Source of the DNA: an uncultured Gammaproteobacteria bacterium
Lineage (GTDB): Bacteria > Patescibacteriota > Patescibacteriia > Magasanikbacterales > GWA2-37-8
NCBI GenBank assembly: GCA_964596525.1
Contig: CAZQUL010000001.1
Coordinates: 1,015,723 to 1,079,722 of the forward strand
Direction of reading: 5' to 3'
Length of the DNA: 64,000 nt
Shown here: positions 1-64,000 of the stretch, one piece after another
How positions within the stretch are numbered: the first letter of the stretch is position 1
Layout of the letters: every line of letters begins with the position of its first letter
Notes under the pieces: model-generated
What the model was told of the DNA's origin: nothing
Seen by the model: the letters and a program-made list of their open reading frames with translations, nothing else
Databases searched by the model: none
Made by a program: the position numbers and the translations under genes

Positions 1-1
1 A

Positions 2-1078
2 GACGTGGCCGGTAAAGTATGGTTTGCAGATCTGCCAAAAATGCCGCACTTGCTTATCGCCGGTTCGACCGGTTCGGGTAAAACCGTGGGTATCAACACG
101 CTTATCCTCAGCTTGCTCTACCAAAATACACCCGATACGCTCCGTCTCATCATGGTCGATCCTAAACGTGTTGAACTTACCCTTTACAACGGCATTCCGC
201 ATCTCCTAACACCGCCGATTACTGATCCAAATAAAACTGTCAACGCGCTCAAATGGACCATTAGCGAGATGGAGCGACGTTTCGACGTCTTGGCCGCCGC
301 CGGGCGACGCGATATTGGCAGTTTCAACAAGCATGCTTCCGATCCGCTGCCCTATATTGTGTTCGTCATTGATGAGCTGGCTGATCTTATGGCTCTGGCC
401 GGTAAAGAAATCGAAGCCGGTATCATCCGTTTGGCGCAGATGTCGCGCGCGGTTGGTATCCATCTCGTCGTCGCTACGCAGCGCCCGAGTGTTGAGGTTA
501 TTACCGGTCTTATGAAAGCGAATATCCCGGCGCGCATGGCGTTCTCGGTGGCGTCGCTTATCGATTCGCGTACCATCCTTGACATGCCGGGTGCCGAAAA
601 ACTCCTCGGTCGCGGTGATATGTTGCTTCTTACGGCCGATTTAGCCCAACCAAAACGCATCCAAGGTGCTTTCGTTTCCGAAGAAGAGATGAAACGCGTC
701 GTAGATTTCCTCAAGGGTGACGAGCCGCCAGTATACGATGAATCCATTGTTTCTAAAAATAACGCCTCAGGCATGGGGAGCGCGGTTGCCACCCTCAATG
801 GCGACGACGGTGGGCGCGATATGATGTTTGAAGAAGCCAAAGCGCTCGTTCTTGAAACCGGCAAAGCTAGCGCATCGCTTATGCAGCGTCGCCTTAAAGT
901 GGGCTATGCGCGCGCGGCCCGGCTTCTTGATGAGCTTGAAGAAGCTGGCATTGTCGGCCCGGCCGATGGTGCCAAACCCCGCGAAGTGTTTGCCGAGCAT
1001 CTGGGCGGGGGTAGCGGCCGTTCGATGCGTGATGATTCTGATGACGACCAACAAAATGGGGGAGTGGTGCTCGGTTAA
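2..1078 (+). CDS. ftsK: DNA translocase FtsK/SpoIIIE, C-terminal part (5'-truncated by window edge)
   Basis: Walker A GSTGSGKT, Walker B VIDELADL, RecA-like motor motifs, C-terminal winged-helix gamma domain (LMQRRLKVGYARAARLLDELEEAGIVGP); the frame continues upstream of the first in-window start. Confidence 0.85.
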   Translation, partial: DVAGKVWFADLPKMPHLLIAGSTGSGKTVGINTLILSLLYQNTPDTLRLIMVDPKRVELTLYNGIPHLLTPPITDPNKTVNALKWTISEMERRFDVLAAAGRRDIGSFNKHASDPLPYIVFVIDELADLMALAGKEIEAGIIRLAQMSRAVGIHLVVATQRPSVEVITGLMKANIPARMAFSVASLIDSRTILDMPGAEKLLGRGDMLLLTADLAQPKRIQGAFVSEEEMKRVVDFLKGDEPPVYDESIVSKNNASGMGSAVATLNGDDGGRDMMFEEAKALVLETGKASASLMQRRLKVGYARAARLLDELEEAGIVGPADGAKPREVFAEHLGGGSGRSMRDDSDDDQQNGGVVLG

Positions 1079-1172
1079 AACCAGCCTAAATTAAAAGACA
1101 CCCGCCAACGATCACTCGCCGGCGGGTGCTTTGTTGCACCTCCTTGGAGTGGGTTGCGGGTGTTGCGGCTAC

Positions 1173-2324
1173 CTACCGGTTGAAGCGGCTGTCGTCTTCG
1201 TCGCCCCAGTCAGCCCTGTTCTGGGTGTCGGGGTCATTCTTGGGGCGGTGGTTGCGCTGACCCTTCTCCTCGAACTGCTTGGGCGCGCGCGGCGGACGGC
1301 GGCTGTTGTCGGTCGGGCCCTGATCGCGCCGGTTGTCCCGGTCATCGCGGCGCCGCTCCCGGTTGTCGGGCTGCGGCTCGCGCTCGGGGCGATCCCGGCG
1401 GAAGTCGCGCCGATCGTCACGTGGCTGGCTCTGGTGCGAGGGTGGCTCGCGGCGCGGCTCGGGTGCGCTGACGTTGAGCTCCGGCGGATTGTCGAGGTAG
1501 TCCTGGAGACTCTTGAGAAGCTCGGCGAGCCCTTGGTAGAAGTCCTTCTGAGCTGCTTCGGCTTGGTATACCGCCTCCTCTCGGTAGCCGTCGATTTGCT
1601 TTCTGAACTGCTCCCGGCTGATGAAGCAGGTGTGGTCAACGAGCCGTTGGGTGAGAATCACCTCACCGGCGGCCATAACCGCGTTCAGGTTGTAGAACAC
1701 GATTTCGTATAGCGTTACGCCCGGCATCCCGCTCTCCGTGTTGCCTGCGAGCTCCCGCTTCCTTCCCTTGATGAGGGTGAGCTGGGTCTTGCCGTTCTCG
1801 TCGAGCGGTACGGTGTAGCGCTTGATACGTCCGTCCCACTGTCCGGGCTTGATCAGGTACTGCTGTTCGATCCGGCGGAAGTTGGGCAGGCAGAAGATCT
1901 GGGCCATGACCTCGCCCTCTTCGGTGCGGAAGGCCTGCGAGAGGCTCGACACCACCACGGGGAACTGCCCGTTGTGGGTGATATCGTTCGGGATCTTGAA
2001 GGTTGCGACGAAGTTGCCGTCACCGGAACCGCTCTGGAGCGGGTCCTTGAACTGGAACTCCTGGTAGTCGCGCGTGGCAAAGGCCAGGCCTCCTCCTACG
2101 CCCCTGATCTTCTTCTCGGTCTCGCGGTCTTCGAGGCCTGCGATCGCGTGGATCACGGCCTGCTGCAACAGGGGCTTGGGCGCCTTCTTCTGCTCCGTGC
2201 TCTGCGACTGATTCTTCTCGTTCGTCATGGCGATCTCCTTGTATCTCTCGGTGTCCGTGGGGTAGAGCGGCTGCGCTGAAACGTTCAGTGCGGCCAGGTG
2301 AAATCGTCCGTCGGATTGTCCCAA
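1173..2324 (-). CDS. hypothetical protein with Arg/Asp/Glu-rich low-complexity C-terminal tail (true start possibly the internal Met at MTNEKNQ)
   Basis: 383-aa ORF in a sharply GC-rich (about 65%) segment flanked by approximately 52% GC genes; C-terminal approximately 90 aa are RD/RE repeats (RDDRRDFRRDRPEREPQPDNRERRRDDRDNRRDQ); the opposite-strand ORFs here are GC-rich shadows. Confidence 0.5.
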   Translation of the reverse strand: MGQSDGRFHLAALNVSAQPLYPTDTERYKEIAMTNEKNQSQSTEQKKAPKPLLQQAVIHAIAGLEDRETEKKIRGVGGGLAFATRDYQEFQFKDPLQSGSGDGNFVATFKIPNDITHNGQFPVVVSSLSQAFRTEEGEVMAQIFCLPNFRRIEQQYLIKPGQWDGRIKRYTVPLDENGKTQLTLIKGRKRELAGNTESGMPGVTLYEIVFYNLNAVMAAGEVILTQRLVDHTCFISREQFRKQIDGYREEAVYQAEAAQKDFYQGLAELLKSLQDYLDNPPELNVSAPEPRREPPSHQSQPRDDRRDFRRDRPEREPQPDNRERRRDDRDNRRDQGPTDNSRRPPRAPKQFEEKGQRNHRPKNDPDTQNRADWGDEDDSRFNR

Positions 2325-2491
2325 CGGTCCATTTCACGCGGCCACACGTTGTCAAAAGAGCGTCGCAATTCCGTCAGGAGCCTTTCTCCGTCTCCTAACA
2401 GAATAACCACGTAGTATACCTATTTTTGATCACTCTGTCAAGACACGGTTCATTACTGTAAAATAACCATTTTTAAGCCAAAAAATCCCTT

Positions 2492-2514
2492 TTGCATAGT
2501 TTATGTGGTATACT
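2492..2514 (+). promoter_or_regulatory. candidate sigma-70 promoter with extended -10 (TTGCAT ... TGgTATACT) upstream of the ECF sigma gene
   Basis: TGnTATACT extended -10 at 2506-2514 in an AT-rich intergenic region about 50 nt upstream of the 2564 start; the spacer to TTGCAT is short (11 nt), so the -35 is doubtful. Confidence 0.25.
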
Positions 2515-2563
2515 ATTTTAATTATCCTGGAGTAATATCTCCCTTTTTGTTTCGTTTTTAGGT

Positions 2564-3136
2564 ATGAACGACCGTACCGCGTTTGCCGACGAACACGCCC
2601 TGGTAGAACGGGCCAAAAACGATGAACAGGCTTTTCGCGAGCTCTATGAACGGTACTTCAATGAAGTATACGGTTTTATAGCTAAGCGCGTGGGCGGCCG
2701 TGAAACCGCGGAAGACCTTACTTCGGAGCTGTTCATCAAAATTTTTACTAAACTGTCGAGTTACGAACCGCGGGATTGTTCATTTCGGGCGTGGCTCTAT
2801 CGCGTGGCGCATAACATTCTCATCGATCATTACCGCAAAGCCAGCGTACGCCGCGAAACCACGGTTGAAGAATTCCCTGAAATCCGCGATGAAAACCAGG
2901 ATGTAAACGAAGAAATCATGCGCCGTCACGATGCGGCAACGGTTCGTTCTGTTCTCGATCAACTCCCCGAACGCTACGGCCAGGTGCTGGAACTCAAGTT
3001 TTTTGCCGAGATGGACCATGCTGAAATTGCAGGTGTAATGAATGTAACAGTAAATAACGTGGGAGTGATGGTATTCAGGGCACTGCGCGCCTTTGCCCGT
3101 TACTATGAACGCTATGTTTCTCAAGAAAAAAAGTAA
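2564..3136 (+). CDS. RNA polymerase sigma factor, ECF (sigma-24/sigma-70 group 4) family
   Basis: Region 2 (FRELYERYFNEVYGFIAKR ... WLYRVAHNILIDHYRK) and region 4 HTH (ERYGQVLELKFFAEMDHAEIAGVMNVTVNNVGVMVFRALRAF); 190 aa, typical ECF size. Confidence 0.85.
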   Translation: MNDRTAFADEHALVERAKNDEQAFRELYERYFNEVYGFIAKRVGGRETAEDLTSELFIKIFTKLSSYEPRDCSFRAWLYRVAHNILIDHYRKASVRRETTVEEFPEIRDENQDVNEEIMRRHDAATVRSVLDQLPERYGQVLELKFFAEMDHAEIAGVMNVTVNNVGVMVFRALRAFARYYERYVSQEKK

Positions 3137-6100
3137 ACAACTCGAAGATGCCATTCTCGGCCGTGGAGCGTGTAATGATCCGAAGATTGATGCGTTAGCT
3201 GAGGTAGGAGCGCGTATTAAACGCGCCGCTAACTCCGCTTCGTCCGAACCGCGGGCCGAATTCCAGAACGAACTTTTCGTTCGGATTTCTGCTCTGCGCC
3301 GCGAGGCCCCCGCATCTATGTCCAAGGCTTCCTTCCTCTCTCGCTTTTCAAGCGTCATCCTTTCGTGGCGTTTTGCTCCGGCGATCGCCGCTCTTCTTAT
3401 TGTTGCTATCGTTGCTTCTACCTTCACTTGGTGGCGCGGCGGTAATTCTAGTAACGGACTTTTCATCTCCGCGGCGTACGCGCAGGATAATTTTTCGGTC
3501 ACCTCGACGAACGGTGATAGTTTGGGTGTACCCACGTCTACCGCATTCGTCATCAGGAGTAAGCAAGCGCTCAGTCGCGCGGCCGTAGAACGCGCTGTAC
3601 AGCTCGTTCCAGCCACGCCTTTCGCGGTAGAAAAAATATCCGATCACGAGTTTAAAATCATTCCCGAAAAAGATTTGGCCGACCGGGCACTCTACCGCGT
3701 GCTCATCAATAGCCAGTACGTCAACGAGGCCGGTATCAGCGTGCAGCGTCCGTTCTCCTTTGCTTTCCAGACTAAACAATCGTTTTTCGTAAAAGGAACA
3801 CTTCCCGGCGATCGCTCGGTAAATGTGCCTGAAACTACCGGCATCGAGTTTACTTTTTCGCACGCCGGCGTGAAAAATCCCGAGCAGTTCATTACGTTTT
3901 CGCCGGAGATCAAAGGTACTTTTTCTGTCTGGGGATCAAAAGTGACCTTTGTGCCCACGTCGACTCTTAAGAAAAACACCTTGTATACCGTTACTATCAG
4001 CAAAAATTTGCCGGTCGAAGGAACGGTTGAGCGGTTATCGCAGGATTATACGTTCCAGTTTGAAACCGCGCTCGATGACCGGAGTGTCAACGCTCAGCGT
4101 TCGGTGCCGTACTTTGAGCGTACATTTGCCGAATTATCCGAAACCGGCGAGCAGGGAGTACAGGTATATCATTATTTTGAACAGATTCCCGGGGCCCCGT
4201 CTTCGGTTAAGCCGGCCTTGCCGCTCACGGTGTACCGCTTCGGCGATGTTAGCCAGTTCATTACCGCGCTTAAAAATTACGAAGAATCAAAACCGTGGTC
4301 ATATGTCGCGGCCAATGCATTCACGGTTCCTACCTCCACCCTTACGAACGTGTACTCCTTTGAAGGAACGCTTATTACCCGCCAGAATAATGATGTCATT
4401 TTGTTCCCCAAAAAATTGACCGCCGGTTTTTATCTGGTACAGGGCGAAAAAGCCGGTGTTAATCGGACGCTCTTTCTTGCGGTAACGCCGCTTGCCGCGC
4501 ATACCATCACGACTGCCAATCGCTCGCTCGTGTGGCTTAACAGCCTCGTTACGGCTAAACCGGTTACTGGAGCACGGATCCGTTTGGGTGCTACCGAGCT
4601 TGGTTCAACCAACGCTCAGGGTGTAGCTGAGTTTACACTTCCAACGTCTACTGTTGAAACCAACTCTTCTACGTTCCCGTATGCGGTAGTGGAAGCCGGT
4701 GGGCAGCAAACCGTGGTAAAACTTACCTCTGTCGACATGGCAGAGAGCACTCCCAATGCCACCTGGTGGAAATATCTTTACACTGACCGCGCGCTCTATC
4801 AACGTACTGATACGATGCGCACGTGGGGTTTTGTCCGGCCGCGCGCGAGCGCTTCAACCGCAGCGCCTTCGTCTATCGTCTTGAAAATCAACGGCGGCGT
4901 GGATTTTTATGGTAATTCGTATGCCGCGGTCGAGCAAACTGTTTCCGTGAATGCGCAAGGCTTCTTTTCTGCCGACCTGCCGCTTAAGGATATGCCGGTT
5001 GGTTTCTACTGGCTCGAAGGAGCGATTAACGATCAGGTCGTAATGTCGCGCAGTTTCCAGATACAACGCTACGTTAAGCCTGCCTATTCGCTTACCGTTA
5101 CTACCGACAAGCAAGCTCTTTTCGTTGATGAAACCCTCAAAGTCAATATTAAAGGCACGTTCTTTGATGGCACTCCGGCCGCTAACATTCCGCTCACATA
5201 TTCGTTCTTTGGGAATGTTGGTGATGTAAAACTTTCTCCGGCGGGCGAAGCTCACCTTGAACTCACCATGCCATACCAGAAGTTCGTTAATGGTGTTGAA
5301 AGAGGGTACTTTCCGTCGACGTATGCGCTTGAAATTGCATCCAAGGCCCCCGAAGAGAGCGATGTCTCGTTCTCTACCGATATTCGCGTTTTCGCGCAGC
5401 GTATTAACGTAAATACGTCCATTGAAGCTGCTAGCAGCAGCACAGCTCTTCTTAACGCGGAAGCATACAGAACTGATCTAACCGCGATCAACAATCGTAC
5501 CGAGCCGTTCTACGGTTCGTATAAAGGTCAGCCGGCGGGTAATTTCAGCGCCGAAGCTGTGATTACCGAAATTACGTATGTTCAGGTTCCGCGTCTCGAG
5601 TATGACCCTATCCTTAAACAGAACGTAACCCGTTACACGAGCCGCCAGGACACCAAGGAAGTGGCGCGCTTGCCGTTGCGCTTTAATGCCCAAGGCAAAG
5701 CCGAAGCTCGTTTTCCGGTAGTGCCGGGCAAAACGTATACGTCGCTTATTAAAGTTACTGACGAAAAGGGTTTTTCGGTGGAATCGAACGGATACTTTTA
5801 CGCATCGCGGCCGGGTTTAGATGATACTTCCTTTGAGGATCGTTATATTGGCCTGCAGTTTGCACCGGACCATAACGACACCACCTACCGTCGCGGCGAA
5901 ACCGTAAACGTATATGCACAGAATAAGGCCATGGCCGCCGCGTCCAACCGAGCGTACCTCTATTACCGATTGCAGAACGGTTTGCGTGATTACACCATCT
6001 CGAATACCTCCACCTACAACTTCGTGTTTTCGAATGAGCACGTACCGAATGTCTATATTAATGCGGTCGGGTTTGATGGACGTGAGTACTATCAGAGTTA

Positions 6101-8747
6101 CCATGAAATAAATGCGCAGCTCGATACGGCTGAAGAAGAATTAACGTTGACCGCTCGTACGCCGAGTACTACGTACGGCCCGGGCGACACTGTTCAGGTT
6201 GAAGTGGAAGTAAAAAACAAGAACGGCCAACCGGTTGCTTCTGGTATTAACCTCAACATTGTTGACGAAGCTTTTTATAAGCTAAGTGATGAGATTGCAG
6301 ATCCGCTTTCGGCGTTATACGTAAGCATCCCGTCCGGTTTGTATACCGTGGAATCGTCGCATCCGTACGCGGATTTGGCTAATATGAAAGCAGGTGGTGC
6401 CGAAGGCGGCGGGTGTTTCGTCGCGGGCACGCTCATCTTGATGGCTGATGGCACGCAAAAACCGATCGAGGAGATTAAAGTCGGTGATAAAATCAAGACG
6501 TTTGCCGGGCCGCTTGACCGTCGTTTGGTGACCGCTGAAGTGGAAAAAACATTCAGCCATACGGTTACGAAGTATCTTGTCATCAATGACCGTCTGTACG
6601 TAACGCCGGAACACCGCATGCTCGTCAACGGCGGTTGGCAGATGATCGGTGAAGCCGAAGTAGGGGATACGTTGGTTGATGCCTCGGGTAGTGCCATCGT
6701 TATCACCTCGATTGACCGCAAACAAGCCCTGACGCCGGTGTTTAACTTTACGGTGCGCGACTACCATACCTATATCGCCAATGGCGTGTATGTCCACAAC
6801 GACAAAGGCGCGCTGCGCAGTAACTTTACCGATACGGCCTTGTTCGTTTCGGGTGAAACTGATGCGAGCGGTAAAGCTGTGTTGTCCTTCAAACTCCCAG
6901 ACAACCTTACGGCCTGGCGCATTACCGCACAAGCGATTGATGGCGATGTGCGCGCTGGCGTAACGACTACTCCGGTGTATGTCACGCAATCGTTCTTCGT
7001 CTTGCCGAGCGTTGCGCGCGAGTACGTTCTCCTCGACCGTCCGTTCGTGAGCGTGCGCGGCTTCGGTGATGGATTGGGTGCGGCTTCTACGGTTGCGCTG
7101 AGCGTCGAACACACCGCTTCTTCTTACACTGCGACGGGAACCGTACCTGCTTTTACGCCGTTCTACGCGGCGCTGCCGGACATGAGTGTGGGTACCCATA
7201 AACTTATTTTCCGCGGTACGAGTACGCCCTTTGCCGATGCTGTTGAGCGTTTCGTATCAGTTGTCCCTTCGCGTGTACAAGAACGTGTTGTAGAAGAAAT
7301 CAACCCAACTAACGGGCAGCCGCTTAGATTTGAAACTGACGGCCCGGTAGAGATCGCTATTGTCAGCAAAGAACGTAGTCAGTACTACTACCGCCTCCTT
7401 AACCTTACCAACCCACATTCCGATCGTCTGGATGACCGTTTGGCAGCCGCGGTAGCCGCCGATCTTCAGAAACGACATTTTGGAACTGCAGCTGATTGGC
7501 AGGCGCCGGTCGACTGGTCGCTCTACGAGCAGTCCGGTCTTGCGCTCTTGCCCTACGATTCGGTTAATACCCGTTTGTCAGCTCTTGCAACACCGTTTGC
7601 AGAAGGTCGTTTCGGGATTACGAACCTTAAGGGGTATTTCTACAACCTCGTTAAAGATCCAGCTACGACCCGGGATGATTACTACGCTGCGCTTGCCGGT
7701 TTGGCGACGTTCAACGAGCCGGTTCTACTCCTCTTCCGCGAAGCTTTGACGACCGACGATTTCCTCACGCCGCGCATTAAGCTGCACCGCGCATGGGCAG
7801 CCGCTGCCCTGGGCGAAACTGAAGTGGCGCGCACTCTGGCTAGAGAATTTGTCGCTGATCACGTGACAAAGAGCGCTCTTGGTTTTGAACCGTCATATGA
7901 GACAACTGAAGAAGAGAAAGCTGAGGATATGGCCTTACTTGCCGTCGTTGCTATGGACCTGAAGCTGCCGGAAAGCGAAGACTTTATGGCGGCTGCGGAG
8001 CGTTTCGCCACCGATACGCGCATCAGTTTGGAACAGGCCCGTTATTTGGCGAGCGCGGTGGTGCAATCGAGTGCTAATGATGTGCATGTCAATCTTTCCG
8101 TCAACGGCCAGCCACGCTCGTTTGTCATCGGCAAAAATGACGGCGGTCCGGTACTTCTCACGTTGACGCGCGCCCAGGCTGAGTCCATAACGATGGGCAC
8201 AACAACCGGTGCCTTTGCCATGACCGCTTCGTATTCCCGTCCGACGTCGGCGCTCGCGAGCGTTTCCTCGCCACTGCTTAGTCTTAAGCGTGAGTATCGC
8301 GTCAATGGCGTTGTTACTACGTCGTGGAACGTAGGTGACTTAGTGGAGGTGCGATTATATCCTGAGGTCAAAACCGGCGTACCGACTACTTCGTACCAGA
8401 TAACAGATCTCTTGCCGAGCGGTCTCTATGCTGTTGGTCCGTTAGACCAGCCGATCATGTACAATGATTTCAGCGCCAAATCCATCTATAATCCGGGTGG
8501 CGATACATGTCCTAAGATCCTTCCGTATGAACGCGATGGGCAGCGTATTAAGTTCGTATACGGTCACTACGAGCCTTGGATAAAAGTTGTAGGTGAACCG
8601 GCGTGTCCGGATAAGAGAGTAATTTCCTACAGTGCCCGTGCGTTTGCTCCTGGTTCGTACGCCGCAGAACCGGCTCTCATGCAGGCGTTCGAATACTCCG
8701 ATCTCAAGACCTTCTCGGCGCCCGGTACGGTTACTATCGGGAAGTAA
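3093..8747 (+). CDS. giant single-pass membrane protein with anti-sigma-factor-like cytoplasmic N-terminus, extracellular alpha-2-macroglobulin-like (MG-domain, thioester-less TED-like) region and an embedded Hint/BIL domain
   Basis: Overlaps the ECF sigma gene by 44 nt. About 95-aa cytoplasmic N-terminus, then one TM helix (FAPAIAALLIVAIVASTFTWW), then about 1750 aa of beta-rich repeats. A2M-family landmarks: LTAWRITAQAIDGD, resembling the FPETWLW/TTW motif after the bait region, and an alpha-helical TED-like region with SLYEQSG at 7521-7538 where A2M proteins carry the CxEQ thioester. Hint domain at residues 1108-1236. Confidence 0.6.
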   Translation: MPVTMNAMFLKKKSKQLEDAILGRGACNDPKIDALAEVGARIKRAANSASSEPRAEFQNELFVRISALRREAPASMSKASFLSRFSSVILSWRFAPAIAALLIVAIVASTFTWWRGGNSSNGLFISAAYAQDNFSVTSTNGDSLGVPTSTAFVIRSKQALSRAAVERAVQLVPATPFAVEKISDHEFKIIPEKDLADRALYRVLINSQYVNEAGISVQRPFSFAFQTKQSFFVKGTLPGDRSVNVPETTGIEFTFSHAGVKNPEQFITFSPEIKGTFSVWGSKVTFVPTSTLKKNTLYTVTISKNLPVEGTVERLSQDYTFQFETALDDRSVNAQRSVPYFERTFAELSETGEQGVQVYHYFEQIPGAPSSVKPALPLTVYRFGDVSQFITALKNYEESKPWSYVAANAFTVPTSTLTNVYSFEGTLITRQNNDVILFPKKLTAGFYLVQGEKAGVNRTLFLAVTPLAAHTITTANRSLVWLNSLVTAKPVTGARIRLGATELGSTNAQGVAEFTLPTSTVETNSSTFPYAVVEAGGQQTVVKLTSVDMAESTPNATWWKYLYTDRALYQRTDTMRTWGFVRPRASASTAAPSSIVLKINGGVDFYGNSYAAVEQTVSVNAQGFFSADLPLKDMPVGFYWLEGAINDQVVMSRSFQIQRYVKPAYSLTVTTDKQALFVDETLKVNIKGTFFDGTPAANIPLTYSFFGNVGDVKLSPAGEAHLELTMPYQKFVNGVERGYFPSTYALEIASKAPEESDVSFSTDIRVFAQRINVNTSIEAASSSTALLNAEAYRTDLTAINNRTEPFYGSYKGQPAGNFSAEAVITEITYVQVPRLEYDPILKQNVTRYTSRQDTKEVARLPLRFNAQGKAEARFPVVPGKTYTSLIKVTDEKGFSVESNGYFYASRPGLDDTSFEDRYIGLQFAPDHNDTTYRRGETVNVYAQNKAMAAASNRAYLYYRLQNGLRDYTISNTSTYNFVFSNEHVPNVYINAVGFDGREYYQSYHEINAQLDTAEEELTLTARTPSTTYGPGDTVQVEVEVKNKNGQPVASGINLNIVDEAFYKLSDEIADPLSALYVSIPSGLYTVESSHPYADLANMKAGGAEGGGCFVAGTLILMADGTQKPIEEIKVGDKIKTFAGPLDRRLVTAEVEKTFSHTVTKYLVINDRLYVTPEHRMLVNGGWQMIGEAEVGDTLVDASGSAIVITSIDRKQALTPVFNFTVRDYHTYIANGVYVHNDKGALRSNFTDTALFVSGETDASGKAVLSFKLPDNLTAWRITAQAIDGDVRAGVTTTPVYVTQSFFVLPSVAREYVLLDRPFVSVRGFGDGLGAASTVALSVEHTASSYTATGTVPAFTPFYAALPDMSVGTHKLIFRGTSTPFADAVERFVSVVPSRVQERVVEEINPTNGQPLRFETDGPVEIAIVSKERSQYYYRLLNLTNPHSDRLDDRLAAAVAADLQKRHFGTAADWQAPVDWSLYEQSGLALLPYDSVNTRLSALATPFAEGRFGITNLKGYFYNLVKDPATTRDDYYAALAGLATFNEPVLLLFREALTTDDFLTPRIKLHRAWAAAALGETEVARTLAREFVADHVTKSALGFEPSYETTEEEKAEDMALLAVVAMDLKLPESEDFMAAAERFATDTRISLEQARYLASAVVQSSANDVHVNLSVNGQPRSFVIGKNDGGPVLLTLTRAQAESITMGTTTGAFAMTASYSRPTSALASVSSPLLSLKREYRVNGVVTTSWNVGDLVEVRLYPEVKTGVPTTSYQITDLLPSGLYAVGPLDQPIMYNDFSAKSIYNPGGDTCPKILPYERDGQRIKFVYGHYEPWIKVVGEPACPDKRVISYSARAFAPGSYAAEPALMQAFEYSDLKTFSAPGTVTIGK
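6414..6800 (+). other. Hint (Hedgehog/intein) domain, 129 aa, mini-intein/bacterial intein-like (BIL) type, in frame inside the giant protein
   Basis: N-terminal block GGG-CFVAGTLILMADGTQKPIEEIKVGDKI (Cys1, block A), TPEH (block B Thr/His), C-terminal block FNFTVRDYHTYIANGVYVHN ending in His-Asn; the residue after HN is Asp (no Cys/Ser/Thr +1 nucleophile); no homing endonuclease. Confidence 0.75.
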
Positions 8748-8749
8748 GT

Positions 8750-18800: not shown

Positions 18801-19500
18801 CTACCTCTCTAAAAAGGGCGGGGTGCATCATGCTTTATTGGCAGCTTTATTGCCGTGTTCACCTTAGCACCCCTTGTTGGAGAGTCGTTGTGTTAACCAT
18901 CCGACAAGAGGGGGAAATGACCGCGCCTTTCTCCTGCTACTGAGAGTGACCTGATTATTTCCCGAAGAGAGCGGGATTAATTTGCCGTTTGGGAATGGGT
19001 TTCCCAAGGTCCGGTATGATCCCACAAGGGTGTGGAGTTCATGCTTTTTAGTGTGCTTAAGAACAAAAGCGCTGCCGAACTCCTTTCCGGCCGCTCGCCG
19101 AGCAAATGGCCAGAAAGGAGGAGAAGTCTGCGGTCAAATGCCCAGAGGGCATGATTCCGAATACTTCTCGAAAGGGAAGTAGGACGGGGGTTTTACATCG
19201 GATGTCCTAAAGACATTATCTTAACATAGCTCCCTAAAAGGGTGAGATTAGAGGTAGCTTGTTGGAGTTCCAAATTCGCTGTCTAATCTCTTTAGAGGCG
19301 GGAAGAATTACTGGTTCTTAGTGAAAAACCGGCTGTTTTCTTCCCTTAGAGTGTAGGTGAATAAAAACGCGTGCGCCTGAGGAGGCTACGATACCTCATT
19401 CACCTTACCTCGATTTTCACGTTAAAAACCAAGGTAAAGAGGGGAGGATTACACGTAATTCTCTGAAAAGAATATGATCTTTTCTTCTCCTTAATGCTCG
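15876..19500. repeat. ORF-poor region, right part: about 20 copies of the same structured repeat family (GAGAAGnn ... nnCTTCTC stem, 30-40 nt loop, (T/G)AAAG(R)GTGGGG tail), some with nested inner hairpins
   Basis: Paired stems seen directly: GAGAAGCAT 16154-16162 / ATGCTTCTC 16195-16203 with inner ATCTTC-GAAA-GAAGAT; GAGAAGCG 16369-16376 / TGCTTCTC 16424-16431 (G-T wobble); GAGAAGTA 16642-16649 / TACTTCTC 16683-16690; GGGGTGTA 16699-16706 / TACACCCC 16741-16748; GGGATCG 16905-16911 / CGATCCC 16950-16956; GAGAAGCG 16991-16998 / TGCTTCTC 17033-17040; GAGAAGT 17567-17573 / ACTTCTC 17612-17618; GAGAAGT 17787-17793 / ACTTCTC 17831-17837. Tail-only copies at about 17030, 17670, 17990, 18290, 18460, 18690, 18740, 18810, 18960, 19165, 19230, 19335. 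Confidence 0.6.
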
Positions 19501-19593
19501 ACCTTACGGTAAATCGGATAAACTGTCAAATCGCTACTGTAAAATATGCGGAATTATAGTACACTAGACTCACTAAAAGTTGATTTCAACCGT

Positions 19594-20364
19594 ATGAACG
19601 GAACTCTCTTTATTGTCGCTACCCCTATTGGCAACCTACAAGACATTACGCTCCGCGCTCTTGAAACGCTTAAAACCGTGGACGTTATCCTTTGTGAAGA
19701 TACGCGCGTTACCGCCAAACTTCTCGGTCATTTTAGTATTCAAAAGCCGCTTGTGAGCTATCATCACCACAGCGATGCTCGCAAGATTAATGAAATTAAA
19801 CAGCTCCTCGCGGACGGTAAAAACATTGCGCTCGTGACCGATGCTGGAACGCCGGGCATCAGTGATCCGGGGAATGAATTAATCAGTGTCATTGCGAAAA
19901 GCGACACAAGAGCGACGAAGCAATCCCCAGAATTCACCGTAGGCTCTACGGACAAAGTTGGTTCTGATACCAAGGGGATTGCTTCGCCTCGTACCTCGGC
20001 TCGCAATAACAGTGTGATAACACCCATCCCCGGCCCCTCCGCTGCCATTGCCGCACTCTCAGTTTCCGGTTTTTCGACGGACAAATTTATCTTCCTCGGT
20101 TTTCCACCGCACAAAAATAAACGCAAACAGTTTTTTGAGAATGTTGCGAATTCGGATTATACGACGGTATACTTCGAATCCGGGCATCGGATCATCAAAT
20201 GCTTGGGTGAACTCAAGGCACTTATCCCGGAGCGTCGTATCGTAGTCTGCCGTGAGCTTACCAAATTGCACGAGACGATCTATCGCGGCTTGGTCGAAGA
20301 CGTAGTGGAAGAAATGAAAGAAGAGCGGGGAGAGTTTGTGGTCGTAGTTGAGGGAAAAAGGTAA
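19594..20364 (+). CDS. rsmI: 16S rRNA (cytidine1402-2'-O)-methyltransferase RsmI, carrying an in-frame inserted peptide segment of about 39 aa
   Basis: Start moved to MNGTLFIVATPIGNLQDITLRALETL (tetrapyrrole-methylase-fold RsmI N-terminus); ALVTDAGTPGISDPG; C-terminal VCRELTKLHE; insertion VIAKSDTRATKQSPEFTVGSTDKVGSDTKGIASPRTSARNNSV encoded by 19888-20005. Confidence 0.8.
   Translation: MNGTLFIVATPIGNLQDITLRALETLKTVDVILCEDTRVTAKLLGHFSIQKPLVSYHHHSDARKINEIKQLLADGKNIALVTDAGTPGISDPGNELISVIAKSDTRATKQSPEFTVGSTDKVGSDTKGIASPRTSARNNSVITPIPGPSAAIAALSVSGFSTDKFIFLGFPPHKNKRKQFFENVANSDYTTVYFESGHRIIKCLGELKALIPERRIVVCRELTKLHETIYRGLVEDVVEEMKEERGEFVVVVEGKR
19888..20005 (+). repeat. copy 1 of a roughly 118-nt intragenic in-frame repeat element (shared with ligA)
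   Basis: Near-identical ends to 22015-22133: GTCATTGCGAAAAGCGAC ... GACAAAGTTGGTTCTGA ... AAGGGATTGCTTCGCCTCGTACCT(C/T)GGCTCGCA; the centre diverges and carries an indel; the termini are partly self-complementary (GCGAAAAGC / GCTTCGC). Confidence 0.7.
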
Positions 20365-20401
20365 TTTGGCTATACTACGGAGCGTAGTATTTATTATTTG
20401 T

Positions 20402-20620
20402 ATGCGTACCTTCGATTTTACCTCAATCGTGTGGAAAGAAGGCACCTATTACGTTTCACAGTGCTTGAACGTGGAAGTTTCAAGTTTCGGTAAAACCAAG
20501 AAAGAAGCGCTCAAGAATTTGAACGAAGCACTTGCGTTGTATTTTGAAGATGCGCCGCGTAAGCGCATGCAAAAGACCGAACGTCCCGAAGTGATTGCTT
20601 TGAAACGGCCGTATGCCTAA
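20402..20620 (+). CDS. HicB-like / UPF0150-family small protein (possible orphan antitoxin)
   Basis: 72-aa product MRTFDFTSIVWKEGTYYVSQCLNVEVSSFGKTKKEALKNLNEALALYFED matches the HicB/UPF0150 pattern (...y.a.cpel.g..sqG.T.eEAl.nl.EAl.lyle); no HicA partner seen. Confidence 0.4.
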   Translation: MRTFDFTSIVWKEGTYYVSQCLNVEVSSFGKTKKEALKNLNEALALYFEDAPRKRMQKTERPEVIALKRPYA

Positions 20621-20835
20621 ACCTATTCCACTTAAACGGCACCAGCCTGGCTGAAAATCCACGGCTTTGTTTTTCTAAGCCAGAAAGGCAGTTATACTAA
20701 TATCGGACGATAACGAAACCGATACAGGCGGTTATAGTTCTATTGCATGGAAAAGAAATACCTTTTGGAATCTTCCGATCGATCGTTAAGCAGCCTGGTT
20801 TAGGTGCTGAAGCCGAGGAGCTTCTTTAAAAAGAA

Positions 20836-20860
20836 AAAAGCCCGGGTGGGCTTGGTGGGG
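20836..20860 (-). terminator. rho-independent terminator (minus strand) downstream of the 20868-21257 gene
   Basis: On the minus strand: GCCCACCCGGGC hairpin followed by TTTTTTCTTTTT. Confidence 0.5.
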
Positions 20861-20867
20861 AATGTGT

Positions 20868-23479
<2,612 letters not shown>

Positions 23480-23486
23480 AACAAAA

Positions 23487-23503
23487 GCTCGCCTGAGGCG
23501 AGC
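23487..23503. terminator. hairpin GCTCGCC-TGA-GGCGAGC between convergent ligA and CYTH genes (terminator; T-run on the minus side)
   Basis: Perfect 7-bp stem; minus strand reads hairpin then TTTTGTTTTA; the plus side has an A-run before it. Confidence 0.45.
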
Positions 23504-23530
23504 CTGGGTGGCTTTCGCAGCTTGTTTTGT

Positions 23531-24118
23531 TTATCTGCTTTGGTTTTTGACCATCTCTAAATGCCGCAAAACTGCCTGAAGAGGCGGTCCCTCAATCGTG
23601 CCGTCGGTTAGCTTTTGCGCGATTTCTGACAGGGTGGCATTACCGATATAGCCAGTTATTTCCACAACTTTTCCGAGCCATGAAGGAATGGTCAGATTTT
23701 CTGGCGGATGTTCGATCTCGGCGATGATGATCCCGGCCAGAATTTCCCTGAAGAAGTCTACACTCCAGGCTTCGTAGTGAAATCGATCTTTATGTAGCAC
23801 GATCTGCGTTGTGTGAGCGAGTAGAAGTTCGGCCGCGTCGACCGAAATTTCTTGATTATGTTCTTTTTGGTCGGATCCTTTGCCGGTTTTCACCGTGCAT
23901 TCCGCCACTACATTGTCGACAACTCGCACCCTGGACCTTCCGTTTTTACCGGGCGGACGAATAAAATATCCTTGCTTGATGTACTGGCTCGGAACTTGCC
24001 GAATACTCGGGTCATATCCACTAAGAAGAAGGAATTGCCGCTCCGGTTCGGCGTGTATGCCTGCGGTAACGCGATACGTTGTTCCGGTGCGGGGTGTGTT
24101 GGTTGAGCTTGTACTCAT
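23531..24118 (-). CDS. CYTH-domain protein (CyaB/thiamine-triphosphatase-like triphosphate tunnel metalloenzyme)
   Basis: EPERQFLL (EiErKfL motif), QGYFIRP, VRVRVVDN ... ECTVKTGKG, EHNQEISVDAAELLL; start moved to the ATG at 24118 with GGGAGA RBS. Confidence 0.5.
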   Translation of the reverse strand: MSTSSTNTPRTGTTYRVTAGIHAEPERQFLLLSGYDPSIRQVPSQYIKQGYFIRPPGKNGRSRVRVVDNVVAECTVKTGKGSDQKEHNQEISVDAAELLLAHTTQIVLHKDRFHYEAWSVDFFREILAGIIIAEIEHPPENLTIPSWLGKVVEITGYIGNATLSEIAQKLTDGTIEGPPLQAVLRHLEMVKNQSR

Positions 24119-24268
24119 ACGAGGTGTCTCCCTTTTTTCATACGATTCGTACCGTATCACGCGAATGACCGGCTTGCAACCTTAAAAATTATCCTCTTTT
24201 TTTCTTGCTGCCGAAAATAAAACATGATAAGAGGTAGTGTCCGCGGTTAAGCAGCGACATACGCGGGC

Positions 24269-24952
24269 ATGCTCACGACGTTCTGGGGGATAATGATGCA
24301 CTTCTACGTTACGTCTCAAGATCGACCTTTTAAAATCGTTTTTCCGGCTGCGAAAAGCGATCGTTTATTCGCCCGCCGTTTCGCAGCTGAATCGTTGCCT
24401 GGTCCCGATGGGCGCAAGCGTAACATACCGATGTCCGGTAATTCCAAGTTTTGGAAGCACCCTACTCACATCATAAACGACCCTGAAATGGGTCCGGTCG
24501 TGGTGGAGGCCTTCAACCGGGAAATCAACGACATTCTTGCTAAGGAAGCTGGCTTGGGAGAGTTTATCTACGATAACCTCATCGAGGTCAAACACCCCAG
24601 GCGAGCGGTTGGCTGGACAACCAGCATTCGGTGCGGTGATTTGCCCTTATGGGTAGGGCTTACTCCCGGCCGCATCGATGAATATACCCATGTCTTCAAC
24701 GTCCGCCCGGATAGCCCCTTTCGCGCCCCGCTTACTCCCTACATCACCTTCCGCGCCTCGTTCATATATCCCGAAGGGGATAAGGATGATTGTTGGGTGG
24801 TGATGGTTCACGATTTTTATTTCGGGAGAAAGTTTCACACCGGTGAAAAGGACCGCCCGATACGACCTAAATTCAGTGATGGAAAAAACGGGTACGCTCT
24901 AAGCGAGGATCAATTGGTCCTCTTTTTTCCCGGTCACCCTGGCATGATTTAA
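24269..24952 (+). CDS. hypothetical protein
   Basis: 227-aa ORF followed by a clear terminator. Confidence 0.4.
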   Translation: MLTTFWGIMMHFYVTSQDRPFKIVFPAAKSDRLFARRFAAESLPGPDGRKRNIPMSGNSKFWKHPTHIINDPEMGPVVVEAFNREINDILAKEAGLGEFIYDNLIEVKHPRRAVGWTTSIRCGDLPLWVGLTPGRIDEYTHVFNVRPDSPFRAPLTPYITFRASFIYPEGDKDDCWVVMVHDFYFGRKFHTGEKDRPIRPKFSDGKNGYALSEDQLVLFFPGHPGMI

Positions 24953-24960
24953 ATTCTAAA

Positions 24961-24984
24961 AGCGCCTGCGTGAGGCGCTTTTTA
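24961..24984 (+). terminator. rho-independent terminator (AGCGCCT-GCGTG-AGGCGCT + TTTTT)
   Basis: Perfect 7-bp GC-rich stem plus T-run right after the 24952 stop; a second hairpin GTCAGAACTG/CAGTTCTGAC at 24994-25017 serves the minus strand. Confidence 0.6.
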
Positions 24985-25060
24985 AATTAAAAAGTCAGAA
25001 CTGTGGTCAGTTCTGACATGTGTTTGTGCTTATCAGCTTGCTCGGTGCGATAGACGGGTC

Positions 25061-25318
25061 TTACAGCTTGTTCGAAGGGCTCGGGGTGGCGTTCGTTTGC
25101 ACTGCGGCCTGAGCGGAACTGCCGCACAACGAGCCGCTGCTTTCGCTGACAGGCGGCGGACTTTCCTTGGTGTCGTCGCTCGCGTGCACACGGTGCACGC
25201 AGAGGAATATGGGCAAGGCGACAATGAACATCAGGGCGATGCTGCCCCGGTTAAAAAAAGGCCGTGGGCGGCGCTGAAAAGAAGTCTGCTTCGGACGGTT
25301 CGACGAGCTCTTAAGCAT
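25061..25318 (-). CDS. small hypothetical membrane protein
   Basis: 85-aa ORF with hydrophobic segment SIALMFIVALPIFLCV; minus-strand terminator hairpin downstream; weak. Confidence 0.25.
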   Translation of the reverse strand: MLKSSSNRPKQTSFQRRPRPFFNRGSIALMFIVALPIFLCVHRVHASDDTKESPPPVSESSGSLCGSSAQAAVQTNATPSPSNKL

Positions 25319-25466
25319 AAGGACCTCCTTCTTGTTCCACGAAGGAACAAAGGTACTATACCACAGTATTTTTGACGGCTGTGAATAACAAGTTAATCAA
25401 CGAGGTGCGCTTCTCCTCGCTTTAAAAAACGGGTATACTACTTTCGCTTCAGACTTTCCTTGTTGT

Positions 25467-28406
25467 ATGTCTGACATGAAACTTACCGCGGAGCAAGAAC
25501 AAGCGGTGCGCCACGCAGGTGGGCCGCTTCTTATCGTTGCTGGCGCAGGAACCGGCAAAACAACGGTTATTACCGAGCGTATTGCCCAGCTTATCCAGTC
25601 CGGACGCGCCCGCGCCGCACAAATTATCGCCCTCACTTTCACCGAAAAGGCCGCTCTCGAAATGCAGCTGCGCGTCGAGCGTCTTTTGGATACAAGCTAT
25701 CTCGATCTGTCGATTTCGACCTTCCATTCTTTTGCCGAACGATTTTTGCAAGAATATGGACTCGAAGGTGGTCTGCCGAACCGTTTCAAAGTACTATCGC
25801 CGGGTCAAGCGTGGCTTTTGGTGCATCAGCATCTCGATTCGTTTTCGCTCAATTACTTCAAGCCGGTGGGCAATCCGACGCGCCATATCCACGAATTTCT
25901 CACGTACTTCAGCCGCCTTAAAGACAATCTCATTGCCCCGCAAGCATACCTTGAGATGGTTGAGGCGAAATATCTAGATCGCGACGGAGCGAAGAGTGAA
26001 GACTATGAACGCCATCACGAGCTTGCCACCGTGTACCACGAATATCAGCAACTTTTGCGCCGTGAAGGCATGGTCGATTTTGGCGACCTCATTATGCTCG
26101 CTGTCGATCTTTTGGCTAAGCGCCCGTATGTACGTAAAAAGATCTTAGCTCGTTTTCCGTTCGTTTTGGTTGACGAATTCCAGGATGTCAATAAAGCCCA
26201 GTACGAGCTCACCAAACTCCTCACCACGCCTACTTCCGAATTGACGGTCGTCGGTGATGACGACCAGGGCATTTACGGCTTCCGTGGTGCATCGGTAGAA
26301 CATATTCTGCGTTTTAAAGACGATTTCCCGAGCGCTACGCCCCTCCTGCTTACTCACAACTACCGTTCTGACCAAAAAATTCTTGATGCGGCGTACCGGC
26401 TCATTCAGCATAATAACCCTGAACGCCTTGAGGTTAAATTAGGTTTGGACAAGCATTTGGTGGCACACCGGCAGTTCGACGACGGGGGAGTGTCTATCCA
26501 CACATTTGACCGGGCCGATGAAGAAGTTGCTTTTGCCATCGAGACTATTAAAACCCTTAAGGAAAAGCAGACCGACGTCGGTTGGAAAGATTTTGCCATC
26601 CTGGCACGTGCCATGAACCACGTTGAGCCGTTCATCAAAGCGTTGGAACGCCAGGGTATTCCTGTTGAGACGCGCCTTAACACTTCGTGGCACCAAACTG
26701 CAGTTGTCGTAAACAGCCTTAATTTTTTGCGTCTCGTCGCCGACCATCATCATAATCAAGCATTGTTCCGTTTGATCCATCTGCCGTTCGCGGAACTTTC
26801 AAGCGAAGATCGGCGCGAATTTTTGTTTTTTGCCAAGAAAAAAGCGCTTAATTATTTTGATGCTCTGGAGCGCCATCGTGAAATAGCTCTATCGCAAGAA
26901 GGTGCGGCTTGGCTCGACAAACTCAGAAGCTGGATTGTCCGCGGTATGAATGAGGCGGGCACCGAACCGCCGCTCACCGTGCTATACCGGTTTCTCGAAA
27001 GCGCGGGCTATTTGCATTTTCTCTCGCGGCCCCAAAATCCCAATCCAAGCGAGCTTGCTGCACTTACCAATTTGCTCGAGCTCATTAAAGGATTTGAAGA
27101 ACGCGAGCGCGGTCGCGTAACGGTAGGGCAGTTTTTGACCTATTACGAACTCTTTGAGCGTGCCAACGAAGATATAGAGGCGCCGGCTGCGAGCGGCGAA
27201 ACGGATGCGGTTCAGGTGCTTACGGTCCACGCTTCCAAAGGTTTGGAGTTCCGCTACGTTTTCGTTGTCAATGCTGTTGAGGAACGTTTCCCAACACGGC
27301 GTCGGAGTGAAGGGCTCGCCCTGCCGGAAGAAGACAGTGCAACCGAAGCTGATCCGAACACGGGGCATTACGCCGAAGAACGGCGTTTGATGTACGTTGC
27401 GCTTACCCGCGGCAAAGAGCGTGTGTTCGTTACGATGGCTCGCGACTATGGCGGTGCGCGTGAAAAAAAACCGAGTCGATTCATCGCCGAGATTGGTTTA
27501 GAACCGGAAACAGCAGTGGCCACCCTTGTCCCTGACAAGTTTTTTGCTCCACCATCTCAAACTGCCGCGCCCTCTGCGCCAGCCAAGAGCTTCGAATTGC
27601 CCCGTGCGTTTTCTTTTTCACAGCTCAAATCGTACGAAACGTGTCCGTATCAATACTACCTCATGCATGTCCTCAAGATTCCGTCCAAAGGAAGTCCGTA
27701 CTTTAGTTTCGGCCAGACGCTCCACAGTACGCTGCAAAAATTCTATGAACGTATGCAGGAGTTGAATGCGGTGAAGCAAGCTTCGTTATTCGACACGGGC
27801 GGGAGTGCGACAGTAGCGAGTTCAGCCGGGCTTAAAGTGCCTTCGCGTGATGAGCTTTTCGCCCTCTATACTGCCAGTTGGATCGAAGACTGGTATGATA
27901 CTCCTAAGCAGAAAGAACAGTATTTTGCTGATGGAAAGAAAATCCTCGCCGATTTCTATGAGCGCAACGCAGCCGCTGGCTGGCGTATTCCAGCGCGCTT
28001 GGAAGGCTGGTTCAAGATTAGTGTAGAATCATACCTCGTGCATGGCCGTATCGACCGTATCGATGTTTTGCCTGATAAAACGCTTGAAATAATCGATTAC
28101 AAAACCGGCAACCCCAAAGACAAGCTCTCGGCCGAAGATAAAGAGCAGCTCCTGCTGTACCAGTTAGCTGTGCAAACACTCCCAGAATACACGTTTTTAG
28201 GAACCCCAAAAATGCTTACCTATTATTATCTCAATAATAATAGCACAGTGTCGTTTTTGGGTACTGGCGAAGAAATAACCAAACTCAAAGATCGTATCGT
28301 CGCCTGCATCAAGCGCATCGAAACCGGCGATTTCACTGCCACGCCGAGTCCCTTTGTGTGCGACCATTGCGATTTTCGCTCGATTTGTGATTTTAGAGCC
28401 CGCTAA
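25467..28406 (+). CDS. ATP-dependent DNA helicase (UvrD/PcrA/AddA superfamily 1) fused to a C-terminal RecB/Cas4-like PD-(D/E)XK nuclease with a 4Cys iron-sulfur motif
   Basis: Walker A AGAGTGKTT, UvrD motifs (LTFTEKAA, VDEFQD, TVHASKGLEF, YVALTRGKERV); C-terminal nuclease (IDYKTG; Cys ladder CPYQYY ... CDHCDFRSIC). Confidence 0.8.
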   Translation: MSDMKLTAEQEQAVRHAGGPLLIVAGAGTGKTTVITERIAQLIQSGRARAAQIIALTFTEKAALEMQLRVERLLDTSYLDLSISTFHSFAERFLQEYGLEGGLPNRFKVLSPGQAWLLVHQHLDSFSLNYFKPVGNPTRHIHEFLTYFSRLKDNLIAPQAYLEMVEAKYLDRDGAKSEDYERHHELATVYHEYQQLLRREGMVDFGDLIMLAVDLLAKRPYVRKKILARFPFVLVDEFQDVNKAQYELTKLLTTPTSELTVVGDDDQGIYGFRGASVEHILRFKDDFPSATPLLLTHNYRSDQKILDAAYRLIQHNNPERLEVKLGLDKHLVAHRQFDDGGVSIHTFDRADEEVAFAIETIKTLKEKQTDVGWKDFAILARAMNHVEPFIKALERQGIPVETRLNTSWHQTAVVVNSLNFLRLVADHHHNQALFRLIHLPFAELSSEDRREFLFFAKKKALNYFDALERHREIALSQEGAAWLDKLRSWIVRGMNEAGTEPPLTVLYRFLESAGYLHFLSRPQNPNPSELAALTNLLELIKGFEERERGRVTVGQFLTYYELFERANEDIEAPAASGETDAVQVLTVHASKGLEFRYVFVVNAVEERFPTRRRSEGLALPEEDSATEADPNTGHYAEERRLMYVALTRGKERVFVTMARDYGGAREKKPSRFIAEIGLEPETAVATLVPDKFFAPPSQTAAPSAPAKSFELPRAFSFSQLKSYETCPYQYYLMHVLKIPSKGSPYFSFGQTLHSTLQKFYERMQELNAVKQASLFDTGGSATVASSAGLKVPSRDELFALYTASWIEDWYDTPKQKEQYFADGKKILADFYERNAAAGWRIPARLEGWFKISVESYLVHGRIDRIDVLPDKTLEIIDYKTGNPKDKLSAEDKEQLLLYQLAVQTLPEYTFLGTPKMLTYYYLNNNSTVSFLGTGEEITKLKDRIVACIKRIETGDFTATPSPFVCDHCDFRSICDFRAR

Positions 28407-28411
28407 CTACT

Positions 28412-28717
28412 ATGTTCCAACCTTTGCAATCGCTTTTGCATGAACGGGCGGCCGCTTCGCCTGTTTTGGCGCAGGTTGCCGACGTAATGGTAGCCGAAAA
28501 CGCCCATCATGCCCTCATTGAGTTTTTTGGCGAAGTAATGGCGGCGTATTCCGAAGTCGTCGGTTTTAGGAATGGGGTGCTTATGATTGCGGTCAGTTCG
28601 CCGGTTGTAGGAAGTGAAATCAAGCTTTCGGAAGCGGATTTTCTCCTGCATCTTAAAAAGAAGCTTGGTCGCGACATGGTGAAACGCATTCGTTACGTTA
28701 TACGCAAAGAATCTTGA
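28412..28717 (+). CDS. DUF721/DciA-like protein
   Basis: About 100-aa protein with DUF721-like pattern (NGVLMIAVSSPVVGSEIKLSEADFLLHLKKKLG ... IRYVIR) directly after the helicase gene. Confidence 0.4.
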   Translation: MFQPLQSLLHERAAASPVLAQVADVMVAENAHHALIEFFGEVMAAYSEVVGFRNGVLMIAVSSPVVGSEIKLSEADFLLHLKKKLGRDMVKRIRYVIRKES

Positions 28718-28726
28718 TTTCGGTGT

Positions 28727-29134
28727 ATGAAGAAGTTCTTTATCCTTATTAGCATCGCTATCCTTATTGCCGGCTCGTCGTTTGCACTGGTGATTTATTT
28801 CCTTAATCCGGACGATATGGGTTTTGTAGCATTCCTATTGCTCTATATAACTCTGTTTACGGCCATTATGGGCATGGGCTTTTTAGCGAGCCTGTTAATC
28901 CGCCATCTGGCTGTGCGCGATGAGCGCATCCTTATGCGACATATGGGACGAGCGCTGCATCAAGGAATCGTAATTGGAATTTTGGCGGTAATTAGCGCAC
29001 TTCTAGTGCAGTTTAGGGTCATGGCGTGGTGGGGTGTATTCCTGGTCATTAGCCTTGGCATGCTGCTTGAAGGTATGATATACAGCAAACGTAGTCTTCA
29101 TCGTCATGAATATGTTCGAAACTCTCTTCGGTAA
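28727..29134 (+). CDS. small polytopic membrane protein, hypothetical
   Basis: Four predicted hydrophobic helices; overlaps the mreB start by 29 nt. Confidence 0.4.
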   Translation: MKKFFILISIAILIAGSSFALVIYFLNPDDMGFVAFLLLYITLFTAIMGMGFLASLLIRHLAVRDERILMRHMGRALHQGIVIGILAVISALLVQFRVMAWWGVFLVISLGMLLEGMIYSKRSLHRHEYVRNSLR

Positions 29135-30161
29135 GTTCCGTAAAGACATCGGTATCGATTTGGGCACGGCGAATACGCTTATTTACGTCAAAGGGCGCGG
29201 TATTGTGATTAACGAACCGAGTATCGTAGCTCTCAATAACCGCACTGAGCAGATTTTGGCTGTGGGCAGCGAAGCAAAACACATGCTTGGTAAAACACCG
29301 CAACACCTCACCACCACCCGTCCGCTCACCAACGGCATCATTTCGGATTTCGAGGTGGCCGAAAAAATGCTCCGGTATTTTCTCGATAAAGTATACGAAG
29401 AAGAAGGGGTCTCGTTTTTTTCACGGCCGAAAGTCATTATCGGTGCGCCGGTTGATATTACCGAAGTAGAGCGCAAAGCTATCGCTGATGCCGTTAAAAG
29501 CGCGGGTGCCCGCGAAGTGTGGATTGTTGAAGAGCCGATGGCTGCAGCCATCGGCGCGCGTTTGCCGGCCACCGAACCGGTCGGTAGTATGATCGTCGAG
29601 ATGGGCGGCGGCACCACCGAAATTGCTGTTATTTCGCTCGGCGGCATTGCTACCAAAAAGTCCATCAAAATTGCCGGTGATGAGCTTAACCGCAATATCA
29701 TCCAGTATGCCCGCGACGTTTTCAAGATTCTTGTCGGCGAGCGCCAGGCTGAGGAAATAAAAATCAAGATCGGTTCGGCGGTAGAACTCTCCGAAACACT
29801 GGAATTCCCCATGCGCGGCCGCGATTTGGTAACCGGTTTGCCGCGCGAAGTAATTATTACCGATCTTGAAGTGCGCGAAGCTATGTCCAAATCGCTCAAA
29901 GTCATTATCGATAACATCAAAGCCATCCTTGAGCTTACGCCGCCTGAACTCGTTGCCGATATTCATGAACGTGGCATAGTGCTTTCGGGTGGAGGGGCGC
30001 TCTTGCGCGGTTTAGACGAGCTCATCTCCAAGGCCGTGGAAATCCCCGTACGCGTTGCCGATGATCCGCTCACGTCCGTTGTGCGCGGTACGGGCATCTT
30101 GCTCGACGAGCCACAACTTCTCGAAGAACTTGCCGTCTGGCCGGCTAAAGCCGGTGGTTAA
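29106..30161 (+). CDS. mreB: rod shape-determining protein MreB
   Basis: Actin-fold motifs GIDLGTANTLIYV, NEPSIVA, VIGAPV, MIVEMGGGTTEIAVISLGG, VLSGGGALLRGLD. Confidence 0.92.
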   Translation: MNMFETLFGKFRKDIGIDLGTANTLIYVKGRGIVINEPSIVALNNRTEQILAVGSEAKHMLGKTPQHLTTTRPLTNGIISDFEVAEKMLRYFLDKVYEEEGVSFFSRPKVIIGAPVDITEVERKAIADAVKSAGAREVWIVEEPMAAAIGARLPATEPVGSMIVEMGGGTTEIAVISLGGIATKKSIKIAGDELNRNIIQYARDVFKILVGERQAEEIKIKIGSAVELSETLEFPMRGRDLVTGLPREVIITDLEVREAMSKSLKVIIDNIKAILELTPPELVADIHERGIVLSGGGALLRGLDELISKAVEIPVRVADDPLTSVVRGTGILLDEPQLLEELAVWPAKAGG

Positions 30162-30169
30162 TCATTGGT

Positions 30170-30982
30170 ATGAATATTTCATTCCGCCCCCGGCATCTCA
30201 TTATTACAGCTTTGGGAGTAGCGGTCGTGGCCGGGGGAGTGTACGCGGGGATTTTTAGAAAAATATATGATTACGCTGGCAGTGCGCTTGGCACTTTTTT
30301 GGTTCCTTGGCGTTCGTTTAGCGTAAAAATGGAGAATGAGAATCGTTTCTTCCAGAACCGTTCGGAATTTTTTGCTGCCTATCGTCAGTGTGTCGAAACG
30401 CTCACTGATAGTGCTGCTCTTGAGGCGCGTCTCGAACTTGTTATGGCTGAAAACCAACGTCTGCGCGAACAATTATCATTTCAAACTGGCAACGAGCGGC
30501 GGCTTGTGCTAGCTGATGTTGTTGGTACCGAACAGAGCGGTAACGAGCAAATCATCATCATTAATCGCGGCACGAGCGATGGGGCAATCGTCGGTGTGCC
30601 TATTATCGTCGGCAAAGGAACGGTAGTAGGAAAAATCATCCGTGTAGAAAATAATCAATCATTCGCCCGGCTTATTCTTGACCCGAAAAGCCGCCTGGAG
30701 GCTACTGTTATAAACGAAGATCGCACGCTCGGCATTGTTGAGGGAGGTTTCGGTGTCAGCTTGCGCATGATGTTTGTGCCGCGTAACGAGAATATTCTCG
30801 TTAACCAGGCCATTGTTACCTCGGGGCGTGATCAACTCATTCCGCGCGGGCTCTTTATTGGCACGGTAACAGCGGTTGAAAATGAAGCCTATCAAGGGTT
30901 TCAGCGCATCACTCTTTCTCCGGGCACAGATCTTACTAAGTTGACTGAAGTCAGTCTCGTTCTCCCTTCTCAATCTCCTTAA
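30170..30982 (+). CDS. mreC: rod shape-determining protein MreC
   Basis: N-terminal TM, coiled-coil (LEARLELVMAENQRLREQL), beta-rich C-domain; position after mreB. Confidence 0.8.
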   Translation: MNISFRPRHLIITALGVAVVAGGVYAGIFRKIYDYAGSALGTFLVPWRSFSVKMENENRFFQNRSEFFAAYRQCVETLTDSAALEARLELVMAENQRLREQLSFQTGNERRLVLADVVGTEQSGNEQIIIINRGTSDGAIVGVPIIVGKGTVVGKIIRVENNQSFARLILDPKSRLEATVINEDRTLGIVEGGFGVSLRMMFVPRNENILVNQAIVTSGRDQLIPRGLFIGTVTAVENEAYQGFQRITLSPGTDLTKLTEVSLVLPSQSP

Positions 30983-30986
30983 TCAT

Positions 30987-31520
30987 ATGGTGTTGAGGCG
31001 GATTTTAGGTAGCATTTTTGCGCTCGGAGTCGGCGTTGTTATGGTTGTGTTCGAGGCTATGCTGCACGCCCTTAACATGCCCTGGCTTGCCAGCGTGCAT
31101 ATCGTATTGGTGGGGCTAGCCGTTTTGGCTGCACCTCCGTCTGTTTTGCGTATTGAAACGCTCATCACCGCTTTGCTTTTGTCGGAAAGTCTCACAGTGC
31201 TGCCTTTTGGCATCCTATCATTCATGTATCTGTTGGTATGGGGGGTGGTCGGTTTTTTATGGCGCGTAGCCTTTACGGATACTACCTGGCGCACTATAGT
31301 GGTAAGTACGATGGCCACATTGGGTATGTGGTACACCGTTCTCGTATCATATCGTTTTATAGAAACTATCGCGCACGTAGCAACCCCCCGCATCTCCTTG
31401 TCTCCAAGTCGGATGGTGGTGGATGCGGGTGTTTGTCTTGTTTTCGCCCTTTTGGTCTATGGCTTGCGCAAGTTATTTCTTAAGATCAAACCTGCCCGCC
31501 GGCCGATAATTGTGTCGTAA
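30987..31520 (+). CDS. mreD: rod shape-determining protein MreD (membrane)
   Basis: 177-aa multi-TM protein between mreC and PBP2, overlapping the PBP2 start. Confidence 0.6.
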   Translation: MVLRRILGSIFALGVGVVMVVFEAMLHALNMPWLASVHIVLVGLAVLAAPPSVLRIETLITALLLSESLTVLPFGILSFMYLLVWGVVGFLWRVAFTDTTWRTIVVSTMATLGMWYTVLVSYRFIETIAHVATPRISLSPSRMVVDAGVCLVFALLVYGLRKLFLKIKPARRPIIVS

Positions 31521-33561
31521 ACGTATGTTGAAGTGGCTCAATTCCTGGTTTGGTACTAAGCGTGAGCATTCTGTTGATTGGGTGGAAACTTCTTTCGATC
31601 TTGAAACGCTAGTTCCCATCGACAAAAATGCTCCGCCCCGATCATCTTGGTATGTAGGCAACCTTATTACCCCGCGTCGCCGCCGCTGGTTTTTAAGCAT
31701 TCTTTTTTTTGGCCTCACGGTATTAGGCGGACGTGTCTTTCAGCTCCAGGTCGTCCGCGGCGCAGAACTTTCACTTCAGGCTGAACGTAATCGCGTTCGT
31801 GTGATCCCAATCGTCGCAGAACGTGGTGTGGTATATGACCGTTTCGGTTTGGAGCTCACCCATAACGTGCCCAGTTTTTCGCTGAGTATCGTGCCGCAAG
31901 GCCTTCCTAACGTACGCACACAAGCGGCTGAACGTGCGGCTCTTATCGAACGTATTGCTGCGGTGGCCGAGGTGCCAATCGAGGAGGTGCATAAACGTTT
32001 GGAACGTGCACGCGCAGCGAGTTACCAGTCGCTTACTATCAAAGAAAACTTGAGCTACGAAACCGCACTCAGCCTTTACCTGCAAAATGATGATTTCCCG
32101 GGCATGGTCATTGAGACCGGTGTTAAACGCTGGTACGGGTTAGTAACGCCCAAAATTACGCGGCCTAATGTCCTCAGCGTCCTCTCAACCACCACGACAC
32201 CGGTTACACCGTCTACCACGAGCCCACTTCCCTCCAGCATGTCACATCTGCTTGGTTATCTGGGCAAAGTAACCGATGAAGAATGGGAAACGCTCAAAGA
32301 TCAGGGTTATCTGCAAACGGATGCGCTTGGAAAGAGCGGTTTGGAACGCAGTTATGAATCGGTCTTGCGTGGTGCTTATGGAAAAAAAACCATCGAAATC
32401 GACGCACTCGACCGTGAGCAACGCGTGGTTTCGGTTGAAGCGCCAGTACCGGGAAATAATCTTTTTTTGACGATAGATCTTGAGGCGCAACGCGTGCTTG
32501 AAGAAGCTGTGCAAAGAACGCTCGAAAAAAACAAAAAAACGCGCGCTGCGGCCATTGCTCTTAATCCAAATACCGGCGCGATTTATGCGCTCGTGAGCTA
32601 TCCATCGTTCAATAACAATGATTTTTCTGGTGGTATTTCAGCGGTGCGCTACAAAGAATATCTTGATAATCCTGACCATCCGCTCTTCAATCGTGCAATC
32701 GGCGGCGCTTATCCGCCCGGCTCAACTCTTAAACCGGTGGTTGCTGCTGCTGCGTTTGAAGAGGGGATTATCAATTCGCGTACATCGTTTCTTAGTACTG
32801 GCGGTCTAAAAACCGGCGATCGCTTTTTTCCGGATTGGAAAGCGGGTGGCCATGGCATTACGAATGTCACCAAAGCATTGGCCTGGTCGGTCAATACGTT
32901 TTTTTACTACGTTGGCGGTGGTTACGAAGATTTCAAAGGCGTTGGAATCCGTACGCTGGCCACCTACCTTACCCGCTTCGGCTTAGGTGCCAAGACCGGG
33001 CTTGATATTCCAGGTGAGCAAACCGGTTATGTTCCTACGCCCGACGCCAAAAAAGAGCGGACCGGTCAAGATTGGTATGTGGGCGATACGTATAATGTTT
33101 CTATTGGCCAGGGTGACACTATCGTTTCTCCGTTGCACGTTGCCGTTTGGACGGCAGCTTTCGCCAATGGCGGAAAAAAAATCCAACCACATCTGGTTGA
33201 GACCATCGTTAATCCGGTAACCAAAGAAAAAAAGACGCAAAGCCCGTCTACCACACCTATCGGCCTTAGCACTGATGCTGTGTCTATCGTACGCCAGGGG
33301 ATGCGTGAGTGCGTTACCTACGGCAGCTGCAATTTGCTGCGCAATCTTCCGTTCACGAGCGGCGGAAAAACTGGTACTGCGCAGTGGAACCGCAACAAAG
33401 ATACCCATGCCTGGTTCACGTCGTTTGCCCCGTATAACAGTCCGCAGATTGTCGTTACCGTTATTGTAGAAGAGGGCGGGGAGGGTTCGGTGGCAGCACA
33501 GCCCGTAGCCCGTGATTTCTTGGATTGGTGGGGGAAGAAATACCTGTACCAGAACCGTTGA
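31510..33561 (+). CDS. mrdA: penicillin-binding protein 2 (class B PBP, elongation-specific transpeptidase)
   Basis: N-terminal TM, PBP dimerisation domain, transpeptidase motifs STLKP (SxxK), SVN (SxN), KTGTA; follows mreBCD. Confidence 0.85.
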   Translation: MCRKRMLKWLNSWFGTKREHSVDWVETSFDLETLVPIDKNAPPRSSWYVGNLITPRRRRWFLSILFFGLTVLGGRVFQLQVVRGAELSLQAERNRVRVIPIVAERGVVYDRFGLELTHNVPSFSLSIVPQGLPNVRTQAAERAALIERIAAVAEVPIEEVHKRLERARAASYQSLTIKENLSYETALSLYLQNDDFPGMVIETGVKRWYGLVTPKITRPNVLSVLSTTTTPVTPSTTSPLPSSMSHLLGYLGKVTDEEWETLKDQGYLQTDALGKSGLERSYESVLRGAYGKKTIEIDALDREQRVVSVEAPVPGNNLFLTIDLEAQRVLEEAVQRTLEKNKKTRAAAIALNPNTGAIYALVSYPSFNNNDFSGGISAVRYKEYLDNPDHPLFNRAIGGAYPPGSTLKPVVAAAAFEEGIINSRTSFLSTGGLKTGDRFFPDWKAGGHGITNVTKALAWSVNTFFYYVGGGYEDFKGVGIRTLATYLTRFGLGAKTGLDIPGEQTGYVPTPDAKKERTGQDWYVGDTYNVSIGQGDTIVSPLHVAVWTAAFANGGKKIQPHLVETIVNPVTKEKKTQSPSTTPIGLSTDAVSIVRQGMRECVTYGSCNLLRNLPFTSGGKTGTAQWNRNKDTHAWFTSFAPYNSPQIVVTVIVEEGGEGSVAAQPVARDFLDWWGKKYLYQNR

Positions 33562-33657
33562 CAACACCTTCAGTACCCTCTATCATGGGGCTGTGTTATA
33601 CTTATCCTTAGTCGTCAGTATCCAATCTGACGCTTTCTTAGTCTTAGTTCTAAACCA

Positions 33658-34131
33658 TTGCGTATGAATGACGCAGTGCAGTACCTTTCGGCCGAAAGTC
33701 TCGCTTCCCTCAAAGAGGAATACACTACGCTGCGCGAAGTGACCATTCCGGAAATCGCGAAACGCATCGATGACGCCAAGCAGCAAGGGGATTTATCCGA
33801 AAACGCCGAATACCATCAGGCGCGCGAAGACATGTCCTGGGCGCAGGGCCGCCTTCAGGAACTCGAAGAGATCATCTCCAATTCCCAGATCATCACCAAG
33901 AAAAATACCAGCGCCGTACAAATCGGCAGCAAAGTGATTATTCGCGGCGCTGACAAGCGTGAACGCGAATACACCATCGTCGGCGCGCAAGAAGTGAACC
34001 CGGCCAAAGGACTCATCTCCAACGAATCGCCCATCGGCCAGGCCCTCATTGGCCGTGAAGAAGGAGAATCGGTTGAGGTCAACGCTCCCTCAGGTAAAGT
34101 TTCGTACAAGATCGTCAAAGTCCAGCAGTAA
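33658..34131 (+). CDS. greA: transcription elongation factor GreA
   Basis: 157 aa; N-terminal coiled-coil with acidic tip (DLSENAEYH), C-terminal FKBP-like domain. Confidence 0.9.
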   Translation: MRMNDAVQYLSAESLASLKEEYTTLREVTIPEIAKRIDDAKQQGDLSENAEYHQAREDMSWAQGRLQELEEIISNSQIITKKNTSAVQIGSKVIIRGADKREREYTIVGAQEVNPAKGLISNESPIGQALIGREEGESVEVNAPSGKVSYKIVKVQQ

Positions 34132-34136
34132 GAGCG

Positions 34137-34178
34137 AGGCGCGCCGGAGGATGTAAAATCCCACGGCGCGTTTTTTGT
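34137..34178 (+). terminator. rho-independent terminator after greA
   Basis: GGCGCGCCG...CGGCGCG hairpin followed by TTTTTTGTTT. Confidence 0.6.
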
Positions 34179-34249
34179 TTAAGTAGGGGAATGCTGATTG
34201 ACTTTTCCCTCTTTTTTAGTACACTTTACTCATACTTATCCTCTTTATT

Positions 34250-35767
34250 ATGGCTTCCGTGCCTCCCTCACCCGAATCCGAAAAAACAACCGTTCCGCCC
34301 CGCGAAGATGCGGTGCGTCTGGAGCATCTCAACACCTTTAAAGAAATGGGCATCGAACCGTTTCCGTCTACAGCGCATCGTACGCACACTTTAGCCGAAG
34401 CGCGCGCGGCAGAGCAGGGGAGTGCTGTGACAGTTATAGGCCGCTTGGTGGGAATGCGTACTATGGGACGCCTGTGCTTTGCCCACCTCAAGGATTTTTC
34501 CAGCAAACTGCAGCTGGCAGTTTCCGAACAAGAAATCGGCAAAGAGGCTTTCCGTTTATTTACCAAAACGTTTGATGTCGGTGATTTTTTAGAAGTGGAT
34601 GGCGAGATGTTTACAACGCATAAAGGTGAAATCAGTGTGCGCGTAAAAGCATTCCGTTTGCGGGGCAAAGCGCTTCTGCCCATGCCAGAAAAATGGCATG
34701 GACTGCAGAATGTCGAATCTCGCTACCGCCAGCGCTACCTCGACCTCATGAGCAATGAGGAGTCGATGCGCGTTGCGGTATTGCGCAGCGTTTTAGTGCG
34801 CGAAATACGGAATTTTTTCGACAGCAAAGGTTTTTTCGAAGTGGAGACACCGGTTTTGCAAACCCTGTATGGCGGTGCTAACGCTCAACCGTTTGTTACG
34901 CACCACGAAGCGCTCGATATGCGTCTTTACTTGCGCATCGCACCCGAACTGTATCTAAAACGCCTCATTGTTGGCGGTTTTGAAAAAGTATACGAAGTGG
35001 CTAAATGCTTCCGGAACGAAGGCATCGACCACAACCACAATCCTGAATTCACACAGATCGAGTATTATTGGGCCTATGCCGATTATCGTGATTCCATGAA
35101 GCTCGTTGAGGAACTATTGCCGCGCCTTATTATAGCTGCAGGACTTCCGCTTGTGTTTACTCATGCCGATGGAAAAGAAGTTAATTTTACGCCGCCCTAC
35201 CCGGTAAAAACCATGCGCGAACTTATTGTGGAATACGCTAAGCTCGATATCGAAGATTTCCCCGATCAGAAATCCCTTTTTGCCGAAGCAAAAAAACGCG
35301 GTGTCGAAGTTGAGGCGTTTGACGGCCGGGGAAAAATCATTGATGAAATCTATAAAAAATTCGCGCGTCCGTTCATAGTTAACCCACTCTTTGTCACCGA
35401 CCATCCAGTTGAGCTCTCGCCGCTTGCCAAACGCAAGATAGACGATCCGCGCTACACTGAGCGTTTTCAACTCCTGTGCGTTGGTGGAAACGAACTCTGT
35501 AATGCTTTTTCGGAACTTAATGATCCGATCGACCAGGAAGAACGGTTTAAAGAGCAGGAACGCCTCAAACTCGAAGGCGATACGGAAGGAATGCCGCATG
35601 ACGAGGATTATGTCACTGCGCTTAAACACGGTCTGCCACCCACGACCGGTTTAGGCATGGGCATCGATCGTTTGGTTAAGCTTCTTGTTGGTGCGCCGAA
35701 TTTAAAAGAAGTCATTCTTTTTCCTACGCTCCGTCCCGAACAAGGGGTGGAAAATCAAAAAACCTGA
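34250..35767 (+). CDS. lysS: lysine--tRNA ligase, class II
   Basis: OB anticodon-binding N-domain, class II motifs FRNEGIDHNHNPEFTQIEYYWAYADY and GLGMGIDRLV. Confidence 0.92.
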   Translation: MASVPPSPESEKTTVPPREDAVRLEHLNTFKEMGIEPFPSTAHRTHTLAEARAAEQGSAVTVIGRLVGMRTMGRLCFAHLKDFSSKLQLAVSEQEIGKEAFRLFTKTFDVGDFLEVDGEMFTTHKGEISVRVKAFRLRGKALLPMPEKWHGLQNVESRYRQRYLDLMSNEESMRVAVLRSVLVREIRNFFDSKGFFEVETPVLQTLYGGANAQPFVTHHEALDMRLYLRIAPELYLKRLIVGGFEKVYEVAKCFRNEGIDHNHNPEFTQIEYYWAYADYRDSMKLVEELLPRLIIAAGLPLVFTHADGKEVNFTPPYPVKTMRELIVEYAKLDIEDFPDQKSLFAEAKKRGVEVEAFDGRGKIIDEIYKKFARPFIVNPLFVTDHPVELSPLAKRKIDDPRYTERFQLLCVGGNELCNAFSELNDPIDQEERFKEQERLKLEGDTEGMPHDEDYVTALKHGLPPTTGLGMGIDRLVKLLVGAPNLKEVILFPTLRPEQGVENQKT

Positions 35768-35807
35768 GGATCGCTCAGGTAAAAAAGAACGTGGAACCAA
35801 CCGACGG

Positions 35808-36149
35808 TTAGTCGTCGTTTGAGCCGCTACTTGAATCACCCCCCGAATCATTCTTTGGCCTGATGGGCGGAGAGGGTCGTGGCGGCGGCGGGGGCGAGGG
35901 CAGCAATTGTCCGGCCACTTTCTGCACCATGATTCCGCCCACTCCGCCAACGGGAACTATGGTTGGTGGCGCAGCCGGCGGATCGGAGCAACCGCCCCCT
36001 CCTTCAGGGCCATCCACTCCTCCTAGGAGGAGGGCAGTAAACACAAGCGCAAAACCCTTGTAGCCAGACGTAAGCTTCCTTCTCATGATTGACCTCGTCC
36101 CCATAATGAGGTTGCGATAAGTATACGGTAAAAGGGGATTATTTTCCAT
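35808..36149 (-). CDS. small Pro/Gly-rich secreted hypothetical protein (start probably at an internal Met)
   Basis: Signal-like KGFALVFTALLLG, then PPPPPRPSPP; hairpin plus T-run downstream on the minus strand. Confidence 0.3.
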   Translation of the reverse strand: MENNPLLPYTYRNLIMGTRSIMRRKLTSGYKGFALVFTALLLGGVDGPEGGGGCSDPPAAPPTIVPVGGVGGIMVQKVAGQLLPSPPPPPRPSPPIRPKNDSGGDSSSGSNDD

Positions 36150-36178
36150 TGGCTGTTTGTGTGGATATTCTTAATTGT

Positions 36179-36583
36179 ATGAAAAAGGTGATGGCTTTTG
36201 GCACGTTCGATTTACTTCATCCCGGCCATGTACATTTTCTTAGCCAGGCCAAAAAGCACGGCGATTATTTGGTTGTTGTCATTGCGCGCGATGAGACCGT
36301 GATGCGTGTAAAAGGACGAACGAGCGTGTACGGAGAGCAGGATCGTCAAAAAAATGTTTTGGCGCTCAACATCGCAGACAAAGTTATTTTAGGCAATCTT
36401 GGTGACAAATTTCAGGTCATCCGAGACGAAGCGCCGGATGTCATCGTTTTGGGGTATGACCAAAAAAGTATTGTTGAGAATCTCGAAGAAAAAGTTGGAA
36501 AAAATATAAAAATCGTGCGTCTAGGGTCATTACGACCAGAAATTTATAAAAGTTCTAAGCTACGCGAAAAAAGCGTGCCGTAA
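36179..36583 (+). CDS. nucleotidyltransferase, cytidylyltransferase-like family (FAD synthetase RibL/TagD-like)
   Basis: HxGH-type motif AFGTFDLLHPGHVHFL; about 135 aa; start chosen at the second Met. Confidence 0.6.
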   Translation: MKKVMAFGTFDLLHPGHVHFLSQAKKHGDYLVVVIARDETVMRVKGRTSVYGEQDRQKNVLALNIADKVILGNLGDKFQVIRDEAPDVIVLGYDQKSIVENLEEKVGKNIKIVRLGSLRPEIYKSSKLREKSVP

Positions 36584-36589
36584 ACGAAA

Positions 36590-36620
36590 GACCCGGTTCT
36601 GTAAACCGGGTCTGTTTATG
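36590..36620 (+). terminator. rho-independent terminator (GACCCGGTT ... AACCGGGTC + TGTTTATGTT)
   Basis: 9-bp perfect stem immediately after the 36583 stop. Confidence 0.55.
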
Positions 36621-36635
36621 TTCTCCTTCAACGTC

Positions 36636-36890
36636 CTATCGGTGAAAAGAGGGATCGAGAGCGTTCGCGCCGCCGCCGCAGGTCTTGTTTCCGTCGGCTC
36701 CGACGCACTGCGGACACCAGGCATTAGTGCACTCAGCGCTCGTCTTACACGACGCTCCACACCGCTTTGCCTTGTCGGCACAGGCGTTAGGCACCGCGAG
36801 CGATGCGGACTTTTGAAAGTAGGGGAGCGAAAGGTGTGTAATCAAGAAAAGAACAAGGACGGTCAATCCAAGCACGATCATTTTTTTCAC
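36636..36890 (-). CDS. small secreted Cys-rich hypothetical protein
   Basis: Signal peptide MKKMIVLGLTVLVLFLITHLS; 8 Cys in the C-terminal 45 aa. Confidence 0.4.
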   Translation of the reverse strand: MKKMIVLGLTVLVLFLITHLSLPYFQKSASLAVPNACADKAKRCGASCKTSAECTNAWCPQCVGADGNKTCGGGANALDPSFHR

Positions 36891-37045
36891 GGTAATTCTC
36901 CTTAAGCGAGGCTTCTCGCCTCAATGTTAGCCAGGCCAGCTTATCTGCCTTTACCCATATTGTCAATAATATCACGGGATAAATATAGTGTTCCCCACAC
37001 AATTCAAAAAGCCGCTTTTTGGGCGGCTTTGGGAAAGTATCAAGG

Positions 37046-37210
37046 TTACGTCTCGGATGGTGCTTCTTGGTTGCGTGGGCGCCGCAGAAGCGTAGTGCCA
37101 AGCCACACCGCCGTGGAAATCAGGGCGATGCCAAAAAATAGGCGGGGTGTCCAGTAAAAGAGACCCCCGAGACTTCCGAAACTTACGATGCGAGAAAGTA
37201 TTTTTCGCAT
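37046..37210 (-). CDS. tiny membrane protein (54 aa), hypothetical
   Basis: ATG preceded by GGAGGTCCCC (strong SD); hydrophobic core LFFGIALISTAVWLG; not in the ORF track (<60 aa). Confidence 0.25.
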   Translation of the reverse strand: MRKILSRIVSFGSLGGLFYWTPRLFFGIALISTAVWLGTTLLRRPRNQEAPSET

Positions 37211-37337
37211 GGGGACCTCCTTACCTCCATGGAATCACGGCCTTAGGATCGTGGCAAGATAGAAGGGGATAGAGGGCTGAAAAGCTTTTGACTCAGCCAA
37301 AGCGGCGGGGTATACTGTAGGAACTTTAGAATCCTTT

Positions 37338-38372
37338 ATGACCTTACCTAAGATCCTCATTGCCACCACTAACCAGGGTAAATTCAGCGAATTAGCCTCG
37401 CATTTTTCGGATGCACCTTTTGAGTTTGTGAGCCTCAAGGATGTGGGTCTTGAAACATTCGATGTACCGGAGCCTTTCAACACTACATGGGAAAACGCGT
37501 TGCACAAGGCGCGCTTTTTCGCGGAAAAATCCGGGCTCCTTACTATCTCTGAAGACACGGCCTTTTACGTCAATTATTTGGGTGGCGTACCGGGTGTGCA
37601 TGCCAAGCGCTACGGTGCGAACGACGCGGAGCGTATGGCCAAAGTGCTAGCTGGCTTGGAAGGTGTGCCCGAAGAACAGCGGACTGCATACTTTGAAGCG
37701 CATGCTTGCCTCTTCAATCCCGAGACGAATTCCTTTACCTTATTTGTTGGGCGCATCGACGGACTGATCCCAGTTTCTACGCAAGGAACTATCCGTGAAG
37801 GGATGAGTTATGACAGCCTTTTTTTCTACCCGCCGCTCAACAAGTGTTTGGCCGAAGTATCTATTGCCGAAAAAAACGCCGTGAGCCACCGTGGCCAACT
37901 CGCTCGCCAAATCAAGATATTTCTTTTGCGCCAGTACTCCTTCAAGCAGATCGTTTGTCCGGTGGCGCTTATCGTTAAAGATCGCAAACTATTCCTTAAC
38001 AAACGGCGTGATACTAACGAAAAAATGAACAATAAATGGGAGTTTCCGGGTGGGGGAGTTGATAATGGTGAAGAGGTGCTCGACTGCTTGCGTCGCGAGG
38101 CTAAAGAAGAAACGGGTTTTGATATCAACGTTATCGCTCCTTTGCCTAAAGTGTATACCGTTTCTGGTAATGTCGGTACGACTGATCCGTATCAAGTGTT
38201 CCTTGTGCCGCATGTGGCCGAGATTATTGGCGGGGAGCTCAAACTGGCCGAAGAAGAATCCGCTGGTCATGGTTGGTTTACACTCAATGAAGCTTTGGAG
38301 CTCGATCTTTTGCCGCTTAACAAAACCGCTCTGCGCGAACATCGCGCCTGGCTTTCCACCTATATCGATTAA
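37338..38372 (+). CDS. fusion protein: non-canonical purine NTP pyrophosphatase (RdgB/Ham1/ITPase) N-domain + NUDIX hydrolase C-domain
   Basis: N-terminus ILIATTNQGKFSEL ... (Ham1 fold, residues 1-190); C-terminus Nudix box GGGVDNGEEVLDCLRREAKEETGF. Confidence 0.7.
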   Translation: MTLPKILIATTNQGKFSELASHFSDAPFEFVSLKDVGLETFDVPEPFNTTWENALHKARFFAEKSGLLTISEDTAFYVNYLGGVPGVHAKRYGANDAERMAKVLAGLEGVPEEQRTAYFEAHACLFNPETNSFTLFVGRIDGLIPVSTQGTIREGMSYDSLFFYPPLNKCLAEVSIAEKNAVSHRGQLARQIKIFLLRQYSFKQIVCPVALIVKDRKLFLNKRRDTNEKMNNKWEFPGGGVDNGEEVLDCLRREAKEETGFDINVIAPLPKVYTVSGNVGTTDPYQVFLVPHVAEIIGGELKLAEEESAGHGWFTLNEALELDLLPLNKTALREHRAWLSTYID

Positions 38373-38374
38373 GT

Positions 38375-39676
38375 ATGCTCGACATTAAATTCATTCGTGA
38401 GAATAAAGAATCGGTTGCCCAAAAAAGTAAGGAGAAGGGGAGTAAGGTGGATATTGATGCAGTGCTTGCGCTCGACGAAGAGCGTCGCCAGATCGTTACC
38501 GAGTTTGATAAGTTGCAGGAAGAACGCAATCGTTTGGCTAAAGAGATGGGCCAGGGCGGCAAACCGAGCCCCGAGGTTCTCGCCAAAGGCAAAGAGCTCA
38601 AACAGACTGTTGCTGAAGTAGAAAAGAAACTTCAAGATGTTGAAGCTCGTTTCAGCACACTCCTTAAACAGGTACCTAACATGCCAACAGAAGATACGCC
38701 TGTTGGCGCGAGCGAAGACGACAATAAACTCGAATATGTCTGGGGAGAGAAACCGGTATTTGATTTTCCGGTTAAAAATCACGCTGAGATTGCTACAGCA
38801 CGCGGCTGGATCGACAAAGAGCGTGCTGGGAAGGTGACCGGGGCGCGTTTTGCATATCTCAAAGGAGACATCGTGCGTTTGCAGTTCGCGCTTATCCAAT
38901 TCATTTTCGATACTCTAGGGAGTGAAGATAAAATCAAAGAGATTGCCGCTCAATTTAATGTGGGCGACGTTTCAACCAAACCTTTTACGCCTATCTTGCC
39001 GCCGCTTCTCCTTAAAACCGACATGTACGATGCCATGGATCGCCTAGAGCCCCGCGACGATCGCTATAAGATCGAAGGCGAAGATTTATGGCTCCAGGGT
39101 AGCGCGGAGCATGTGCTTGGTTCAATGCACCGCGGTGAAACGTTTGCCGAAACCGAACTTCCGGTACGCTATATCGGTTACGCCACGTCCTTCCGTAAAG
39201 AAGCTGGTACGTATGGCAAGGATATGGAGGGTATCATCCGCATGCATCAATTCGATAAGCTGGAGATGGAGAGTTTCAGCGCTCCCGAAGCCGCACTAAA
39301 AGAGCATTTTTTGTTCGTTGCCATTCAAGAATACCTGCTGCGCGCACTCGAATTACCGTACCGCAAACTTCTCAAATGCACCTACGACATTGGTAAGCCT
39401 AATGCGCGCGGTGTTGATATGGAAGTCTGGCTTCCAGGACAAGAAAAGTACCGCGAAACGCACACAGCCGACTACATGACCGACTATCAGGCTCGACGCC
39501 TCGATACCCGCTTCAAATCTGCTACCGGAAAAACTGGCCTCATCCATACGAACGATGCTACGGCGCTTGCTCTTGGCCGTGGCATGGTGGCGATCATGGA
39601 AAACTACCAAACCACCGATGCGCACGTGCGCGTGCCGAGCGTTTTAGTTCCCTACCTCAAAACAGAGATTTTATAA
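38375..39676 (+). CDS. serS: serine--tRNA ligase
   Basis: N-terminal coiled-coil arm (MLDIKFIRENKE ...), class II core (RFAYLKGD, FRKEAGTYGKDMEGIIRMHQFDKLE, GRGMVAIMEN). Confidence 0.92.
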   Translation: MLDIKFIRENKESVAQKSKEKGSKVDIDAVLALDEERRQIVTEFDKLQEERNRLAKEMGQGGKPSPEVLAKGKELKQTVAEVEKKLQDVEARFSTLLKQVPNMPTEDTPVGASEDDNKLEYVWGEKPVFDFPVKNHAEIATARGWIDKERAGKVTGARFAYLKGDIVRLQFALIQFIFDTLGSEDKIKEIAAQFNVGDVSTKPFTPILPPLLLKTDMYDAMDRLEPRDDRYKIEGEDLWLQGSAEHVLGSMHRGETFAETELPVRYIGYATSFRKEAGTYGKDMEGIIRMHQFDKLEMESFSAPEAALKEHFLFVAIQEYLLRALELPYRKLLKCTYDIGKPNARGVDMEVWLPGQEKYRETHTADYMTDYQARRLDTRFKSATGKTGLIHTNDATALALGRGMVAIMENYQTTDAHVRVPSVLVPYLKTEIL

Positions 39677-39683
39677 GTTAAGC

Positions 39684-39914
39684 ATGAAGGCACCCGAGAA
39701 TATGCCGGAGGTTTCAAAAAATAAACCTTTTATCTACGGGGTTTATGGCATTATTGTTGTAACACTTCTCGGATTTTTTGCTCTTGTGGTGCGTTCTACG
39801 CTGTGGCTCATCAACAATAGCAGTGCTTTTTCACGCCGCGACACGAGCCGTATCAGTTTTGAGCGACTCTACGGCCTCCTTGCTCCGCCTGGAGCCGAAG
39901 TAGACGAAAAGTAA
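39684..39914 (+). CDS. small membrane protein, hypothetical
   Basis: 76 aa with one strongly hydrophobic helix (IYGVYGIIVVTLLGFFALVV). Confidence 0.3.
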   Translation: MKAPENMPEVSKNKPFIYGVYGIIVVTLLGFFALVVRSTLWLINNSSAFSRRDTSRISFERLYGLLAPPGAEVDEK

Positions 39915-39934
39915 GCCTCTAAAATCAGTTATGT

Positions 39935-41053
39935 ATGCTTACCTGGATTGAACTTTCAGCGTCGAATTTTAATTTCAACATTGATCAGTTCCGCCGTCAT
40001 ATCGGTGAAAAGTCTCTCCTCATGCCGGTTATTAAGGCCAACGCATATGGCCATGGGCTCGCAGAAATCGGCACACTAGCTGATAAACACCCGGCGGTAA
40101 ACAAACTCTGCGTTGCAAGCTTGTCAGAAGCCTTGGATTTGCGGCATTTTGGCATCACTAAACCAATCGTCGTTTTGAGTTATTTTGACCGTGATGAAAA
40201 CAAAATTCGTGCCGCTATCGAACAAAACATTGCTCTTCCGCTTTTTTCGCGCGAAGAAGGGGAGTATCTGCGCAAAGTAGGGGAGCGTTTAGGGATTACC
40301 ATCCCTGTACATGTTAAAATTGACACGGGAACAAGCCGTATCGGGGTACGCCACGATGCTATAGAAGAAATTCTTCCCCTTGTACTGCATGCTAAGACTC
40401 TGCGCCTCGAGGGCACGTGGACACACTTCGCTTCAAGCGAAGAAAATGAGGAGTTTACGATGGTGCAGCTCGAACGTTTCACTGCGGTTCTGGATAAGTT
40501 CGCAGCTGTCGGCGTGAATCCAGGACTTCGGCACGCGGCGTGCACAGCTGCAACCATGCTACTTCCTGTCACGCATCTGGATGCCGTGCGTGTGGGTATT
40601 GGAATCTATGGTGTGTATCCCTCGTCCACAACGAAGACCGTGCTACCCCTCAAGCCGGTCTTGAGCTTGCATACACGGCTTATTCAAACCAAAAGGGTGG
40701 CAGAAGGTACGGCTGTGGGTTATGGTCAGACGCATGTTTTCAGAAAATCTGGTATACTAGGGGTGCTGCCCGTCGGTTATGCCGACGGTTTTGACCGGCG
40801 CTTTTCCAATAAGGGGCTTGTCCTCATTAACGGCAAGCGTTTTCCGGTCCGTGGCCGTGTATGTATGAACCTCACTATGGTCGAACTCACCGGCATGCCG
40901 GAGATTCAGGCCGGAGATGAAGTGATCTTGCTTGGTTCAAGCGGTAACGAAACCATAAGTGCCGGTGACTGGGCTGAACTGCAAGGCAACACGTTATCGT
41001 ACGAAGTAATTTCTCGTCTTGGGGCGCATATTCCGCGCATTATTTCTACGTAA
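39935..41053 (+). CDS. alr: alanine racemase
   Basis: PLP-lysine motif VIKANAYGHG, TIM-barrel plus C-terminal beta domain. Confidence 0.88.
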   Translation: MLTWIELSASNFNFNIDQFRRHIGEKSLLMPVIKANAYGHGLAEIGTLADKHPAVNKLCVASLSEALDLRHFGITKPIVVLSYFDRDENKIRAAIEQNIALPLFSREEGEYLRKVGERLGITIPVHVKIDTGTSRIGVRHDAIEEILPLVLHAKTLRLEGTWTHFASSEENEEFTMVQLERFTAVLDKFAAVGVNPGLRHAACTAATMLLPVTHLDAVRVGIGIYGVYPSSTTKTVLPLKPVLSLHTRLIQTKRVAEGTAVGYGQTHVFRKSGILGVLPVGYADGFDRRFSNKGLVLINGKRFPVRGRVCMNLTMVELTGMPEIQAGDEVILLGSSGNETISAGDWAELQGNTLSYEVISRLGAHIPRIIST

Positions 41054-42134
41054 ATCCGATCTTTACGGGGCTATGCTCCGCTCTTCCTCACGTATAAAAC
41101 GAAAAGTTCCCAAACGGCGGCGGTGGCATCAATATTCTGGCGTAGTAACTCATGCCAAACCAAAACCTTTCGCCGCACCTTCGTGGCGCAGTCCGCGGAC
41201 GAAGTCTTTTTCGCGTTCGCGTTTTTCGGGCAAGAAACTTCTTTCGATGCTCAAGTATACGTTTATAACTTTATTTCTTTTAGCCTGGCTTTTGGTGCCG
41301 GTTTATCTGCCGTTTACTCGCCTTTCAGTAGTTTCTGTGGTTGGCGCTGAGGAGAACCAGGCGCTAATGGAACGCATCAGTGAGGCGGCAAAAAGTACAA
41401 TCACGCCCTCAAATTCCTTATTTCCGAGTAATAGTTACTTTATATTCAACCCCAGCCACACCCAGAACGAATTATCGGAAAAATTCTCTGAGCTTTCGCA
41501 GATAACCGTTGAGAAAAAATTTCCCAACAGCTTGGTTATTTCTATTCATCAAAAAACAGAATTATTCTCTTACCTTAGCGGAAAAAATATCCTTTTATTG
41601 GATCAAGAGGGGAGTCTTGTACGCACTGAGACCCTAGAGGATTCCCCGTCGCTCACCGCTCTTTCTGCTCTTTTTGAAAATCTTCCTAGCACCTCCACTA
41701 CGGTCTCCACTACTCCCTCTACAGAAATCGAAAATGTTTTGCGTAAAAATAAGGATTATGTCCGCATGTTACGTGTAAAATTTAAACACCCAGTACTTCT
41801 TGACTATCGTTTGGATCGTTACGCAACTTCCACCGCCTCGACAACTTCCTCAACTTCCTCGGCAGCAATTGTTCCGAAAAATGTTTTGGGACGGTTTTCC
41901 GAGTGGTTTGATGCCGCGCCAAGGCATTTTGGTGAACTTTTGGGTTGTGCTCTTGATAATGGAGCTTTTCCAAACCGTTTTATTTGTTTGTTTGAGCGCG
42001 AACCATGGCTGGTTTTAACTACCTCAGATATGGCAGTGGAAGATGCTGTGCAACTTATTAACAAAGTACGCACGGCCAGTTCGCCACAAGAGTACATCGA
42101 CATACGATTGCCCGGCCGTATTTATTGGAAGTAG
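41019..42134 (+). CDS. FtsQ/DivIB-like cell-division protein (basic cytoplasmic tail, TM, POTRA-like domain); the start may be the internal Met at 41073
   Basis: Basic N-tail, TM helix (YTFITLFLLAWLLVPVYL), POTRA-like LSVVSVVGAEENQALMERI ... ITVEKKFPNSLVISIHQK; low-complexity Ser/Thr linker. Confidence 0.4.
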   Translation: MGRIFRALFLRKSDLYGAMLRSSSRIKRKVPKRRRWHQYSGVVTHAKPKPFAAPSWRSPRTKSFSRSRFSGKKLLSMLKYTFITLFLLAWLLVPVYLPFTRLSVVSVVGAEENQALMERISEAAKSTITPSNSLFPSNSYFIFNPSHTQNELSEKFSELSQITVEKKFPNSLVISIHQKTELFSYLSGKNILLLDQEGSLVRTETLEDSPSLTALSALFENLPSTSTTVSTTPSTEIENVLRKNKDYVRMLRVKFKHPVLLDYRLDRYATSTASTTSSTSSAAIVPKNVLGRFSEWFDAAPRHFGELLGCALDNGAFPNRFICLFEREPWLVLTTSDMAVEDAVQLINKVRTASSPQEYIDIRLPGRIYWK

Positions 42135-42197
42135 TTGTTAAAGAAAGGGAACCTTCACATCCGTGCCGCTAAAGGCCGGTTTTAAAGGATAAAAAGA

Positions 42198-42225
42198 ATT
42201 GAGTATAATAACTCTTATACTCAAT
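42198..42225. promoter_or_regulatory. candidate dif-like Xer recombination site: perfect 11-6-11 palindrome ATTGAGTATAA-TAACTC-TTATACTCAAT
   Basis: 28-bp architecture identical to dif sites (two 11-bp recombinase arms around a 6-bp core); inner arm ends ATAA/TTAT as in E. coli dif (GGTGCGCATAA-TGTATA-TTATGTTAAAT); 70 bp upstream of the Xer-like gene, as for xerS/difSL and xerH/difH. Confidence 0.5.
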
Positions 42226-42294
42226 TATTATACGGGTTTATGGTATACTTACTGCACTTGAGCTGGGTGTTTATATGTTCTCCTCTTTTCACGT

Positions 42295-43236
42295 ATGATT
42301 TGCCTCGAACACTTAGATGATTATCTTCTTCATTTACAAGCCAATAATTTTTCACCTAAGACCGTCTATAATTACGAACGTGATTTACATACCTTTGAAA
42401 TGTTTTTGGCGCGTGAGCTTAAAAAACCATTCGCATCTTTAATTAAACCGGACCTCATTCGCTTTAAAGCTTATCTGGGATCGATAGACCGTAAAACGGC
42501 CCAGGACGCGTTTTCTGAGGGTCGGCTGAGTAGTTACTCAATAAATCGTATTTTGTCTGCCCTGCGGTCGTATATCAAGTTTTTGGATGATATGGGCATA
42601 CCAGCGCCATTTCCATCGACTGCAGTCAAGCTCCTTAAGACCGAAAAACATCAGCCGCGCGTACCGGAATTTAAGGAATTATTAGCCCTCCTTGAGGCGC
42701 CTGAGTACTTAGAATTAGAACCAGTTATTAAAGCGCGTAACCGTGCCATACTAGAAACGTTATTTGCGACTGGCATGCGTATTTCTGAACTTCTTTCGTT
42801 AAAAGTGCATCAATTAGACGGTACCGGCCGCATTTACATCATGGGCAAGGGTAAAAAGCAGCGGTTCGTGTACCTCACTCCTCGGGCAATGGATTTCCTA
42901 ACAAGATACCTCTCTATGCGAGGTAGTGAATCGGAAATGTTATTTGTCCCCTACCGTGGAAAAAACAACAGCGAAAAGAATAAGCACTTGTCGGCAAACT
43001 ATGTGCAGTATAAAATAAAACGTTACCGCGAGCTCCTGCGTATCAATATTCCGATCAGTGCCCATACGCTGCGCCACAGCTTTGCCACGTTTCTCGCTGA
43101 AAAAGGCGCCAATCCAGCAGCCATCCAAATCCTTCTTGGGCATGAGTCGCTTGATACGACGACACGGTACGTACATGCTTCCGACCGTTTTGCTGAAAAA
43201 ACCCACCACGAGCACCATCCTTTGTTTAAAAATTAA
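42295..43236 (+). CDS. tyrosine site-specific recombinase, XerC/XerD family
   Basis: N-terminal SAM-like core-binding domain (LDDYLLHLQANNFSPKTVYNYERDLHTF), catalytic RHxxR...Y: ARNRAILETLFATGMRISEL, HTLRHSFATFLAEKGANPAAIQILLGHESLDTTTRYVH. Confidence 0.85.
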   Translation: MICLEHLDDYLLHLQANNFSPKTVYNYERDLHTFEMFLARELKKPFASLIKPDLIRFKAYLGSIDRKTAQDAFSEGRLSSYSINRILSALRSYIKFLDDMGIPAPFPSTAVKLLKTEKHQPRVPEFKELLALLEAPEYLELEPVIKARNRAILETLFATGMRISELLSLKVHQLDGTGRIYIMGKGKKQRFVYLTPRAMDFLTRYLSMRGSESEMLFVPYRGKNNSEKNKHLSANYVQYKIKRYRELLRINIPISAHTLRHSFATFLAEKGANPAAIQILLGHESLDTTTRYVHASDRFAEKTHHEHHPLFKN

Positions 43237-43257
43237 CCTTATTCTTAAAAATCATCT

Positions 43258-45654
43258 ATGTTTTCCGAACATGGTCCGCATTTTGAAGCCCCGCCTGCTG
43301 CCAAAAAACCGGAGGAACAATCCCCGGCGCTCTCACGGCGCGAGGCGCTCAAAAAAATCGGCAAGGTTGCAGCGGTTGGTGCGGTAGCGGCTGTGGAGCT
43401 AAACATGCTCGGCGGGAAACATCGCGAAGATGCACATGAGTCAGTGGCGCAGGCTGAGAAGGCGCATGCTGAAGAAGAGGCTCGTCGCCGATTTGAACGG
43501 GTTAACATCACGTCTGCGGCTGCGGTGAGCGGGCTCTTCATGAACTGGGTACGCCGATGCGCTAAAGGTGATAGTTTTGGTCCCACATCGGCAATGCAAC
43601 TTAATACGGCAGAAGCGCTGCGCCTTGCGAGTTTGCGGACGCTTGGCGGAAAAGAAGGTGCTGAACTTGCCAAGGAAGAGTCTGATTCCATTTACCAATC
43701 GCTCGCGTTAGTGCCGCTGCTTATTACTGCATCGGATTTTACCGCGCGTTCCGTAGCCGTGCATCCCGAGAAAATCTTTAAAGAAGCCGAAGATATTATT
43801 GAGGGCACAAAGCGTGAAGAACAAAAGCGCCCGCCGCTTGAAGCGAGCCTCACGGAATGGCGCGAGTACCAAGCCGGAGTTGAAGAGCGCCTCATTACTG
43901 AAGTCGCAGAATTGAGCGCTCTCTCCACTGCCCTCTCCCCTTTTTTGACCACGTATACATCCTCGGCGGTCGTGAATAAACTCAAGGAGAATATCATGCA
44001 TCTTACATACGAGCAGTCAATGGCCAAAGAAATGACACGTCGCAAAGAATTTAGTGAATCGCAAGCGGAGGAAGAAGTTTTTGAACGAAGCCGAATTAGA
44101 ACGCAGGATCTTTTTGATGGAGGTTGGGGTTTTAATAACCTGCAAACTACACTCGCGGCTAATGTGCATGGCGGATTTCTCCTTGGCGACCCGCCGCAGA
44201 TTTACGGCTTTATGAAACACAAGAAAAACCTGCCACGGCTTGCCAAAGCAGAAGCTTTCGGTTTGGCGAACAGTGAACTTTCAACTCTTGCGCTTACCGC
44301 GGTGTGGTTTAAAAAAGCTGGAATACAGCCTAATAAGGAGTTCTTGGCAACGTATTTTAAAGCTCAAGCGCGCGTCTTGGGCGAACTGGCCAAGCTCCCC
44401 TACGATGGAGGTAAAAAAGCGCTCAAAGGAACGCTCGAAAAAGTTTTGCGTACCAAAGGAGGGGCTGTTGGCGAATCAATTGCTGAGGGTCTTGATAAAA
44501 CAGAAATCCCGGCCATCAATCTGAGCATGCGTGATTATGCCGGAAAAAAAGCCGCGCATATCAAACGGCTGAGCACGGTAACGAGCACTGAAGTGCAGCA
44601 GGTGCTTGAAAGCCTTCTTAAACGAGCTGAAGAAGGTGTTAAAAAGCAGCCGCTGAATAATTTTTTGACAGAAGTAGGAAACGGTAACTTATCCGGTGCA
44701 GCAGGGGCGAACGAGGAATTGAACTTGCCTTTGCCGGAACTTTCCGAAACAGTTTCTATAACGGAAAATCAAGCGAACGAAGACTATGCAGAAATGACTA
44801 TTGAAGATCCGGAGCTGGAAGAAAAGCTAAATACAGCCTTTGACGAAGGTAGTAAACAGGCCCGGGAAATGACTACACCAAGCACGTCGGCTCGATTGCT
44901 CGAATCGTTACCTCAGCGCGAACGCCGTCTGGTTGAAAACTATATGCGCGAACCATCCGGACACTCTGAGGCACGATCCCGGCAAGTGTGGAACGAAGTG
45001 AGCAGTGCTGTGACTGACGAAAAAAATCGTACTATCCTCGAAACGATGCTCGGTCTTAAAAAACCGGAATCTGAACATCATTCTGAACAATTCTTGAGCC
45101 ACTCCGCACAAGAAGTTTTGTGGGCGCTTGGTAGCCAAATTCCCTGTGTAGAAGCCTTAGCAGAAACCGTTAAGGCTGGTGTGGGAAAAGCTTTTGATCT
45201 GAAAAAGGGCGAACGTCCTTCGGTGAATAAAATGATGCTCGCGGTGGGAAGTGTGCTCACCTCGGAAGCGGTTATTTCTTCACTGGCGGATAATATTGCA
45301 GCGTACCTGTACGGCGAAAAAGTGCTTACTGATATGATGAAAACTGCTTACGGTGACGATGTGATGGAAAAACATCCGGGTTTGGCGGATGCGGTTTATA
45401 CGGCAACTCTTAAACTTGCCGAGCAGGCCGGGTCGTTGACCAAGTTTGGCAATGGGCCTAACTTTTCTCAGGAACGTTTGGTGGCGAGCGTGGGTGAAGA
45501 TAAAAAACTCAGCGTCGCGCGCGAGGCGATTCCCTTTAAAGGGTATGACAACAAGTTTGCGAATGTGGCTAATGCAGGCATGCTGGGCGCGGCGCTTATG
45601 CTCATTCGTAAAGAGCTTGTTCAGATTGATACAGCCAATAAAAAACGCCCATAA
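43258..45654 (+). CDS. large alpha-helical hypothetical protein (N-terminal TM anchor)
   Basis: 798-aa ORF, N-terminal hydrophobic segment IGKVAAVGAVAAVELNMLGG, Glu/Lys/Ala-rich helical composition, no recognisable catalytic motifs. Confidence 0.55.
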   Translation: MFSEHGPHFEAPPAAKKPEEQSPALSRREALKKIGKVAAVGAVAAVELNMLGGKHREDAHESVAQAEKAHAEEEARRRFERVNITSAAAVSGLFMNWVRRCAKGDSFGPTSAMQLNTAEALRLASLRTLGGKEGAELAKEESDSIYQSLALVPLLITASDFTARSVAVHPEKIFKEAEDIIEGTKREEQKRPPLEASLTEWREYQAGVEERLITEVAELSALSTALSPFLTTYTSSAVVNKLKENIMHLTYEQSMAKEMTRRKEFSESQAEEEVFERSRIRTQDLFDGGWGFNNLQTTLAANVHGGFLLGDPPQIYGFMKHKKNLPRLAKAEAFGLANSELSTLALTAVWFKKAGIQPNKEFLATYFKAQARVLGELAKLPYDGGKKALKGTLEKVLRTKGGAVGESIAEGLDKTEIPAINLSMRDYAGKKAAHIKRLSTVTSTEVQQVLESLLKRAEEGVKKQPLNNFLTEVGNGNLSGAAGANEELNLPLPELSETVSITENQANEDYAEMTIEDPELEEKLNTAFDEGSKQAREMTTPSTSARLLESLPQRERRLVENYMREPSGHSEARSRQVWNEVSSAVTDEKNRTILETMLGLKKPESEHHSEQFLSHSAQEVLWALGSQIPCVEALAETVKAGVGKAFDLKKGERPSVNKMMLAVGSVLTSEAVISSLADNIAAYLYGEKVLTDMMKTAYGDDVMEKHPGLADAVYTATLKLAEQAGSLTKFGNGPNFSQERLVASVGEDKKLSVAREAIPFKGYDNKFANVANAGMLGAALMLIRKELVQIDTANKKRP

Positions 45655-45664
45655 CAAAGAAGTG

Positions 45665-46084
45665 TTAGGGCGTGGCAGCGAAGAGTTCTTGGTGCAGGCG
45701 GAGCGCGCCTTTCTTACAGTGGGTAAGGCGGTTATCGCGCTCAAAGGCTTTGTCGAGAAGTGTGATAAGGAAGTGCCACACCAGTCGTTCCTCTGTAGTA
45801 AGATGCGGGAGAGAAAGGAGGCATTCTTCGACGATGATTTCGACGAAGAATTCTCCGTGAGAACTTCGCAGCAGGTTGAACAATGCCTGTTCCGCCTCGA
45901 AACAATTTAAGCCGTTGGAAAAAATCGTTGTTGAGGGCGTGTGCTGCAGAAGCGACAAAAGAGCGTCGCTGCTTTTTGCTTTTGCCCTCTCCGCCGAACG
46001 GAGGGAACTTTCCGCCATTTCTGCGGCAACGCGCGGATGGCAAGTTACTCCGCCCACAGGTGAAAATCGAGCGTCACTTTTCAT
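45665..46084 (-). CDS. hypothetical protein (strand assignment uncertain)
   Basis: 139-aa ORF convergent with the 798-aa gene; a competing plus-strand ORF 45446-45910 overlaps the upstream gene end and is less likely. Confidence 0.25.
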   Translation of the reverse strand: MKSDARFSPVGGVTCHPRVAAEMAESSLRSAERAKAKSSDALLSLLQHTPSTTIFSNGLNCFEAEQALFNLLRSSHGEFFVEIIVEECLLSLPHLTTEERLVWHFLITLLDKAFERDNRLTHCKKGALRLHQELFAATP

Positions 46085-46239
46085 GATTGCACCTCGCGCA
46101 TATTTCGGTAACAGTAAAGCGAGCAGTAAAATAAAGCCAGAAAACTGTTGAAAAGTACTGGTCTCCCCTATTTTTATTGACCTTTTAGTGGGCCAGATCT
46201 ACTCTAGATAATAGAGGGGGTATTAAATCTTTATATCTT

Positions 46240-46740
46240 ATGCATATGACAACACGGCATGCACTACTCCCCATAGCGGCGTTTTTCTGCTTACTTTTAG
46301 GGCAGGGTTGCGATCAGCCGATCGACTACCTTCCTTCGGGAGTGCAAACTTCAACACAGCAGTCACCTACGACATCGGGACCTCAAGGACCTTCTACGTC
46401 TGTACCAACAACTACGGCCCAGGGCAAGCGGTACCTTTTCCGCTCTCTTGATGAGTGCAGTCGGGCACGGTTTACATGCGAAGCCACCGAGCAGTACTTT
46501 GCCGATGCCCAGGGTTGTGGTTGCGAACCAAAAACAGCGTCTGAAGACACATTTTGTGCCGCTGTTTACCAACCAGTATGTGCAGAAATTGAAGTGCAAT
46601 GCGTCCGTGCGCCGTGTAATAATATCTTTCAGACTTTTGGGAACGAATGCGAGGCTCGCCGTACCGGGTTCAATATCAAACAACTTAAATCAGGTGAATG
46701 TCAGCCGTCTCCATCTACCCCTACGACGAGTGCCTCATAA
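46240..46740 (+). CDS. secreted Kazal-type serine-protease-inhibitor-domain protein with Ser/Thr/Pro-rich linker
   Basis: Signal peptide (LLPIAAFFCLLLGQGC); Kazal-like Cys pattern C-AAVYQPVC-AEIEVQC ... TFGNECEA; 12 Cys total. Confidence 0.5.
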   Translation: MHMTTRHALLPIAAFFCLLLGQGCDQPIDYLPSGVQTSTQQSPTTSGPQGPSTSVPTTTAQGKRYLFRSLDECSRARFTCEATEQYFADAQGCGCEPKTASEDTFCAAVYQPVCAEIEVQCVRAPCNNIFQTFGNECEARRTGFNIKQLKSGECQPSPSTPTTSAS

Positions 46741-46923
46741 ACAGATACGTGGATGAATTGGACTGGAATTACAAAAGCCCTTTCAATGGGGCTTTTGTAA
46801 TTATGATACCGATCTCGCAGAGGCTTGAGGTGTTCTATAAAAATCATTAACCCATAGAAAACTAGCATGAACCCAAAGAGCGCCGAGTATTTCAAGGTAA
46901 GAGAAATGTTCGGCAACACATGT

Positions 46924-48021
46924 TTAGGTAGAAACTTTATTACGCAATTGTCCGCATGCGGCCGCGATATCTTGCCCTTGCGAGTAACGCACTGTGACGG
47001 TGAAATCTTCTTTCATAAGCGTGTCGCGCCAATGTTCGATGCGCTCTGAGGGTGTGCGAGCGAAGACATCGATGTTGTTAACTTCGGCATCCGAGATACT
47101 GTTGTACGGGATGAGGTTGATACGGATGTAGGGCAGTTTTTTACCAAGATCGATGAGGGCTGCAAGGTGCCGATCATCGTCGTTAACGCCGCCGAGCATA
47201 ATGTATTCGAGCCCGAGGAAATGCGTGCGCGTGCCGAATCTTTCATGATACTCGTTCCCCCACTGTACGAGAAAATCCAAGAAGCCCGGCGCGTGCGAGG
47301 GCATGATGAATTTGCGACTTTCTTCGATAGCGCTGTGAAGGGAAAGAGCCCAGCGTACAGCCGGAAAATCAGGGTCCGTAAGCATCCGTTTCATACTCGG
47401 TACGACACCGGCAGTAGAGACGGTGATTTTGGTGGGACCGAGGTCGGTATTTTTGAGAAGAATATTTATGGCTTCTTTAACGTTGTCGTAGTTGAGAAGC
47501 GGTTCGCCCTGGCCCATGAAGACGATGTTGGCAACGCGGGCGCCTTCGGGGGTAAGCATGCGCTGCGCCAGGCGGTACTGATCGACGATTTCTTGCGCCG
47601 ACAGATTGCGCTTGAAGCCTTGCTTGCCGGTGGCGCAAAACGCGCATTTCATGGGGCAGCCAGCCTGGCACGAAACGCAGATAGTATAGCGATCCGGAGC
47701 GAGCTCGTCACTCTCCCCCACGCGCTTAAGATGCGCCTCCTGCTTTTTGGTTGGCCTGCCCATGATAACGAGCTCTACGTACTGGCCATCGGCGAGTTTA
47801 AGAAGCGCTTTGCGGGTATTGTCGAGATCGCTCTTGAGCATGGTGTGCACATCCACCGCGAGCCAAGGAATGTCTTTGAGCTCTTCGCGCAGTTCAAGTG
47901 GCAAGGTAGAGATATCAGAGTAACTCGAGAGAGACGTGTCAAACCAAGCCGTATGCACTTGCTTGGTGCGAAAGGCCGGAAGGTTTTTGAGAATGGTGGC
48001 GAGGCGTTGGTCGGAAGCCAT
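46924..48021 (-). CDS. rlmN: dual-specificity RNA methyltransferase RlmN (radical SAM, 23S rRNA A2503 / tRNA A37 C2-methylation)
   Basis: Radical-SAM CQAGCPMKCAFCATG, conserved second Cys pair, about 365 aa. Confidence 0.88.
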   Translation of the reverse strand: MASDQRLATILKNLPAFRTKQVHTAWFDTSLSSYSDISTLPLELREELKDIPWLAVDVHTMLKSDLDNTRKALLKLADGQYVELVIMGRPTKKQEAHLKRVGESDELAPDRYTICVSCQAGCPMKCAFCATGKQGFKRNLSAQEIVDQYRLAQRMLTPEGARVANIVFMGQGEPLLNYDNVKEAINILLKNTDLGPTKITVSTAGVVPSMKRMLTDPDFPAVRWALSLHSAIEESRKFIMPSHAPGFLDFLVQWGNEYHERFGTRTHFLGLEYIMLGGVNDDDRHLAALIDLGKKLPYIRINLIPYNSISDAEVNNIDVFARTPSERIEHWRDTLMKEDFTVTVRYSQGQDIAAACGQLRNKVST

Positions 48022-48023
48022 AC

Positions 48024-49787
48024 TTATTCGATAAATCCACCGGCCTGGAGTTTCCAGAGATCGGCATAGAGACCGCCTCGTTTGGTGAGATCGGCGTGGG
48101 TGCCGTCTTCGAGAAGTTTACCGTTTTTGAGGACAACGATACGGTCCATCTGCATGATGGTTGAGAGGCGGTGTGCAATGACGATAACGGTTTTACCGTC
48201 CATGACGTGATCGAGGGCGTCTTGGATAAGGTGTTCGGATTCGGAATCGAGGCTCGACGTTGCTTCGTCGAGAACGAGGATTGGGGCGTTGCGCAGAATC
48301 GCACGAGCGATAGCGATGCGCTGGCGTTCGCCACCTGAAAGTTTGAGGCCCCGCTCCCCTGCTACGGTAGAATATCCATCCGGAAGACGCGTAATAAATT
48401 CGTGGCAATGCGCGGCTTTGGCAGCAGCGATCACTTCGTCGTCGGAGGCATTCGGACGTCCGTAGCGAATATTCTCCATGATGGTGCGATGGAAGAGTAC
48501 CGGATCTTGAGGTACCAGGCTCACCATGTTCCAGAGGCTTTCCTGCGTGACGTCTTTTATATCCTGACCATCAATGATGATCGAGCCGTCATTAATATCG
48601 TACATGCGGAGTAAGAGTTTGATAAGGGTGCTTTTGCCCGAGCCGCTCGGTCCGACGAGTGCTACTTTCTCTCCTGGTTTGATGTCGAGTGAGAGGTTTT
48701 CGAACATGCTGCGTTTGCCGCTATAGTTGAACGTCACGTTCTTAAACTGTACACTGCCCTGCGTAACTGACAAAGCGCCGGCGTTCGGTGCATCCTGGAT
48801 TTCGTACGGGGTGAGCATGACGGCCGTCATTTCGCTCGCATCGGCCATAGCTTCGCTGAGGCGACGGATAACGCGACCAAAACCCCAAATTTCATTGACG
48901 AGGGTGATGACGTAGGCTTGGATAAGCACGAAATCACCAGTCGTGAGCCTCCCCTCTTGCCAGAGGCGGATAGCGCCGTAGAAAATGCCCAGTTCGAGCC
49001 CGATGACGAGGAGTCCTTGAACAGCTTCAAACACGCTGTTCAAATCCCAGCGGATACGCTGCAAGTTGCGCGCTTTGATGAGGAGGCCCTTGAAGGTGTC
49101 GGTTTCATGGCGTAACCCGTTAAATAGTTTGACGTTGGCATTGTTCGTGACCGTATCGGCCAAGTGACCGGAGACTTTTGAATCGGCTTCGTTATGGGCA
49201 ATGTCGTAGCGCGACTTGAGGCGGCTGAGCCACCAGTTAATAGCAAGAAAGACCACGACCCAGACCACGATAACTACACCGAGAACAGCAGCGCGACGGC
49301 TGAGTACTACACTGACCATAATAATATTCACGAGAAGCGGGATGAGCGTGAAGAACATTTGGTCCATGATGAGACTGAACGCGCCGACGAACCGGTTCAC
49401 GCGCTTGACGAGCGAACCGACGAAATTATTGTTAAAAAAGGCAAAGGAATGCCGGTGTAATACCGAAAAACAGGTGACGTAAAGATCCACTGTAATACCG
49501 GTTTCGAGCCGGGTGCTGAGGATATCGACGATACGCTGGATGAGCCAGTTGGCCAGCGAAATAACGCCGATAATGACGAGAATGTGTACCAAAACATCGC
49601 GGGCAGCAGCCAGAGACAGACCCGGCTCAGCTAAAACATCAAAGAACTTCTTATAGTAAAGGGCGGGAATATTGCGTGAAATTGTGCCTAACGTTACAGC
49701 AGCAATAAGCCCAGCCATGCCAAGACGGTAAGCTTTGATGTGTTTGAGATATGTGAGTGCTGTTTGTTTGATGGTGGCGTGCTGCAT
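48024..49787 (-). CDS. ABC transporter, fused permease/ATP-binding exporter (MsbA/type I exporter family)
   Basis: 6-TM N-domain; NBD with Walker A GPSGSGKST, signature LSGGERQRIAIARA, Walker B ILVLDEATS. Confidence 0.88.
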   Translation of the reverse strand: MQHATIKQTALTYLKHIKAYRLGMAGLIAAVTLGTISRNIPALYYKKFFDVLAEPGLSLAAARDVLVHILVIIGVISLANWLIQRIVDILSTRLETGITVDLYVTCFSVLHRHSFAFFNNNFVGSLVKRVNRFVGAFSLIMDQMFFTLIPLLVNIIMVSVVLSRRAAVLGVVIVVWVVVFLAINWWLSRLKSRYDIAHNEADSKVSGHLADTVTNNANVKLFNGLRHETDTFKGLLIKARNLQRIRWDLNSVFEAVQGLLVIGLELGIFYGAIRLWQEGRLTTGDFVLIQAYVITLVNEIWGFGRVIRRLSEAMADASEMTAVMLTPYEIQDAPNAGALSVTQGSVQFKNVTFNYSGKRSMFENLSLDIKPGEKVALVGPSGSGKSTLIKLLLRMYDINDGSIIIDGQDIKDVTQESLWNMVSLVPQDPVLFHRTIMENIRYGRPNASDDEVIAAAKAAHCHEFITRLPDGYSTVAGERGLKLSGGERQRIAIARAILRNAPILVLDEATSSLDSESEHLIQDALDHVMDGKTVIVIAHRLSTIMQMDRIVVLKNGKLLEDGTHADLTKRGGLYADLWKLQAGGFIE

Positions 49788-49961
49788 ACAACGTCTCCAC
49801 TACATAAAAATTCCTGGGTTAGGAACAGCTCAGTCTAGCATTTTAGAAGAGAAATGTCAACTTTGAACCTTGTTTTAGCCTATTCCATGATATGATTGAC
49901 TACATGGCGATACTGTGCTAGAAGACCAAATGGGAAAAATTCCTCAAGGAACGGAGGGTCT

Positions 49962-51275
49962 ATGCGCCACGCACGCATTCTCTACGCTTTTTTGGGTTTC
50001 TGCGGGCTTACACAGCTTAATTGTGGTCCTGCCGACACGTTTTCTTCTGCTGCGCCCGCAGATAACTTTGAAACCCTTTTTAGGAGTCCGTCGCTCGTAA
50101 CGGCGCGCGGTCATGTGCGAAGCTTTACCGGCTTCCGTGGCAATGACGTAATTACCGGCGACGAGATCATCAAGGAGGTTCTTACGTTTTACGATCCGAC
50201 CGATGCCTCACCGGCAGCACTGGATCGGCTCGTAGCGTACTGGGATAAGTTTACCCGCTTCGAAGCGAGCTACGGAGTCGGGCCAGGCGATATCGAAGTG
50301 CTTAACGGTATGCCGACCATCCTCTACCTCATGAAGGTCGCGCATACGCTTAAGGTGTATGGTAGCGGGGAAATTCCCTGGGCTCTTGAGAGTATCTCGG
50401 ACCAAGCATTTGCCTGGTATTTTTGGGAGATGCTGATCTCTCGCTGGCTGCTGCACGAAAGTGAAGTTCCAAAAATTCCTGTCGGCTTTCCGACGTTTGT
50501 GAGCGGATTTATGCTCGGGGATGAGGTGTATGCCAAGGATCTGCGCGTCAAGTTTGCCAACCTTATCACCAGCTGGCGCATCTGCCGCAACCTTCTTCGT
50601 CAACCACCGCCTGGGTCCAAACGGGCTGCAACGAGTGAAGAATTCGCAGCTCACATCATCCAGTGGGTAAAGAATAATCTCGCATACAGTGTAGCGCGTA
50701 CAAGCCAAGAAGTGGATCTAGTCAACGCCTCAAACAACATTGATACCATCATCACATCCCACGAAAGCGGTGCGAGAGACAAGATGATGGCAACCTCGAT
50801 TCAGTATCTTCTGGGCGCCGCGGGTATTCCGGTAGTAAAGTTCTTTAAGGAAGAAGATGTGCTCCAGCTCGACATGCATCTTTACATGCCGGGTGCGGAG
50901 CGCTACATTCTCCCCGCCGCTGTGTCCCGCTTTCCGGCTCTTCCGAGCCGTTACGCGCTTATGCCGCTGTGGGTAATCGCAGAGGGCTCTACACAGCCGA
51001 CCCCGTATCTGGTGCGGTATCTGGGACCAAGCTCGACGCTCTGGAAAACCATAGTCACCGGGGTTCGTTACCCCAAGATTGAAGATAGCTACCTGACTGT
51101 GTGGTTCACAGACATCGTCATGGAACCGCGTATTACATCCACCGAGGTCGAGAAATTGCGTGCGGAGTTCCCTTCCTTTAATCTCATGGTCAATGATGAC
51201 TTCCACCTGCGCTCTGGCCATGTTACCCTGAAAACAGCGTTTGAGCTTGGGGAGCCTTCCGCCAAGCTTTGGTAA
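49962..51275 (+). CDS. secreted hypothetical protein
   Basis: Start moved to MRHARILYAFLGFCGLTQLNCG preceded by GGAGGG RBS; signal-like N-terminus; no known motifs. Confidence 0.5.
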   Translation: MRHARILYAFLGFCGLTQLNCGPADTFSSAAPADNFETLFRSPSLVTARGHVRSFTGFRGNDVITGDEIIKEVLTFYDPTDASPAALDRLVAYWDKFTRFEASYGVGPGDIEVLNGMPTILYLMKVAHTLKVYGSGEIPWALESISDQAFAWYFWEMLISRWLLHESEVPKIPVGFPTFVSGFMLGDEVYAKDLRVKFANLITSWRICRNLLRQPPPGSKRAATSEEFAAHIIQWVKNNLAYSVARTSQEVDLVNASNNIDTIITSHESGARDKMMATSIQYLLGAAGIPVVKFFKEEDVLQLDMHLYMPGAERYILPAAVSRFPALPSRYALMPLWVIAEGSTQPTPYLVRYLGPSSTLWKTIVTGVRYPKIEDSYLTVWFTDIVMEPRITSTEVEKLRAEFPSFNLMVNDDFHLRSGHVTLKTAFELGEPSAKLW

Positions 51276-51371
51276 AAAAATTTTGAGCCCTGCCTAATCC
51301 GCAGGGTTTTATCATTTCAGTTCAAGGTGCATAAACAAAACAACGACCTTACAGCCGTTATTTTGCGTTTG

Positions 51372-51443
51372 TACCGCCAAGGGGAATCGAACCCCTATTA
51401 CTGCCGTGAGAGGGCAATGTCCTAGCCGTTAGACGATGGCGGC
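51372..51443 (-). tRNA. tRNA-Glu (anticodon CTC), CCA not encoded
   Basis: Manual fold of the reverse complement: acceptor GCCGCCA/TGGCGGT (G1-U72 wobble), D-arm GTCT-AACGGCTA-GGAC, anticodon arm TTGCC-CTCTCAC-GGCAG (U33, CTC, A37), 4-nt variable loop, T-arm AGGGG-TTCGATT-CCCCT, discriminator A. Confidence 0.7.
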
Positions 51444-51494
51444 GTGTTCATAGGACGTAGCCTAGAGTAGTAAAAAAGAGGCCCGTCGTCAAGT

Positions 51495-53303
51495 TTAATT
51501 CGGGCCGGATTTGCGCTCCGGAGCAAAACCAAGGTACTCAAGCGTGAAACGCATGATGTCGCGGAATACCGGACCAGTAGTGGTCTCGGCATAGAGGGCG
51601 GTACTTGTATTGCTCACGTTGCCGTATTTGATAAGCAATACGACCCGAGGAGTGCTCGCGGGTGCAAAGCCGACGATGGTGTGGTTGGTTGGTCCGGTAT
51701 TCACGTCGAAATAGCCACCTTCCGGGTTGGCGATTTGGGCTGTACCGGTTTTGCCGGCCACGTAGTACTGCTCGAGGCGCGTGGTTTTTTTGTATGAGTC
51801 GAGCGTGGCGACGAGCATGCCGGTCGTGATTTTGGCGGCGCGCTCCGAAAGGACGGTATCCACTACTTCAGGCGTAGATTTTTCCACTTCACCAGCTTTA
51901 TTTCTCCATTCTTCCACAATCAGCGGACGCATAAGCTTGCCTCCGTTCGCAATTGTGCTATAGGCCAAAGCAATCTGGAGCGGAGTAGCCGTCATACCTT
52001 GACCAAACGAAGTGTACGCAGCATTAGCAATATCGCGCTTGCCAAACGTCGGCAAAAGGCCGGCCGCCTCCGTATTAAGGGTAATACCTGTTTTTTCGCC
52101 GAAACCGAACTTATCGAGGTAGGTTTTAAAACGCGTCGGCGTGAGTTGTTCTGCCACCCAAATAGCCCCGGTATTGATGGATTTTTGCAAGACCTCCGTC
52201 ATGGTAACACGACCATAGCAGCGCAGGTTAGCATTGTAGATAGTGAAGGGTCCAAACGTACGCTTGCACGGGTCGGTAATGGCGGTTTCCGGGGTAACGA
52301 GACCGCTGTCGAGCGCACTCGCCATGGTAACGGTTTTCATGACCGAACCAGGTTCGTAGGGAATGAAGACGTTCTGATTGTTGAAGAAAGCAGTGCTTGA
52401 TGTTTTGCCGTAATCATTAGGGTCGAAATCCGGAAAACTGCACATGGCCATAATTTTGCCCGTAGTGGGATCCATCATAATAAGCGAGGCGTCGAGCGCT
52501 CCCCACCCCCGCATCCCCTGCTCAAGGCGTTTACAGGCCTCAAACTGGAGCGTGCGGTCGATAGTGAGAACCACGTCCGTACCATGTTCGGCCGGGACCA
52601 CGGTGCGCCCAGCAAGCGTGATCCAGATTCCACCCGCGCTTTTTTCACCGGCAACAAATCCAGGTTTACCGCCTAATTTATCTTGCCAGTATCCTTCGAT
52701 GCCGTAACGGCCTTGGCACACCCCTCGCTCATCACGCGCGCAAAAACCAATTACTGCGGCTGCAAAACGCCCTTCTGGATAAAAGCGGTAGTCTTGGGGA
52801 GCCGTAAAAATACCCGATATTTTGGCGCGTACGATGGTGTCGGCAACTTCACTAGAAACTTTATGCGCAATGTTCTGGTAGCCCAAATCACGGCGACTCA
52901 AACGCATTCCTAGTTCGCGTTCACGCTCGGCCGAGAAGCCCAGCTGTTTGCGCAAAAATGCCGTAGTAGAAACAACATCCGAAGGGTTCATGATGCGCGG
53001 AGAGGCATAGACCTCGTAATATTCGCGGTTGATGGCAATAGGAAAACGTTCGCCACTGCGGACATCTTGGGCAAAAATACGACCTCGATCGGCATGGATT
53101 TTTTTGTATAGTTCGTGCGAATGAGATGCGAGAGCAGCGTAGACTTCGTGGCGCAAGACTTGAATAACAAAAAGACGGACCGTCAAATAAGCGGCCAGAA
53201 GCAAAAAAACCATGGCGAGCGTGCGGATCTCACGGCCTTCTTTGGGGCGAGCGTGCGAACGAGCCAGACCGATAGCTTGAGCGAAAGAGCGGCGGCGACG
53301 CAT
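51495..53303 (-). CDS. penicillin-binding protein, class B (FtsI/PBP3-like peptidoglycan transpeptidase)
   Basis: N-terminal TM, dimerisation domain, transpeptidase motifs SVMKT (SxxK), KTGTAQ, SGN-like; second class-B PBP in the window. Confidence 0.8.
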   Translation of the reverse strand: MRRRRSFAQAIGLARSHARPKEGREIRTLAMVFLLLAAYLTVRLFVIQVLRHEVYAALASHSHELYKKIHADRGRIFAQDVRSGERFPIAINREYYEVYASPRIMNPSDVVSTTAFLRKQLGFSAERERELGMRLSRRDLGYQNIAHKVSSEVADTIVRAKISGIFTAPQDYRFYPEGRFAAAVIGFCARDERGVCQGRYGIEGYWQDKLGGKPGFVAGEKSAGGIWITLAGRTVVPAEHGTDVVLTIDRTLQFEACKRLEQGMRGWGALDASLIMMDPTTGKIMAMCSFPDFDPNDYGKTSSTAFFNNQNVFIPYEPGSVMKTVTMASALDSGLVTPETAITDPCKRTFGPFTIYNANLRCYGRVTMTEVLQKSINTGAIWVAEQLTPTRFKTYLDKFGFGEKTGITLNTEAAGLLPTFGKRDIANAAYTSFGQGMTATPLQIALAYSTIANGGKLMRPLIVEEWRNKAGEVEKSTPEVVDTVLSERAAKITTGMLVATLDSYKKTTRLEQYYVAGKTGTAQIANPEGGYFDVNTGPTNHTIVGFAPASTPRVVLLIKYGNVSNTSTALYAETTTGPVFRDIMRFTLEYLGFAPERKSGPN

Positions 53304-53309
53304 ACATGA

Positions 53310-54035
53310 TCAGGAACGAAGAAGTGCGGCGTGCTTAGTAAAAATCTTCTCACGGGCCGCGTGGTATTTTTTTATGCCAGAAAACGGCAAGGCGTGCCGG
53401 ATGAACCAGCTCGGAAACCAAGAGCTGATACCGCTGCGCAAACCGACGATTTTACGATATCTGCTACCGGGCACATAAATGCCGGTTTTCCCCATAGAAA
53501 GCAGCGTAAGCCAGAGATCCCAGTCTTGGAAACGACGCAGGTTTTCATCGAAACCGGGAAAATCAGCGCGGCGAATGAGACTCGTCATGTCGATGTAGTT
53601 GCAGCGTTTAAGCATTGTAGCATCAAACGGGCGGCTTGGCATAGCTTTCCAGCCATACTGATAATCGGCGTAGGCATAACTCGCGCGAGGATTTTTCTCC
53701 AGCGCTTCAACATAGCGAGCGATAAACGCGGGCGGAGCAAGCGTATCCGCATCCCAAAATAGTACATACTCACCCTTACTCGCTTCAAATCCGGTAGTGC
53801 GTGCGACTGCCGCACCGCGGTTAGTGCACGTAATCCATACGCACAAAAGCCCGGCGGCGTTCAGGAGATTTTTTACTTCTTCTCGATCTGCTTCGACGCC
53901 ATCGGTACTGCCGTCGTTGACAATGATTACTTCGAGCGGGCGATACGCTTGCGCGACAAGCGAACCGAGCGAACGCTTGAGGGCCCGACGGTGGTTAAAA
54001 ACCGGGATAATTACGCTCACGAGGGGACGCGGCAT
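53310..54035 (-). CDS. glycosyltransferase family 2
   Basis: Start moved to the Met at 54035 (MPRPLVSVIIPVFNH), which abuts the upstream gene stop at 54043; GT2 motifs VIIPVFN ... IVNDGSTDG ... DAD. Confidence 0.75.
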   Translation of the reverse strand: MPRPLVSVIIPVFNHRRALKRSLGSLVAQAYRPLEVIIVNDGSTDGVEADREEVKNLLNAAGLLCVWITCTNRGAAVARTTGFEASKGEYVLFWDADTLAPPAFIARYVEALEKNPRASYAYADYQYGWKAMPSRPFDATMLKRCNYIDMTSLIRRADFPGFDENLRRFQDWDLWLTLLSMGKTGIYVPGSRYRKIVGLRSGISSWFPSWFIRHALPFSGIKKYHAAREKIFTKHAALLRS

Positions 54036-54042
54036 ACTCCCT

Positions 54043-55176
54043 TTAAGTTTTGAGGCGAGAAATAAGCCCTTCGATTTGGGTTTTCCAACGCAGATTTTCG
54101 AGTACACGGGCGCGGCCGGCAGCTCCAAGGGTTTTGGCATATTCCGGCATGGCAAGAAGGTCGACGACGGTGCGAACGACTTCTTTGGGTTGGCGCGGGT
54201 CAACCAGAACGCCGGTTTCGAGGTGGCGCACGGCTTCGTCCACTCCCCCACCCCGGCCGGCAACAACTGGCAGACGAGCAGCTGCGGCCTCAATAAAGAC
54301 CATACCCCATCCATCAACGCTGTCGGCAGTCGGAATGGTGAGTGAAATAAAGATGTCGGATAACGCGTAAAATAACCGCAGACGCTCAGCCGGAACCGAG
54401 CCTAAAAAGCGGATTGAGGACTCGACTTTTAATTCGCGAGCGCGGCGCATGAGCTGGTTCTCAAGAGGGCCCGTGCCGATGATGAGCCACACGAGCTGCG
54501 GAACCTTAGCCAGAAGCTCAGGCATCATTTCCAAAAAGAAACGATGGCCTTTACTTTCGATGATGCGCCCTACGGTCAGCACGACTTTTTTAGAGGAAAG
54601 TCCGAGACGTTCGCGGAAATTTTGTACCGCCTCGGCATCCGGCTCGTTGTCGATAAAGGTGTCGGTTGGGCACGGATGAACGATGAGCGGTGTTGGGAGC
54701 GATGGAATTTTTTCACGCAGGCGTGAGGCCGTAAACTGGCTGTTTACAACAAGGTTTCTGGCATCTTTGAGGACAAAGGAAAGTTTGCGGCGTTTTGCTT
54801 CTCCGACTACAAGTATGTCGGTACCATGAAGAAAGGCGGTGTAGGGAATTTTAAAAATTTTTTTGATGAACCAGGTAACGTACCCAACGGGTAAAGCATG
54901 ATGAATAAAGATGTGCTCGATTTTTTCGCGGCGCGCAACGCGGCAGAGCTCAAACGCAAACCAGAGCCAATGCGGCCACATCCATTGGATGAACGGCGCG
55001 AAGCGATACACTTTCCACGCATGGCGGCTATCGACGAATTCATCTTGCCCGCCTTGGCGCGGGGCGTACACCACGGTTTCGTGATATTTTGAATACTCTT
55101 CGATGAAGTTGGTGATATATGAAGCAATCCCGCCGATTTGGGGAGGATATTCGAGAGTGACGATGAGGGTTTTCAT
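54043..55176 (-). CDS. glycosyltransferase family 1 (GT4-like)
   Basis: EYPPQIGGIASY N-domain, C-terminal GT1 motif region (EAAAARLPVVAGRGGGVDE). Confidence 0.8.
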   Translation of the reverse strand: MKTLIVTLEYPPQIGGIASYITNFIEEYSKYHETVVYAPRQGGQDEFVDSRHAWKVYRFAPFIQWMWPHWLWFAFELCRVARREKIEHIFIHHALPVGYVTWFIKKIFKIPYTAFLHGTDILVVGEAKRRKLSFVLKDARNLVVNSQFTASRLREKIPSLPTPLIVHPCPTDTFIDNEPDAEAVQNFRERLGLSSKKVVLTVGRIIESKGHRFFLEMMPELLAKVPQLVWLIIGTGPLENQLMRRARELKVESSIRFLGSVPAERLRLFYALSDIFISLTIPTADSVDGWGMVFIEAAAARLPVVAGRGGGVDEAVRHLETGVLVDPRQPKEVVRTVVDLLAMPEYAKTLGAAGRARVLENLRWKTQIEGLISRLKT

Positions 55177-55198
55177 AGGCAGAACGGATATTCGTGAT

Positions 55199-56650
55199 TC
55201 AGCGTGGCATGATCTCCTTCACACGGGAACTAAGAGCAGACCATCTTAGAATCCCGGTGAGGCAGAGTAGAATGCCATATACAACCCCTCCTAGACACGG
55301 AATAATAACGAGCGGTACGGGCGTGGCAAGAAGAGCTAGCACGGCAAGCCCCATTACTAAACCAGAGAAAACTATCTTACCTGAAACGATATAAAGTGTC
55401 TTGTCCGGGGTGTGGATGACCTTGCGGATAAGAATATAACCTGTAATCCAAAGGAGGATATTGCTGAAAATAGCTGTTATAGCCGCTCCTCGGGTGCCAA
55501 GAGTAGGGATAAGAAGCGCATTGCCAATAACGCTCGACACCAGAGCTAAACCGTACAACGCGGTTTGGGTGCGCTGTCGGCCGATACCGTTGAGAATGGC
55601 ACCGTGGGCATACCCGAGAAAACCGGGCAAGAGGCTCCATACCAATACCTTAAAAATCGCCGCGGCGGGCAAAAATTGCGGCACGAAGCGCGCAAAAAAC
55701 GGCGTGATGACCGCGCTGCCGCCAATAACGATAGGAATCCCGACGAGGAACAAGAAACGATACGACTTGATAATAAGAGCGCTCAACGCCTCATGGGAGC
55801 GATGGAACTCGCGAGCGATGAGTGGGAACAAGCTAGCCCCCAAAGCGATAGGGATGAACTGAAAAGCGTATACTGCCTTGTAGGCTCGCGCCCAGTGCCC
55901 TCCGTCTTCTTCGGGCAAGAGTTTCTTGATGAAAAAAGCATCTTGATAGGCATACAGCTGCATAAGAAGGCCGCCGACCGCGAAGGGCCAGGCGCGCACG
56001 GCAAACTCCCTCAGCACGAGATGCAGGCTCTGCCACGCAGGAAAAACCAAACGCAGGCTATAGCGGGTCTGTACGCACCACCAGGCATACGCAGTATGAC
56101 CTACGCTAGCCAAAAGTGCCGCTACGATAAGAAAAAGAAACGGCAGGCGGCCTACCAAGGCAATAGCGCCGAAACCAGCTAAAAGCACCTGCCCCAGGGC
56201 CACGCCGATAGATTCATAAAAAACGTTCGATTGACTGCGCGCTACAGCGTAAAAGACGGAGCGTACACTGTCGCTTATAACGATGATGGCCGCAAAGACG
56301 ATGATGCATGCGCTGTCTCCAGGATAATCAAAGATGTAATTAACACCCGTAAGAACCACCCCGGCAACAATGCCTAAAATAACTTTTATCAGAAGAACGA
56401 TGGATACATCTTCGTCAGGCGGCACTTCGTGCCGAGAGAGTTTTTGGGTGAGCGCAGTGGTAAGACCGCTATCGGCGATGACAGTGAAAATGGCGAGTGA
56501 CACGAAGATGTGAAAGTAACGGGCTGTTTCCACGGTGCCGATAACCCAGCTGACAGCAAAAAAATATAACGCCGAAATGCTCTTTTGGACAATAGAGGCA
56601 ACACTTAAGAATGTGGTGTTGTGAGCCAAAGAAAAAACCCGCGCTTTCAT
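55199..56650 (-). CDS. polysaccharide biosynthesis protein / oligosaccharide flippase (Wzx-like, MOP superfamily)
   Basis: 483 aa, about 12-14 TM helices, MOP-flippase-like layout; adjacent to two glycosyltransferases. Confidence 0.65.
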   Translation of the reverse strand: MKARVFSLAHNTTFLSVASIVQKSISALYFFAVSWVIGTVETARYFHIFVSLAIFTVIADSGLTTALTQKLSRHEVPPDEDVSIVLLIKVILGIVAGVVLTGVNYIFDYPGDSACIIVFAAIIVISDSVRSVFYAVARSQSNVFYESIGVALGQVLLAGFGAIALVGRLPFLFLIVAALLASVGHTAYAWWCVQTRYSLRLVFPAWQSLHLVLREFAVRAWPFAVGGLLMQLYAYQDAFFIKKLLPEEDGGHWARAYKAVYAFQFIPIALGASLFPLIAREFHRSHEALSALIIKSYRFLFLVGIPIVIGGSAVITPFFARFVPQFLPAAAIFKVLVWSLLPGFLGYAHGAILNGIGRQRTQTALYGLALVSSVIGNALLIPTLGTRGAAITAIFSNILLWITGYILIRKVIHTPDKTLYIVSGKIVFSGLVMGLAVLALLATPVPLVIIPCLGGVVYGILLCLTGILRWSALSSRVKEIMPR

Positions 56651-56688
56651 ACCGTTATACTATATGAAACGTGCGGTCTGGGCATAGT

Positions 56689-57195
56689 TCATTCTTTAAA
56701 ACCCGACAAACCTTCGAGTGTCAAAAGTGTCCGTTTGGCGCTTAAGCCGCCAGCGAATCCTGTAAGCTTGCCGTGCGAACTGACAACTCGGTGACACGGA
56801 ATGATGATGGAAAAAGGATTGAGTGCAATCGAACGGGCTACGGCCCGCACAGCTTTCGGTGCTCCAATCCGTCGTGCGATTTCGGCATATGAAACAACCT
56901 GACCATAAGGAATTTTGCGTAATTCTTGCCATACGTTTTTCTGAAACTCAGATCCGCGCATGTCGAGCGGCACTGTAAAGGCTGTTGCCGAGGGACGCAA
57001 GAAAAAACCGACGAGCTGTTCCTCCAGTTGGTCGAGATATTCATGGTCTCCGGGCGAAAGAATTTCAGTGCGCTTAAAAAGTGGACGCGGGTCCTCTTTG
57101 CCCCACAAAATCGCCCGAATACCCTCCGTGCTGGCCACCAACCGCAGCGGTCCAACCGGGTACAACGCGTCACGATAAACGTAGGTTTGAATCAT
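56689..57195 (-). CDS. ogt: methylated-DNA--protein-cysteine methyltransferase
   Basis: Active site IPCHRVV, N-terminal Ada/Ogt domain, HTH region. Confidence 0.85.
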   Translation of the reverse strand: MIQTYVYRDALYPVGPLRLVASTEGIRAILWGKEDPRPLFKRTEILSPGDHEYLDQLEEQLVGFFLRPSATAFTVPLDMRGSEFQKNVWQELRKIPYGQVVSYAEIARRIGAPKAVRAVARSIALNPFSIIIPCHRVVSSHGKLTGFAGGLSAKRTLLTLEGLSGFKE

Positions 57196-57203
57196 AAAAA
57201 TAA

Positions 57204-58235
57204 TTAAGCGTTTACAGCGCGATCGAGAATGTGTTTACGCGTTTCACGGGCACGCACGCGCGTATCGACGTCGCGGTCTTTTTCATCGACGATTTCACCG
57301 ACAAGCTGTTCGAGCGCATCCTCGAGGGTGACGATGCCCGCAGTACCGCCGAATTCATCAACCACGATGGCCAAATGGTGCTTATGTGCTTGGAACATCG
57401 TGAGGAGCTTGTCGGTTTTGACAGTCTCTTTAACAAAGAGCGTTTCGCGCCGGAACTCGCCGATTTTCCTCTCCCGTTCGCCGCGCGCCAGTGCCAAAAG
57501 CAGCTCTCGGCTAAAAGCTACACCAACGATGGAATCGAGTGAGTTATCAAAAAGCGGCACGCGCGAATGCGGCAGGCGGCAAATTGTATCTTCCTCTTCG
57601 CCGAGAGTCTTTTCTATGTTAAGTGCAGCCACTATGGTGCGCGGCGTCATGATATCGCGGGCAGCCAGATCGTTGAGACGAAATATACGCTGGATCATTT
57701 CTTTTTCATCTTCTTCGATGGTACCAGCGGCGTGGCCTAACGTGCTGAGCATGCGGATTTCATCTTCGGTAACGACCGCTTCGTGCTTGGTAAGGCGTTT
57801 GGTGATCCATTCGATGAACATGACGAGCGGTAAAAGGATTTTGGAAAGAAGAATAAGCGGCCGGGCGCTTAGAAGACTAATCCGCTCCGCATAGAGTTCG
57901 CCCAAACTTTTGGGGATGATTTCGCCGCAGACAATGATGAGAAGCGTCAAAAATGCGGAAAACGGCGCAACCCAAAACTGGCCAAAGACCGCTGCTGCCA
58001 TGGTGCCGATAATACCGCTGCCGATGATATTGATGGCATTATTGAATGTCACGAGAACAGTGATCGGCCGGCGCATGTTCTCCTTTACTTCCAGGAGGCT
58101 AACTGCACCTCGTCGTTTCTTTTCGACCAATACTTTGACGCGCGTAAGCGAAATGCTAAAGAGCGCGGATTCCACCATAGCTACGGTTCCGGCGCCAAGC
58201 AAGACGAAGATGACAGTGAGAATGAGGGTTTGCAT
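57204..58235 (-). CDS. hemolysin-family/CNNM transporter-associated protein (DUF21 TM domain + CBS pair + CorC/HlyC domain)
   Basis: N-terminal 4-TM DUF21-like region, CBS pair, C-terminal CorC_HlyC-like domain. Confidence 0.7.
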   Translation of the reverse strand: MQTLILTVIFVLLGAGTVAMVESALFSISLTRVKVLVEKKRRGAVSLLEVKENMRRPITVLVTFNNAINIIGSGIIGTMAAAVFGQFWVAPFSAFLTLLIIVCGEIIPKSLGELYAERISLLSARPLILLSKILLPLVMFIEWITKRLTKHEAVVTEDEIRMLSTLGHAAGTIEEDEKEMIQRIFRLNDLAARDIMTPRTIVAALNIEKTLGEEEDTICRLPHSRVPLFDNSLDSIVGVAFSRELLLALARGERERKIGEFRRETLFVKETVKTDKLLTMFQAHKHHLAIVVDEFGGTAGIVTLEDALEQLVGEIVDEKDRDVDTRVRARETRKHILDRAVNA

Positions 58236-58373
58236 ACATGATAGGCACCTTTGAGCCTATCATAAATCGCTTATTTTGGCCAGTTTTAAGGCCGAACAAG
58301 GCCTTGACATACAAGGCAGCATCCGCTATGCTGACCCATTCGACCTTTTTAACAAACGATACTAAGGAGTTCT

Positions 58374-58799
58374 TTGATGATCGTGTACCATGCTACGCCG
58401 CACCGTAAGAATGTAGATAGCATTCGTGCACAAGGAGTATTGCTGCCGGGCAAAAACTTAAAACATCCGCTGCCCTGCGTTCATGTGTCGCGAGAACCCT
58501 TTATTCCGGGCAAATATGCGGTGACCACCATCTGCAACGTAAGCAGACGCGCCCGGGGCGGCGTACCGGCCCACAACGAAGCTTGGATCCTCACCCTCGA
58601 GGTCGATGACGCCACACTGTTTCATCCAGACCCGGTAGAAGAGGAGTGCTTCATACAAAACAGAGGAGTCTGGCTCATTTTTCCTAACGCTCCCCTCCCC
58701 GTCCGTATCGTAGCGGTAATGTACATTACCGACGTGATTGAGTGGGAAGCTTCCACCCCCATGACGCGCGGTTCCTTTGAGCAGCAGATTACCCTCTAG
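58374..58799 (+). CDS. hypothetical protein
   Basis: 141-aa ORF, no recognisable motifs. Confidence 0.35.
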   Translation: MMIVYHATPHRKNVDSIRAQGVLLPGKNLKHPLPCVHVSREPFIPGKYAVTTICNVSRRARGGVPAHNEAWILTLEVDDATLFHPDPVEEECFIQNRGVWLIFPNAPLPVRIVAVMYITDVIEWEASTPMTRGSFEQQITL

Positions 58800-58976
58800 C
58801 TGCTTTTTATTTTCGTCATTGCGAGGAAGGAGTAAGACGACTGACGAAGCCCGTCCGCCATGGCGGAGAGGTGTGCCGGGCGGGCTATCCCCTTGATATC
58901 AAAGTGAGCTCTGAAATACTGAGGGATTGCTTCGTCGTTCCTCCTCGCAATAACCGCTCTTGTATGCCTCCTTTCT

Positions 58977-59360
58977 TCAGTTCTTCTCCGCCGGAATAAA
59001 CTTGAGTGAAATGGAATTAACGCAATGGCGGGTATTTTTAGGCGTGAAACCCTCACCTGTAAAGACGTGACCCAGATGAGCGTCGCATGCCTGGCAGACG
59101 ATTTCGGTGCGCGAAGCATCCGGGTCGGGAATGCGCTTGACCGCACCGGGAATTTCTTGATCAAAACTCGGCCAGCCGCAGCCGGAATGGAATTTAGCCG
59201 TAGAGGTGTAGAGTGGTGTGTTGCAGCGGCGACAGAGGTACGTCCCTTCGACAAAAAAATCATCGTACTCGCCCGTACCTGGACGCTCGGTTCCTTTGTG
59301 GACGATAACGCGCTCTTCTTCAGGGGTGAGAGGATTGAGGTGCATAGTATGGATACGCAA
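58977..59360 (-). CDS. msrB: peptide-methionine (R)-S-oxide reductase MsrB
   Basis: Two CxxC zinc motifs (CRRCNTPLY ... [12 protein letters not shown]), catalytic RHCVNS, SelR fold signature GCGWPSF. Confidence 0.88.
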
Positions 59361-59475
59361 GGTTTAAGCTTCTCGACAACTATATCATGTTACTGAGGAG
59401 CTGCGAACCTGGTTAGGTGCAGAAATCAAAACGCCCCGCTCGTAGCGAGGCGTGGCTGTCTGGATTCTAACTTAA

Positions 59476-60495
59476 TCAGTCAATAAAGTTTCTGACCGCC
59501 GCTTCGGCCTGGGCCGTGCGGCCTTCCCAGGTAGTCGCATCAATCACGACGAAATGCCGGTTACGCCGTGTCAATTCCTCTTTCCACCAGGTGAAGAAAC
59601 GATGCCGTTCTTCAATATCCGGCATAACGCGCTGTCCATCATTGGCCCAAGGCATCTCCGGCGACAAGACCAGGTATAGATCGTACCTACGGCGCTCCGC
59701 TTCTTGCTCGACCCATGATGGGCAGGTCGTGAAGAAATACTTAGACCAATAGACCGTGGTAAGAAGATCCGTATCGGTGAAGAGGAGGCGGTTAGCCTGT
59801 TCGGCCAGCGCGTCCTCGGTTGCGACTTGACCGCGGGCAATAGTCGCGATATCGTCGGGCTCGACATTGCCGGGCGCATAGCCGCGGTGTTCGATATATT
59901 CGTCGAGGAGCCGGCGCGCGTATTCATCGACATGGAACGTGTCGAATGCCTGCGCCAGATATTCGGTGAGCGTCGATTTTCCGGCCGATTCGGGACCAAC
60001 GACCGCGATACGTTTCACGAAATACGCCCGTACGACGTGCGGAAGGTAGCGCCAGTTCTTAAGGGGATCATTCCGAATCGCGGTGCCCGAAACAGGAACG
60101 AGGCTGCGCGTACGATTGACCGGAATGTAACGAATGCCCATAACGTCGGCCATCTTCCAACCATAATCTTCGGAGCCGAAGAGAGCTTCGAACTTTTCAC
60201 CCGGGCAATGCTTTTCGAGACTATCTTTCCATAAATCCCAGAACTCCGGACATGCGGGCGACGGTTCCTGGGGCAACTGCGCGTAGTGGTTGATGACGTT
60301 CGCGTTCGGGAACATCTTCTTGACCCACTGGAACCGTACATGGCCCGGGATCGGTTCGCTCGCAAGGGAGCAAACGACGATCGTGAGGCGGTGACACGAT
60401 TCTTCGGCGAAACGCAGGAGAAGGATGTGGCCCAGATGCAACGGCATGAATTTGCCAAACACGAGGCCGCTGCCGATTTTTTTCTCGGTAAGCAT
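59476..60495 (-). CDS. nadR: NadR-like bifunctional NMN adenylyltransferase / ribosylnicotinamide kinase
   Basis: Start moved to the ATG at 60495 with AGAGGAG RBS. N-terminal nucleotidyltransferase HxGH (FGKFMPLHLGH), C-terminal P-loop kinase GPESAGKSTL. Immediately downstream of pnuC. Confidence 0.75.
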   Translation of the reverse strand: MLTEKKIGSGLVFGKFMPLHLGHILLLRFAEESCHRLTIVVCSLASEPIPGHVRFQWVKKMFPNANVINHYAQLPQEPSPACPEFWDLWKDSLEKHCPGEKFEALFGSEDYGWKMADVMGIRYIPVNRTRSLVPVSGTAIRNDPLKNWRYLPHVVRAYFVKRIAVVGPESAGKSTLTEYLAQAFDTFHVDEYARRLLDEYIEHRGYAPGNVEPDDIATIARGQVATEDALAEQANRLLFTDTDLLTTVYWSKYFFTTCPSWVEQEAERRRYDLYLVLSPEMPWANDGQRVMPDIEERHRFFTWWKEELTRRNRHFVVIDATTWEGRTAQAEAAVRNFID

Positions 60496-60509
60496 GTGTA
60501 AACTCCTCT

Positions 60510-61178
60510 TTAGGTTGTAGCGAGCGACTGTTTTTTCAGCTTGCCTGCCCACAGGCGGTAGCCGTTAATAGCAAGCACGAGGAAGAGCGCATACTCGAGC
60601 GCAATGAACTTCACACCTTTAACGTAGTATAGCCAAATCCCGATGATATCCACCAAGATCCACAGATACCAGCACTCCACTTTTTTCTTGGCCATGAGGA
60701 TGGTGGCCGCGAAACTGAGTACCGTTGTGAAAGCATCGAGATACGCATATGAGGCCGGTTCGGGAAAGAGGCGTGGTAACAGGACATGAATCCGACTCAT
60801 AAGGAATCCAAGAGCCAGAGTCACAGCCGCAATGGTGACGATGTACATAACGTTCATCTTTCGCGTGTTCGTACTGACTAGCAATCCCCCGCTCTCTTGC
60901 CTTGCAGGTAGCGTGCGCGGGCGTGTCCAGAGCCACCAGCCGTAGATACTCATCACGAAAAAGTACGCTTGCTCGAACAAGTCCGAGTACAGACGGATCT
61001 GGTAGAACAGCGCGAAGTACAAAACAATACCGATCATGCCGACGGGCCAGCTCGAGATTTTTCCTTTGGCCGTCAGGTACACGCACCAGACGTTAAAGAC
61101 TGTACCGAAAAACTCGATATAGCTCATGGGGTAACCGAGAACGGTAAAGAATACCGTCGAAATGCTCAGGTACTGCAT
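60510..61178 (-). CDS. pnuC: nicotinamide riboside transporter PnuC
   Basis: 222 aa, 7-8 TM, PnuC-like motifs (NVWCVYL, YYVKGVKFIALEYALFLV). Confidence 0.75.
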   Translation of the reverse strand: MQYLSISTVFFTVLGYPMSYIEFFGTVFNVWCVYLTAKGKISSWPVGMIGIVLYFALFYQIRLYSDLFEQAYFFVMSIYGWWLWTRPRTLPARQESGGLLVSTNTRKMNVMYIVTIAAVTLALGFLMSRIHVLLPRLFPEPASYAYLDAFTTVLSFAATILMAKKKVECWYLWILVDIIGIWLYYVKGVKFIALEYALFLVLAINGYRLWAGKLKKQSLATT

Positions 61179-61331
61179 AGTCAGCTCCGGGGGTTAAAGG
61201 GTTAGACGCTCGCGATCGTCGAGCTACCAGGAGCGTAATGATGAGCGGTATTTCTGACAATGGTTTCTGTGGATAAAGTGTGTAATATACACTAATTAAT
61301 TTTACCCTGAAAAAAGGCTTCGAGCCTTTGA

Positions 61332-62171
61332 TTAAAATTCGAAAACTAGTTCATCATGAGCGATGAAGCTCCGTTCTTTAAATCCTCCCGCGCGTACGGC
61401 TTTAAACATGTCCTCGTAACTATCAAAACCGGAATAATGAGTAAGAATGAGGGTCCTGACGTTGAGTTTGGCGGCCAACGCCCCAGCTTGACTTGGATTC
61501 AAATGACCGTAGCCAGTAGCATTCGTTTCATCACTGACCCGCGCCGATGCCTCGCAAATGAAATAATCGGCATCACGCGCAGCATCTTCGAGTCCAGGAC
61601 ACAAACCGCTATCGCCGGAATATGCTATGACGATACCGTCCGGGAGCGTAAGGCGGTAGGCTACCGCATCGACCTTGCCGAATCCGTGATACACCGGGTA
61701 GGAACTCAACATGGCACCTTCGGGCAGCGTTAGGTTCTGCTGGGGCGCGATGATTGGTTTAAGGATCGGAAAGGGTAATCCCCCGTTCGGATTATGTACG
61801 AACGTATCCTGAAAAAACACGCGGTTGAAGACATCGAAATGTTCAATAAGAATCTGCGGTGCGATGACGGTGAGTTCTTGGTTTGTTTTTTTCTTAGCTG
61901 CACGCAGAGTGCGGGCGCAGAACATGGACTGGATGAACTGCGGCCAGGCGCAATGGTCGGGATGCGGGTGTGAAATTGCCACATTCGCAATTGAATCCGC
62001 ATCAATACCCCGCGCTTCGAGGCGTTCGGCGATCGCCTGCGAGCATTCAAGAAGAAGGTGTGCATCGGGAGTGTTACCGTAGCGGATAAAAAAACCAGGA
62101 TGGGCACGGCGCGGTTTTCCGGATTCAGGAAAACAGGTTCCAGAACCAAGCACGCTGAGTGTTCGGGTCAT
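61332..62171 (-). CDS. MBL-fold metallo-hydrolase
   Basis: HxHxDH motif (ISHPHPDHCAW), downstream Asp/His ligands. Confidence 0.7.
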   Translation of the reverse strand: MTRTLSVLGSGTCFPESGKPRRAHPGFFIRYGNTPDAHLLLECSQAIAERLEARGIDADSIANVAISHPHPDHCAWPQFIQSMFCARTLRAAKKKTNQELTVIAPQILIEHFDVFNRVFFQDTFVHNPNGGLPFPILKPIIAPQQNLTLPEGAMLSSYPVYHGFGKVDAVAYRLTLPDGIVIAYSGDSGLCPGLEDAARDADYFICEASARVSDETNATGYGHLNPSQAGALAAKLNVRTLILTHYSGFDSYEDMFKAVRAGGFKERSFIAHDELVFEF

Positions 62172-62179
62172 ATACGGTA

Positions 62180-62725
62180 TTAGGATGCATTATGCTGTAG
62201 AAGAGCGGCGAATTTTTCTTTCACTTTGGCGAGTTTAGGGTTAATAACGGCCTGGCAGTATCCTTGCTTGGGATTGCGAGCGTAATAATCTTTGTGGTAG
62301 TCTTCGGCTTCGTAAAAAATATTTAGAGGCTCAACGGTGGTTACGATGGGTTTTCCCAGATCGCTCGACGCATTGATTTCAGTAATGAATTTTTCGGCCG
62401 CGCTTTTTTGTTCGGGCGAAGTATGCAGAATAATCGAACGGTACTGCGTACCCACATCCGCACCTTGACGGTTGAGCGTGGTCGGGTCATGACTCGCAAA
62501 AAAGACCGTCAAAAGAGTTTCAAAATTAACCTGCACTGGATCGTATTCGATGCGGATTACTTCGGCATGGCCGGTAGTACCGCTGCAAACCGACTCATAC
62601 GTAGGGTTAGGTGCAGTGCCGCCAGCATATCCCGGTACAACGGAATACACGCCTTTGAGCATTTTAAATACCGCTTCGGTGCACCAGAAGCATCCGCCAC
62701 CGAACACGGCTACGGCTGTAAGCAT
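62180..62725 (-). CDS. msrA: peptide-methionine (S)-S-oxide reductase MsrA
   Basis: Active site GGCFWCTEAVF, about 180 aa. Confidence 0.9.
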   Translation of the reverse strand: MLTAVAVFGGGCFWCTEAVFKMLKGVYSVVPGYAGGTAPNPTYESVCSGTTGHAEVIRIEYDPVQVNFETLLTVFFASHDPTTLNRQGADVGTQYRSIILHTSPEQKSAAEKFITEINASSDLGKPIVTTVEPLNIFYEAEDYHKDYYARNPKQGYCQAVINPKLAKVKEKFAALLQHNAS

Positions 62726-62836
62726 AAAAAGAGGTGAAAAGTAATACTAGTGTCTTCAGAATAACATGCCACCCGGTTTTCCGACAGTTTGAGAAAATGA
62801 AAAACCGCGGCTCGAGCCACGGAGTAGCGGGTGTGT

Positions 62837-63514
62837 TTAGGTGAACATGTCGCTTACCAGGTGATCAAACGTGGGCGCCGGACGAGCAAAAGAGCGTTCT
62901 GGATGCGGATTTTCCGTGCTATGGATAATCCAGAGTCGCCCCTGATAACCCGGATCAAAATGGCGCGGCAGATGACGGTCATTATCCACGATACCGACAA
63001 TTTCGGGGTACAGGAATTCCAGAACCTCGGCTTTCCAGCGCGCGCTGTCGGTAACCGCCACATCAGCAGGGCGAGCAAACACCGGAGCGTGCGGGAAACC
63101 GTTATTTTTACCCCACGCCGCACTGCACTCCTCCATAGTCTCGAGCCGGGCCGTAAGATAACAGCCGGTGACGTACTTTTGAGTATGGATTTTTTTGACT
63201 GCCTCGAGCGCCCCAGGCATGACCGGAAGATTGAGATGCGTCTCTGCCGAGGTGGCGAGCTCATGCATGAAAGCATGCGCTTCGGGATTATTCCACTGCG
63301 GCACGAGTTGCAGATAGCGATACTTGGCCAGAGCTTCTTCGAAGGTGAGCCCAGCCGGGTTTCCGAACCGCTCGCAGAGCAGCTGGTGCCAGTACGCTTC
63401 ACCAACTGCTAGCGTGCCGTCGATGTCCCAGGCCAGTGCCTGACGATAGGCGAAACGGGCCATTTCTTTAAAAAACTGGAGGCGGGCGCGGTAAGCTCGC
63501 GTGATCAGACTCAT
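62837..63514 (-). CDS. HAD-superfamily hydrolase, hypothetical
   Basis: Motif I DIDGTL near the N-terminus; preferred over the overlapping plus-strand ORF 62831-63412. Confidence 0.45.
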   Translation of the reverse strand: MSLITRAYRARLQFFKEMARFAYRQALAWDIDGTLAVGEAYWHQLLCERFGNPAGLTFEEALAKYRYLQLVPQWNNPEAHAFMHELATSAETHLNLPVMPGALEAVKKIHTQKYVTGCYLTARLETMEECSAAWGKNNGFPHAPVFARPADVAVTDSARWKAEVLEFLYPEIVGIVDNDRHLPRHFDPGYQGRLWIIHSTENPHPERSFARPAPTFDHLVSDMFT

Positions 63515-63647
63515 GCTTAACCTCGATATGGTTCATTTTCTATATACCGCAAACTACCCTTCTCGACAATGGTGTGGTTTGCCCTCGTGCACTTGAATTT
63601 ATTAAACAATCTGTTAGGGTAATCCGGCAACTAATCCGAGGTGAACA

Positions 63648-64000
63648 ATGACGACGCTCCTTAGCCGAGAAGAAGCTCTGAAGATGTCCGATTTCTTTTG
63701 GGAAGAGACGGGGTTGCCCGCATTGCGCGCAACCGTTCCCATCAAGGCGCTCTCCCCGAAGTTCGATCCCAATTGGGCGACCACCGGCGAGATCGACCGG
63801 ATGGTCGAATTTCTCAAGACCTGGGTCGATGACCAGTACTACCCCAGGCTCACAGCGGAGATTATCCGTATCCCCGGACTCACGCCGCTTCTCTACGTTG
63901 ATATTGCTGGCGACGCGCCCGGGACGGTAGTTTTTTACGGCCACGGCGATCGCCAGCCGGAATTCAAGGGATGGCGCCCGGGACTCGATCCCTGGAAGGC
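63648..64000 (+). CDS. M20-family metallopeptidase/dipeptidase, N-terminal part (3'-truncated by window edge)
   Basis: Not in the ORF track because no stop in the window; GAGGTG RBS 7 nt before the ATG; product ... VVFYGHGDRQPEFKGWRPGLDPW matches the M20 His/Asp metal-ligand region (GHxDVV ... W...PF). Overrides the minus-strand ORF 63540-63944. Confidence 0.6.
   Translation, partial: MTTLLSREEALKMSDFFWEETGLPALRATVPIKALSPKFDPNWATTGEIDRMVEFLKTWVDDQYYPRLTAEIIRIPGLTPLLYVDIAGDAPGTVVFYGHGDRQPEFKGWRPGLDPWK

Follow-up and report, generated by a model that had tools for sequence, protein, structure and literature searches.

A probable ECF sigma/anti-sigma module built on a giant A2M-type surface protein with a Hint domain in its bait loop

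As reported, autoregulation is common among ECF sigma factors (PMC8315932), and RsiV and RsiP set a precedent in which signal peptidase carries out site-1 cleavage under ligand control (PMC4183432, PMC8844934). The chemistry of type-A BIL domains has likewise been summarised (PMC4031507). In the literature searched, we found no description of a sigma factor paired with a giant membrane protein of the sort considered here, of a protease-trap-like ectodomain whose trigger loop carries an intein-like domain that cleaves itself, or of a second sigma-type promoter copy inside the coding sequence of the giant gene. The locus lies in a 64-kb stretch of DNA (the window), the host of which is probably a monoderm, patescibacterial (CPR) organism, and all its features are on the + strand. 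With moderate confidence, we read it as an ECF sigma/anti-sigma module in which a giant surface sensor acts as the anti-sigma through its short cytoplasmic tail, the ectodomain is an A2M protein with a Hint domain in its bait, and two promoter-like dyads, P1 and P2, complete the circuit.

The open reading frame at 2564–3136, which the first-pass annotation had assigned to an ECF sigma factor, encodes 190 aa with only sigma2 and sigma4 domains (Pfam Sigma70_r2, 1.4e-16; Sigma70_r4_2, 2.3e-13), and the assignment to the ECF group (group 4 of the sigma-70 family) is borne out by the NCBIfam model sigma70-ECF TIGR02937 (117 bits vs a cutoff of 42.9). The nearest NCBIfam subfamily model is the BldN family, with a score under the cutoff of that model. 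Upstream, the promoter-like dyad P1 (AGTAAT-N16-CGTTTT, 2531–2558) ends 5 nt before the sigma ATG, and this spacing is the register expected of a leaderless or near-leaderless transcript. In the family, the consensus dyad upstream of sigma genes is TGTAAT-N16-C(G/A)TTAT, similar to the published ECF16 consensus (T/C)GTAAC-N17-CGAA (PMC8315932). Of 51 regions upstream of a sigma gene, 19 contain it with at most one mismatch (0.4% of shuffles) and 30 with at most two (8% of shuffles). P1 carries two mismatches and starts 33 nt from the ATG, the distance typical of the family, and among the intergenic copies in the window it alone has the right placement ahead of a gene. Dyads with two mismatches number 8 across the 64 kb against 4.1 expected, so that P1 alone stands at the chance level.

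At its 3′ end, the sigma gene overlaps the gene of a giant single-pass membrane protein (3093–8747). All residue numbers used here refer to the maximal 1884-aa frame, which starts at TTG 3093 and gives the 44-nt overlap described previously; this figure holds for the maximal frame, whereas the start in the public record, ATG 3105 (1880 aa), reduces the overlap to 32 nt, and ATG 3114, which orthologue N-termini make equally plausible, reduces it to 23 nt. Hydropathy places a single transmembrane helix at about aa 93–113 (3369–3431), in agreement with the topology first proposed: one hydrophobic segment, aa 85–116, is unique in reaching a Kyte-Doolittle 19-residue mean of at least 1.6, and no other stretch exceeds 1.27. 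The N-terminal tail has a net positive charge (16 K+R vs 9 D+E). Its cytoplasmic N-domain of about 85 aa (3105–3356), the putative sigma-binding tail, carries the motifs LEDAIL, CNDP..ALAE and P.AEF..L...I..LRR, a series that is kept in 25 sigma-linked relatives. In an exhaustive search of 1.84 billion proteins, the profile of this tail matched only the giant family, and each of the 35 cluster representatives retrieved is a giant or a fragment of one. The presence of this tail is strictly tied to that of an upstream sigma.

The first-pass annotation had called the protein anti-sigma-like; however, the window N-domain has no significant similarity to a known anti-sigma in Pfam or the PDB, and its best NCBIfam match, 'anti-sigma factor' NF052375, is not significant (E 0.027). 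In contrast, the context argues for the designation. Among 122 5′-complete family members, which were gathered by similarity and half of which were chosen because they bear a Hint domain, a same-strand ECF sigma gene lies upstream of 51 of 59 genes with a long tail (transmembrane helix starting at residue 50 or later) vs 1 of 63 without one (Fisher 1e-24), so the pairing, far from being peculiar to the window, is kept in relatives. In these, the sigma stop and the giant start mostly overlap by 4–44 nt or are separated by a gap of less than 31 nt. Moreover, tails of several unrelated types are each found together with a sigma. In one relative (L002), the same ectodomain bears a bona fide zf-HC2 anti-sigma domain (E 4.4e-9; 36.7 bits, cutoff 22.2), and this tail also matches RsrA- and ChrR-type NCBIfam models. 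Against the coupling stand eight long-tail genes with no adjacent sigma, and in P0004 a similar tail motif follows an upstream neighbor that is UvrC. Collectively, the giant protein probably keeps the sigma inactive, and because the window N-domain has no significant anti-sigma similarity, we infer sigma binding from context.

A second dyad copy, P2 (TGTAAT-N16-CGTTAG, 3171–3198), lies within the giant coding sequence, overlaps the codons Cys27-Asn ... Ala-Leu, and differs from the consensus at one position. All 21 distinct relatives of the window's clade carry P2 at the same in-gene site with at most two mismatches. Of the 21, 20 have xCG as the eighth codon (19% expected; P 8e-14), although it encodes Ala, Ser, Pro or Met, and 19 have TTA as the ninth (23% expected; P 9e-11); TTA accounts for 7% of the Leu codons in the giant gene of the window. 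Similarly, Arg codons at the site are CGT in 10 of 10 cases. Dyads with at most one mismatch are present in 16 of 54 5′ regions of sigma-linked genes, in 0 of 540 control windows from these genes, and in 0 of 73 sigma-less genes. It is thus the DNA sequence of P2 that is kept, contrary to codon usage. P2 is limited to one clade, and sigma-linked genes of the Peribacteria type do not have it.

This in-gene copy of the dyad suggests that the gene contains a sigma-dependent promoter of its own and gives rise to an isoform with no tail. The first 35 or so tail residues could not be encoded by a transcript from P2. The candidate start of the isoform is Met76, a conserved in-frame ATG (3318–3320) located 119 nt past the −10 element of P2 and 18 aa ahead of the transmembrane helix, which would give an N-terminus beginning MSKASFLSRFSS. 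A Met 8–28 aa before the helix is found in 22 of 22 P2 genes vs 9 of 32 non-P2 genes (Fisher 3e-8, a comparison confounded by clade); in most loci it lies 110–119 nt from the −10 element, and the peptides that follow it (MKK, MSK, MKN) resemble N-termini. After P2, a start codon in leaderless register follows in only 4 of 22 genes, and no Shine-Dalgarno sequence clearly serving Met76 was found, the evidence for one being weak. We treat Met76 as a putative start codon.

Beyond the membrane, an N-terminal array of macroglobulin (MG) beta-sandwiches (3789–6284) ends with the bait-region domain. The A2M-family landmarks noted at first reading are recovered by Pfam as Big_5 (aa 233–325, 4.8e-11), bMG3 (aa 464–545, 1.6e-6), MG2 (aa 561–633, 9.8e-6), A2M_BRD (aa 929–1064, 2.5e-9), and the A2M (MG7) domain PF00207 (aa 1249–1307, 6837–7013, 4.1e-11). 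The last contains FKLPDNLTAWRITAQAIDGD, with LTAWRITAQAIDGD at aa 1272, and shows the strongest conservation of any block in the family. For the last 648 residues, an AlphaFold model (pLDDT 84.8, pTM 0.78) has native ECAM of E. coli (5a42, 4ziu) and Salmonella A2M (4u48) as its top Foldseek matches (E 1e-23 to 1e-24, TM 0.59–0.64), whereas protease-activated ECAM fits it worse (TM 0.38). These matches leave little room for an unrelated adhesin without a TED domain. One or more beta-sandwich domains at the C-terminus (8067–8744), MG8/receptor-binding-like with a Cys1806/Cys1838 pair, are placed by the secondary structure of the model and by 4ziu, which spans ECAM from MG7 to the C-terminus and matches this part. 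Collectively, sequence and model indicate that the ectodomain truly has the A2M/TEP fold, although it is highly divergent, and contains a TED-like domain.

The TED-like alpha/alpha domain (7368–8066) had been described as helical, and the model shows 12 helices there (segment residues 190–422, pLDDT mostly above 85); this region also matches C3 and C5. When the window protein is aligned with 12 thioester-bearing A2Ms, it has NPHSDRLDD (about aa 1441–1449) under their YPYGCxEQ column, so that HSDRLDD (aa 1442–1448, 7416–7436) sits at the GCxEQ position, where the family consensus is YG[DN]RxDQ. The site proposed earlier for the replaced CxEQ, SLYEQSG (aa 1476–1482, 7518–7538), was misplaced: it aligns to a downstream Q..DGG(F/W) motif that thioester-bearing A2Ms also possess. 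The protein nevertheless lacks the thioester, as first claimed.

A 129-aa domain absent from the first-pass annotation, a type-A BIL-like Hint autoprocessing domain (aa 1108–1236, 6414–6800), is located between the bait-region and A2M/MG7 domains. It runs from CFVAGT to VYVHN with Asp at +1, covers the entire PT-HINT profile (Pfam, 4e-12), and has as its nearest solved protein by sequence the 'bacterial intein-like domain' 2LWY (1.4e-11, end to end). It is preceded by a residual bait linker (aa 1084–1107, 6342–6413; ...PYADLANMKAGGAEGGG), the Gly-Gly end of which abuts Cys1. In a 1005-aa model, this linker is the only long disordered stretch (model residues 205–227, pLDDT 29–47), while the Hint domain folds confidently (pLDDT 75–92); in Hint-less relatives, GAEGGGGG.R.DF.DTALF continues uninterrupted across the insertion site. 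The domain is present in at least 98 distinct relatives, and across 98 distinct domains (median identity 45%) conservation is at least 90–98% for Cys1-Phe2, TPxH of block B, YHTY of block F, and the HN at the end. Position −1 is Gly in 103 of 104, and position +1 is D (64), Q (23), E (16), N (3), S (2), or A (2), never Cys or Thr. Furthermore, conservation is 46% for the Hint vs 29% for 600 flanking host residues, with which it co-diverges (Mantel r 0.69; 0 of 999 permutations). Judged by its residues, the bait-loop Hint is catalytically intact, and it is strongly conserved; the passing suggestion of self-cleavage made at first reading thereby gains unexpected support.

Two genes follow. A Memo-like protein with an N-terminal hydrophobic helix (8750–9697; Pfam Memo 2.5e-13, NCBIfam AmmeMemoRadiSam protein B 8e-17) starts 3 nt past the giant gene end. 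Of the thioester-less relatives, 55 of 103 have such a gene immediately downstream, as do 13 of 25 with a thioester, and the helix is found in 69 of 72 cases. A gene for a predicted membrane-anchored Memo-like protein is thus a conserved downstream partner of the giant gene. A DUF6938/glycosyltransferase-like gene (9688–10902; Pfam 5e-16) overlaps the Memo-like gene by 10 nt and may be where the operon ends; its match to the NCBIfam diglucosyl-diacylglycerol synthase is weak (5e-12, far under the cutoff).

Between membrane and ectodomain lies AAYA|QDNF (3471–3494), an AxA-type candidate signal peptidase or site-1 site. The pattern AxA|[QK]D[FY], 15–25 aa past the helix, is kept in both sigma-linked clades and in sigma-less relatives. 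Its presence in the latter counts against a role in sigma release, and the distance from the helix exceeds that of typical signal-peptidase sites. The motif may equally be the first strand of MG1, and we treat cleavage here as a lead, short of a finding.

The signaling mechanism we propose is inferential. At rest, the tail would sequester the sigma. The trigger would be a bait breach, either by attack on the 23-residue disordered linker, so that a foreign protease would, by hypothesis, release the sigma, or by Hint chemistry, in which an N–S acyl shift at Gly-Cys1108 would form a thioester and Asn1236 cyclisation would cause C-terminal scission. After Hint scission, about 1000 residues of the ectodomain would stay on the anchor, and such scission cannot itself be the site-1 event. 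As in other A2Ms, the breach would change the conformation of the A2M body. We conjecture that this change reaches the membrane, where it would make the juxtamembrane region, with its candidate AYA|QD site, accessible to site-1 cleavage, and site-2 intramembrane proteolysis would then release the sigma. The free sigma would fire P1, yielding more sigma and full-length sensor. It would also fire P2, yielding a predicted tail-less, signal-anchored A2M isoform from Met76 and, along with it, the Memo-like and the glycosyltransferase-like protein. If true, one gene would supply both the sensor and a sigma-induced effector.

The first-pass annotation had placed an ECF sigma gene at 2564–3136 and a giant membrane-protein gene at 3093–8747, and both ORFs are present there on the forward strand. 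The former encodes a 190-aa protein in which Pfam identified Sigma70_r2 at residues 27–94 (1.4e-16) and Sigma70_r4_2 at residues 127–176 (2.3e-13); having sigma2 and sigma4 domains only and a length within the ~170–200 aa usual for them, it belongs to the ECF (group 4) sigma factors. The NCBIfam model sigma70-ECF (TIGR02937) scored 117 bits against a cutoff of 42.9, and the nearest subfamily model, the BldN family, stayed under its cutoff. The giant ORF encodes 1884 aa from a TTG start at 3093, the numbering used here; the public record begins at ATG 3105 (1880 aa), and ATG 3114 is equally likely as judged by orthologue N-termini. Because of these three possible starts, the overlap between the two genes, first given as 44 nt, exists but spans 23–44 nt depending on the start chosen. 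The giant protein contains a single hydrophobic segment (aa 85–116) behind a net-positive N-terminal tail, in agreement with the single-pass layout with cytoplasmic N-terminus proposed from the sequence. Between or beside the two genes, no further anti-sigma candidate ORF was found. Just upstream of the sigma promoter region lies a minus-strand ORF of 383 aa (1173–2324) without a Pfam match, which coincides with a GC peak of 0.63 (window 1001–2000, vs about 0.52 elsewhere) and a strong AT skew.

Along the ectodomain, Pfam recognized Big_5, bMG3, MG2, A2M_BRD (aa 929–1064, 2.5e-9) and A2M (aa 1249–1307, 4.1e-11), the last of which contains the motif LTAWRITAQAIDGD already singled out in the first-pass annotation. 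An AlphaFold2 model of the last 648 residues (pLDDT 84.8, pTM 0.78), built like the other structure models on a shallow alignment of 20–21 sequences, runs from a beta-sandwich through a 12-helix alpha/alpha domain to beta-sandwiches. Among solved structures, the best Foldseek matches of this model were native E. coli ECAM (5a42, 4ziu) and Salmonella alpha-2-macroglobulin (A2M; 4u48), with E values of 1e-23 to 1e-24 and TM scores of 0.59–0.64. Complement C3, C5, CD109, A2ML1 and TEP1 followed, and protease-activated ECAM matched more poorly (TM 0.38). The A2M-like ectodomain proposed earlier is thus borne out by Pfam and by fold; an unrelated adhesin fold lacking the thioester domain region (TED) is contradicted, since the best matches are native ECAM and Salmonella A2M and a TED is present in the A2M arrangement. 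As modelled, the ectodomain shows the macroglobulin (MG) array, bait-region domain, MG7, TED and C-terminal beta domain that characterize A2M/TEP proteins, in the same order as in ECAM/YfhM and Salmonella A2M. As in these bacterial A2Ms, the protein would be anchored to the cytoplasmic membrane with its body outside; unlike in ECAM/YfhM or YfaS/MagD, the anchor is an N-terminal TM helix with a cytoplasmic tail, not a lipoprotein signal. A single-sequence phmmer search of the PDB with the whole protein found no A2M, only the Hint domain described below, which marks the family as remote.

The thioester is a feature of a reactive A2M subclass and is not required by the fold, and a YfaS/MagD class of bacterial A2Ms lacks the CxEQ thioester, as does the giant protein. 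When the window was aligned with 12 thioester-bearing A2Ms, the GCxEQ column was occupied by HSDRLDD (aa 1442–1448), the family consensus there being YG[DN]RxDQ. The first-pass annotation was therefore right that the TED has no thioester but mistaken about the site. Its candidate, SLYEQSG (aa 1476–1482), aligns with Q..DGG(F/W), a motif that also lies further downstream in thioester-bearing A2Ms, and the alignment rules it out as a degenerate thioester. The giant protein has four cysteines in all, none of them in the TED.

A complete Hint domain that the first-pass annotation had missed occupies aa 1108–1236 (129 aa), between the bait-region domain and the A2M/MG7 domain, and spans GGG-CFVAGTLILMADG ... 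YIANGVYVHN-DKG, the hyphens marking its ends. The best Pfam model, PT-HINT, matches it end to end (4e-12). The nearest solved sequence is 2LWY, a 'bacterial intein-like domain' (BIL), over the full length (1.4e-11), and Mtu RecA mini-inteins rank behind it (about 2e-6). In Hint-less relatives, GAEGGGGG.R.DF.DTALF runs unbroken over the insertion site, and deletion of the domain from the window in silico gives ...GAEGGG-DKGALRSNFTDTALF, in agreement with those relatives. Since they read straight over the site, the Hint has been inserted cleanly into a bait linker that is short and rich in Gly, and a bait of this kind sets the window protein apart from ECAM/YfhM, Salmonella A2M and the YfaS/MagD class. 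In a 1005-aa model, the Hint has pLDDT values of 75–92, and the 23 residues just before Cys1108 form the only long disordered stretch. Hint-less baits (proteins P0004, P0006, P0007 and P0009; alignment A1, columns 1290–1440) are reduced to oligo-glycine, GAEGGGGGGGR; one may speculate that such a bait is aimed at Gly-Gly endopeptidases.

A pattern over the junction of the Hint C-terminus and the A2M domain recovered 107 metagenome relatives, a set that is therefore Hint-selected; the domain also occurs in many of the best 80 genome relatives of the family. Among 98 distinct Hints (median identity 45%), Cys1-Phe2, block B TPxH, block F YHTY and the terminal His-Asn are kept in at least 90–98%. 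All 104 relatives counted have Cys1, and at least 98% of the distinct set keep the Thr and His of block B, the window having Cys1108 and TPEH. The residue at −1 is Gly in 103 of 104. At +1 (n = 110), Asp is commonest (64, and also in the window), ahead of Gln (23), Glu (16) and Asn (3), and Ser and Ala occur twice each. Because +1 is never Cys or Thr, canonical splicing is excluded; likewise, a canonical (class 1) intein is ruled out by this residue and by the lack of an endonuclease in only 129 aa. The location is not of the intein type, a conserved site of a conserved protein, since the Hint lies in a hypervariable Gly-rich loop. Type-A BIL domains have a C-terminal His-Asn and no +1 nucleophile, yield mainly cleavage products and can splice by aminolysis (PMC4031507). 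By these published criteria the Hint is a type-A BIL domain and not an intein, and its residues predict cleavage activity.

The clean insertion, the deletion product that agrees with Hint-less relatives and the ability of type-A BILs to splice (PMC4031507) would all fit a neutral or selfish insert that splices out by aminolysis and leaves an ordinary Gly-rich bait, with no part in sensing or in A2M function. The patchy distribution fits as well: in an unbiased genome sample, 19 of 26 sigma-linked genes had the Hint, compared with 9 of 38 sigma-less ones (73% vs 24%; P 1e-4, confounded with taxonomy). Thioester-bearing and thioester-less subfamilies, moreover, are 43% alike in the Hint and 20% alike in the flanks, which could reflect transfer. 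Against such an insert stand the missing homing endonuclease and the +1 residue, D, E, Q or N in 106 of 110, which excludes canonical splicing, as well as the reported dominance of cleavage products in type-A BILs (PMC4031507). Inteins, furthermore, typically sit in conserved active-site motifs (PMC7765530), not in a variable loop, and the nearly invariant Gly at −1 points to selection on the reactivity of the N-terminal junction. The Hint is also more constrained than its host (mean identity 46% vs 29% for 600 flanking host residues), and the two diverge in step (Mantel r 0.69, reached in 0 of 999 permutations). This stronger constraint together with co-divergence indicates that the Hint behaves as an integral, constrained domain, and we regard the neutral or selfish insert as possible but somewhat improbable.

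Besides the thioester-less family, a sister group with thioesters carries the domain as well; its member P0010, for example, reads YPYGCVEQ. Members of the sister family (locus L005/P0010, and L131–L162 generally) carry a Hint in the bait, have only a signal-anchor N-terminus and often have a Memo-like neighbour; P0010 also has a C-terminal TM helix. The window Hint resembles type-A BILs and the pretoxin-HINT domains of secreted polymorphic toxins in Cys1, block B TxxH, the C-terminal His-Asn and the absent +1 nucleophile, and like them it lies in a variable part of a protein that is secreted or on the surface. It differs from them in that its host is an A2M, that it sits in the bait loop, where cleavage triggers the host fold, and that it has been inherited with that host over at least 98 distinct sequences. 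In complement C3, C4 and C5, an anaphylatoxin domain and a processing site occupy the bait-equivalent position, and scission there leads to the active conformation. The giant protein likewise carries an extra domain at the bait position, and C3 and C5 chains are among its top structural matches; unlike in C3, C4 and C5, the inserted domain is, judging from its residues, of an autocatalytic type and not a substrate of an external convertase or furin, and the TED has no thioester. In the literature searched, we found no description of a Hint or BIL domain combined with a macroglobulin.

To assess the coupling of the giant gene to sigma, 160 non-redundant loci were surveyed with our own HMMs, 122 of whose giant genes were 5'-complete with room for an upstream gene. 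Long tails were defined by a TM helix starting at residue 50 or later, a threshold picked after the data had been seen, although the separation is stark. An adjacent upstream ECF sigma gene on the same strand accompanied 51 of 59 long-tail genes vs 1 of 63 others (Fisher 1e-24, a statistic that takes related sequences as independent, for loci sampled by similarity whose metagenome half is Hint-selected). The sigma stop and giant start usually overlap by 4–44 nt. The pairing of the two genes is thus conserved in relatives, which the first-pass annotation had set as a check. At least four unrelated tail types are coupled to sigma, and in one of them, from L002/P0005, the tail borne by the same ectodomain family is a genuine zf-HC2 anti-sigma zinc finger: its match (4.4e-9) exceeds the cutoff, and NCBIfam adds RsrA- and ChrR-type matches. 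An exception is P0004, with a similar tail but UvrC upstream. Two metagenome loci, L158 (gene 2258–6265) and L164 (gene 3836–9154), combine an upstream ECF sigma, a bait Hint and an intact CxEQ thioester, so that sigma coupling does not require loss of the thioester.

The tail of the window protein itself shows no significant resemblance to known anti-sigma domains. Among 25 tails no Pfam match appeared at E ≤ 5, profiles found no match in the PDB, and the best NCBIfam model, 'anti-sigma factor' NF052375, remained sub-threshold (E 0.027, 14.5 bits vs a cutoff of 100). The HxxxCxxC zinc motif is absent from the window tail, whose sole cysteine is C27. Homology to known anti-sigma domains (class I ASD/ZAS, zf-HC2) was accordingly rejected, with nothing significant in the three databases. 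A profile search of 1.84 billion representative proteins found the window-type tail only on giants (35 representatives, the short ones being N-terminal giant fragments), which rules out a general CPR anti-sigma module borne by other sensors.

Such a tail, without known homology and never joined to other sensor domains, could instead serve for anchoring or localization; the giant protein would then be a sigma target, a co-transcribed shield or adhesin, with the true anti-sigma factor elsewhere or absent. A sigma-type promoter-like dyad inside the giant gene (P2, see below) makes that gene a likely sigma target, and large patescibacterial surface proteins are usually read as adhesins (PMC13059738). 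Nevertheless, the tail predicts an adjacent sigma gene almost perfectly, independent tail types, one of them the bona fide zf-HC2, occur on the same ectodomain beside sigma, and neither between nor beside the two genes is there another anti-sigma candidate. In addition, the overlapping stop and start, the single pass with the N-terminus inside and the tail of 45–110 residues are as in a classic ECF anti-sigma factor (PMC8315932). We thus consider a mere sigma target quite unlikely. Collectively, with an overlapping downstream gene, a single-pass protein, an N-in tail and a conserved pairing, the two genes have the features of a cognate ECF sigma pair, and their context makes it very likely that the giant protein is the anti-sigma factor, with a tail that would bind sigma.

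An unbiased spaced-dyad search of 51 regions upstream of sigma genes yielded TGTAAT-N16-C(G/A)TTAT. With at most one mismatch it is found in 19 of 51 regions and with at most two in 30 of 51, vs 0.4% and 8% of shuffles. In about a dozen loci, the dyad ends 5–6 nt before the sigma ATG; we saw this spacing in L007, L019, L039, L071, L079, L089, L095, L102, L127 and L142 and in the window (2531–2566). With the −10 element ending 5–6 nt before the ATG, a leaderless sigma mRNA is implied. The window copy, P1 (2531–2558), reads AGTAAT-N16-CGTTTT, followed by TAGGT and the ATG, and has two mismatches in the family register; autoregulatory ECF promoters have an AAC-type −35 and a CGT-type −10. The dyad resembles the ECF16 consensus (T/C)GTAAC-N17-CGAA, and ECF sigma factors commonly autoregulate (PMC8315932, PMC3420878).

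The best copy in the window, P2 (3171–3198, one mismatch), lies inside the giant gene, in codons of a conserved motif of the tail, Cys-Asn-Asp-Pro ... Ala-Leu. All 21 distinct relatives of the window's clade have a dyad at this site. The codon of residue 1 is always xGT, whether for Cys or for Arg (CGT in 10 of 10 cases of Arg). The amino acid at residue 8 varies among Ala, Ser, Pro and Met, yet its codon is xCG in 20 of 21, vs 19% expected from own-gene usage (P 8e-14), and the Leu at residue 9 is encoded by TTA in 19 of 21, vs 23% expected (P 9e-11), TTA making up 7% of the Leu codons of the window gene. The 16-nt spacer is constant in length and variable in sequence. Of 54 sigma-linked 5' coding regions, 16 contain a dyad with at most one mismatch, vs 0 of 540 control windows of equal length taken from these genes and 0 of 73 sigma-less genes. 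P1 and P2 are the only sensibly placed dyads in the 64-kb window; as further regulon members, six other two-mismatch dyads were rejected, all lying within unrelated genes at chance level.

P2 is confined to one clade, so that the 21 sequences are not independent, it is known from sequence, and a downstream start has no convincing ribosome-binding site; its conservation might accordingly stem from peptide constraint, from mRNA structure or translational coupling past the sigma stop, or from shared ancestry. Peptide constraint agrees poorly with residues that vary (Cys/Arg; Ala/Ser/Pro/Met) over fixed nucleotides (GT and CG) and with the codons TTA, NCG and CGT, rare against each gene's own usage. 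Ancestry alone would not keep synonymous sites in N-domains that are about 25% identical. Moreover, the spacer is invariant in length but not in sequence, and both motif and spacing are the same as before sigma genes. The conservation of P2 is at the DNA level, and a role other than that of a promoter is unlikely.

A transcript from P2 would lack coding capacity for the first ~35 residues of the tail. An in-frame Met lies 8–28 residues before the TM helix in 22 of 22 P2 genes vs 9 of 32 sigma-linked genes without P2 (Fisher 3e-8, confounded with clade), usually 110–119 nt after the −10 and followed by an N-terminus-like sequence; in the window it is Met76 (ATG 3318). We infer a sigma-dependent, tail-less isoform from P2, with an uncertain start codon and a weak Shine-Dalgarno signal. 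A leaderless start right after P2, as at P1, was rejected, being available in only 4 of 22 genes. The N-domain might have arisen when the ORF was lengthened across an ancestral promoter. Of 65 sigma-less genes, 5 have a similar dyad upstream (about 0.7 expected); all five are Oscillospiraceae-type, and no sigma-less Patescibacteria are among them. In these five (L020, L028, L053, L060 and L082), TGTAAT-N15-17-xGTTAT lies 105–233 nt upstream of the TM-coding segment, and the genes may be controlled by a related ECF sigma factor encoded elsewhere.

Three nucleotides after the giant gene begins a Memo-like gene (AmmeMemoRadiSam protein B-like, 8750–9697). Among relatives, the gene next downstream is of this kind in 55 of 103 without and 13 of 25 with a thioester, whether or not sigma is present, and its product has an N-terminal hydrophobic helix in 69 of 72 cases (examples are L003 6983–8800 and L005 6265–7146). 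This adjacency and the helix indicate a conserved extracytoplasmic or membrane-anchored partner of the A2M lineage, regardless of sigma. In proteobacteria, the partners of A2Ms are PBP1c or the yfaS cluster, and the Memo-like protein takes their place here; we found no description of it as an A2M partner. Next comes a DUF6938 gene (9688–10902) that shares 10 nt with the 3' end of the Memo-like gene, has a weak similarity to diglucosyl-diacylglycerol synthases and possibly closes the operon; at this position, L005 carries a glycosyltransferase-like gene of PMT_2 type. Unlike the operons of ECAM/YfhM or YfaS/MagD, the locus thus has ECF sigma, Memo-like and glycosyltransferase-like neighbours and no pbpC or yfaS-type cluster.

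For a genome scan, we used a pattern over the MG7 block, the full-length alignment being too divergent for pattern design. At least 584 matching stretches were found, in Patescibacteria, Bacillota, Chloroflexia, Acidobacteriota and others, and the closest relatives among the matches listed were from Candidatus Uhrbacteria, with 53–56% identity in the MG7 block, and they are the basis for the taxonomic placement of the window. Cultured Bacillota carry the family as well, for example Brassicibacter mesophilus and Tepidanaerobacter. Given this wide occurrence, the system is common and overlooked, not a one-off. A family member from Bacillota, P0003, has a C-terminal dockerin module and L002 has a dockerin-containing neighbour (3754–5118), which suggests attachment to cellulosome-like scaffolds in some lineages. 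Translating UGA as sense (table 25) lengthens the A2M ORF of the metagenome loci L118 and L119 considerably, which hints at Gracilibacteria- or Absconditabacteria-like organisms.

Close functional analogs are two receptors among the ECF anti-sigma factors under regulated intramembrane proteolysis, a class that also includes RsiW and in which site-1 cleavage outside the membrane precedes cleavage by a site-2 protease: RsiV, which senses lysozyme, and RsiP, which responds to beta-lactams. Like them, the giant protein has a single pass with the N-terminus inside, a putative sigma-binding tail and a sensing-type domain outside, adjacent and co-transcribed sigma and anti-sigma-like genes, and a candidate AxA site just outside the membrane. 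In contrast to RsiV and RsiP, the ectodomain comprises ~1770 residues of A2M fold instead of a small receptor domain, and the window tail has no detectable homology to class I anti-sigma domains. The predicted self-cleaving domain within the sensor and the sigma-type promoter dyad inside the anti-sigma coding region also have no counterpart there. The candidate site is AxA-[QK]D[FY], conserved 15–25 residues outside the TM helix (AAYA-QDNF in the window, 3471–3494), and a segment F(S/G)xFSRL(I/L)I precedes it, conserved in the window's clade. Both RsiV and RsiP undergo site-1 cleavage by signal peptidase (PMC4183432, PMC8844934). By this analogy, the AxA motif may be a signal-peptidase or site-1 site, or else the first MG1 strand; it lies farther from the membrane than usual and is also found in sigma-less relatives.

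From what is established, namely the architecture and fold, the lost thioester, the intact catalytic residues of the Hint, the sigma coupling and two dyads, we infer that breach of the bait by a foreign protease or by the Hint would release sigma. At rest, the tail would hold sigma inactive. The bait could be breached by a protease acting on the disordered linker, or by the Hint itself through its own N-S acyl shift and Asn cyclization. The breach would then switch the A2M body and expose the juxtamembrane region, site-1 cleavage at AxA followed by intramembrane proteolysis would free sigma, and free sigma would fire P1 and P2. Scission by the Hint could not itself be the site-1 event, since ~1000 residues stay on the anchor.

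Sigma might also be freed by a generic envelope-stress cue at the TM or juxtamembrane region, independently of bait and Hint, with the ectodomain acting as a passive trap or shield. Most family members have neither tail nor sigma, so that the primary function of the ectodomain needs no signalling, and the view of bacterial A2Ms as protective protease traps is consistent with the structures of ECAM and Salmonella A2M. On the other hand, in known systems the ectodomain of an anti-sigma factor is the sensor, as in RsiV, which binds lysozyme (PMC4183432), and the Hint is commoner in sigma-linked genes, subject to the taxonomic confounding stated with those counts. We regard a passive ectodomain as somewhat doubtful, and release through the bait, the reading preferred here, can be taken further. 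One gene may combine alarm and response, with an anti-sigma sensor whose Hint is a 'firing pin'. The Gly-Cys thioester of the Hint, or its scission, would trigger or arm the trap without an external protease, and this thioester may be the sole acyl group for covalent capture in thioester-less members. The sigma-driven promoter in the tail codons would give a tail-less copy, an output free of negative feedback. This fuller scheme is tentative and, as a whole, rather unlikely.

The ECF sigma/anti-sigma pair, the bacterial A2M and the type-A BIL are each of a known kind; their combination is not. In the literature searched, we found no description, together or separately, of an anti-sigma ectodomain made of an A2M, of a bait with a Hint, of a promoter in anti-sigma codons or of a Memo-like partner; one patescibacterial paper cites an A2M structure when listing adhesion-type domains in large surface proteins (PMC13059738). 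The placement of the Hint exactly where proteolysis fires the A2M change is a natural experiment on trap triggering, and this would be the first case in which the host of a BIL domain offers a mechanistic reason for cleavage. Bacterial A2Ms have been thought of as passive protease traps. If the A2M body does control an ECF sigma factor, A2Ms would also be signalling receptors, and the ECF field would gain a new and very large class of sensor domains. The promoter within the gene offers a testable case of overlapping codes, in which promoter hexamers constrain codons, and it points to sensor and effector isoforms from one ORF. The family has many members in Patescibacteria, a group with largely uncharted surface biology and gene regulation, and the cultured Bacillota would give direct access to the ectodomain and its Memo-like partner.

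What the first reader, a model, noticed from the sequence alone, without database searches (positions are those of the whole stretch)
6414..6800. Self-contained 129-aa Hint/bacterial-intein-like domain inserted at the bait-region position of the A2M-like protein
Hint blocks are directly visible: Cys1 in G-CFVAGTLILMADG, the TxxH block (TPEH), and the terminal ... YIANGVYVHN. The residue after the terminal Asn is Asp, not Cys/Ser/Thr, so canonical splicing is unlikely. This is the profile of BIL domains, which perform N- or C-terminal cleavage without ligation.

The domain sits about 15 residues upstream of the LTAWRIT motif. In A2M proteins that motif follows the protease bait region. The implication is an autoproteolytic module occupying the place where exogenous proteases normally cut, giving a built-in cleavage or cross-linking mechanism.
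Basis: seen in the sequence. Interest (0 to 1): 0.75.

Follow-up and report, generated by a model that had tools for sequence, protein, structure and literature searches.

The report
Self-cleaving Hint domain inside bacterial macroglobulin
A large bacterial relative of the protease trap alpha-2-macroglobulin carries a small intein-like self-cutting domain exactly where outside proteases normally cut to spring the trap, an arrangement found in at least 140 protein families from uncultured bacteria that I could not find described in print.

Summary
Window 6414-6800 encodes a complete 129-aa Hint domain with Cys1, a TPEH block and a terminal His-Asn. Asp follows it, so there is no +1 nucleophile. 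By sequence and by predicted fold it is a type-A bacterial intein-like (BIL / PT-HINT) domain.

It interrupts an 1880-aa membrane-anchored alpha-2-macroglobulin (A2M) homologue that lacks the thioester. Its C-terminal scissile bond lies 5 residues upstream of the conserved Arg-x-x-Phe "plug" (human A2M R732/F735). A chain break just upstream of this plug triggers A2M and C3. The Hint therefore occupies the bait/anaphylatoxin position.

The architecture recurs in at least 142 protein clusters (50% identity) and 28 species genomes, mostly Patescibacteria, in both thioester and thioester-less A2M classes. Gly-1, Cys1, the block-B His, His-Asn and Lys+2 are essentially invariant. Hint-less relatives lack exactly this segment.

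My best reading, inferred and not shown, is a domesticated autoprocessing module that breaks the chain at the trigger point without an external protease. BIL-type re-ligation, possibly through Lys+2, is a serious rival.

No publication was found. I rate it a new variant of a known kind, interest about 0.7.

The parts
2564..3136 (+). ECF-type sigma factor gene. Its end overlaps the start of the A2M gene. Context only, probably co-transcribed.
   Evidence: Pfam Sigma70_r2 1.4e-16 and Sigma70_r4_2 2.3e-13. A sigma homologue lies directly upstream of the A2M gene in L002, L003, L004, L006, L008 and L012.
3105..8747 (+). Gene for the 1880-aa A2M-superfamily protein (P0001). ATG at 3105, an alternative TTG at 3093, stop included.
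   Evidence: ORF list. Pfam Big_5, bMG3, MG2, A2M_BRD, PT-HINT, A2M and bMG10. An identical protein is in the database. The family profile hits E. coli ECAM/YfhM at 8e-31, and also Salmonella A2M, TEP1, C5, CD109 and human A2M.
3372..3434 (+). Single transmembrane helix (aa 90-110), preceded by an 89-aa cytoplasmic N-terminus.
   Evidence: Sequence FAPAIAALLIVAIVASTFTWW. The same topology occurs in most members of the thioester-less class.
5877..6284 (+). A2M bait-region domain (Pfam A2M_BRD), N-terminal to the insert.
   Evidence: PF07703, E 2.5e-09, above its cut-off. Coordinates.
6363..6413 (+). Residual Gly-rich bait linker PYADLANMKAGGAEGGG, the N-extein side, ending in Gly-1.
   Evidence: Aligns with the GGAE[GK]GG bait loop of Hint-less homologues. 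Gly-1 is present in 147/147 and Gly-2 in 141/147. AlphaFold pLDDT is below 50 here.
6414..6800 (+). 129-aa Hint domain, type-A BIL / PT-HINT.
6414..6416 (+). Cys1 (TGT), the predicted N-S acyl-shift nucleophile. It is the only Cys in the Hint and one of three in the ectodomain.
   Evidence: Cys1 in 147/147 and Phe2 in 147/147. A single Cys per Hint in 146/147; Cys positions 23, 1104, 1802 and 1834.
6603..6614 (+). Block B, TPEH (TxxH).
   Evidence: Thr in 146/147, His in 147/147.
6735..6785 (+). Block F region, PVFNFTVRDYHTYIANG.
   Evidence: Aligns with VYNFKVDDFHTY of 2LWY. N181, Y187, H188, T189 and Y190 are nearly invariant in alignment A3.
6795..6800 (+). Penultimate His and terminal Asn (CAC AAC). 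The predicted Asn-cyclisation cleavage site is the Asn1232|Asp1233 bond.
   Evidence: His in 147/147 and Asn in 147/147. TIGR01443 intein_Cterm hit.
6801..6809 (+). Asp+1, Lys+2, Gly+3 (DKG), a Hint-associated C-flank motif.
   Evidence: +1 is D 72, Q 42, E 20, with Ser/Thr only 4. Lys+2 in 146/147, Gly+3 in 136/147. The motif is absent from Hint-less homologues and from non-A2M PT-HINT domains, where +2 is most often Cys.
6816..6827 (+). RSNF, the alpha'NT 'plug' Arg-x-x-Phe. It is equivalent to human A2M R732/F735 and to C3 RSEF.
   Evidence: R1238 and F1241 are invariant in A1 and R is present in 147/147. Profile-to-PDB register. The role of the plug is from PMC9352918.
6837..7013 (+). Pfam A2M domain, containing LPDNLTAWRIT at 6894-6926.
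   Evidence: PF00207, E 4.1e-11. Aligns with LPDSLTTWEI of C5.
7410..7436 (+). Degenerate thioester site, NPHSDRLDD in place of YPYGCVEQT.
   Evidence: Alignment A1 against P0010. No CxEQ motif in P0001.
8750..9697 (+). Memo-like gene starting 3 nt after the A2M stop. A conserved neighbour of the whole A2M family, not specific to the Hint.
   Evidence: PF01875, E 2.5e-13. Located downstream in at least 14 loci of both classes and next to the Hint-less P0004 and P0006.

Best explanation
The segment is a catalytically competent type-A bacterial intein-like (PT-HINT) domain that has been domesticated inside the bait loop of a surface-anchored bacterial alpha-2-macroglobulin.

It sits between the Gly-rich linker and the alpha'NT plug (Arg1238-x-x-Phe1241). 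Topologically this is where C3, C4 and C5 carry the anaphylatoxin domain.

Proposed mechanism (inferred):
1. After export and folding, Cys1104 makes an N-S acyl shift at Gly1103-Cys1104.
2. Asn1232 cyclises and cuts the Asn1232|Asp1233 bond.
3. That cut creates a new N-terminus only 5 residues before the plug Arg.

[quoted passage not shown] The Hint would therefore act as a built-in, protease-independent processing or trigger device. It could either mature the protein into a two-chain form or fire the trap. A protease cut in the residual linker upstream of the Hint would not free the plug, because the Hint would stay attached as a stopper.

What is shown: the identity of the domain, its exact position, its family-wide conservation and its presence/absence pattern. 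What is inferred: that it is active, which bonds it cuts, and the consequence for the A2M.
For: Domain identity:
- PF07591 above its gathering score.
- 2LWY is the best PDB sequence hit.
- AlphaFold pLDDT 82-98 across the Hint.
- BIL2 and CthBIL are the top Foldseek hits; 2LWY has rmsd 1.8 A and target-normalised TM 0.84.

Position:
- The family profile register puts G1235 on human A2M 729, so R1238 = R732 and F1241 = F735.
- Harwood 2022 shows that a discontinuity in the bait is the trigger and that the alpha'NT with R732/F735 is the plug.
- The spacer from the terminal Asn to the plug Arg is 3-10 aa, mode 5, across 147 proteins.

Selection on the chemistry:
- Gly-1, Cys1, Phe2, the block-B His and His-Asn are each 147/147, in proteins that are only about 44% identical in the Hint.
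- There is one Cys per Hint in 146/147.

The site is the least constrained loop of the host. Hint-less clades nested inside the Hint-bearing class show that loss is viable. Retention with intact catalytic residues therefore argues for a host function.

The same module, at the same site, occurs in both the thioester class (68) and the thioester-less class (79), so it is not simply a replacement for the thioester.

Type-A BILs give mainly cleavage products (PMC4031507). PT-HINT domains are interpreted as autoproteolytic release modules (PMC3482391).
Against: - There are no biochemical data.
- Constitutive self-cleavage would 'spend' a classical trap, and no regulatory input was identified.
- Type-A BILs can also splice. 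The spliced product ...GGAEGGG-DKGALR... would resemble the bait of Hint-less relatives such as P0007 (GGAEKGG-DGGGIRRDF).
- The A2M-specific invariance of Gly-1 and Lys+2 is explained more naturally by a ligation step than by hydrolysis. The closest structural relative, BIL2, makes a Lys isopeptide (PMC8616854).
- Hint-less clades show that the module is dispensable.
Confidence: 0.48

Rival explanations
1. BIL-type protein splicing. The Hint removes itself and the two A2M halves are rejoined, leaving a continuous, ordinary Gly-rich bait. Rejoining could go through the alpha-amine of Asp+1 after Asn cyclisation (the type-A BIL aminolysis mechanism) or through the epsilon-amine of the invariant Lys+2 (an isopeptide, as in BIL2). 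The Hint would then be an intein-like passenger, or a maturation timer, rather than the trigger.
For: - Type-A BILs splice without a +1 nucleophile (PMC4031507).
- BIL2, the top Foldseek hit, forms a Lys isopeptide at the N-terminal junction (PMC8616854).
- Lys+2 in 146/147 and Gly-1 in 147/147 are specific to the A2M-borne Hints. The Lys is lost when the Hint is lost (P0007 junction).
- The predicted spliced junction resembles the bait of Hint-less relatives.
- Both junctions are conserved, not just one.
Against: - Cleavage products dominate for type-A BILs.
- A purely selfish element with no homing endonuclease, sitting in a deletion-tolerant loop of a non-essential protein, should decay. 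Instead its catalytic residues are invariant in at least 142 clusters and it sits at one site in two deeply diverged A2M classes.
- Splicing alone offers no advantage over the Hint-less state.
Confidence: 0.27
2. Hedgehog/BUBL-like acyl transfer to an outside nucleophile. The Gly1103-Cys1104 thioester is attacked by an amine or hydroxyl of another molecule, such as a trapped protease, a cell-wall component or a neighbouring cell surface. This would covalently attach the 1100-residue membrane-anchored N-fragment to it. In the thioester-less class this would supply the covalent chemistry that the degenerate TED no longer has.
For: - The G|CF junction is invariant and matches the Hedgehog Gly-Cys-Phe site (the Hedgehog motif is from my own knowledge).
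- BIL2 conjugates ubl4 to other proteins (PMC8616854).
- The window protein lacks CxEQ.
- Cys1 is a lone extracellular thiol.
Against: - The thioester class (68/147) carries the same Hint, so it is not a compensating replacement.
- This reading does not explain the invariant terminal Asn or Lys+2.
- No partner or acceptor was identified. The conserved neighbours (Memo-like, PGA_cap) are also present next to Hint-less genes.
Confidence: 0.1
3. A catalytically silent passenger. The Hint is only a folded spacer or stopper in the bait loop, or a recent degenerate intein remnant. Proteases cut the flanking linkers as in any A2M.
For: - The flanking linkers are predicted to be disordered (pLDDT below 50), and the Gly-rich N-linker is retained.
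- Hint-less relatives are viable.
Against: - Every catalytic position is invariant in 147 diverged sequences. A silent domain would lose them.
- GC content equals that of the host gene (0.522 against 0.522), and the family is ancient and widespread. It is therefore not a recent remnant.
Confidence: 0.05

Closest known systems
Type-A bacterial intein-like (BIL) domains / Pfam PT-HINT PF07591 (e.g. Clostridium thermocellum BIL, PDB 2LWY; pretoxin Hint of polymorphic toxins)
   Same: - Same family by profile, by sequence to 2LWY and by fold.
- Cys1, TxxH and a terminal His-Asn, with no +1 Cys/Ser/Thr.
- About 130 aa, no endonuclease, found in secreted or surface proteins.
   Different: - The host and the site differ. 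It is embedded mid-chain in an A2M, with 648 residues of MG7/CUB/TED-like/MG8 following it. Pretoxin Hints precede a short C-terminal toxin (median tail 93 aa in the non-A2M hits).
- The flank signature is its own: Gly-1, [D/Q/E]+1, Lys+2, Gly+3.
- The A2M-borne Hints form one clade, 147 of 148 tips.
Tetrahymena BUBL BIL2 (PDB 6TMM/6Y75)
   Same: Top structural match. It is a BIL that uses its N-terminal thioester with a Lys nucleophile of the C-flank to make an isopeptide (PMC8616854). This parallels the invariant Lys+2 here.
   Different: BIL2 is eukaryotic, is flanked by ubiquitin-like domains and is about 25% identical. Nothing shows that Lys1234 is a nucleophile here.
Anaphylatoxin (ANA) domain and convertase site of complement C3/C4/C5
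   Same: - A globular domain inserted between the linker and the alpha'NT at the same topological position.
- Cleavage at its C-terminal boundary frees the alpha'NT (RSEFPESWLW in C3, RSNFTDTALF here).
   Different: - ANA is a helical domain removed by an external convertase 15 residues before the plug Arg.
- Here the inserted domain is itself the predicted cutting device, 5 residues before the plug Arg.
- The two inserts are not homologous.
Bacterial alpha-2-macroglobulins: type I (ECAM/YfhM, Salmonella A2M, with thioester) and type II (Pseudomonas MagD, without thioester)
   Same: The host is an A2M-superfamily protein. The family profile hits 5A42/4ZIQ at 8e-31. The window protein lacks the thioester, as type II does, and 68/147 relatives have CxEQ, as type I does (types from the PMC5764988 abstract).
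   Different: - No known bacterial A2M has a Hint in the bait.
- These proteins come from Patescibacteria-like genomes. They are anchored by an N-terminal TM helix rather than a lipobox, and sit next to ECF sigma and Memo-like genes rather than pbpC or mag genes.
Canonical (class 1) mini-inteins, e.g. Mtu RecA and Ssp DnaB mini-inteins
   Same: Same fold and the same catalytic blocks A, B, F and G.
   Different: - No +1 nucleophile (Asp).
- The insertion site is the host's most variable loop, not a conserved active-site motif of an essential protein.

Membership tests
Hint superfamily, type-A BIL / PT-HINT (PF07591) | Profile match above the curated threshold | tested here: met
   PF07591 scores 52.2 bits (domain alone) and 47 bits (whole protein) against a gathering score of 27.7.
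Hint superfamily, type-A BIL / PT-HINT (PF07591) | N-terminal Cys/Ser nucleophile (block A) and block B TxxH | tested here: met
   Cys1104 and TPEH at aa 1167-1170. Cys and His are each 147/147 in the family.
Hint superfamily, type-A BIL / PT-HINT (PF07591) | C-terminal His-Asn (what separates type A from type B BILs) | tested here: met
   VHN at aa 1230-1232. TIGR01443 scores 24.8 bits against a cut-off of 15.6. The definition is from PMC4031507.
Hint superfamily, type-A BIL / PT-HINT (PF07591) | No Cys/Ser/Thr at +1 | tested here: met
   Asp1233. In the family, +1 is D/Q/E in 134/147 and S/T in 4/147.
Hint superfamily, type-A BIL / PT-HINT (PF07591) | Hint (Hedgehog/intein) fold | tested here: met
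   AlphaFold pLDDT 82-98. Foldseek gives BIL2 at 8.6e-11 and 2LWY at 1.5e-10 with rmsd 1.8 A.
Hint superfamily, type-A BIL / PT-HINT (PF07591) | Autocatalytic cleavage or splicing activity | not testable with these tools
   Inferred only from invariant catalytic residues.
Polymorphic-toxin pretoxin Hint context | Hint lies immediately upstream of a short C-terminal toxin domain | tested here: not met
   648 residues of A2M body follow, and no toxin domain was found. Non-A2M relatives have a median tail of 93 aa.
Canonical class 1 intein | Cys/Ser/Thr at +1 for transesterification | tested here: not met
   Asp1233.
Canonical class 1 intein | Insertion in a conserved functional motif of the host; frequently a homing endonuclease | tested here: not met
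   The site is the Gly-rich bait loop, which varies in length among homologues. At 129 aa there is no room for an endonuclease, and Pfam finds no endonuclease core.
Alpha-2-macroglobulin / thioester-protein superfamily (host protein) | MG-domain body with A2M_BRD and A2M domains; homology to solved A2Ms | tested here: met
   Pfam. The family profile against the PDB hits ECAM at 8e-31, and also Sa-A2M, TEP1, C5, CD109 and human A2M.
Alpha-2-macroglobulin / thioester-protein superfamily (host protein) | alpha'NT plug Arg-x-x-Phe after the bait region | tested here: met
   R1238 and F1241 are invariant and in register with human A2M R732/F735.
Alpha-2-macroglobulin / thioester-protein superfamily (host protein) | Internal CxEQ thioester | tested here: not met
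   The window protein has NPHSDRLDD at that site. The motif is met in 68/147 Hint-bearing relatives. The window protein therefore resembles type II, thioester-less bacterial A2Ms.
Alpha-2-macroglobulin / thioester-protein superfamily (host protein) | Protease trapping / conformational change on bait cleavage | not testable with these tools
Hedgehog/Hog autoprocessing domain | Hint followed by a sterol-recognition region at the protein C-terminus, with no terminal Asn cleavage | tested here: not met
   A terminal His-Asn is present and the chain continues for 648 aa. Hedgehog structures rank below BILs and inteins (ranks 24 and 27).

The most novel reading that the evidence does not exclude
A protease-independent, self-firing A2M/complement-like protein. 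The Hint would act as a built-in 'convertase' whose Asn cyclisation frees the alpha'NT plug and triggers the conformational change.

In the thioester-bearing class this would expose the CxEQ thioester and covalently deposit the protein on whatever is nearby, for example the host-cell surface of episymbiotic Patescibacteria. That would be an autonomous bacterial analogue of C3 tick-over and opsonisation.

In the thioester-less class, fused to an anti-sigma-like membrane anchor next to an ECF sigma gene, the same event could be read out as a signal.

The invariant Lys+2 might additionally form an intramolecular Gly-Lys isopeptide, a splicing chemistry so far seen only in ciliate BUBL proteins.
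Probability: 0.15. Interest if true: 0.9.

Novelty: new variant of a known kind. Interest (0 to 1): 0.72.

Why it matters
- **A2M and complement.** These proteins are defined by activation through an external protease cut. A natural family carrying its own cutting device exactly at the trigger point (5 residues from the plug Arg) is a ready-made test of the plug-in-channel trigger model. It would also show that the A2M scaffold can run without a protease input.
- **Intein/Hint field.** This would give type-A BIL domains, whose biological role has been unclear since 2003, a concrete host function. It also provides a large and diverse set of about 129-aa domains with a fixed flank signature (GG|C...HN|[DQE]KG), which may be useful as self-cleaving or ligating tools.
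- **Patescibacteria biology.** The family is widespread in Patescibacteria, whose surface biology is almost unknown.

Tried and rejected
- **Canonical intein: rejected.** Asp is at +1, there is no endonuclease, and the site is a variable loop.
- **Recent mobile insertion: no support.** GC is 0.522, equal to the rest of the gene. There is only one Hint and one A2M in the window. GC3 is somewhat high (0.636 against 0.55±0.036) but within the gene's range.
- **Antisense ORF 6315-7199 (294 aa).** No Pfam hit, so treated as spurious.
- **Hint as a replacement for the lost thioester: rejected as a general explanation.** 68/147 Hint-bearing proteins keep CxEQ.
- **Link between the Hint and the Memo-like neighbour: rejected.** Hint-less P0004 and P0006 have the same neighbour.
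- **Vertical versus lateral history of the Hint: inconclusive.**
  - The flanks split the two A2M classes cleanly, while the 129-column Hint tree interleaves them.
  - The within-class correlation between Hint and flank identity is about 0.05, but the dynamic range is small.
- **Anti-sigma domain in the N-terminus.** No Pfam hit in 8 members.
- **Dead ends.**
  - P0001 is not on record in the contig index.
  - The afdb50 fold library was unavailable.
  - Word-indexed protein searches found few relatives, so the ratio of Hint-bearing to Hint-less family members could not be measured.
  - The source organism of the window could not be named.
- **Literature.** Five searches found no paper linking Hint/BIL/intein domains to bacterial A2Ms, and PMC3482391 (found) has no mention of macroglobulin. 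Subscription-only literature was not covered.

Full report
**1. Observation**

It starts CFVAGTLILMADG, contains TPEH, and ends YIANGVYVHN. The next residues are DKG. It lies in frame in a single ORF, 3093(TTG)/3105(ATG)-8747, which encodes an 1880-aa protein. An identical protein (P0001) is in the public collection, on a 1.34-Mb contig.

Profile searches leave no doubt that this is a Hint domain:
- Pfam PT-HINT PF07591 scores E 9.6e-14, 52 bits against a cut-off of 27.7. Vint, Hint_2 and Hom_end_hint are also above threshold.
- NCBIfam intein_Cterm is above its cut-off.
- The best solved-structure sequence match is 2LWY, 'bacterial intein-like domain', E 1.4e-11 over all 129 residues.
- An AlphaFold model built with 50 homologues gives pLDDT 82-98 (10-residue block means) across the Hint and below 50 in most of both flanks.
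- Foldseek against the PDB ranks BIL domains first: Tetrahymena BIL2 6TMM/6Y75, then C. thermocellum BIL 2LWY (rmsd 1.8 A, target-normalised TM 0.84, 35% identity). Mini-inteins come next, then Hedgehog.

One detail of the finding is inaccurate. LTAWRIT starts 36 residues after the terminal Asn, not about 15.

**2. The host protein and the exact position**

The host has Big_5, bMG3, MG2, A2M_BRD (aa 925-1060), the Hint (1104-1232), A2M (1245-1303) and bMG10. A profile of nine homologues hits E. coli ECAM/YfhM at 8e-31. It also hits Salmonella A2M, mosquito TEP1, C5, CD109 and human A2M. The host is therefore a genuine A2M-superfamily protein.

It has an 89-aa cytoplasmic N-terminus and one TM helix. 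It lacks the thioester, with NPHSDRLDD where relatives have YPYGCVEQT.

The register of the profile-to-PDB alignments fixes the position:
- A1 profile positions 1058-1140 align with human A2M 729-812.
- P0001 G1235 is profile position 1058.
- An independent profile of the C-flank aligns positions 9-101 with human A2M 731-823.

It follows that R1238 = R732 and F1241 = F735. Harwood et al. 2022 (PMC9352918) identify these two residues as the conserved alpha'NT 'plug'. The plug threads the MG2-MG3-LNK channel directly after the bait region in A2M, or after the anaphylatoxin domain in C3. They also show that introducing a chain discontinuity in the bait is what triggers the conformational change.

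The C3 alpha chain aligns the same way (RSEFPESWLW against RSNFTDTALF).

The Hint therefore occupies the bait/ANA position. Its C-terminal scissile bond (Asn1232|Asp1233) is 5 residues upstream of the plug Arg. Across 147 relatives this spacer is 3-10 residues, with a mode of 5.

**3. Family-wide picture**

- **Presence/absence.** A full-length alignment shows that P0001, P0002 (Ca. Falkowbacteria, 31% identical) and P0010 carry the Hint at the same point. P0003-P0009 lack exactly this segment...GGAEGGG|[C...HN]|DKG..R..F against ...GGAE[GK]GG-GGGGR..F.
- **Protein clusters.** A profile of Hint plus flanks was searched against 1.84 billion cluster representatives. It found 806 proteins at E≤1e-30. 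Of the best 150, 142 match the whole BRD-Hint-A2M profile in one stretch.
- **Genomes.** A scan of one genome per species found about 30 loci with the full arrangement. In 28 of them the Hint lies in an uninterrupted 1,580-1,940-aa ORF. These come from Parcubacteria, Peregrinibacteria/Peribacteria, Saccharibacteria, Daviesbacteria and Kerfeldbacteria. A few MAGs are labelled Limnocylindrales, Limisphaerales or Gammaproteobacteria.
- **Two host classes.** Class one has 68 proteins with CxEQ, about 1700 aa and a signal anchor. Class two has 79 proteins without CxEQ, about 1830 aa and a cytoplasmic N-terminus plus TM helix; the window protein belongs here.

Conservation over 147 proteins:

| Position | Count |
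|---|---|
| Gly-1 | 147/147 |
| Cys1 | 147/147 |
| Phe2 | 147/147 |
| Block B Thr | 146/147 |
| Block B His | 147/147 |
| Penultimate His | 147/147 |
| Terminal Asn | 147/147 |
| +1 | D 72, Q 42, E 20; Ser/Thr only 4 |
| Lys+2 | 146/147 |
| Gly+3 | 136/147 |

Other family-wide features:
- The Hint is 129 aa in 128/147 and has a single Cys in 146/147.
- In non-A2M PT-HINT domains, -1 and +1 are variable and +2 is most often Cys. In Hint-less A2Ms the DKG motif is absent. The flank signature therefore belongs to this Hint-in-A2M module.
- A2M-borne Hints form one clade, 147 of 148 tips, in a neighbour-joining tree with 97 other Hint domains.
- In a tree of the A2M body, two Hint-less clades (P0004/6/7/9 and P0003/5) are nested inside the Hint-bearing thioester-less class. 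This implies at least two losses. The P0007 junction GGAEKGG|DGGGIRRDF looks like a precise deletion after which Lys+2 decayed.
- Whether the two classes share the Hint by descent or by transfer could not be resolved.

**4. Mechanism**

What is established:
- It is a type-A BIL, as defined in PMC4031507: C-terminal His-Asn, no +1 nucleophile, able to splice by aminolysis although cleavage products dominate.
- It sits at the A2M trigger point, and all its catalytic positions are under strong purifying selection.

The site is the least constrained loop of a non-essential surface protein, and Hint loss is demonstrably viable. A selfish or silent element there would be expected to decay. Its invariance argues that the host uses the chemistry.

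My preferred reading (confidence about 0.5) is chain-breaking autoprocessing. Cys1104 forms the thioester at Gly1103. Asn1232 cyclises and cuts the chain. The new N-terminus, DKGALR..., frees the plug. That either matures the protein to a two-chain form (C3/C4 are furin-processed and TEP1 exists as a cut form; this is from my own knowledge) or fires the conformational change without a protease.

A protease cut in the residual 17-aa linker upstream would leave the Hint on the alpha'NT as a stopper. In the same way, cutting N-terminal to ANA does not activate C3. The Hint's own C-terminal cleavage would therefore be the gate.

The main rival (about 0.27) is re-ligation after excision, through the Asp+1 alpha-amine or the invariant Lys+2. 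The closest structural relative, BIL2, makes exactly such a Lys isopeptide (PMC8616854). This reading best explains the Gly-1/Lys+2 signature.

Transfer of the N-fragment to an external nucleophile (about 0.1) and a silent stopper (about 0.05) are less likely.

None of these can be decided without biochemistry.

**5. Comparison with known systems, and novelty**

The domain is a member of the type-A BIL / PT-HINT family. Every sequence and fold criterion is met; activity is untested.
- It is not a canonical intein: it has no +1 nucleophile and sits in a variable site.
- It is not in the polymorphic-toxin context: no toxin follows it.
- It is not Hedgehog-like.

The host is an A2M-superfamily protein of the thioester-less kind.

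The combination is new as far as I could find. Five full-text searches found no paper linking Hint/BIL/intein domains with bacterial A2Ms. The polymorphic-toxin survey that defined PT-HINT never mentions macroglobulin. Database annotations call these proteins 'hypothetical' or 'YfaS/alpha-2-macroglobulin family'. Subscription literature was not searchable, so prior description cannot be excluded.

I class it as a new variant of a known kind: a known autoprocessing domain recruited to the activation site of a known protease-trap scaffold.

**6. Verdict**

The feature is not a one-off. It defines a large, mostly Patescibacterial protein family with a precise and mechanistically suggestive geometry. 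Interest 0.72.

Noticed in passing
window 2564-3136 (+) and 3105-3434 (+): An ECF sigma factor gene overlaps the start of the A2M gene. The A2M protein begins with an 89-aa cytoplasmic segment plus one TM helix, an anti-sigma-like topology. A sigma gene lies directly upstream in six related loci, and the Hint-less homologue P0005 carries a zf-HC2 anti-sigma domain. The A2M ectodomain may be the sensor of an anti-sigma factor. The N-terminus itself has no Pfam hit.
   Followed up: partly
window 8750-9697 (+); L080 6983-8800; L082 69-1115 and 6289-7155: A Memo-like (PF01875) gene with an N-terminal TM helix starts 3 nt after the A2M stop. It is conserved downstream of the A2M gene in at least 14 loci of both classes. 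It also occurs next to Hint-less A2Ms, often with a PGA_cap (CapA-like) domain. This A2M-Memo-PGA_cap gene cluster is undescribed as far as I could see.
   Followed up: partly
proteins P0138, P0139, P0151, P0158, P0160: The nearest non-A2M relatives of this Hint are proteins made of 3-10 tandem Hint domains joined head to tail by only 'K-G-(G)' (...VHN-KGG-CF...). These are poly-Hint proteins of unknown purpose.
   Followed up: no
window 1173-2324 (-): A 383-aa ORF with no Pfam hit. Its C-terminal tail, rich in Arg, Asp, Glu and Pro (RDDRRDFRRDRPEREPQPDNRERRRDDRDNRRD...), accounts for the local GC peak of 0.72 and the strong AT skew at 1201-1500.
   Followed up: partly
alignment A1 columns ~1340-1500 (P0004, P0006, P0007, P0009): Hint-less relatives have a short, conserved, almost pure-glycine 'bait' (GGAE[GK]GG-GGGGR). 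That is an odd substrate for a broad-spectrum protease trap. It might point to a specific trigger such as glycyl-glycine endopeptidases.
   Followed up: no
window 6414-6800: The third-codon-position GC of the Hint segment (0.636) is at the upper extreme of 387-nt windows in the rest of the gene (0.55±0.036, maximum 0.636). Overall GC is identical (0.522).
   Followed up: partly
L027 (Ca. Gracilibacteria MAG), match 8001-8510: The Hint-A2M reading frame appears broken under translation table 11. This is probably because Gracilibacteria read UGA as Gly (code 25) rather than because the gene is a pseudogene (the genetic code is from my own knowledge).
   Followed up: no
P0018 (481 aa, on a 311-kb contig): A short ORF containing only the end of the BRD, a complete Hint and the start of the A2M domain. 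It may be a gene fragment, a pseudogene or a frameshifted assembly of a Hint-A2M.
   Followed up: no

Follow-up and report, generated by a model that had tools for sequence, protein, structure and literature searches.

A gene-linked 28-bp palindrome as the probable dif site of a Patescibacteria genome

The window, that is, the whole 64-kb stretch of DNA that was analysed, covers part of a genome of ~1.34 Mb and contains a 28-mer, ATTGAGTATAA-TAACTC-TTATACTCAAT, which was read directly from the sequence, followed by an xer gene coding for a tyrosine recombinase of the Xer group (Table 1). The 11-6-11 palindrome with ATAA and TTAT inner ends that the initial annotation had described at 42198-42225 is exact, and so is its placement upstream of the recombinase gene, although the end of the site and the ATG of xer are separated by 69 nt rather than by the 70 bp given there. 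The two arms are fully complementary, and the dyad symmetry extends by one further base on each side to give a 12-6-12 arrangement (42197-42226). The site begins 63 nt past the stop codon of an upstream gene for which the window copy has no Pfam match, while its orthologue in the related locus L234 encodes an FtsQ-type POTRA_1 domain. This gene belongs to a conserved block, serS - alr - upstream gene - dif - xer, which was traced by tblastn synteny and is kept across classes. A promoter-like element overlaps the site, with its -35 hexamer (TTTAAA) at 42181-42186 and its -10 hexamer (TATAAT) at 42204-42209, the latter inside the site at the junction of the left arm and the centre. It is probably the promoter of xer, and since its -10 hexamer lies within the site, bound Xer would cover the promoter. 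In many relatives a perfect TTGACA instead follows directly after the right arm. The FtsK that had been reported in the same window is indeed encoded at its start, as a C-terminal part that includes the motor domain and the gamma domain for DNA recognition.

Table 1. Positions of the genes, site elements and polar motif fields in the window
Feature	Position	Strand	Basis or remarks
FtsK, C-terminal part, truncated by the window start	2..1078	+	PF01580 180.7 bits; PF09397 (FtsK_gamma) 93.7 bits
Left AGGGGA field	6662..41613	+	26 copies on + vs 2 on -; last copy 41608
Conserved upstream neighbour gene, 295 aa	41247..42134	+	gene call on identical Logan contig (20.6 kb)
Promoter-like element	42181..42209	+	consensus scan, 10/12 matches; pattern match only
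Putative dif-type site, 28 bp	42198..42225	.	direct read; occurrence in relatives
Left arm, ATTGAGTATAA	42198..42208		
Central region, 6 bp, TAACTC	42209..42214		
Right arm, TTATACTCAAT	42215..42225		
xer, 313-aa Xer-group tyrosine recombinase, presumed enzyme for the site	42295..43236	+	PF02899 and PF00589
Right AGGGGA field	42947..58893	-	9 copies on - vs 3 on +

The recombinase combines an N-terminal SAM-like domain with an R-K-H-R-H-Y catalytic domain, as is generic for Xer proteins, and its residues R162, K185, H257, R260, H283 and Y292, which align to the catalytic residues of XerD, are invariant in 30 orthologues. Its homologues are named Patescibacteria, Magasanikbacteria or Parcubacteria. 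Against the NCBIfam models it scores 200.5 bits for XerC (TIGR02224, equivalog cut-off 335.15), 189.1 bits for XerD (TIGR02225, 329.6), 175.9 bits for XerA (NF040815, 220) and, with a match confined to the C-terminal half, 94.5 bits for XerS (NF003462, 267); all of these scores lie below the curated cut-offs, and it qualifies as an equivalog of none of the four families. The nearest solved structures are those of XerD (1a0p, 5dcf) and XerA (4a8e), and the XerH structure 5jjv is matched with an E-value of 9.5e-15 as against 1.7e-23 for XerD. On sequence grounds, the recombinase and its site are of the classical XerCD/XerA type and not of the XerS or XerH type. The statement in the initial annotation that this is the only Xer-like recombinase in the window agrees with an hmmsearch of all six-frame ORFs, in which no second Xer-family ORF was found within the 64 kb.

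The 28-mer is likewise present in a single copy, with no second copy at up to 3 mismatches in the window; the copy counts of both site and xer apply to these 64 kb, where neither the second palindrome nor the second xer considered in the initial annotation occurs. Palindromy by itself is unremarkable here, because 35 short inverted repeats (at least 10 nt) lie in the window, several of them perfect and terminator-like. A match to the 28-mer was obtained in none of 100 shuffled sequences, and its conservation upstream of orthologous xer genes places it far above chance. Its 11-6-11 architecture and inner ends are those of generic Xer/dif sites, and it is identical to the dif of E. coli at 17 of 28 positions (dif sequence from PMC3025954) and to that of Pyrococcus abyssi at 18 of 28 (left arm 9/11, right arm 7/11; PMC2958812).

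Well over a hundred related genomes carry the same site ahead of the same recombinase gene. Of 80 Patescibacteria loci, from species-level genomes, that had been located via the recombinase (only 57-71% identical), 76 have it upstream of xer, while 84 of 106 metagenome loci located via the DNA motif alone carry xer at a distance of at most 1 kb, the flank in the remaining 22 being mostly too short to judge its presence. No contig occurs twice among the at least 120 metagenome stretches listed, which include contigs of 908, 882 and 847 kb. The family consensus of the site is AYTGAGTATAA-TAWCYC-TTACACTCART, and conservation drops steeply beyond its 28-30 bp. The gap between site and xer in the relatives is mostly 11-90 nt, so that the site lies almost always ~100 nt or less from the xer start, in the same orientation as xer in 69 cases and in the opposite orientation in 15. 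There is one strong copy (at most 2 mismatches) per related locus, with extra matches at 3-4 mismatches in six loci. A few canonical sites are located away from xer, for example in L224, L231 and L233, and in some genomes the site lies 0.5-1.7 kb from xer, or has no xer nearby, yet is still situated at the GC-skew flip (L233). The perfect symmetry on which the initial annotation had built holds for the window copy but is not a rule of the family, in which an A faces a C at one arm position, breaking the complementarity, in 149 of 178 sites (84%), making the window site a minority variant. A variable outer arm position changes jointly in both arms (128 symmetric vs 37 mixed), and the asymmetric central region is conserved in the manner of a crossover region.

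In 64 of the 67 loci of relatives, the GC skew is higher to the left of the site than to its right; 45 loci run from positive to negative, the polarity of a terminus, and 1 runs from negative to positive. In 500-bp bins the skew drops at the site, from +0.124 to -0.098, and the maximum of the cumulative skew is found at a median of 1 nt from the site centre. The skew switch that had been anticipated near the site is thus present in the relatives but not in the window, where no flip was observed at 42.2 kb in either the total or the third-codon-position skew and the plus strand is slightly G-rich on both sides, the third-position values scattering too much from gene to gene for a firm conclusion. 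Across the family, the size of the flip declines with GC content (rho = -0.75, p = 3e-13), and the mean skew difference is 0.03 at a GC content of at least 48%; that of the window is 49%. As the flip fades with rising GC content, its absence from the window is uninformative rather than refuting, and this trend explains the absence better than does a separation of replication and transcription components of the skew by third-position values. The position of the site on other long contigs is uninformative without an origin.

The classical XerCD/FtsK/KOPS system has a polar, G-rich motif that is directed at dif along the leading strands, and the present locus shares this trait. The motif AGGGGA, which was first found in the relatives and then counted in the window, points towards the site 794 times and away from it 82 times in the relatives, where base composition predicts 66%, and the longer forms TAGGGGA and GTAGGGGA do so at ratios of 262:10 and 111:1, respectively. 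This polarity reverses within 200 nt of the site and is retained in GC-rich relatives (144:28). Most copies lie within genes; a Shine-Dalgarno or codon origin was nevertheless rejected, the polarity being alike in head-on genes (246:27), co-directional genes (436:34) and intergenic DNA. The left and right fields of the window differ in the strand of the motif (Fisher p = 3.7e-5), and the first three copies of the right field (42947, 43936 and 44396) are antisense within plus-strand genes, the polarity of this field opposing the GC skew there as well as the direction of the genes. At the window site the orientation of the genes switches, and so does the polarity of AGGGGA. Polar sequences that converge on the site, together with an FtsK gamma domain, are features of generic Xer/dif systems, and this domain would be the part of FtsK that reads AGGGGA, the FtsK of the window presumably being the translocase that follows the motif and activates Xer. 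AGGGGA could also be a strand-polar signal of another kind, for example one resembling Chi. Judged by these patterns in the DNA, the site marks a switch of chromosome polarity, which coincides with the GC-skew terminus in AT-rich relatives; the window site would then mark the replication terminus of its source genome, with a single recombinase acting there.

The 28-mer is very likely the chromosome dimer resolution site (dif) of a Magasanikbacteria-like genome from the Patescibacteria (Candidate Phyla Radiation), and the gene 69 nt downstream would encode its recombinase. The linkage of a dif-type site to an Xer gene, as first proposed, is supported by its detection from both directions, the skew flip of the relatives and the converging AGGGGA copies. 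Two Xer monomers would bind the two near-identical 11-bp arms, as the dyad symmetry and the joint changes of the arms across lineages suggest. After replication, septal FtsK would move along the chromosome, taking its direction from AGGGGA copies that face the site on either side; their polarity is observed, while its reading by the gamma domain is presumed. The sister sites of a chromosome dimer would thereby be brought together, and an Xer tetramer may then, by analogy with XerCD, XerH and XerA, exchange strands where the arms border on the asymmetric 6-bp TAACTC, whose asymmetry would give the reaction its direction. As the site overlaps the xer promoter or lies directly beside it, Xer bound there probably restrains its own production as well.

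The likeness to XerS/difSL and XerH/difH that had been drawn in the initial annotation extends to the linked arrangement but not to the families of recombinase and site. XerS/difSL of streptococci and lactococci is an FtsK-dependent terminus module in which a short polar motif guides FtsK (Le Bourgeois 2007, PMC1914069; PMC5357621), and it shares with the present locus a single recombinase gene directly beside the site (69 nt in the window). XerS, however, has 356 aa and belongs to another subfamily than the 313-aa window protein (94.5 bits with NF003462, against a cut-off of 267), and difSL has 31 bp, an 11-bp centre and unrelated arms, unlike the 28-bp site with its 6-bp centre. The XerH/difH system of Helicobacter and Campylobacter (PMC3325230, PMC5241119) also has a single recombinase, a site near its gene and an involvement of FtsK, but XerH is longer (354-362 aa) and more distant, matching more weakly than XerD or XerA, and the difH arms AGTTATGAAAA and AAAAGTTTGA (PMC5357621) are unrelated in sequence to those of the window. 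The comparison with difSL and difH that had been suggested thus revealed no kinship of the arms with either. In archaeal XerA/dif, one recombinase acts on a near-perfect 11-6-11 palindrome, which is ATTGGATATAA-TCGGCC-TTATATCTAAA in P. abyssi (Cortez 2010, PMC2958812), and the window site is a palindrome of the same form, resembling Thermococcales dif. The recombinase, at 175.9 bits, nonetheless falls under the XerA cut-off of 220, and archaeal dif is neither beside xerA nor dependent on FtsK (PMC2958812), whereas the present site is linked to its gene and accompanied by an FtsK gamma domain and a converging motif.

The XerCD/dif system of E. coli and B. subtilis has in common with the locus a 28-bp site, ATAA/TTAT ends, a location at the skew switch in relatives and the FtsK gamma domain, and XerC and XerD give the best scores for the recombinase. 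A dif for two recombinases of this kind, with the second gene beyond the 64-kb window that is visible, is accordingly the alternative that retains most credit, and the arm position that is asymmetric in 84% of the sites would suit it; it is nevertheless quite unlikely. The scores are far under the respective cut-offs (200.5 vs 335 and 189.1 vs 330), the arms are near-identical and co-vary at their outer position, whereas those of XerC and XerD differ markedly (PMC3025954), there is no second Xer ORF within the 64 kb, and linkage of gene and site is a hallmark of single-recombinase systems (PMC5357621). The residues RQ..QQ of XerD, described as contacts of FtsK gamma (PMC5357621), align with EK..HE in the window protein, and the polar motif is AGGGGA rather than the GGGNAGGG of classical KOPS.

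For XerL/dif of Legionellales (Nicholson 2022, PMC9765430), the site is reported to have come to light via a mobile element that imitates it. By that description, XerL/dif resembles the present case as a lineage-specific single-recombinase dif system missed by earlier surveys, and differs from it in the mobile element, none comparable having been established here. A classification of tyrosine recombinases (Smyshlyaev 2021, PMC8138268) describes a 'Cand' subgroup of Xer-related simple tyrosine recombinases from unclassified candidate phyla, among taxa where class-specific recombinases may replace Xer; it deals with proteins alone and gives no site, linkage, terminus position or polar motif. The window recombinase probably belongs to this subgroup, with which its taxonomy fits.

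The overlap of the site with a promoter-like element in the window, the perfect TTGACA that abuts it in many relatives and its almost constant position within ~100 nt of the xer start would also be expected of an operator, at which Xer or another dimeric regulator controls transcription of xer and no recombination takes place. As the sole function of the palindrome this is quite improbable. An operator is not expected at a point where the GC skew reverses together with a genome-wide polar motif, nor to occur in either orientation relative to xer, to remain at the skew flip when xer is 0.5-1.7 kb away or missing (L233), or to conserve an asymmetric centre like that of a crossover region; autoregulation is, moreover, compatible with a dif function and thus no alternative to it.

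Still further removed is the reading of the palindrome as a hairpin, in RNA or DNA, that would act as an intrinsic terminator for the upstream gene or have a structural role. A 12-bp hairpin can indeed be folded from the window copy (-12.2 kcal/mol, z = -3.0), shortly after the upstream stop codon, but the stem is AT-rich and followed by no T-run, the terminator scan did not call it, no Rfam family matches it, 149 of the 178 homologous sites have an internal A-C mismatch, and conservation extends to the 'loop' and to the arms at the level of primary sequence, beyond what pairing alone would require. Hardly any weight can be given to the view that xer is the integrase of a mobile element or DNA switch and the palindrome its site of attachment or inversion, for which the proximity of gene and site, typical of such elements, and a few phage contigs with identical arms might speak, but against which stand the serS-alr-ftsQ-like-site-xer neighbourhood kept across classes, one copy per locus with no partner site, the conserved place at the skew and polarity switch and the lack of conservation of the phage sites in related phages.

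A scan of viral contigs for the site gave 32 matches. The largest family among them, with ~4.5-kb contigs and arms identical to those of the window, was rejected as coincidence: these are ssRNA leviviruses with the motif inside the maturation-protein gene, where it is an RNA hairpin and therefore no Xer substrate. By a rough estimate, the number of perfect-hairpin matches expected by chance in the viral collection is not negligible. Two tailed-phage lineages carry ACTGAGTATAA-TGACYA-TTATACTCAGT directly upstream of the terminase gene; neither lineage encodes an xer gene, and the site is absent from three related phages (terminase 65-69% identical). Exploitation of Xer by phages through this site is a lead only, and no claim is made for it.

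Patescibacteria are tiny-celled, comprise a large share of bacterial diversity and are almost all known from metagenome assemblies only. No publication was found that connects dif or Xer sites with Patescibacteria or candidate phyla, and the dif table of Kono 2011, which covers 641 genomes, does not contain the site motif; a dif system seems to be undescribed for this large group, and dimer resolution in it is apparently unpublished. As pointers to the terminus, the 28-mer and AGGGGA would offer curators a simple test of whether an assembly is correct and complete, in cases where GC skew is often too weak by itself, and experimenters a defined protein-DNA pair to test. In evolutionary terms, the system would represent a form intermediate between the archaeal XerA and the bacterial XerCD/FtsK systems. 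The balance tips somewhat towards a wider proposal, in which one hitherto undescribed polarity system, with a single Xer, an archaeal-like 28-bp dif at the promoter of the recombinase and AGGGGA as a new FtsK-orienting motif, is shared by the entire Patescibacteria radiation and Dehalococcoidia-type Chloroflexota. If this is true, the 28-mer and AGGGGA together would be a terminus marker that needs only sequence and is usable in GC-rich members for which GC skew gives no signal, the window among them; the dif sites predicted in print for Dehalococcoides would be wrong, and the occurrence of the same form in Dehalococcoidia would bear on their proposed kinship with Patescibacteria.

The 28-mer upstream of xer very probably constitutes a dif site. 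The initial annotation had recognised an exact palindrome here, and re-reading of the sequence agrees; the two arms show full complementarity, with one more symmetric base on either side (42197-42226). The 28-mer lies 63 nt beyond the stop codon of the upstream gene and 69 nt ahead of the ATG of the 313-aa xer ORF, so that the close adjacency reported earlier holds, with the measured gap replacing the 70 bp first given. It has one match in the 64 kb at up to three mismatches and none in shuffled sequence. As 35 inverted-repeat pairs of at least 10 nt occur in the window, several of them perfect and terminator-like, palindromy by itself is unconvincing.

Coordinates of the proposed dif site, neighbouring window features and comparable motifs in relative and viral loci
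Feature	Location	Sequence or content
dif-type 28-mer (direct reading)	window 42198-42225	ATTGAGTATAA TAACTC TTATACTCAAT
xer ORF	window 42295-43236 (+)	313 aa
Last AGGGGA copy left of the site	window 41608	
First AGGGGA copies right of the site	window 42947, 43936, 44396	antisense within + strand genes
ORF between xer and a 166-aa ORF	window 43258-45654 (+)	798 aa, no family match
Alpha-2-macroglobulin-domain protein	window 3093-8747 (+)	1884 aa; HINT/intein-like segment
Strongly positive + strand skew	window 8750-16000	
HNH endonuclease gene, relative L236	9487-9984	between dif site (9445-9472) and xer (10001)
Levivirus look-alike, L092	1768-1795	ATTGAGTATAA-TTRTAA-TTATACTCAAT
Levivirus look-alike, L106	1074-1101	ATTGAGTATAA-TTRTAA-TTATACTCAAT
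Levivirus look-alike, L083, L087, L093, L096-L100, L103, L104, L107, L111		ATTGAGTATAA-TTRTAA-TTATACTCAAT
Tailed-phage motif, L086	8417-8444	ACTGAGTATAA-TGACYA-TTATACTCAGT
Tailed-phage motif, L112	13303-13330	ACTGAGTATAA-TGACYA-TTATACTCAGT
Tailed-phage motif, L084, L085, L095, L110, L116, L164		ACTGAGTATAA-TGACYA-TTATACTCAGT

The same 28-mer is found in 76 of 80 loci drawn from species-representative genomes on the basis of their recombinases (57-71% identical to that of the window), with at most four mismatches, and mostly one, over 18 core positions. It precedes the xer start, in most cases by 11-65 nt, and its consensus is AYTGAGTATAA TAWCYC TTACACTCART. Scanning of metagenome contigs with the arms alone yielded at least 120 stretches; among the 120 matches listed, 106 share the same type of centre and 84 of these have the start of an xer orthologue within 1 kb, while in most of the remaining 22 the flank is too short for the presence of xer to be judged. 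Information content is near maximum over the arms, high in the centre and collapses beyond positions 0-29, the arms of the metagenome subset being invariant by construction and the genome set thus providing the fairer sample. The site has the same orientation as xer in 69 metagenome loci and the opposite one in 15, and one lineage carries a slightly altered inverted form, GAGTATTA GAGATA TTATACTC. Canonical or near-canonical sites without a nearby xer occur in three loci (L224, L231 and L233), indicating that linkage is the rule, but not obligatory; L233 (site at ~8054 of the locus, on a 241-kb contig) nevertheless shows a strong skew flip, from +0.205 to -0.168. Two further loci, L040 and L045, have an unusually distant site, ~510-600 nt upstream of xer, with a degenerate right arm (ACTGAGTATAA TATCCC AAACGCTCAGT), which may be decaying or remodelled. 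In L236 an endonuclease gene has been inserted between site and xer.

A replication terminus is expected to show up as a passage of the top strand from G-rich to C-rich, irrespective of the direction in which the locus is drawn. Skew in the 5.5-kb flanks is higher on the left in 52 of 55 genome loci, with a +/- pattern in 33 and -/+ in one (means +0.088 and -0.051; p = 3.7e-10). In 500-bp bins the mean steps at the very position of the site, from +0.124 down to -0.098, with +0.06 to +0.10 farther left and -0.03 to -0.07 farther right, and the cumulative-skew maximum lies a median of 1 nt from the site centre. Metagenome loci, picked by motif and kept in native orientation, replicate this in 18 of 18 cases (14 +/-, no -/+), and left skew is higher in 64 of the 67 pooled loci. 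The site is thus well supported as a terminus marker for the family. Within the window itself, the skew switch near the site that the initial annotation proposed as a check does not occur: skew is +0.012 to the left and +0.052 to the right, the cumulative curve climbs between 6 and 64 kb without peaking at 42.2 kb, and third-position skew has no terminus-type flip. The size of the flip drops as GC content rises (Spearman -0.75, p = 3e-13, 67 loci), the mean left-minus-right difference being 0.22 below 36% GC, 0.11 at 40-44% and 0.03 at 48% or more. Two of the closest relatives, with recombinases 72-73% identical, follow this trend, one at 36% GC (+0.092 to -0.078) and the other at 43% GC (+0.079 to +0.014). 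The missing flip in the window therefore appears to have a compositional cause; at 49% GC, skew is uninformative for this genome and provides no evidence against a terminus. Window skew is also heterogeneous along its length, with a region of up to +0.19 in total, whichever the gene strand, and +0.13 to +0.39 at third positions, as against values near zero at 24-44 kb. The cumulative minimum (6023) falls inside the gene for the 1884-aa protein, whose residues ~1107-1237 match PT-HINT, Vint and Intein_splicing.

That the site also marks the terminus of this genome is probable, and rests on motif polarity and gene orientation instead of GC skew. When all site flanks were turned to read towards the site and words were tested for strand bias beyond base composition, AGGGGA stood out, with 794 copies towards the site and 82 away (66% expected by base composition; p = 3e-67). 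The ratios for TAGGGGA, GTAGGGGA and AGGGGAGT are 262:10, 111:1 and 99:1, respectively. Density rises nearer the site, polarity reverses within 200 nt of it (from 36:4 immediately ahead of it to 3:32 immediately beyond) and the bias is retained in GC-rich relatives (144:28). In the window, copies left of the site favour the + strand (26:2) and those to the right the - strand (9:3; Fisher p = 3.7e-5), the first right copies opposing the local GC skew. FtsK-orienting polar sequences include KOPS in E. coli and SRS in B. subtilis, and AGGGGA behaves like these. FtsK is encoded in the window, as annotated, by a C-terminal part including the gamma domain, and we infer that it reads AGGGGA; the main alternative is a Chi-like signal. 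A ribosome-binding site or codon effect is rejected, since the bias is the same in co-directional genes (436:34), opposing genes (246:27) and intergenic regions (108:21).

A terminator or RNA hairpin could likewise produce a palindrome, and the window copy is foldable (-12.2 kcal/mol, z = -3). Among homologous sites, however, left-arm position 8 (A) faces a non-complementary C in 149 of 178, a conserved mismatch contrary to such a structure, as is the conservation of the 'loop', while the T-run of a terminator is absent at the window site. The perfect symmetry noted initially is therefore true of the window but a minority form in the family (28/178). The variable outer position of the proposed dif changes jointly in both arms in 128 sites and in a single arm in 37, which fits one protein species binding both arms.

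The xer product comprises an N-terminal SAM-like domain and a tyrosine recombinase catalytic domain, with the catalytic residues R162, K185, H257, R260, H283 and Y292 unchanged across 30 orthologues. It falls below the curated NCBIfam cut-offs for XerC (200.5 bits against 335.15), XerD (189.1 against 329.6), XerA (175.9 against 220) and XerS (94.5 against 267); among solved structures, E. coli XerD and Pyrococcus XerA come closest, with XerH farther off. Homologues are numerous and labelled Patescibacteria, Magasanikbacteria or Parcubacteria, and a 1.34-Mb contig on record encodes an identical protein. No second Xer-family ORF exists within the 64 kb, as previously stated, and a single recombinase probably serves the site. 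The XerD residues RQ..QQ, described as required for FtsK gamma contact (PMC5357621), correspond to EK..HE in the window recombinase. As in classical XerCD/dif, the site is 28 bp long, and it agrees with E. coli dif at 17 of the 28 positions and with B. subtilis dif at 15, but the protein lies under the equivalog cut-offs and the arms are near-identical. Agreement with P. abyssi dif reaches 18/28 (reference dif sequences taken from PMC3025954 and PMC2958812), whereas archaeal dif is unlinked to its recombinase gene and FtsK-independent (PMC2958812). The XerS/difSL or XerH/difH arrangement proposed initially applies to the close gene-site linkage (PMC5357621), but the protein subfamilies and sites differ. 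Given these mixed likenesses, the window system is a hybrid, with a classical/archaeal-type site, XerS-like linkage, XerCD-like FtsK/polar-motif architecture and apparently one recombinase. Candidate-phyla Xer-related recombinases form the 'Cand' subgroup of Smyshlyaev et al. (PMC8138268), where no site is given; the literature search returned nothing linking Patescibacteria with dif, and the motif is not among the 641 predicted dif sites in Kono's table. The proposed dif, though conceptually unsurprising, closes a genuine gap in knowledge of a group that is very large and little understood, and its parts can be tested directly.

The same site-xer module is present in loci labelled Dehalococcoidia/Chloroflexi (L053, L058, L059, L063, L068, L070, L073 and L080), with weak AGGGGA polarity (9:6, 4:3, 5:3). 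L059 (GC 47%; site ~12 nt ahead of xer at 6001) looks like a true Dehalococcoidia genome from its skew flip and its neighbours DapF, LL-DAP aminotransferase, HflX and PorAB. The Dehalococcoides dif predictions of Kono (2011) are quite different and poorly palindromic.

The window shares its local gene order with the nearest relatives: serS, alr and an FtsQ-like gene precede the site, xer and a small ORF come after it, and on the opposite strand there follow rlmN and an ABC transporter. The closest relative, L234, is otherwise syntenic but has no counterpart of the 798-aa ORF, which is therefore an insertion directly beside the site; this ORF already holds AGGGGA twice in the 'correct' (antisense) polarity. 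A consensus scan identified a promoter-like element (10/12 matches) whose -10 TATAAT falls within the window site. In Komeilibacteria/Parcubacteria-type loci (L015, L018-L035) a perfect -35 TTGACA immediately follows the right arm, 45-62 nt ahead of the xer start, so the site-promoter junction is kept but differently arranged. Autoregulation of xer through site occupancy would be plausible from this layout.

Among viral loci, the tailed-phage motif occupies the intergenic gap that immediately precedes the genes for large terminase and portal, with perfect CPR-type dif arms and a centre agreeing at 4/6 positions. These contigs carry no xer and the related phages L238-L242 lack the motif, which may be an attachment site exploiting host Xer, or chance. 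The ~4.5-kb IMG/VR contigs, whose motif has the same arms as the window site, are ssRNA leviviruses encoding a maturation protein and an RNA replicase. Here the motif lies within the maturation-protein gene and is rejected as dif, being a coincidental look-alike in a coding gene of an ssRNA virus; a conserved RNA hairpin is the presumed explanation, and the motif represents a pitfall for motif-based host prediction.
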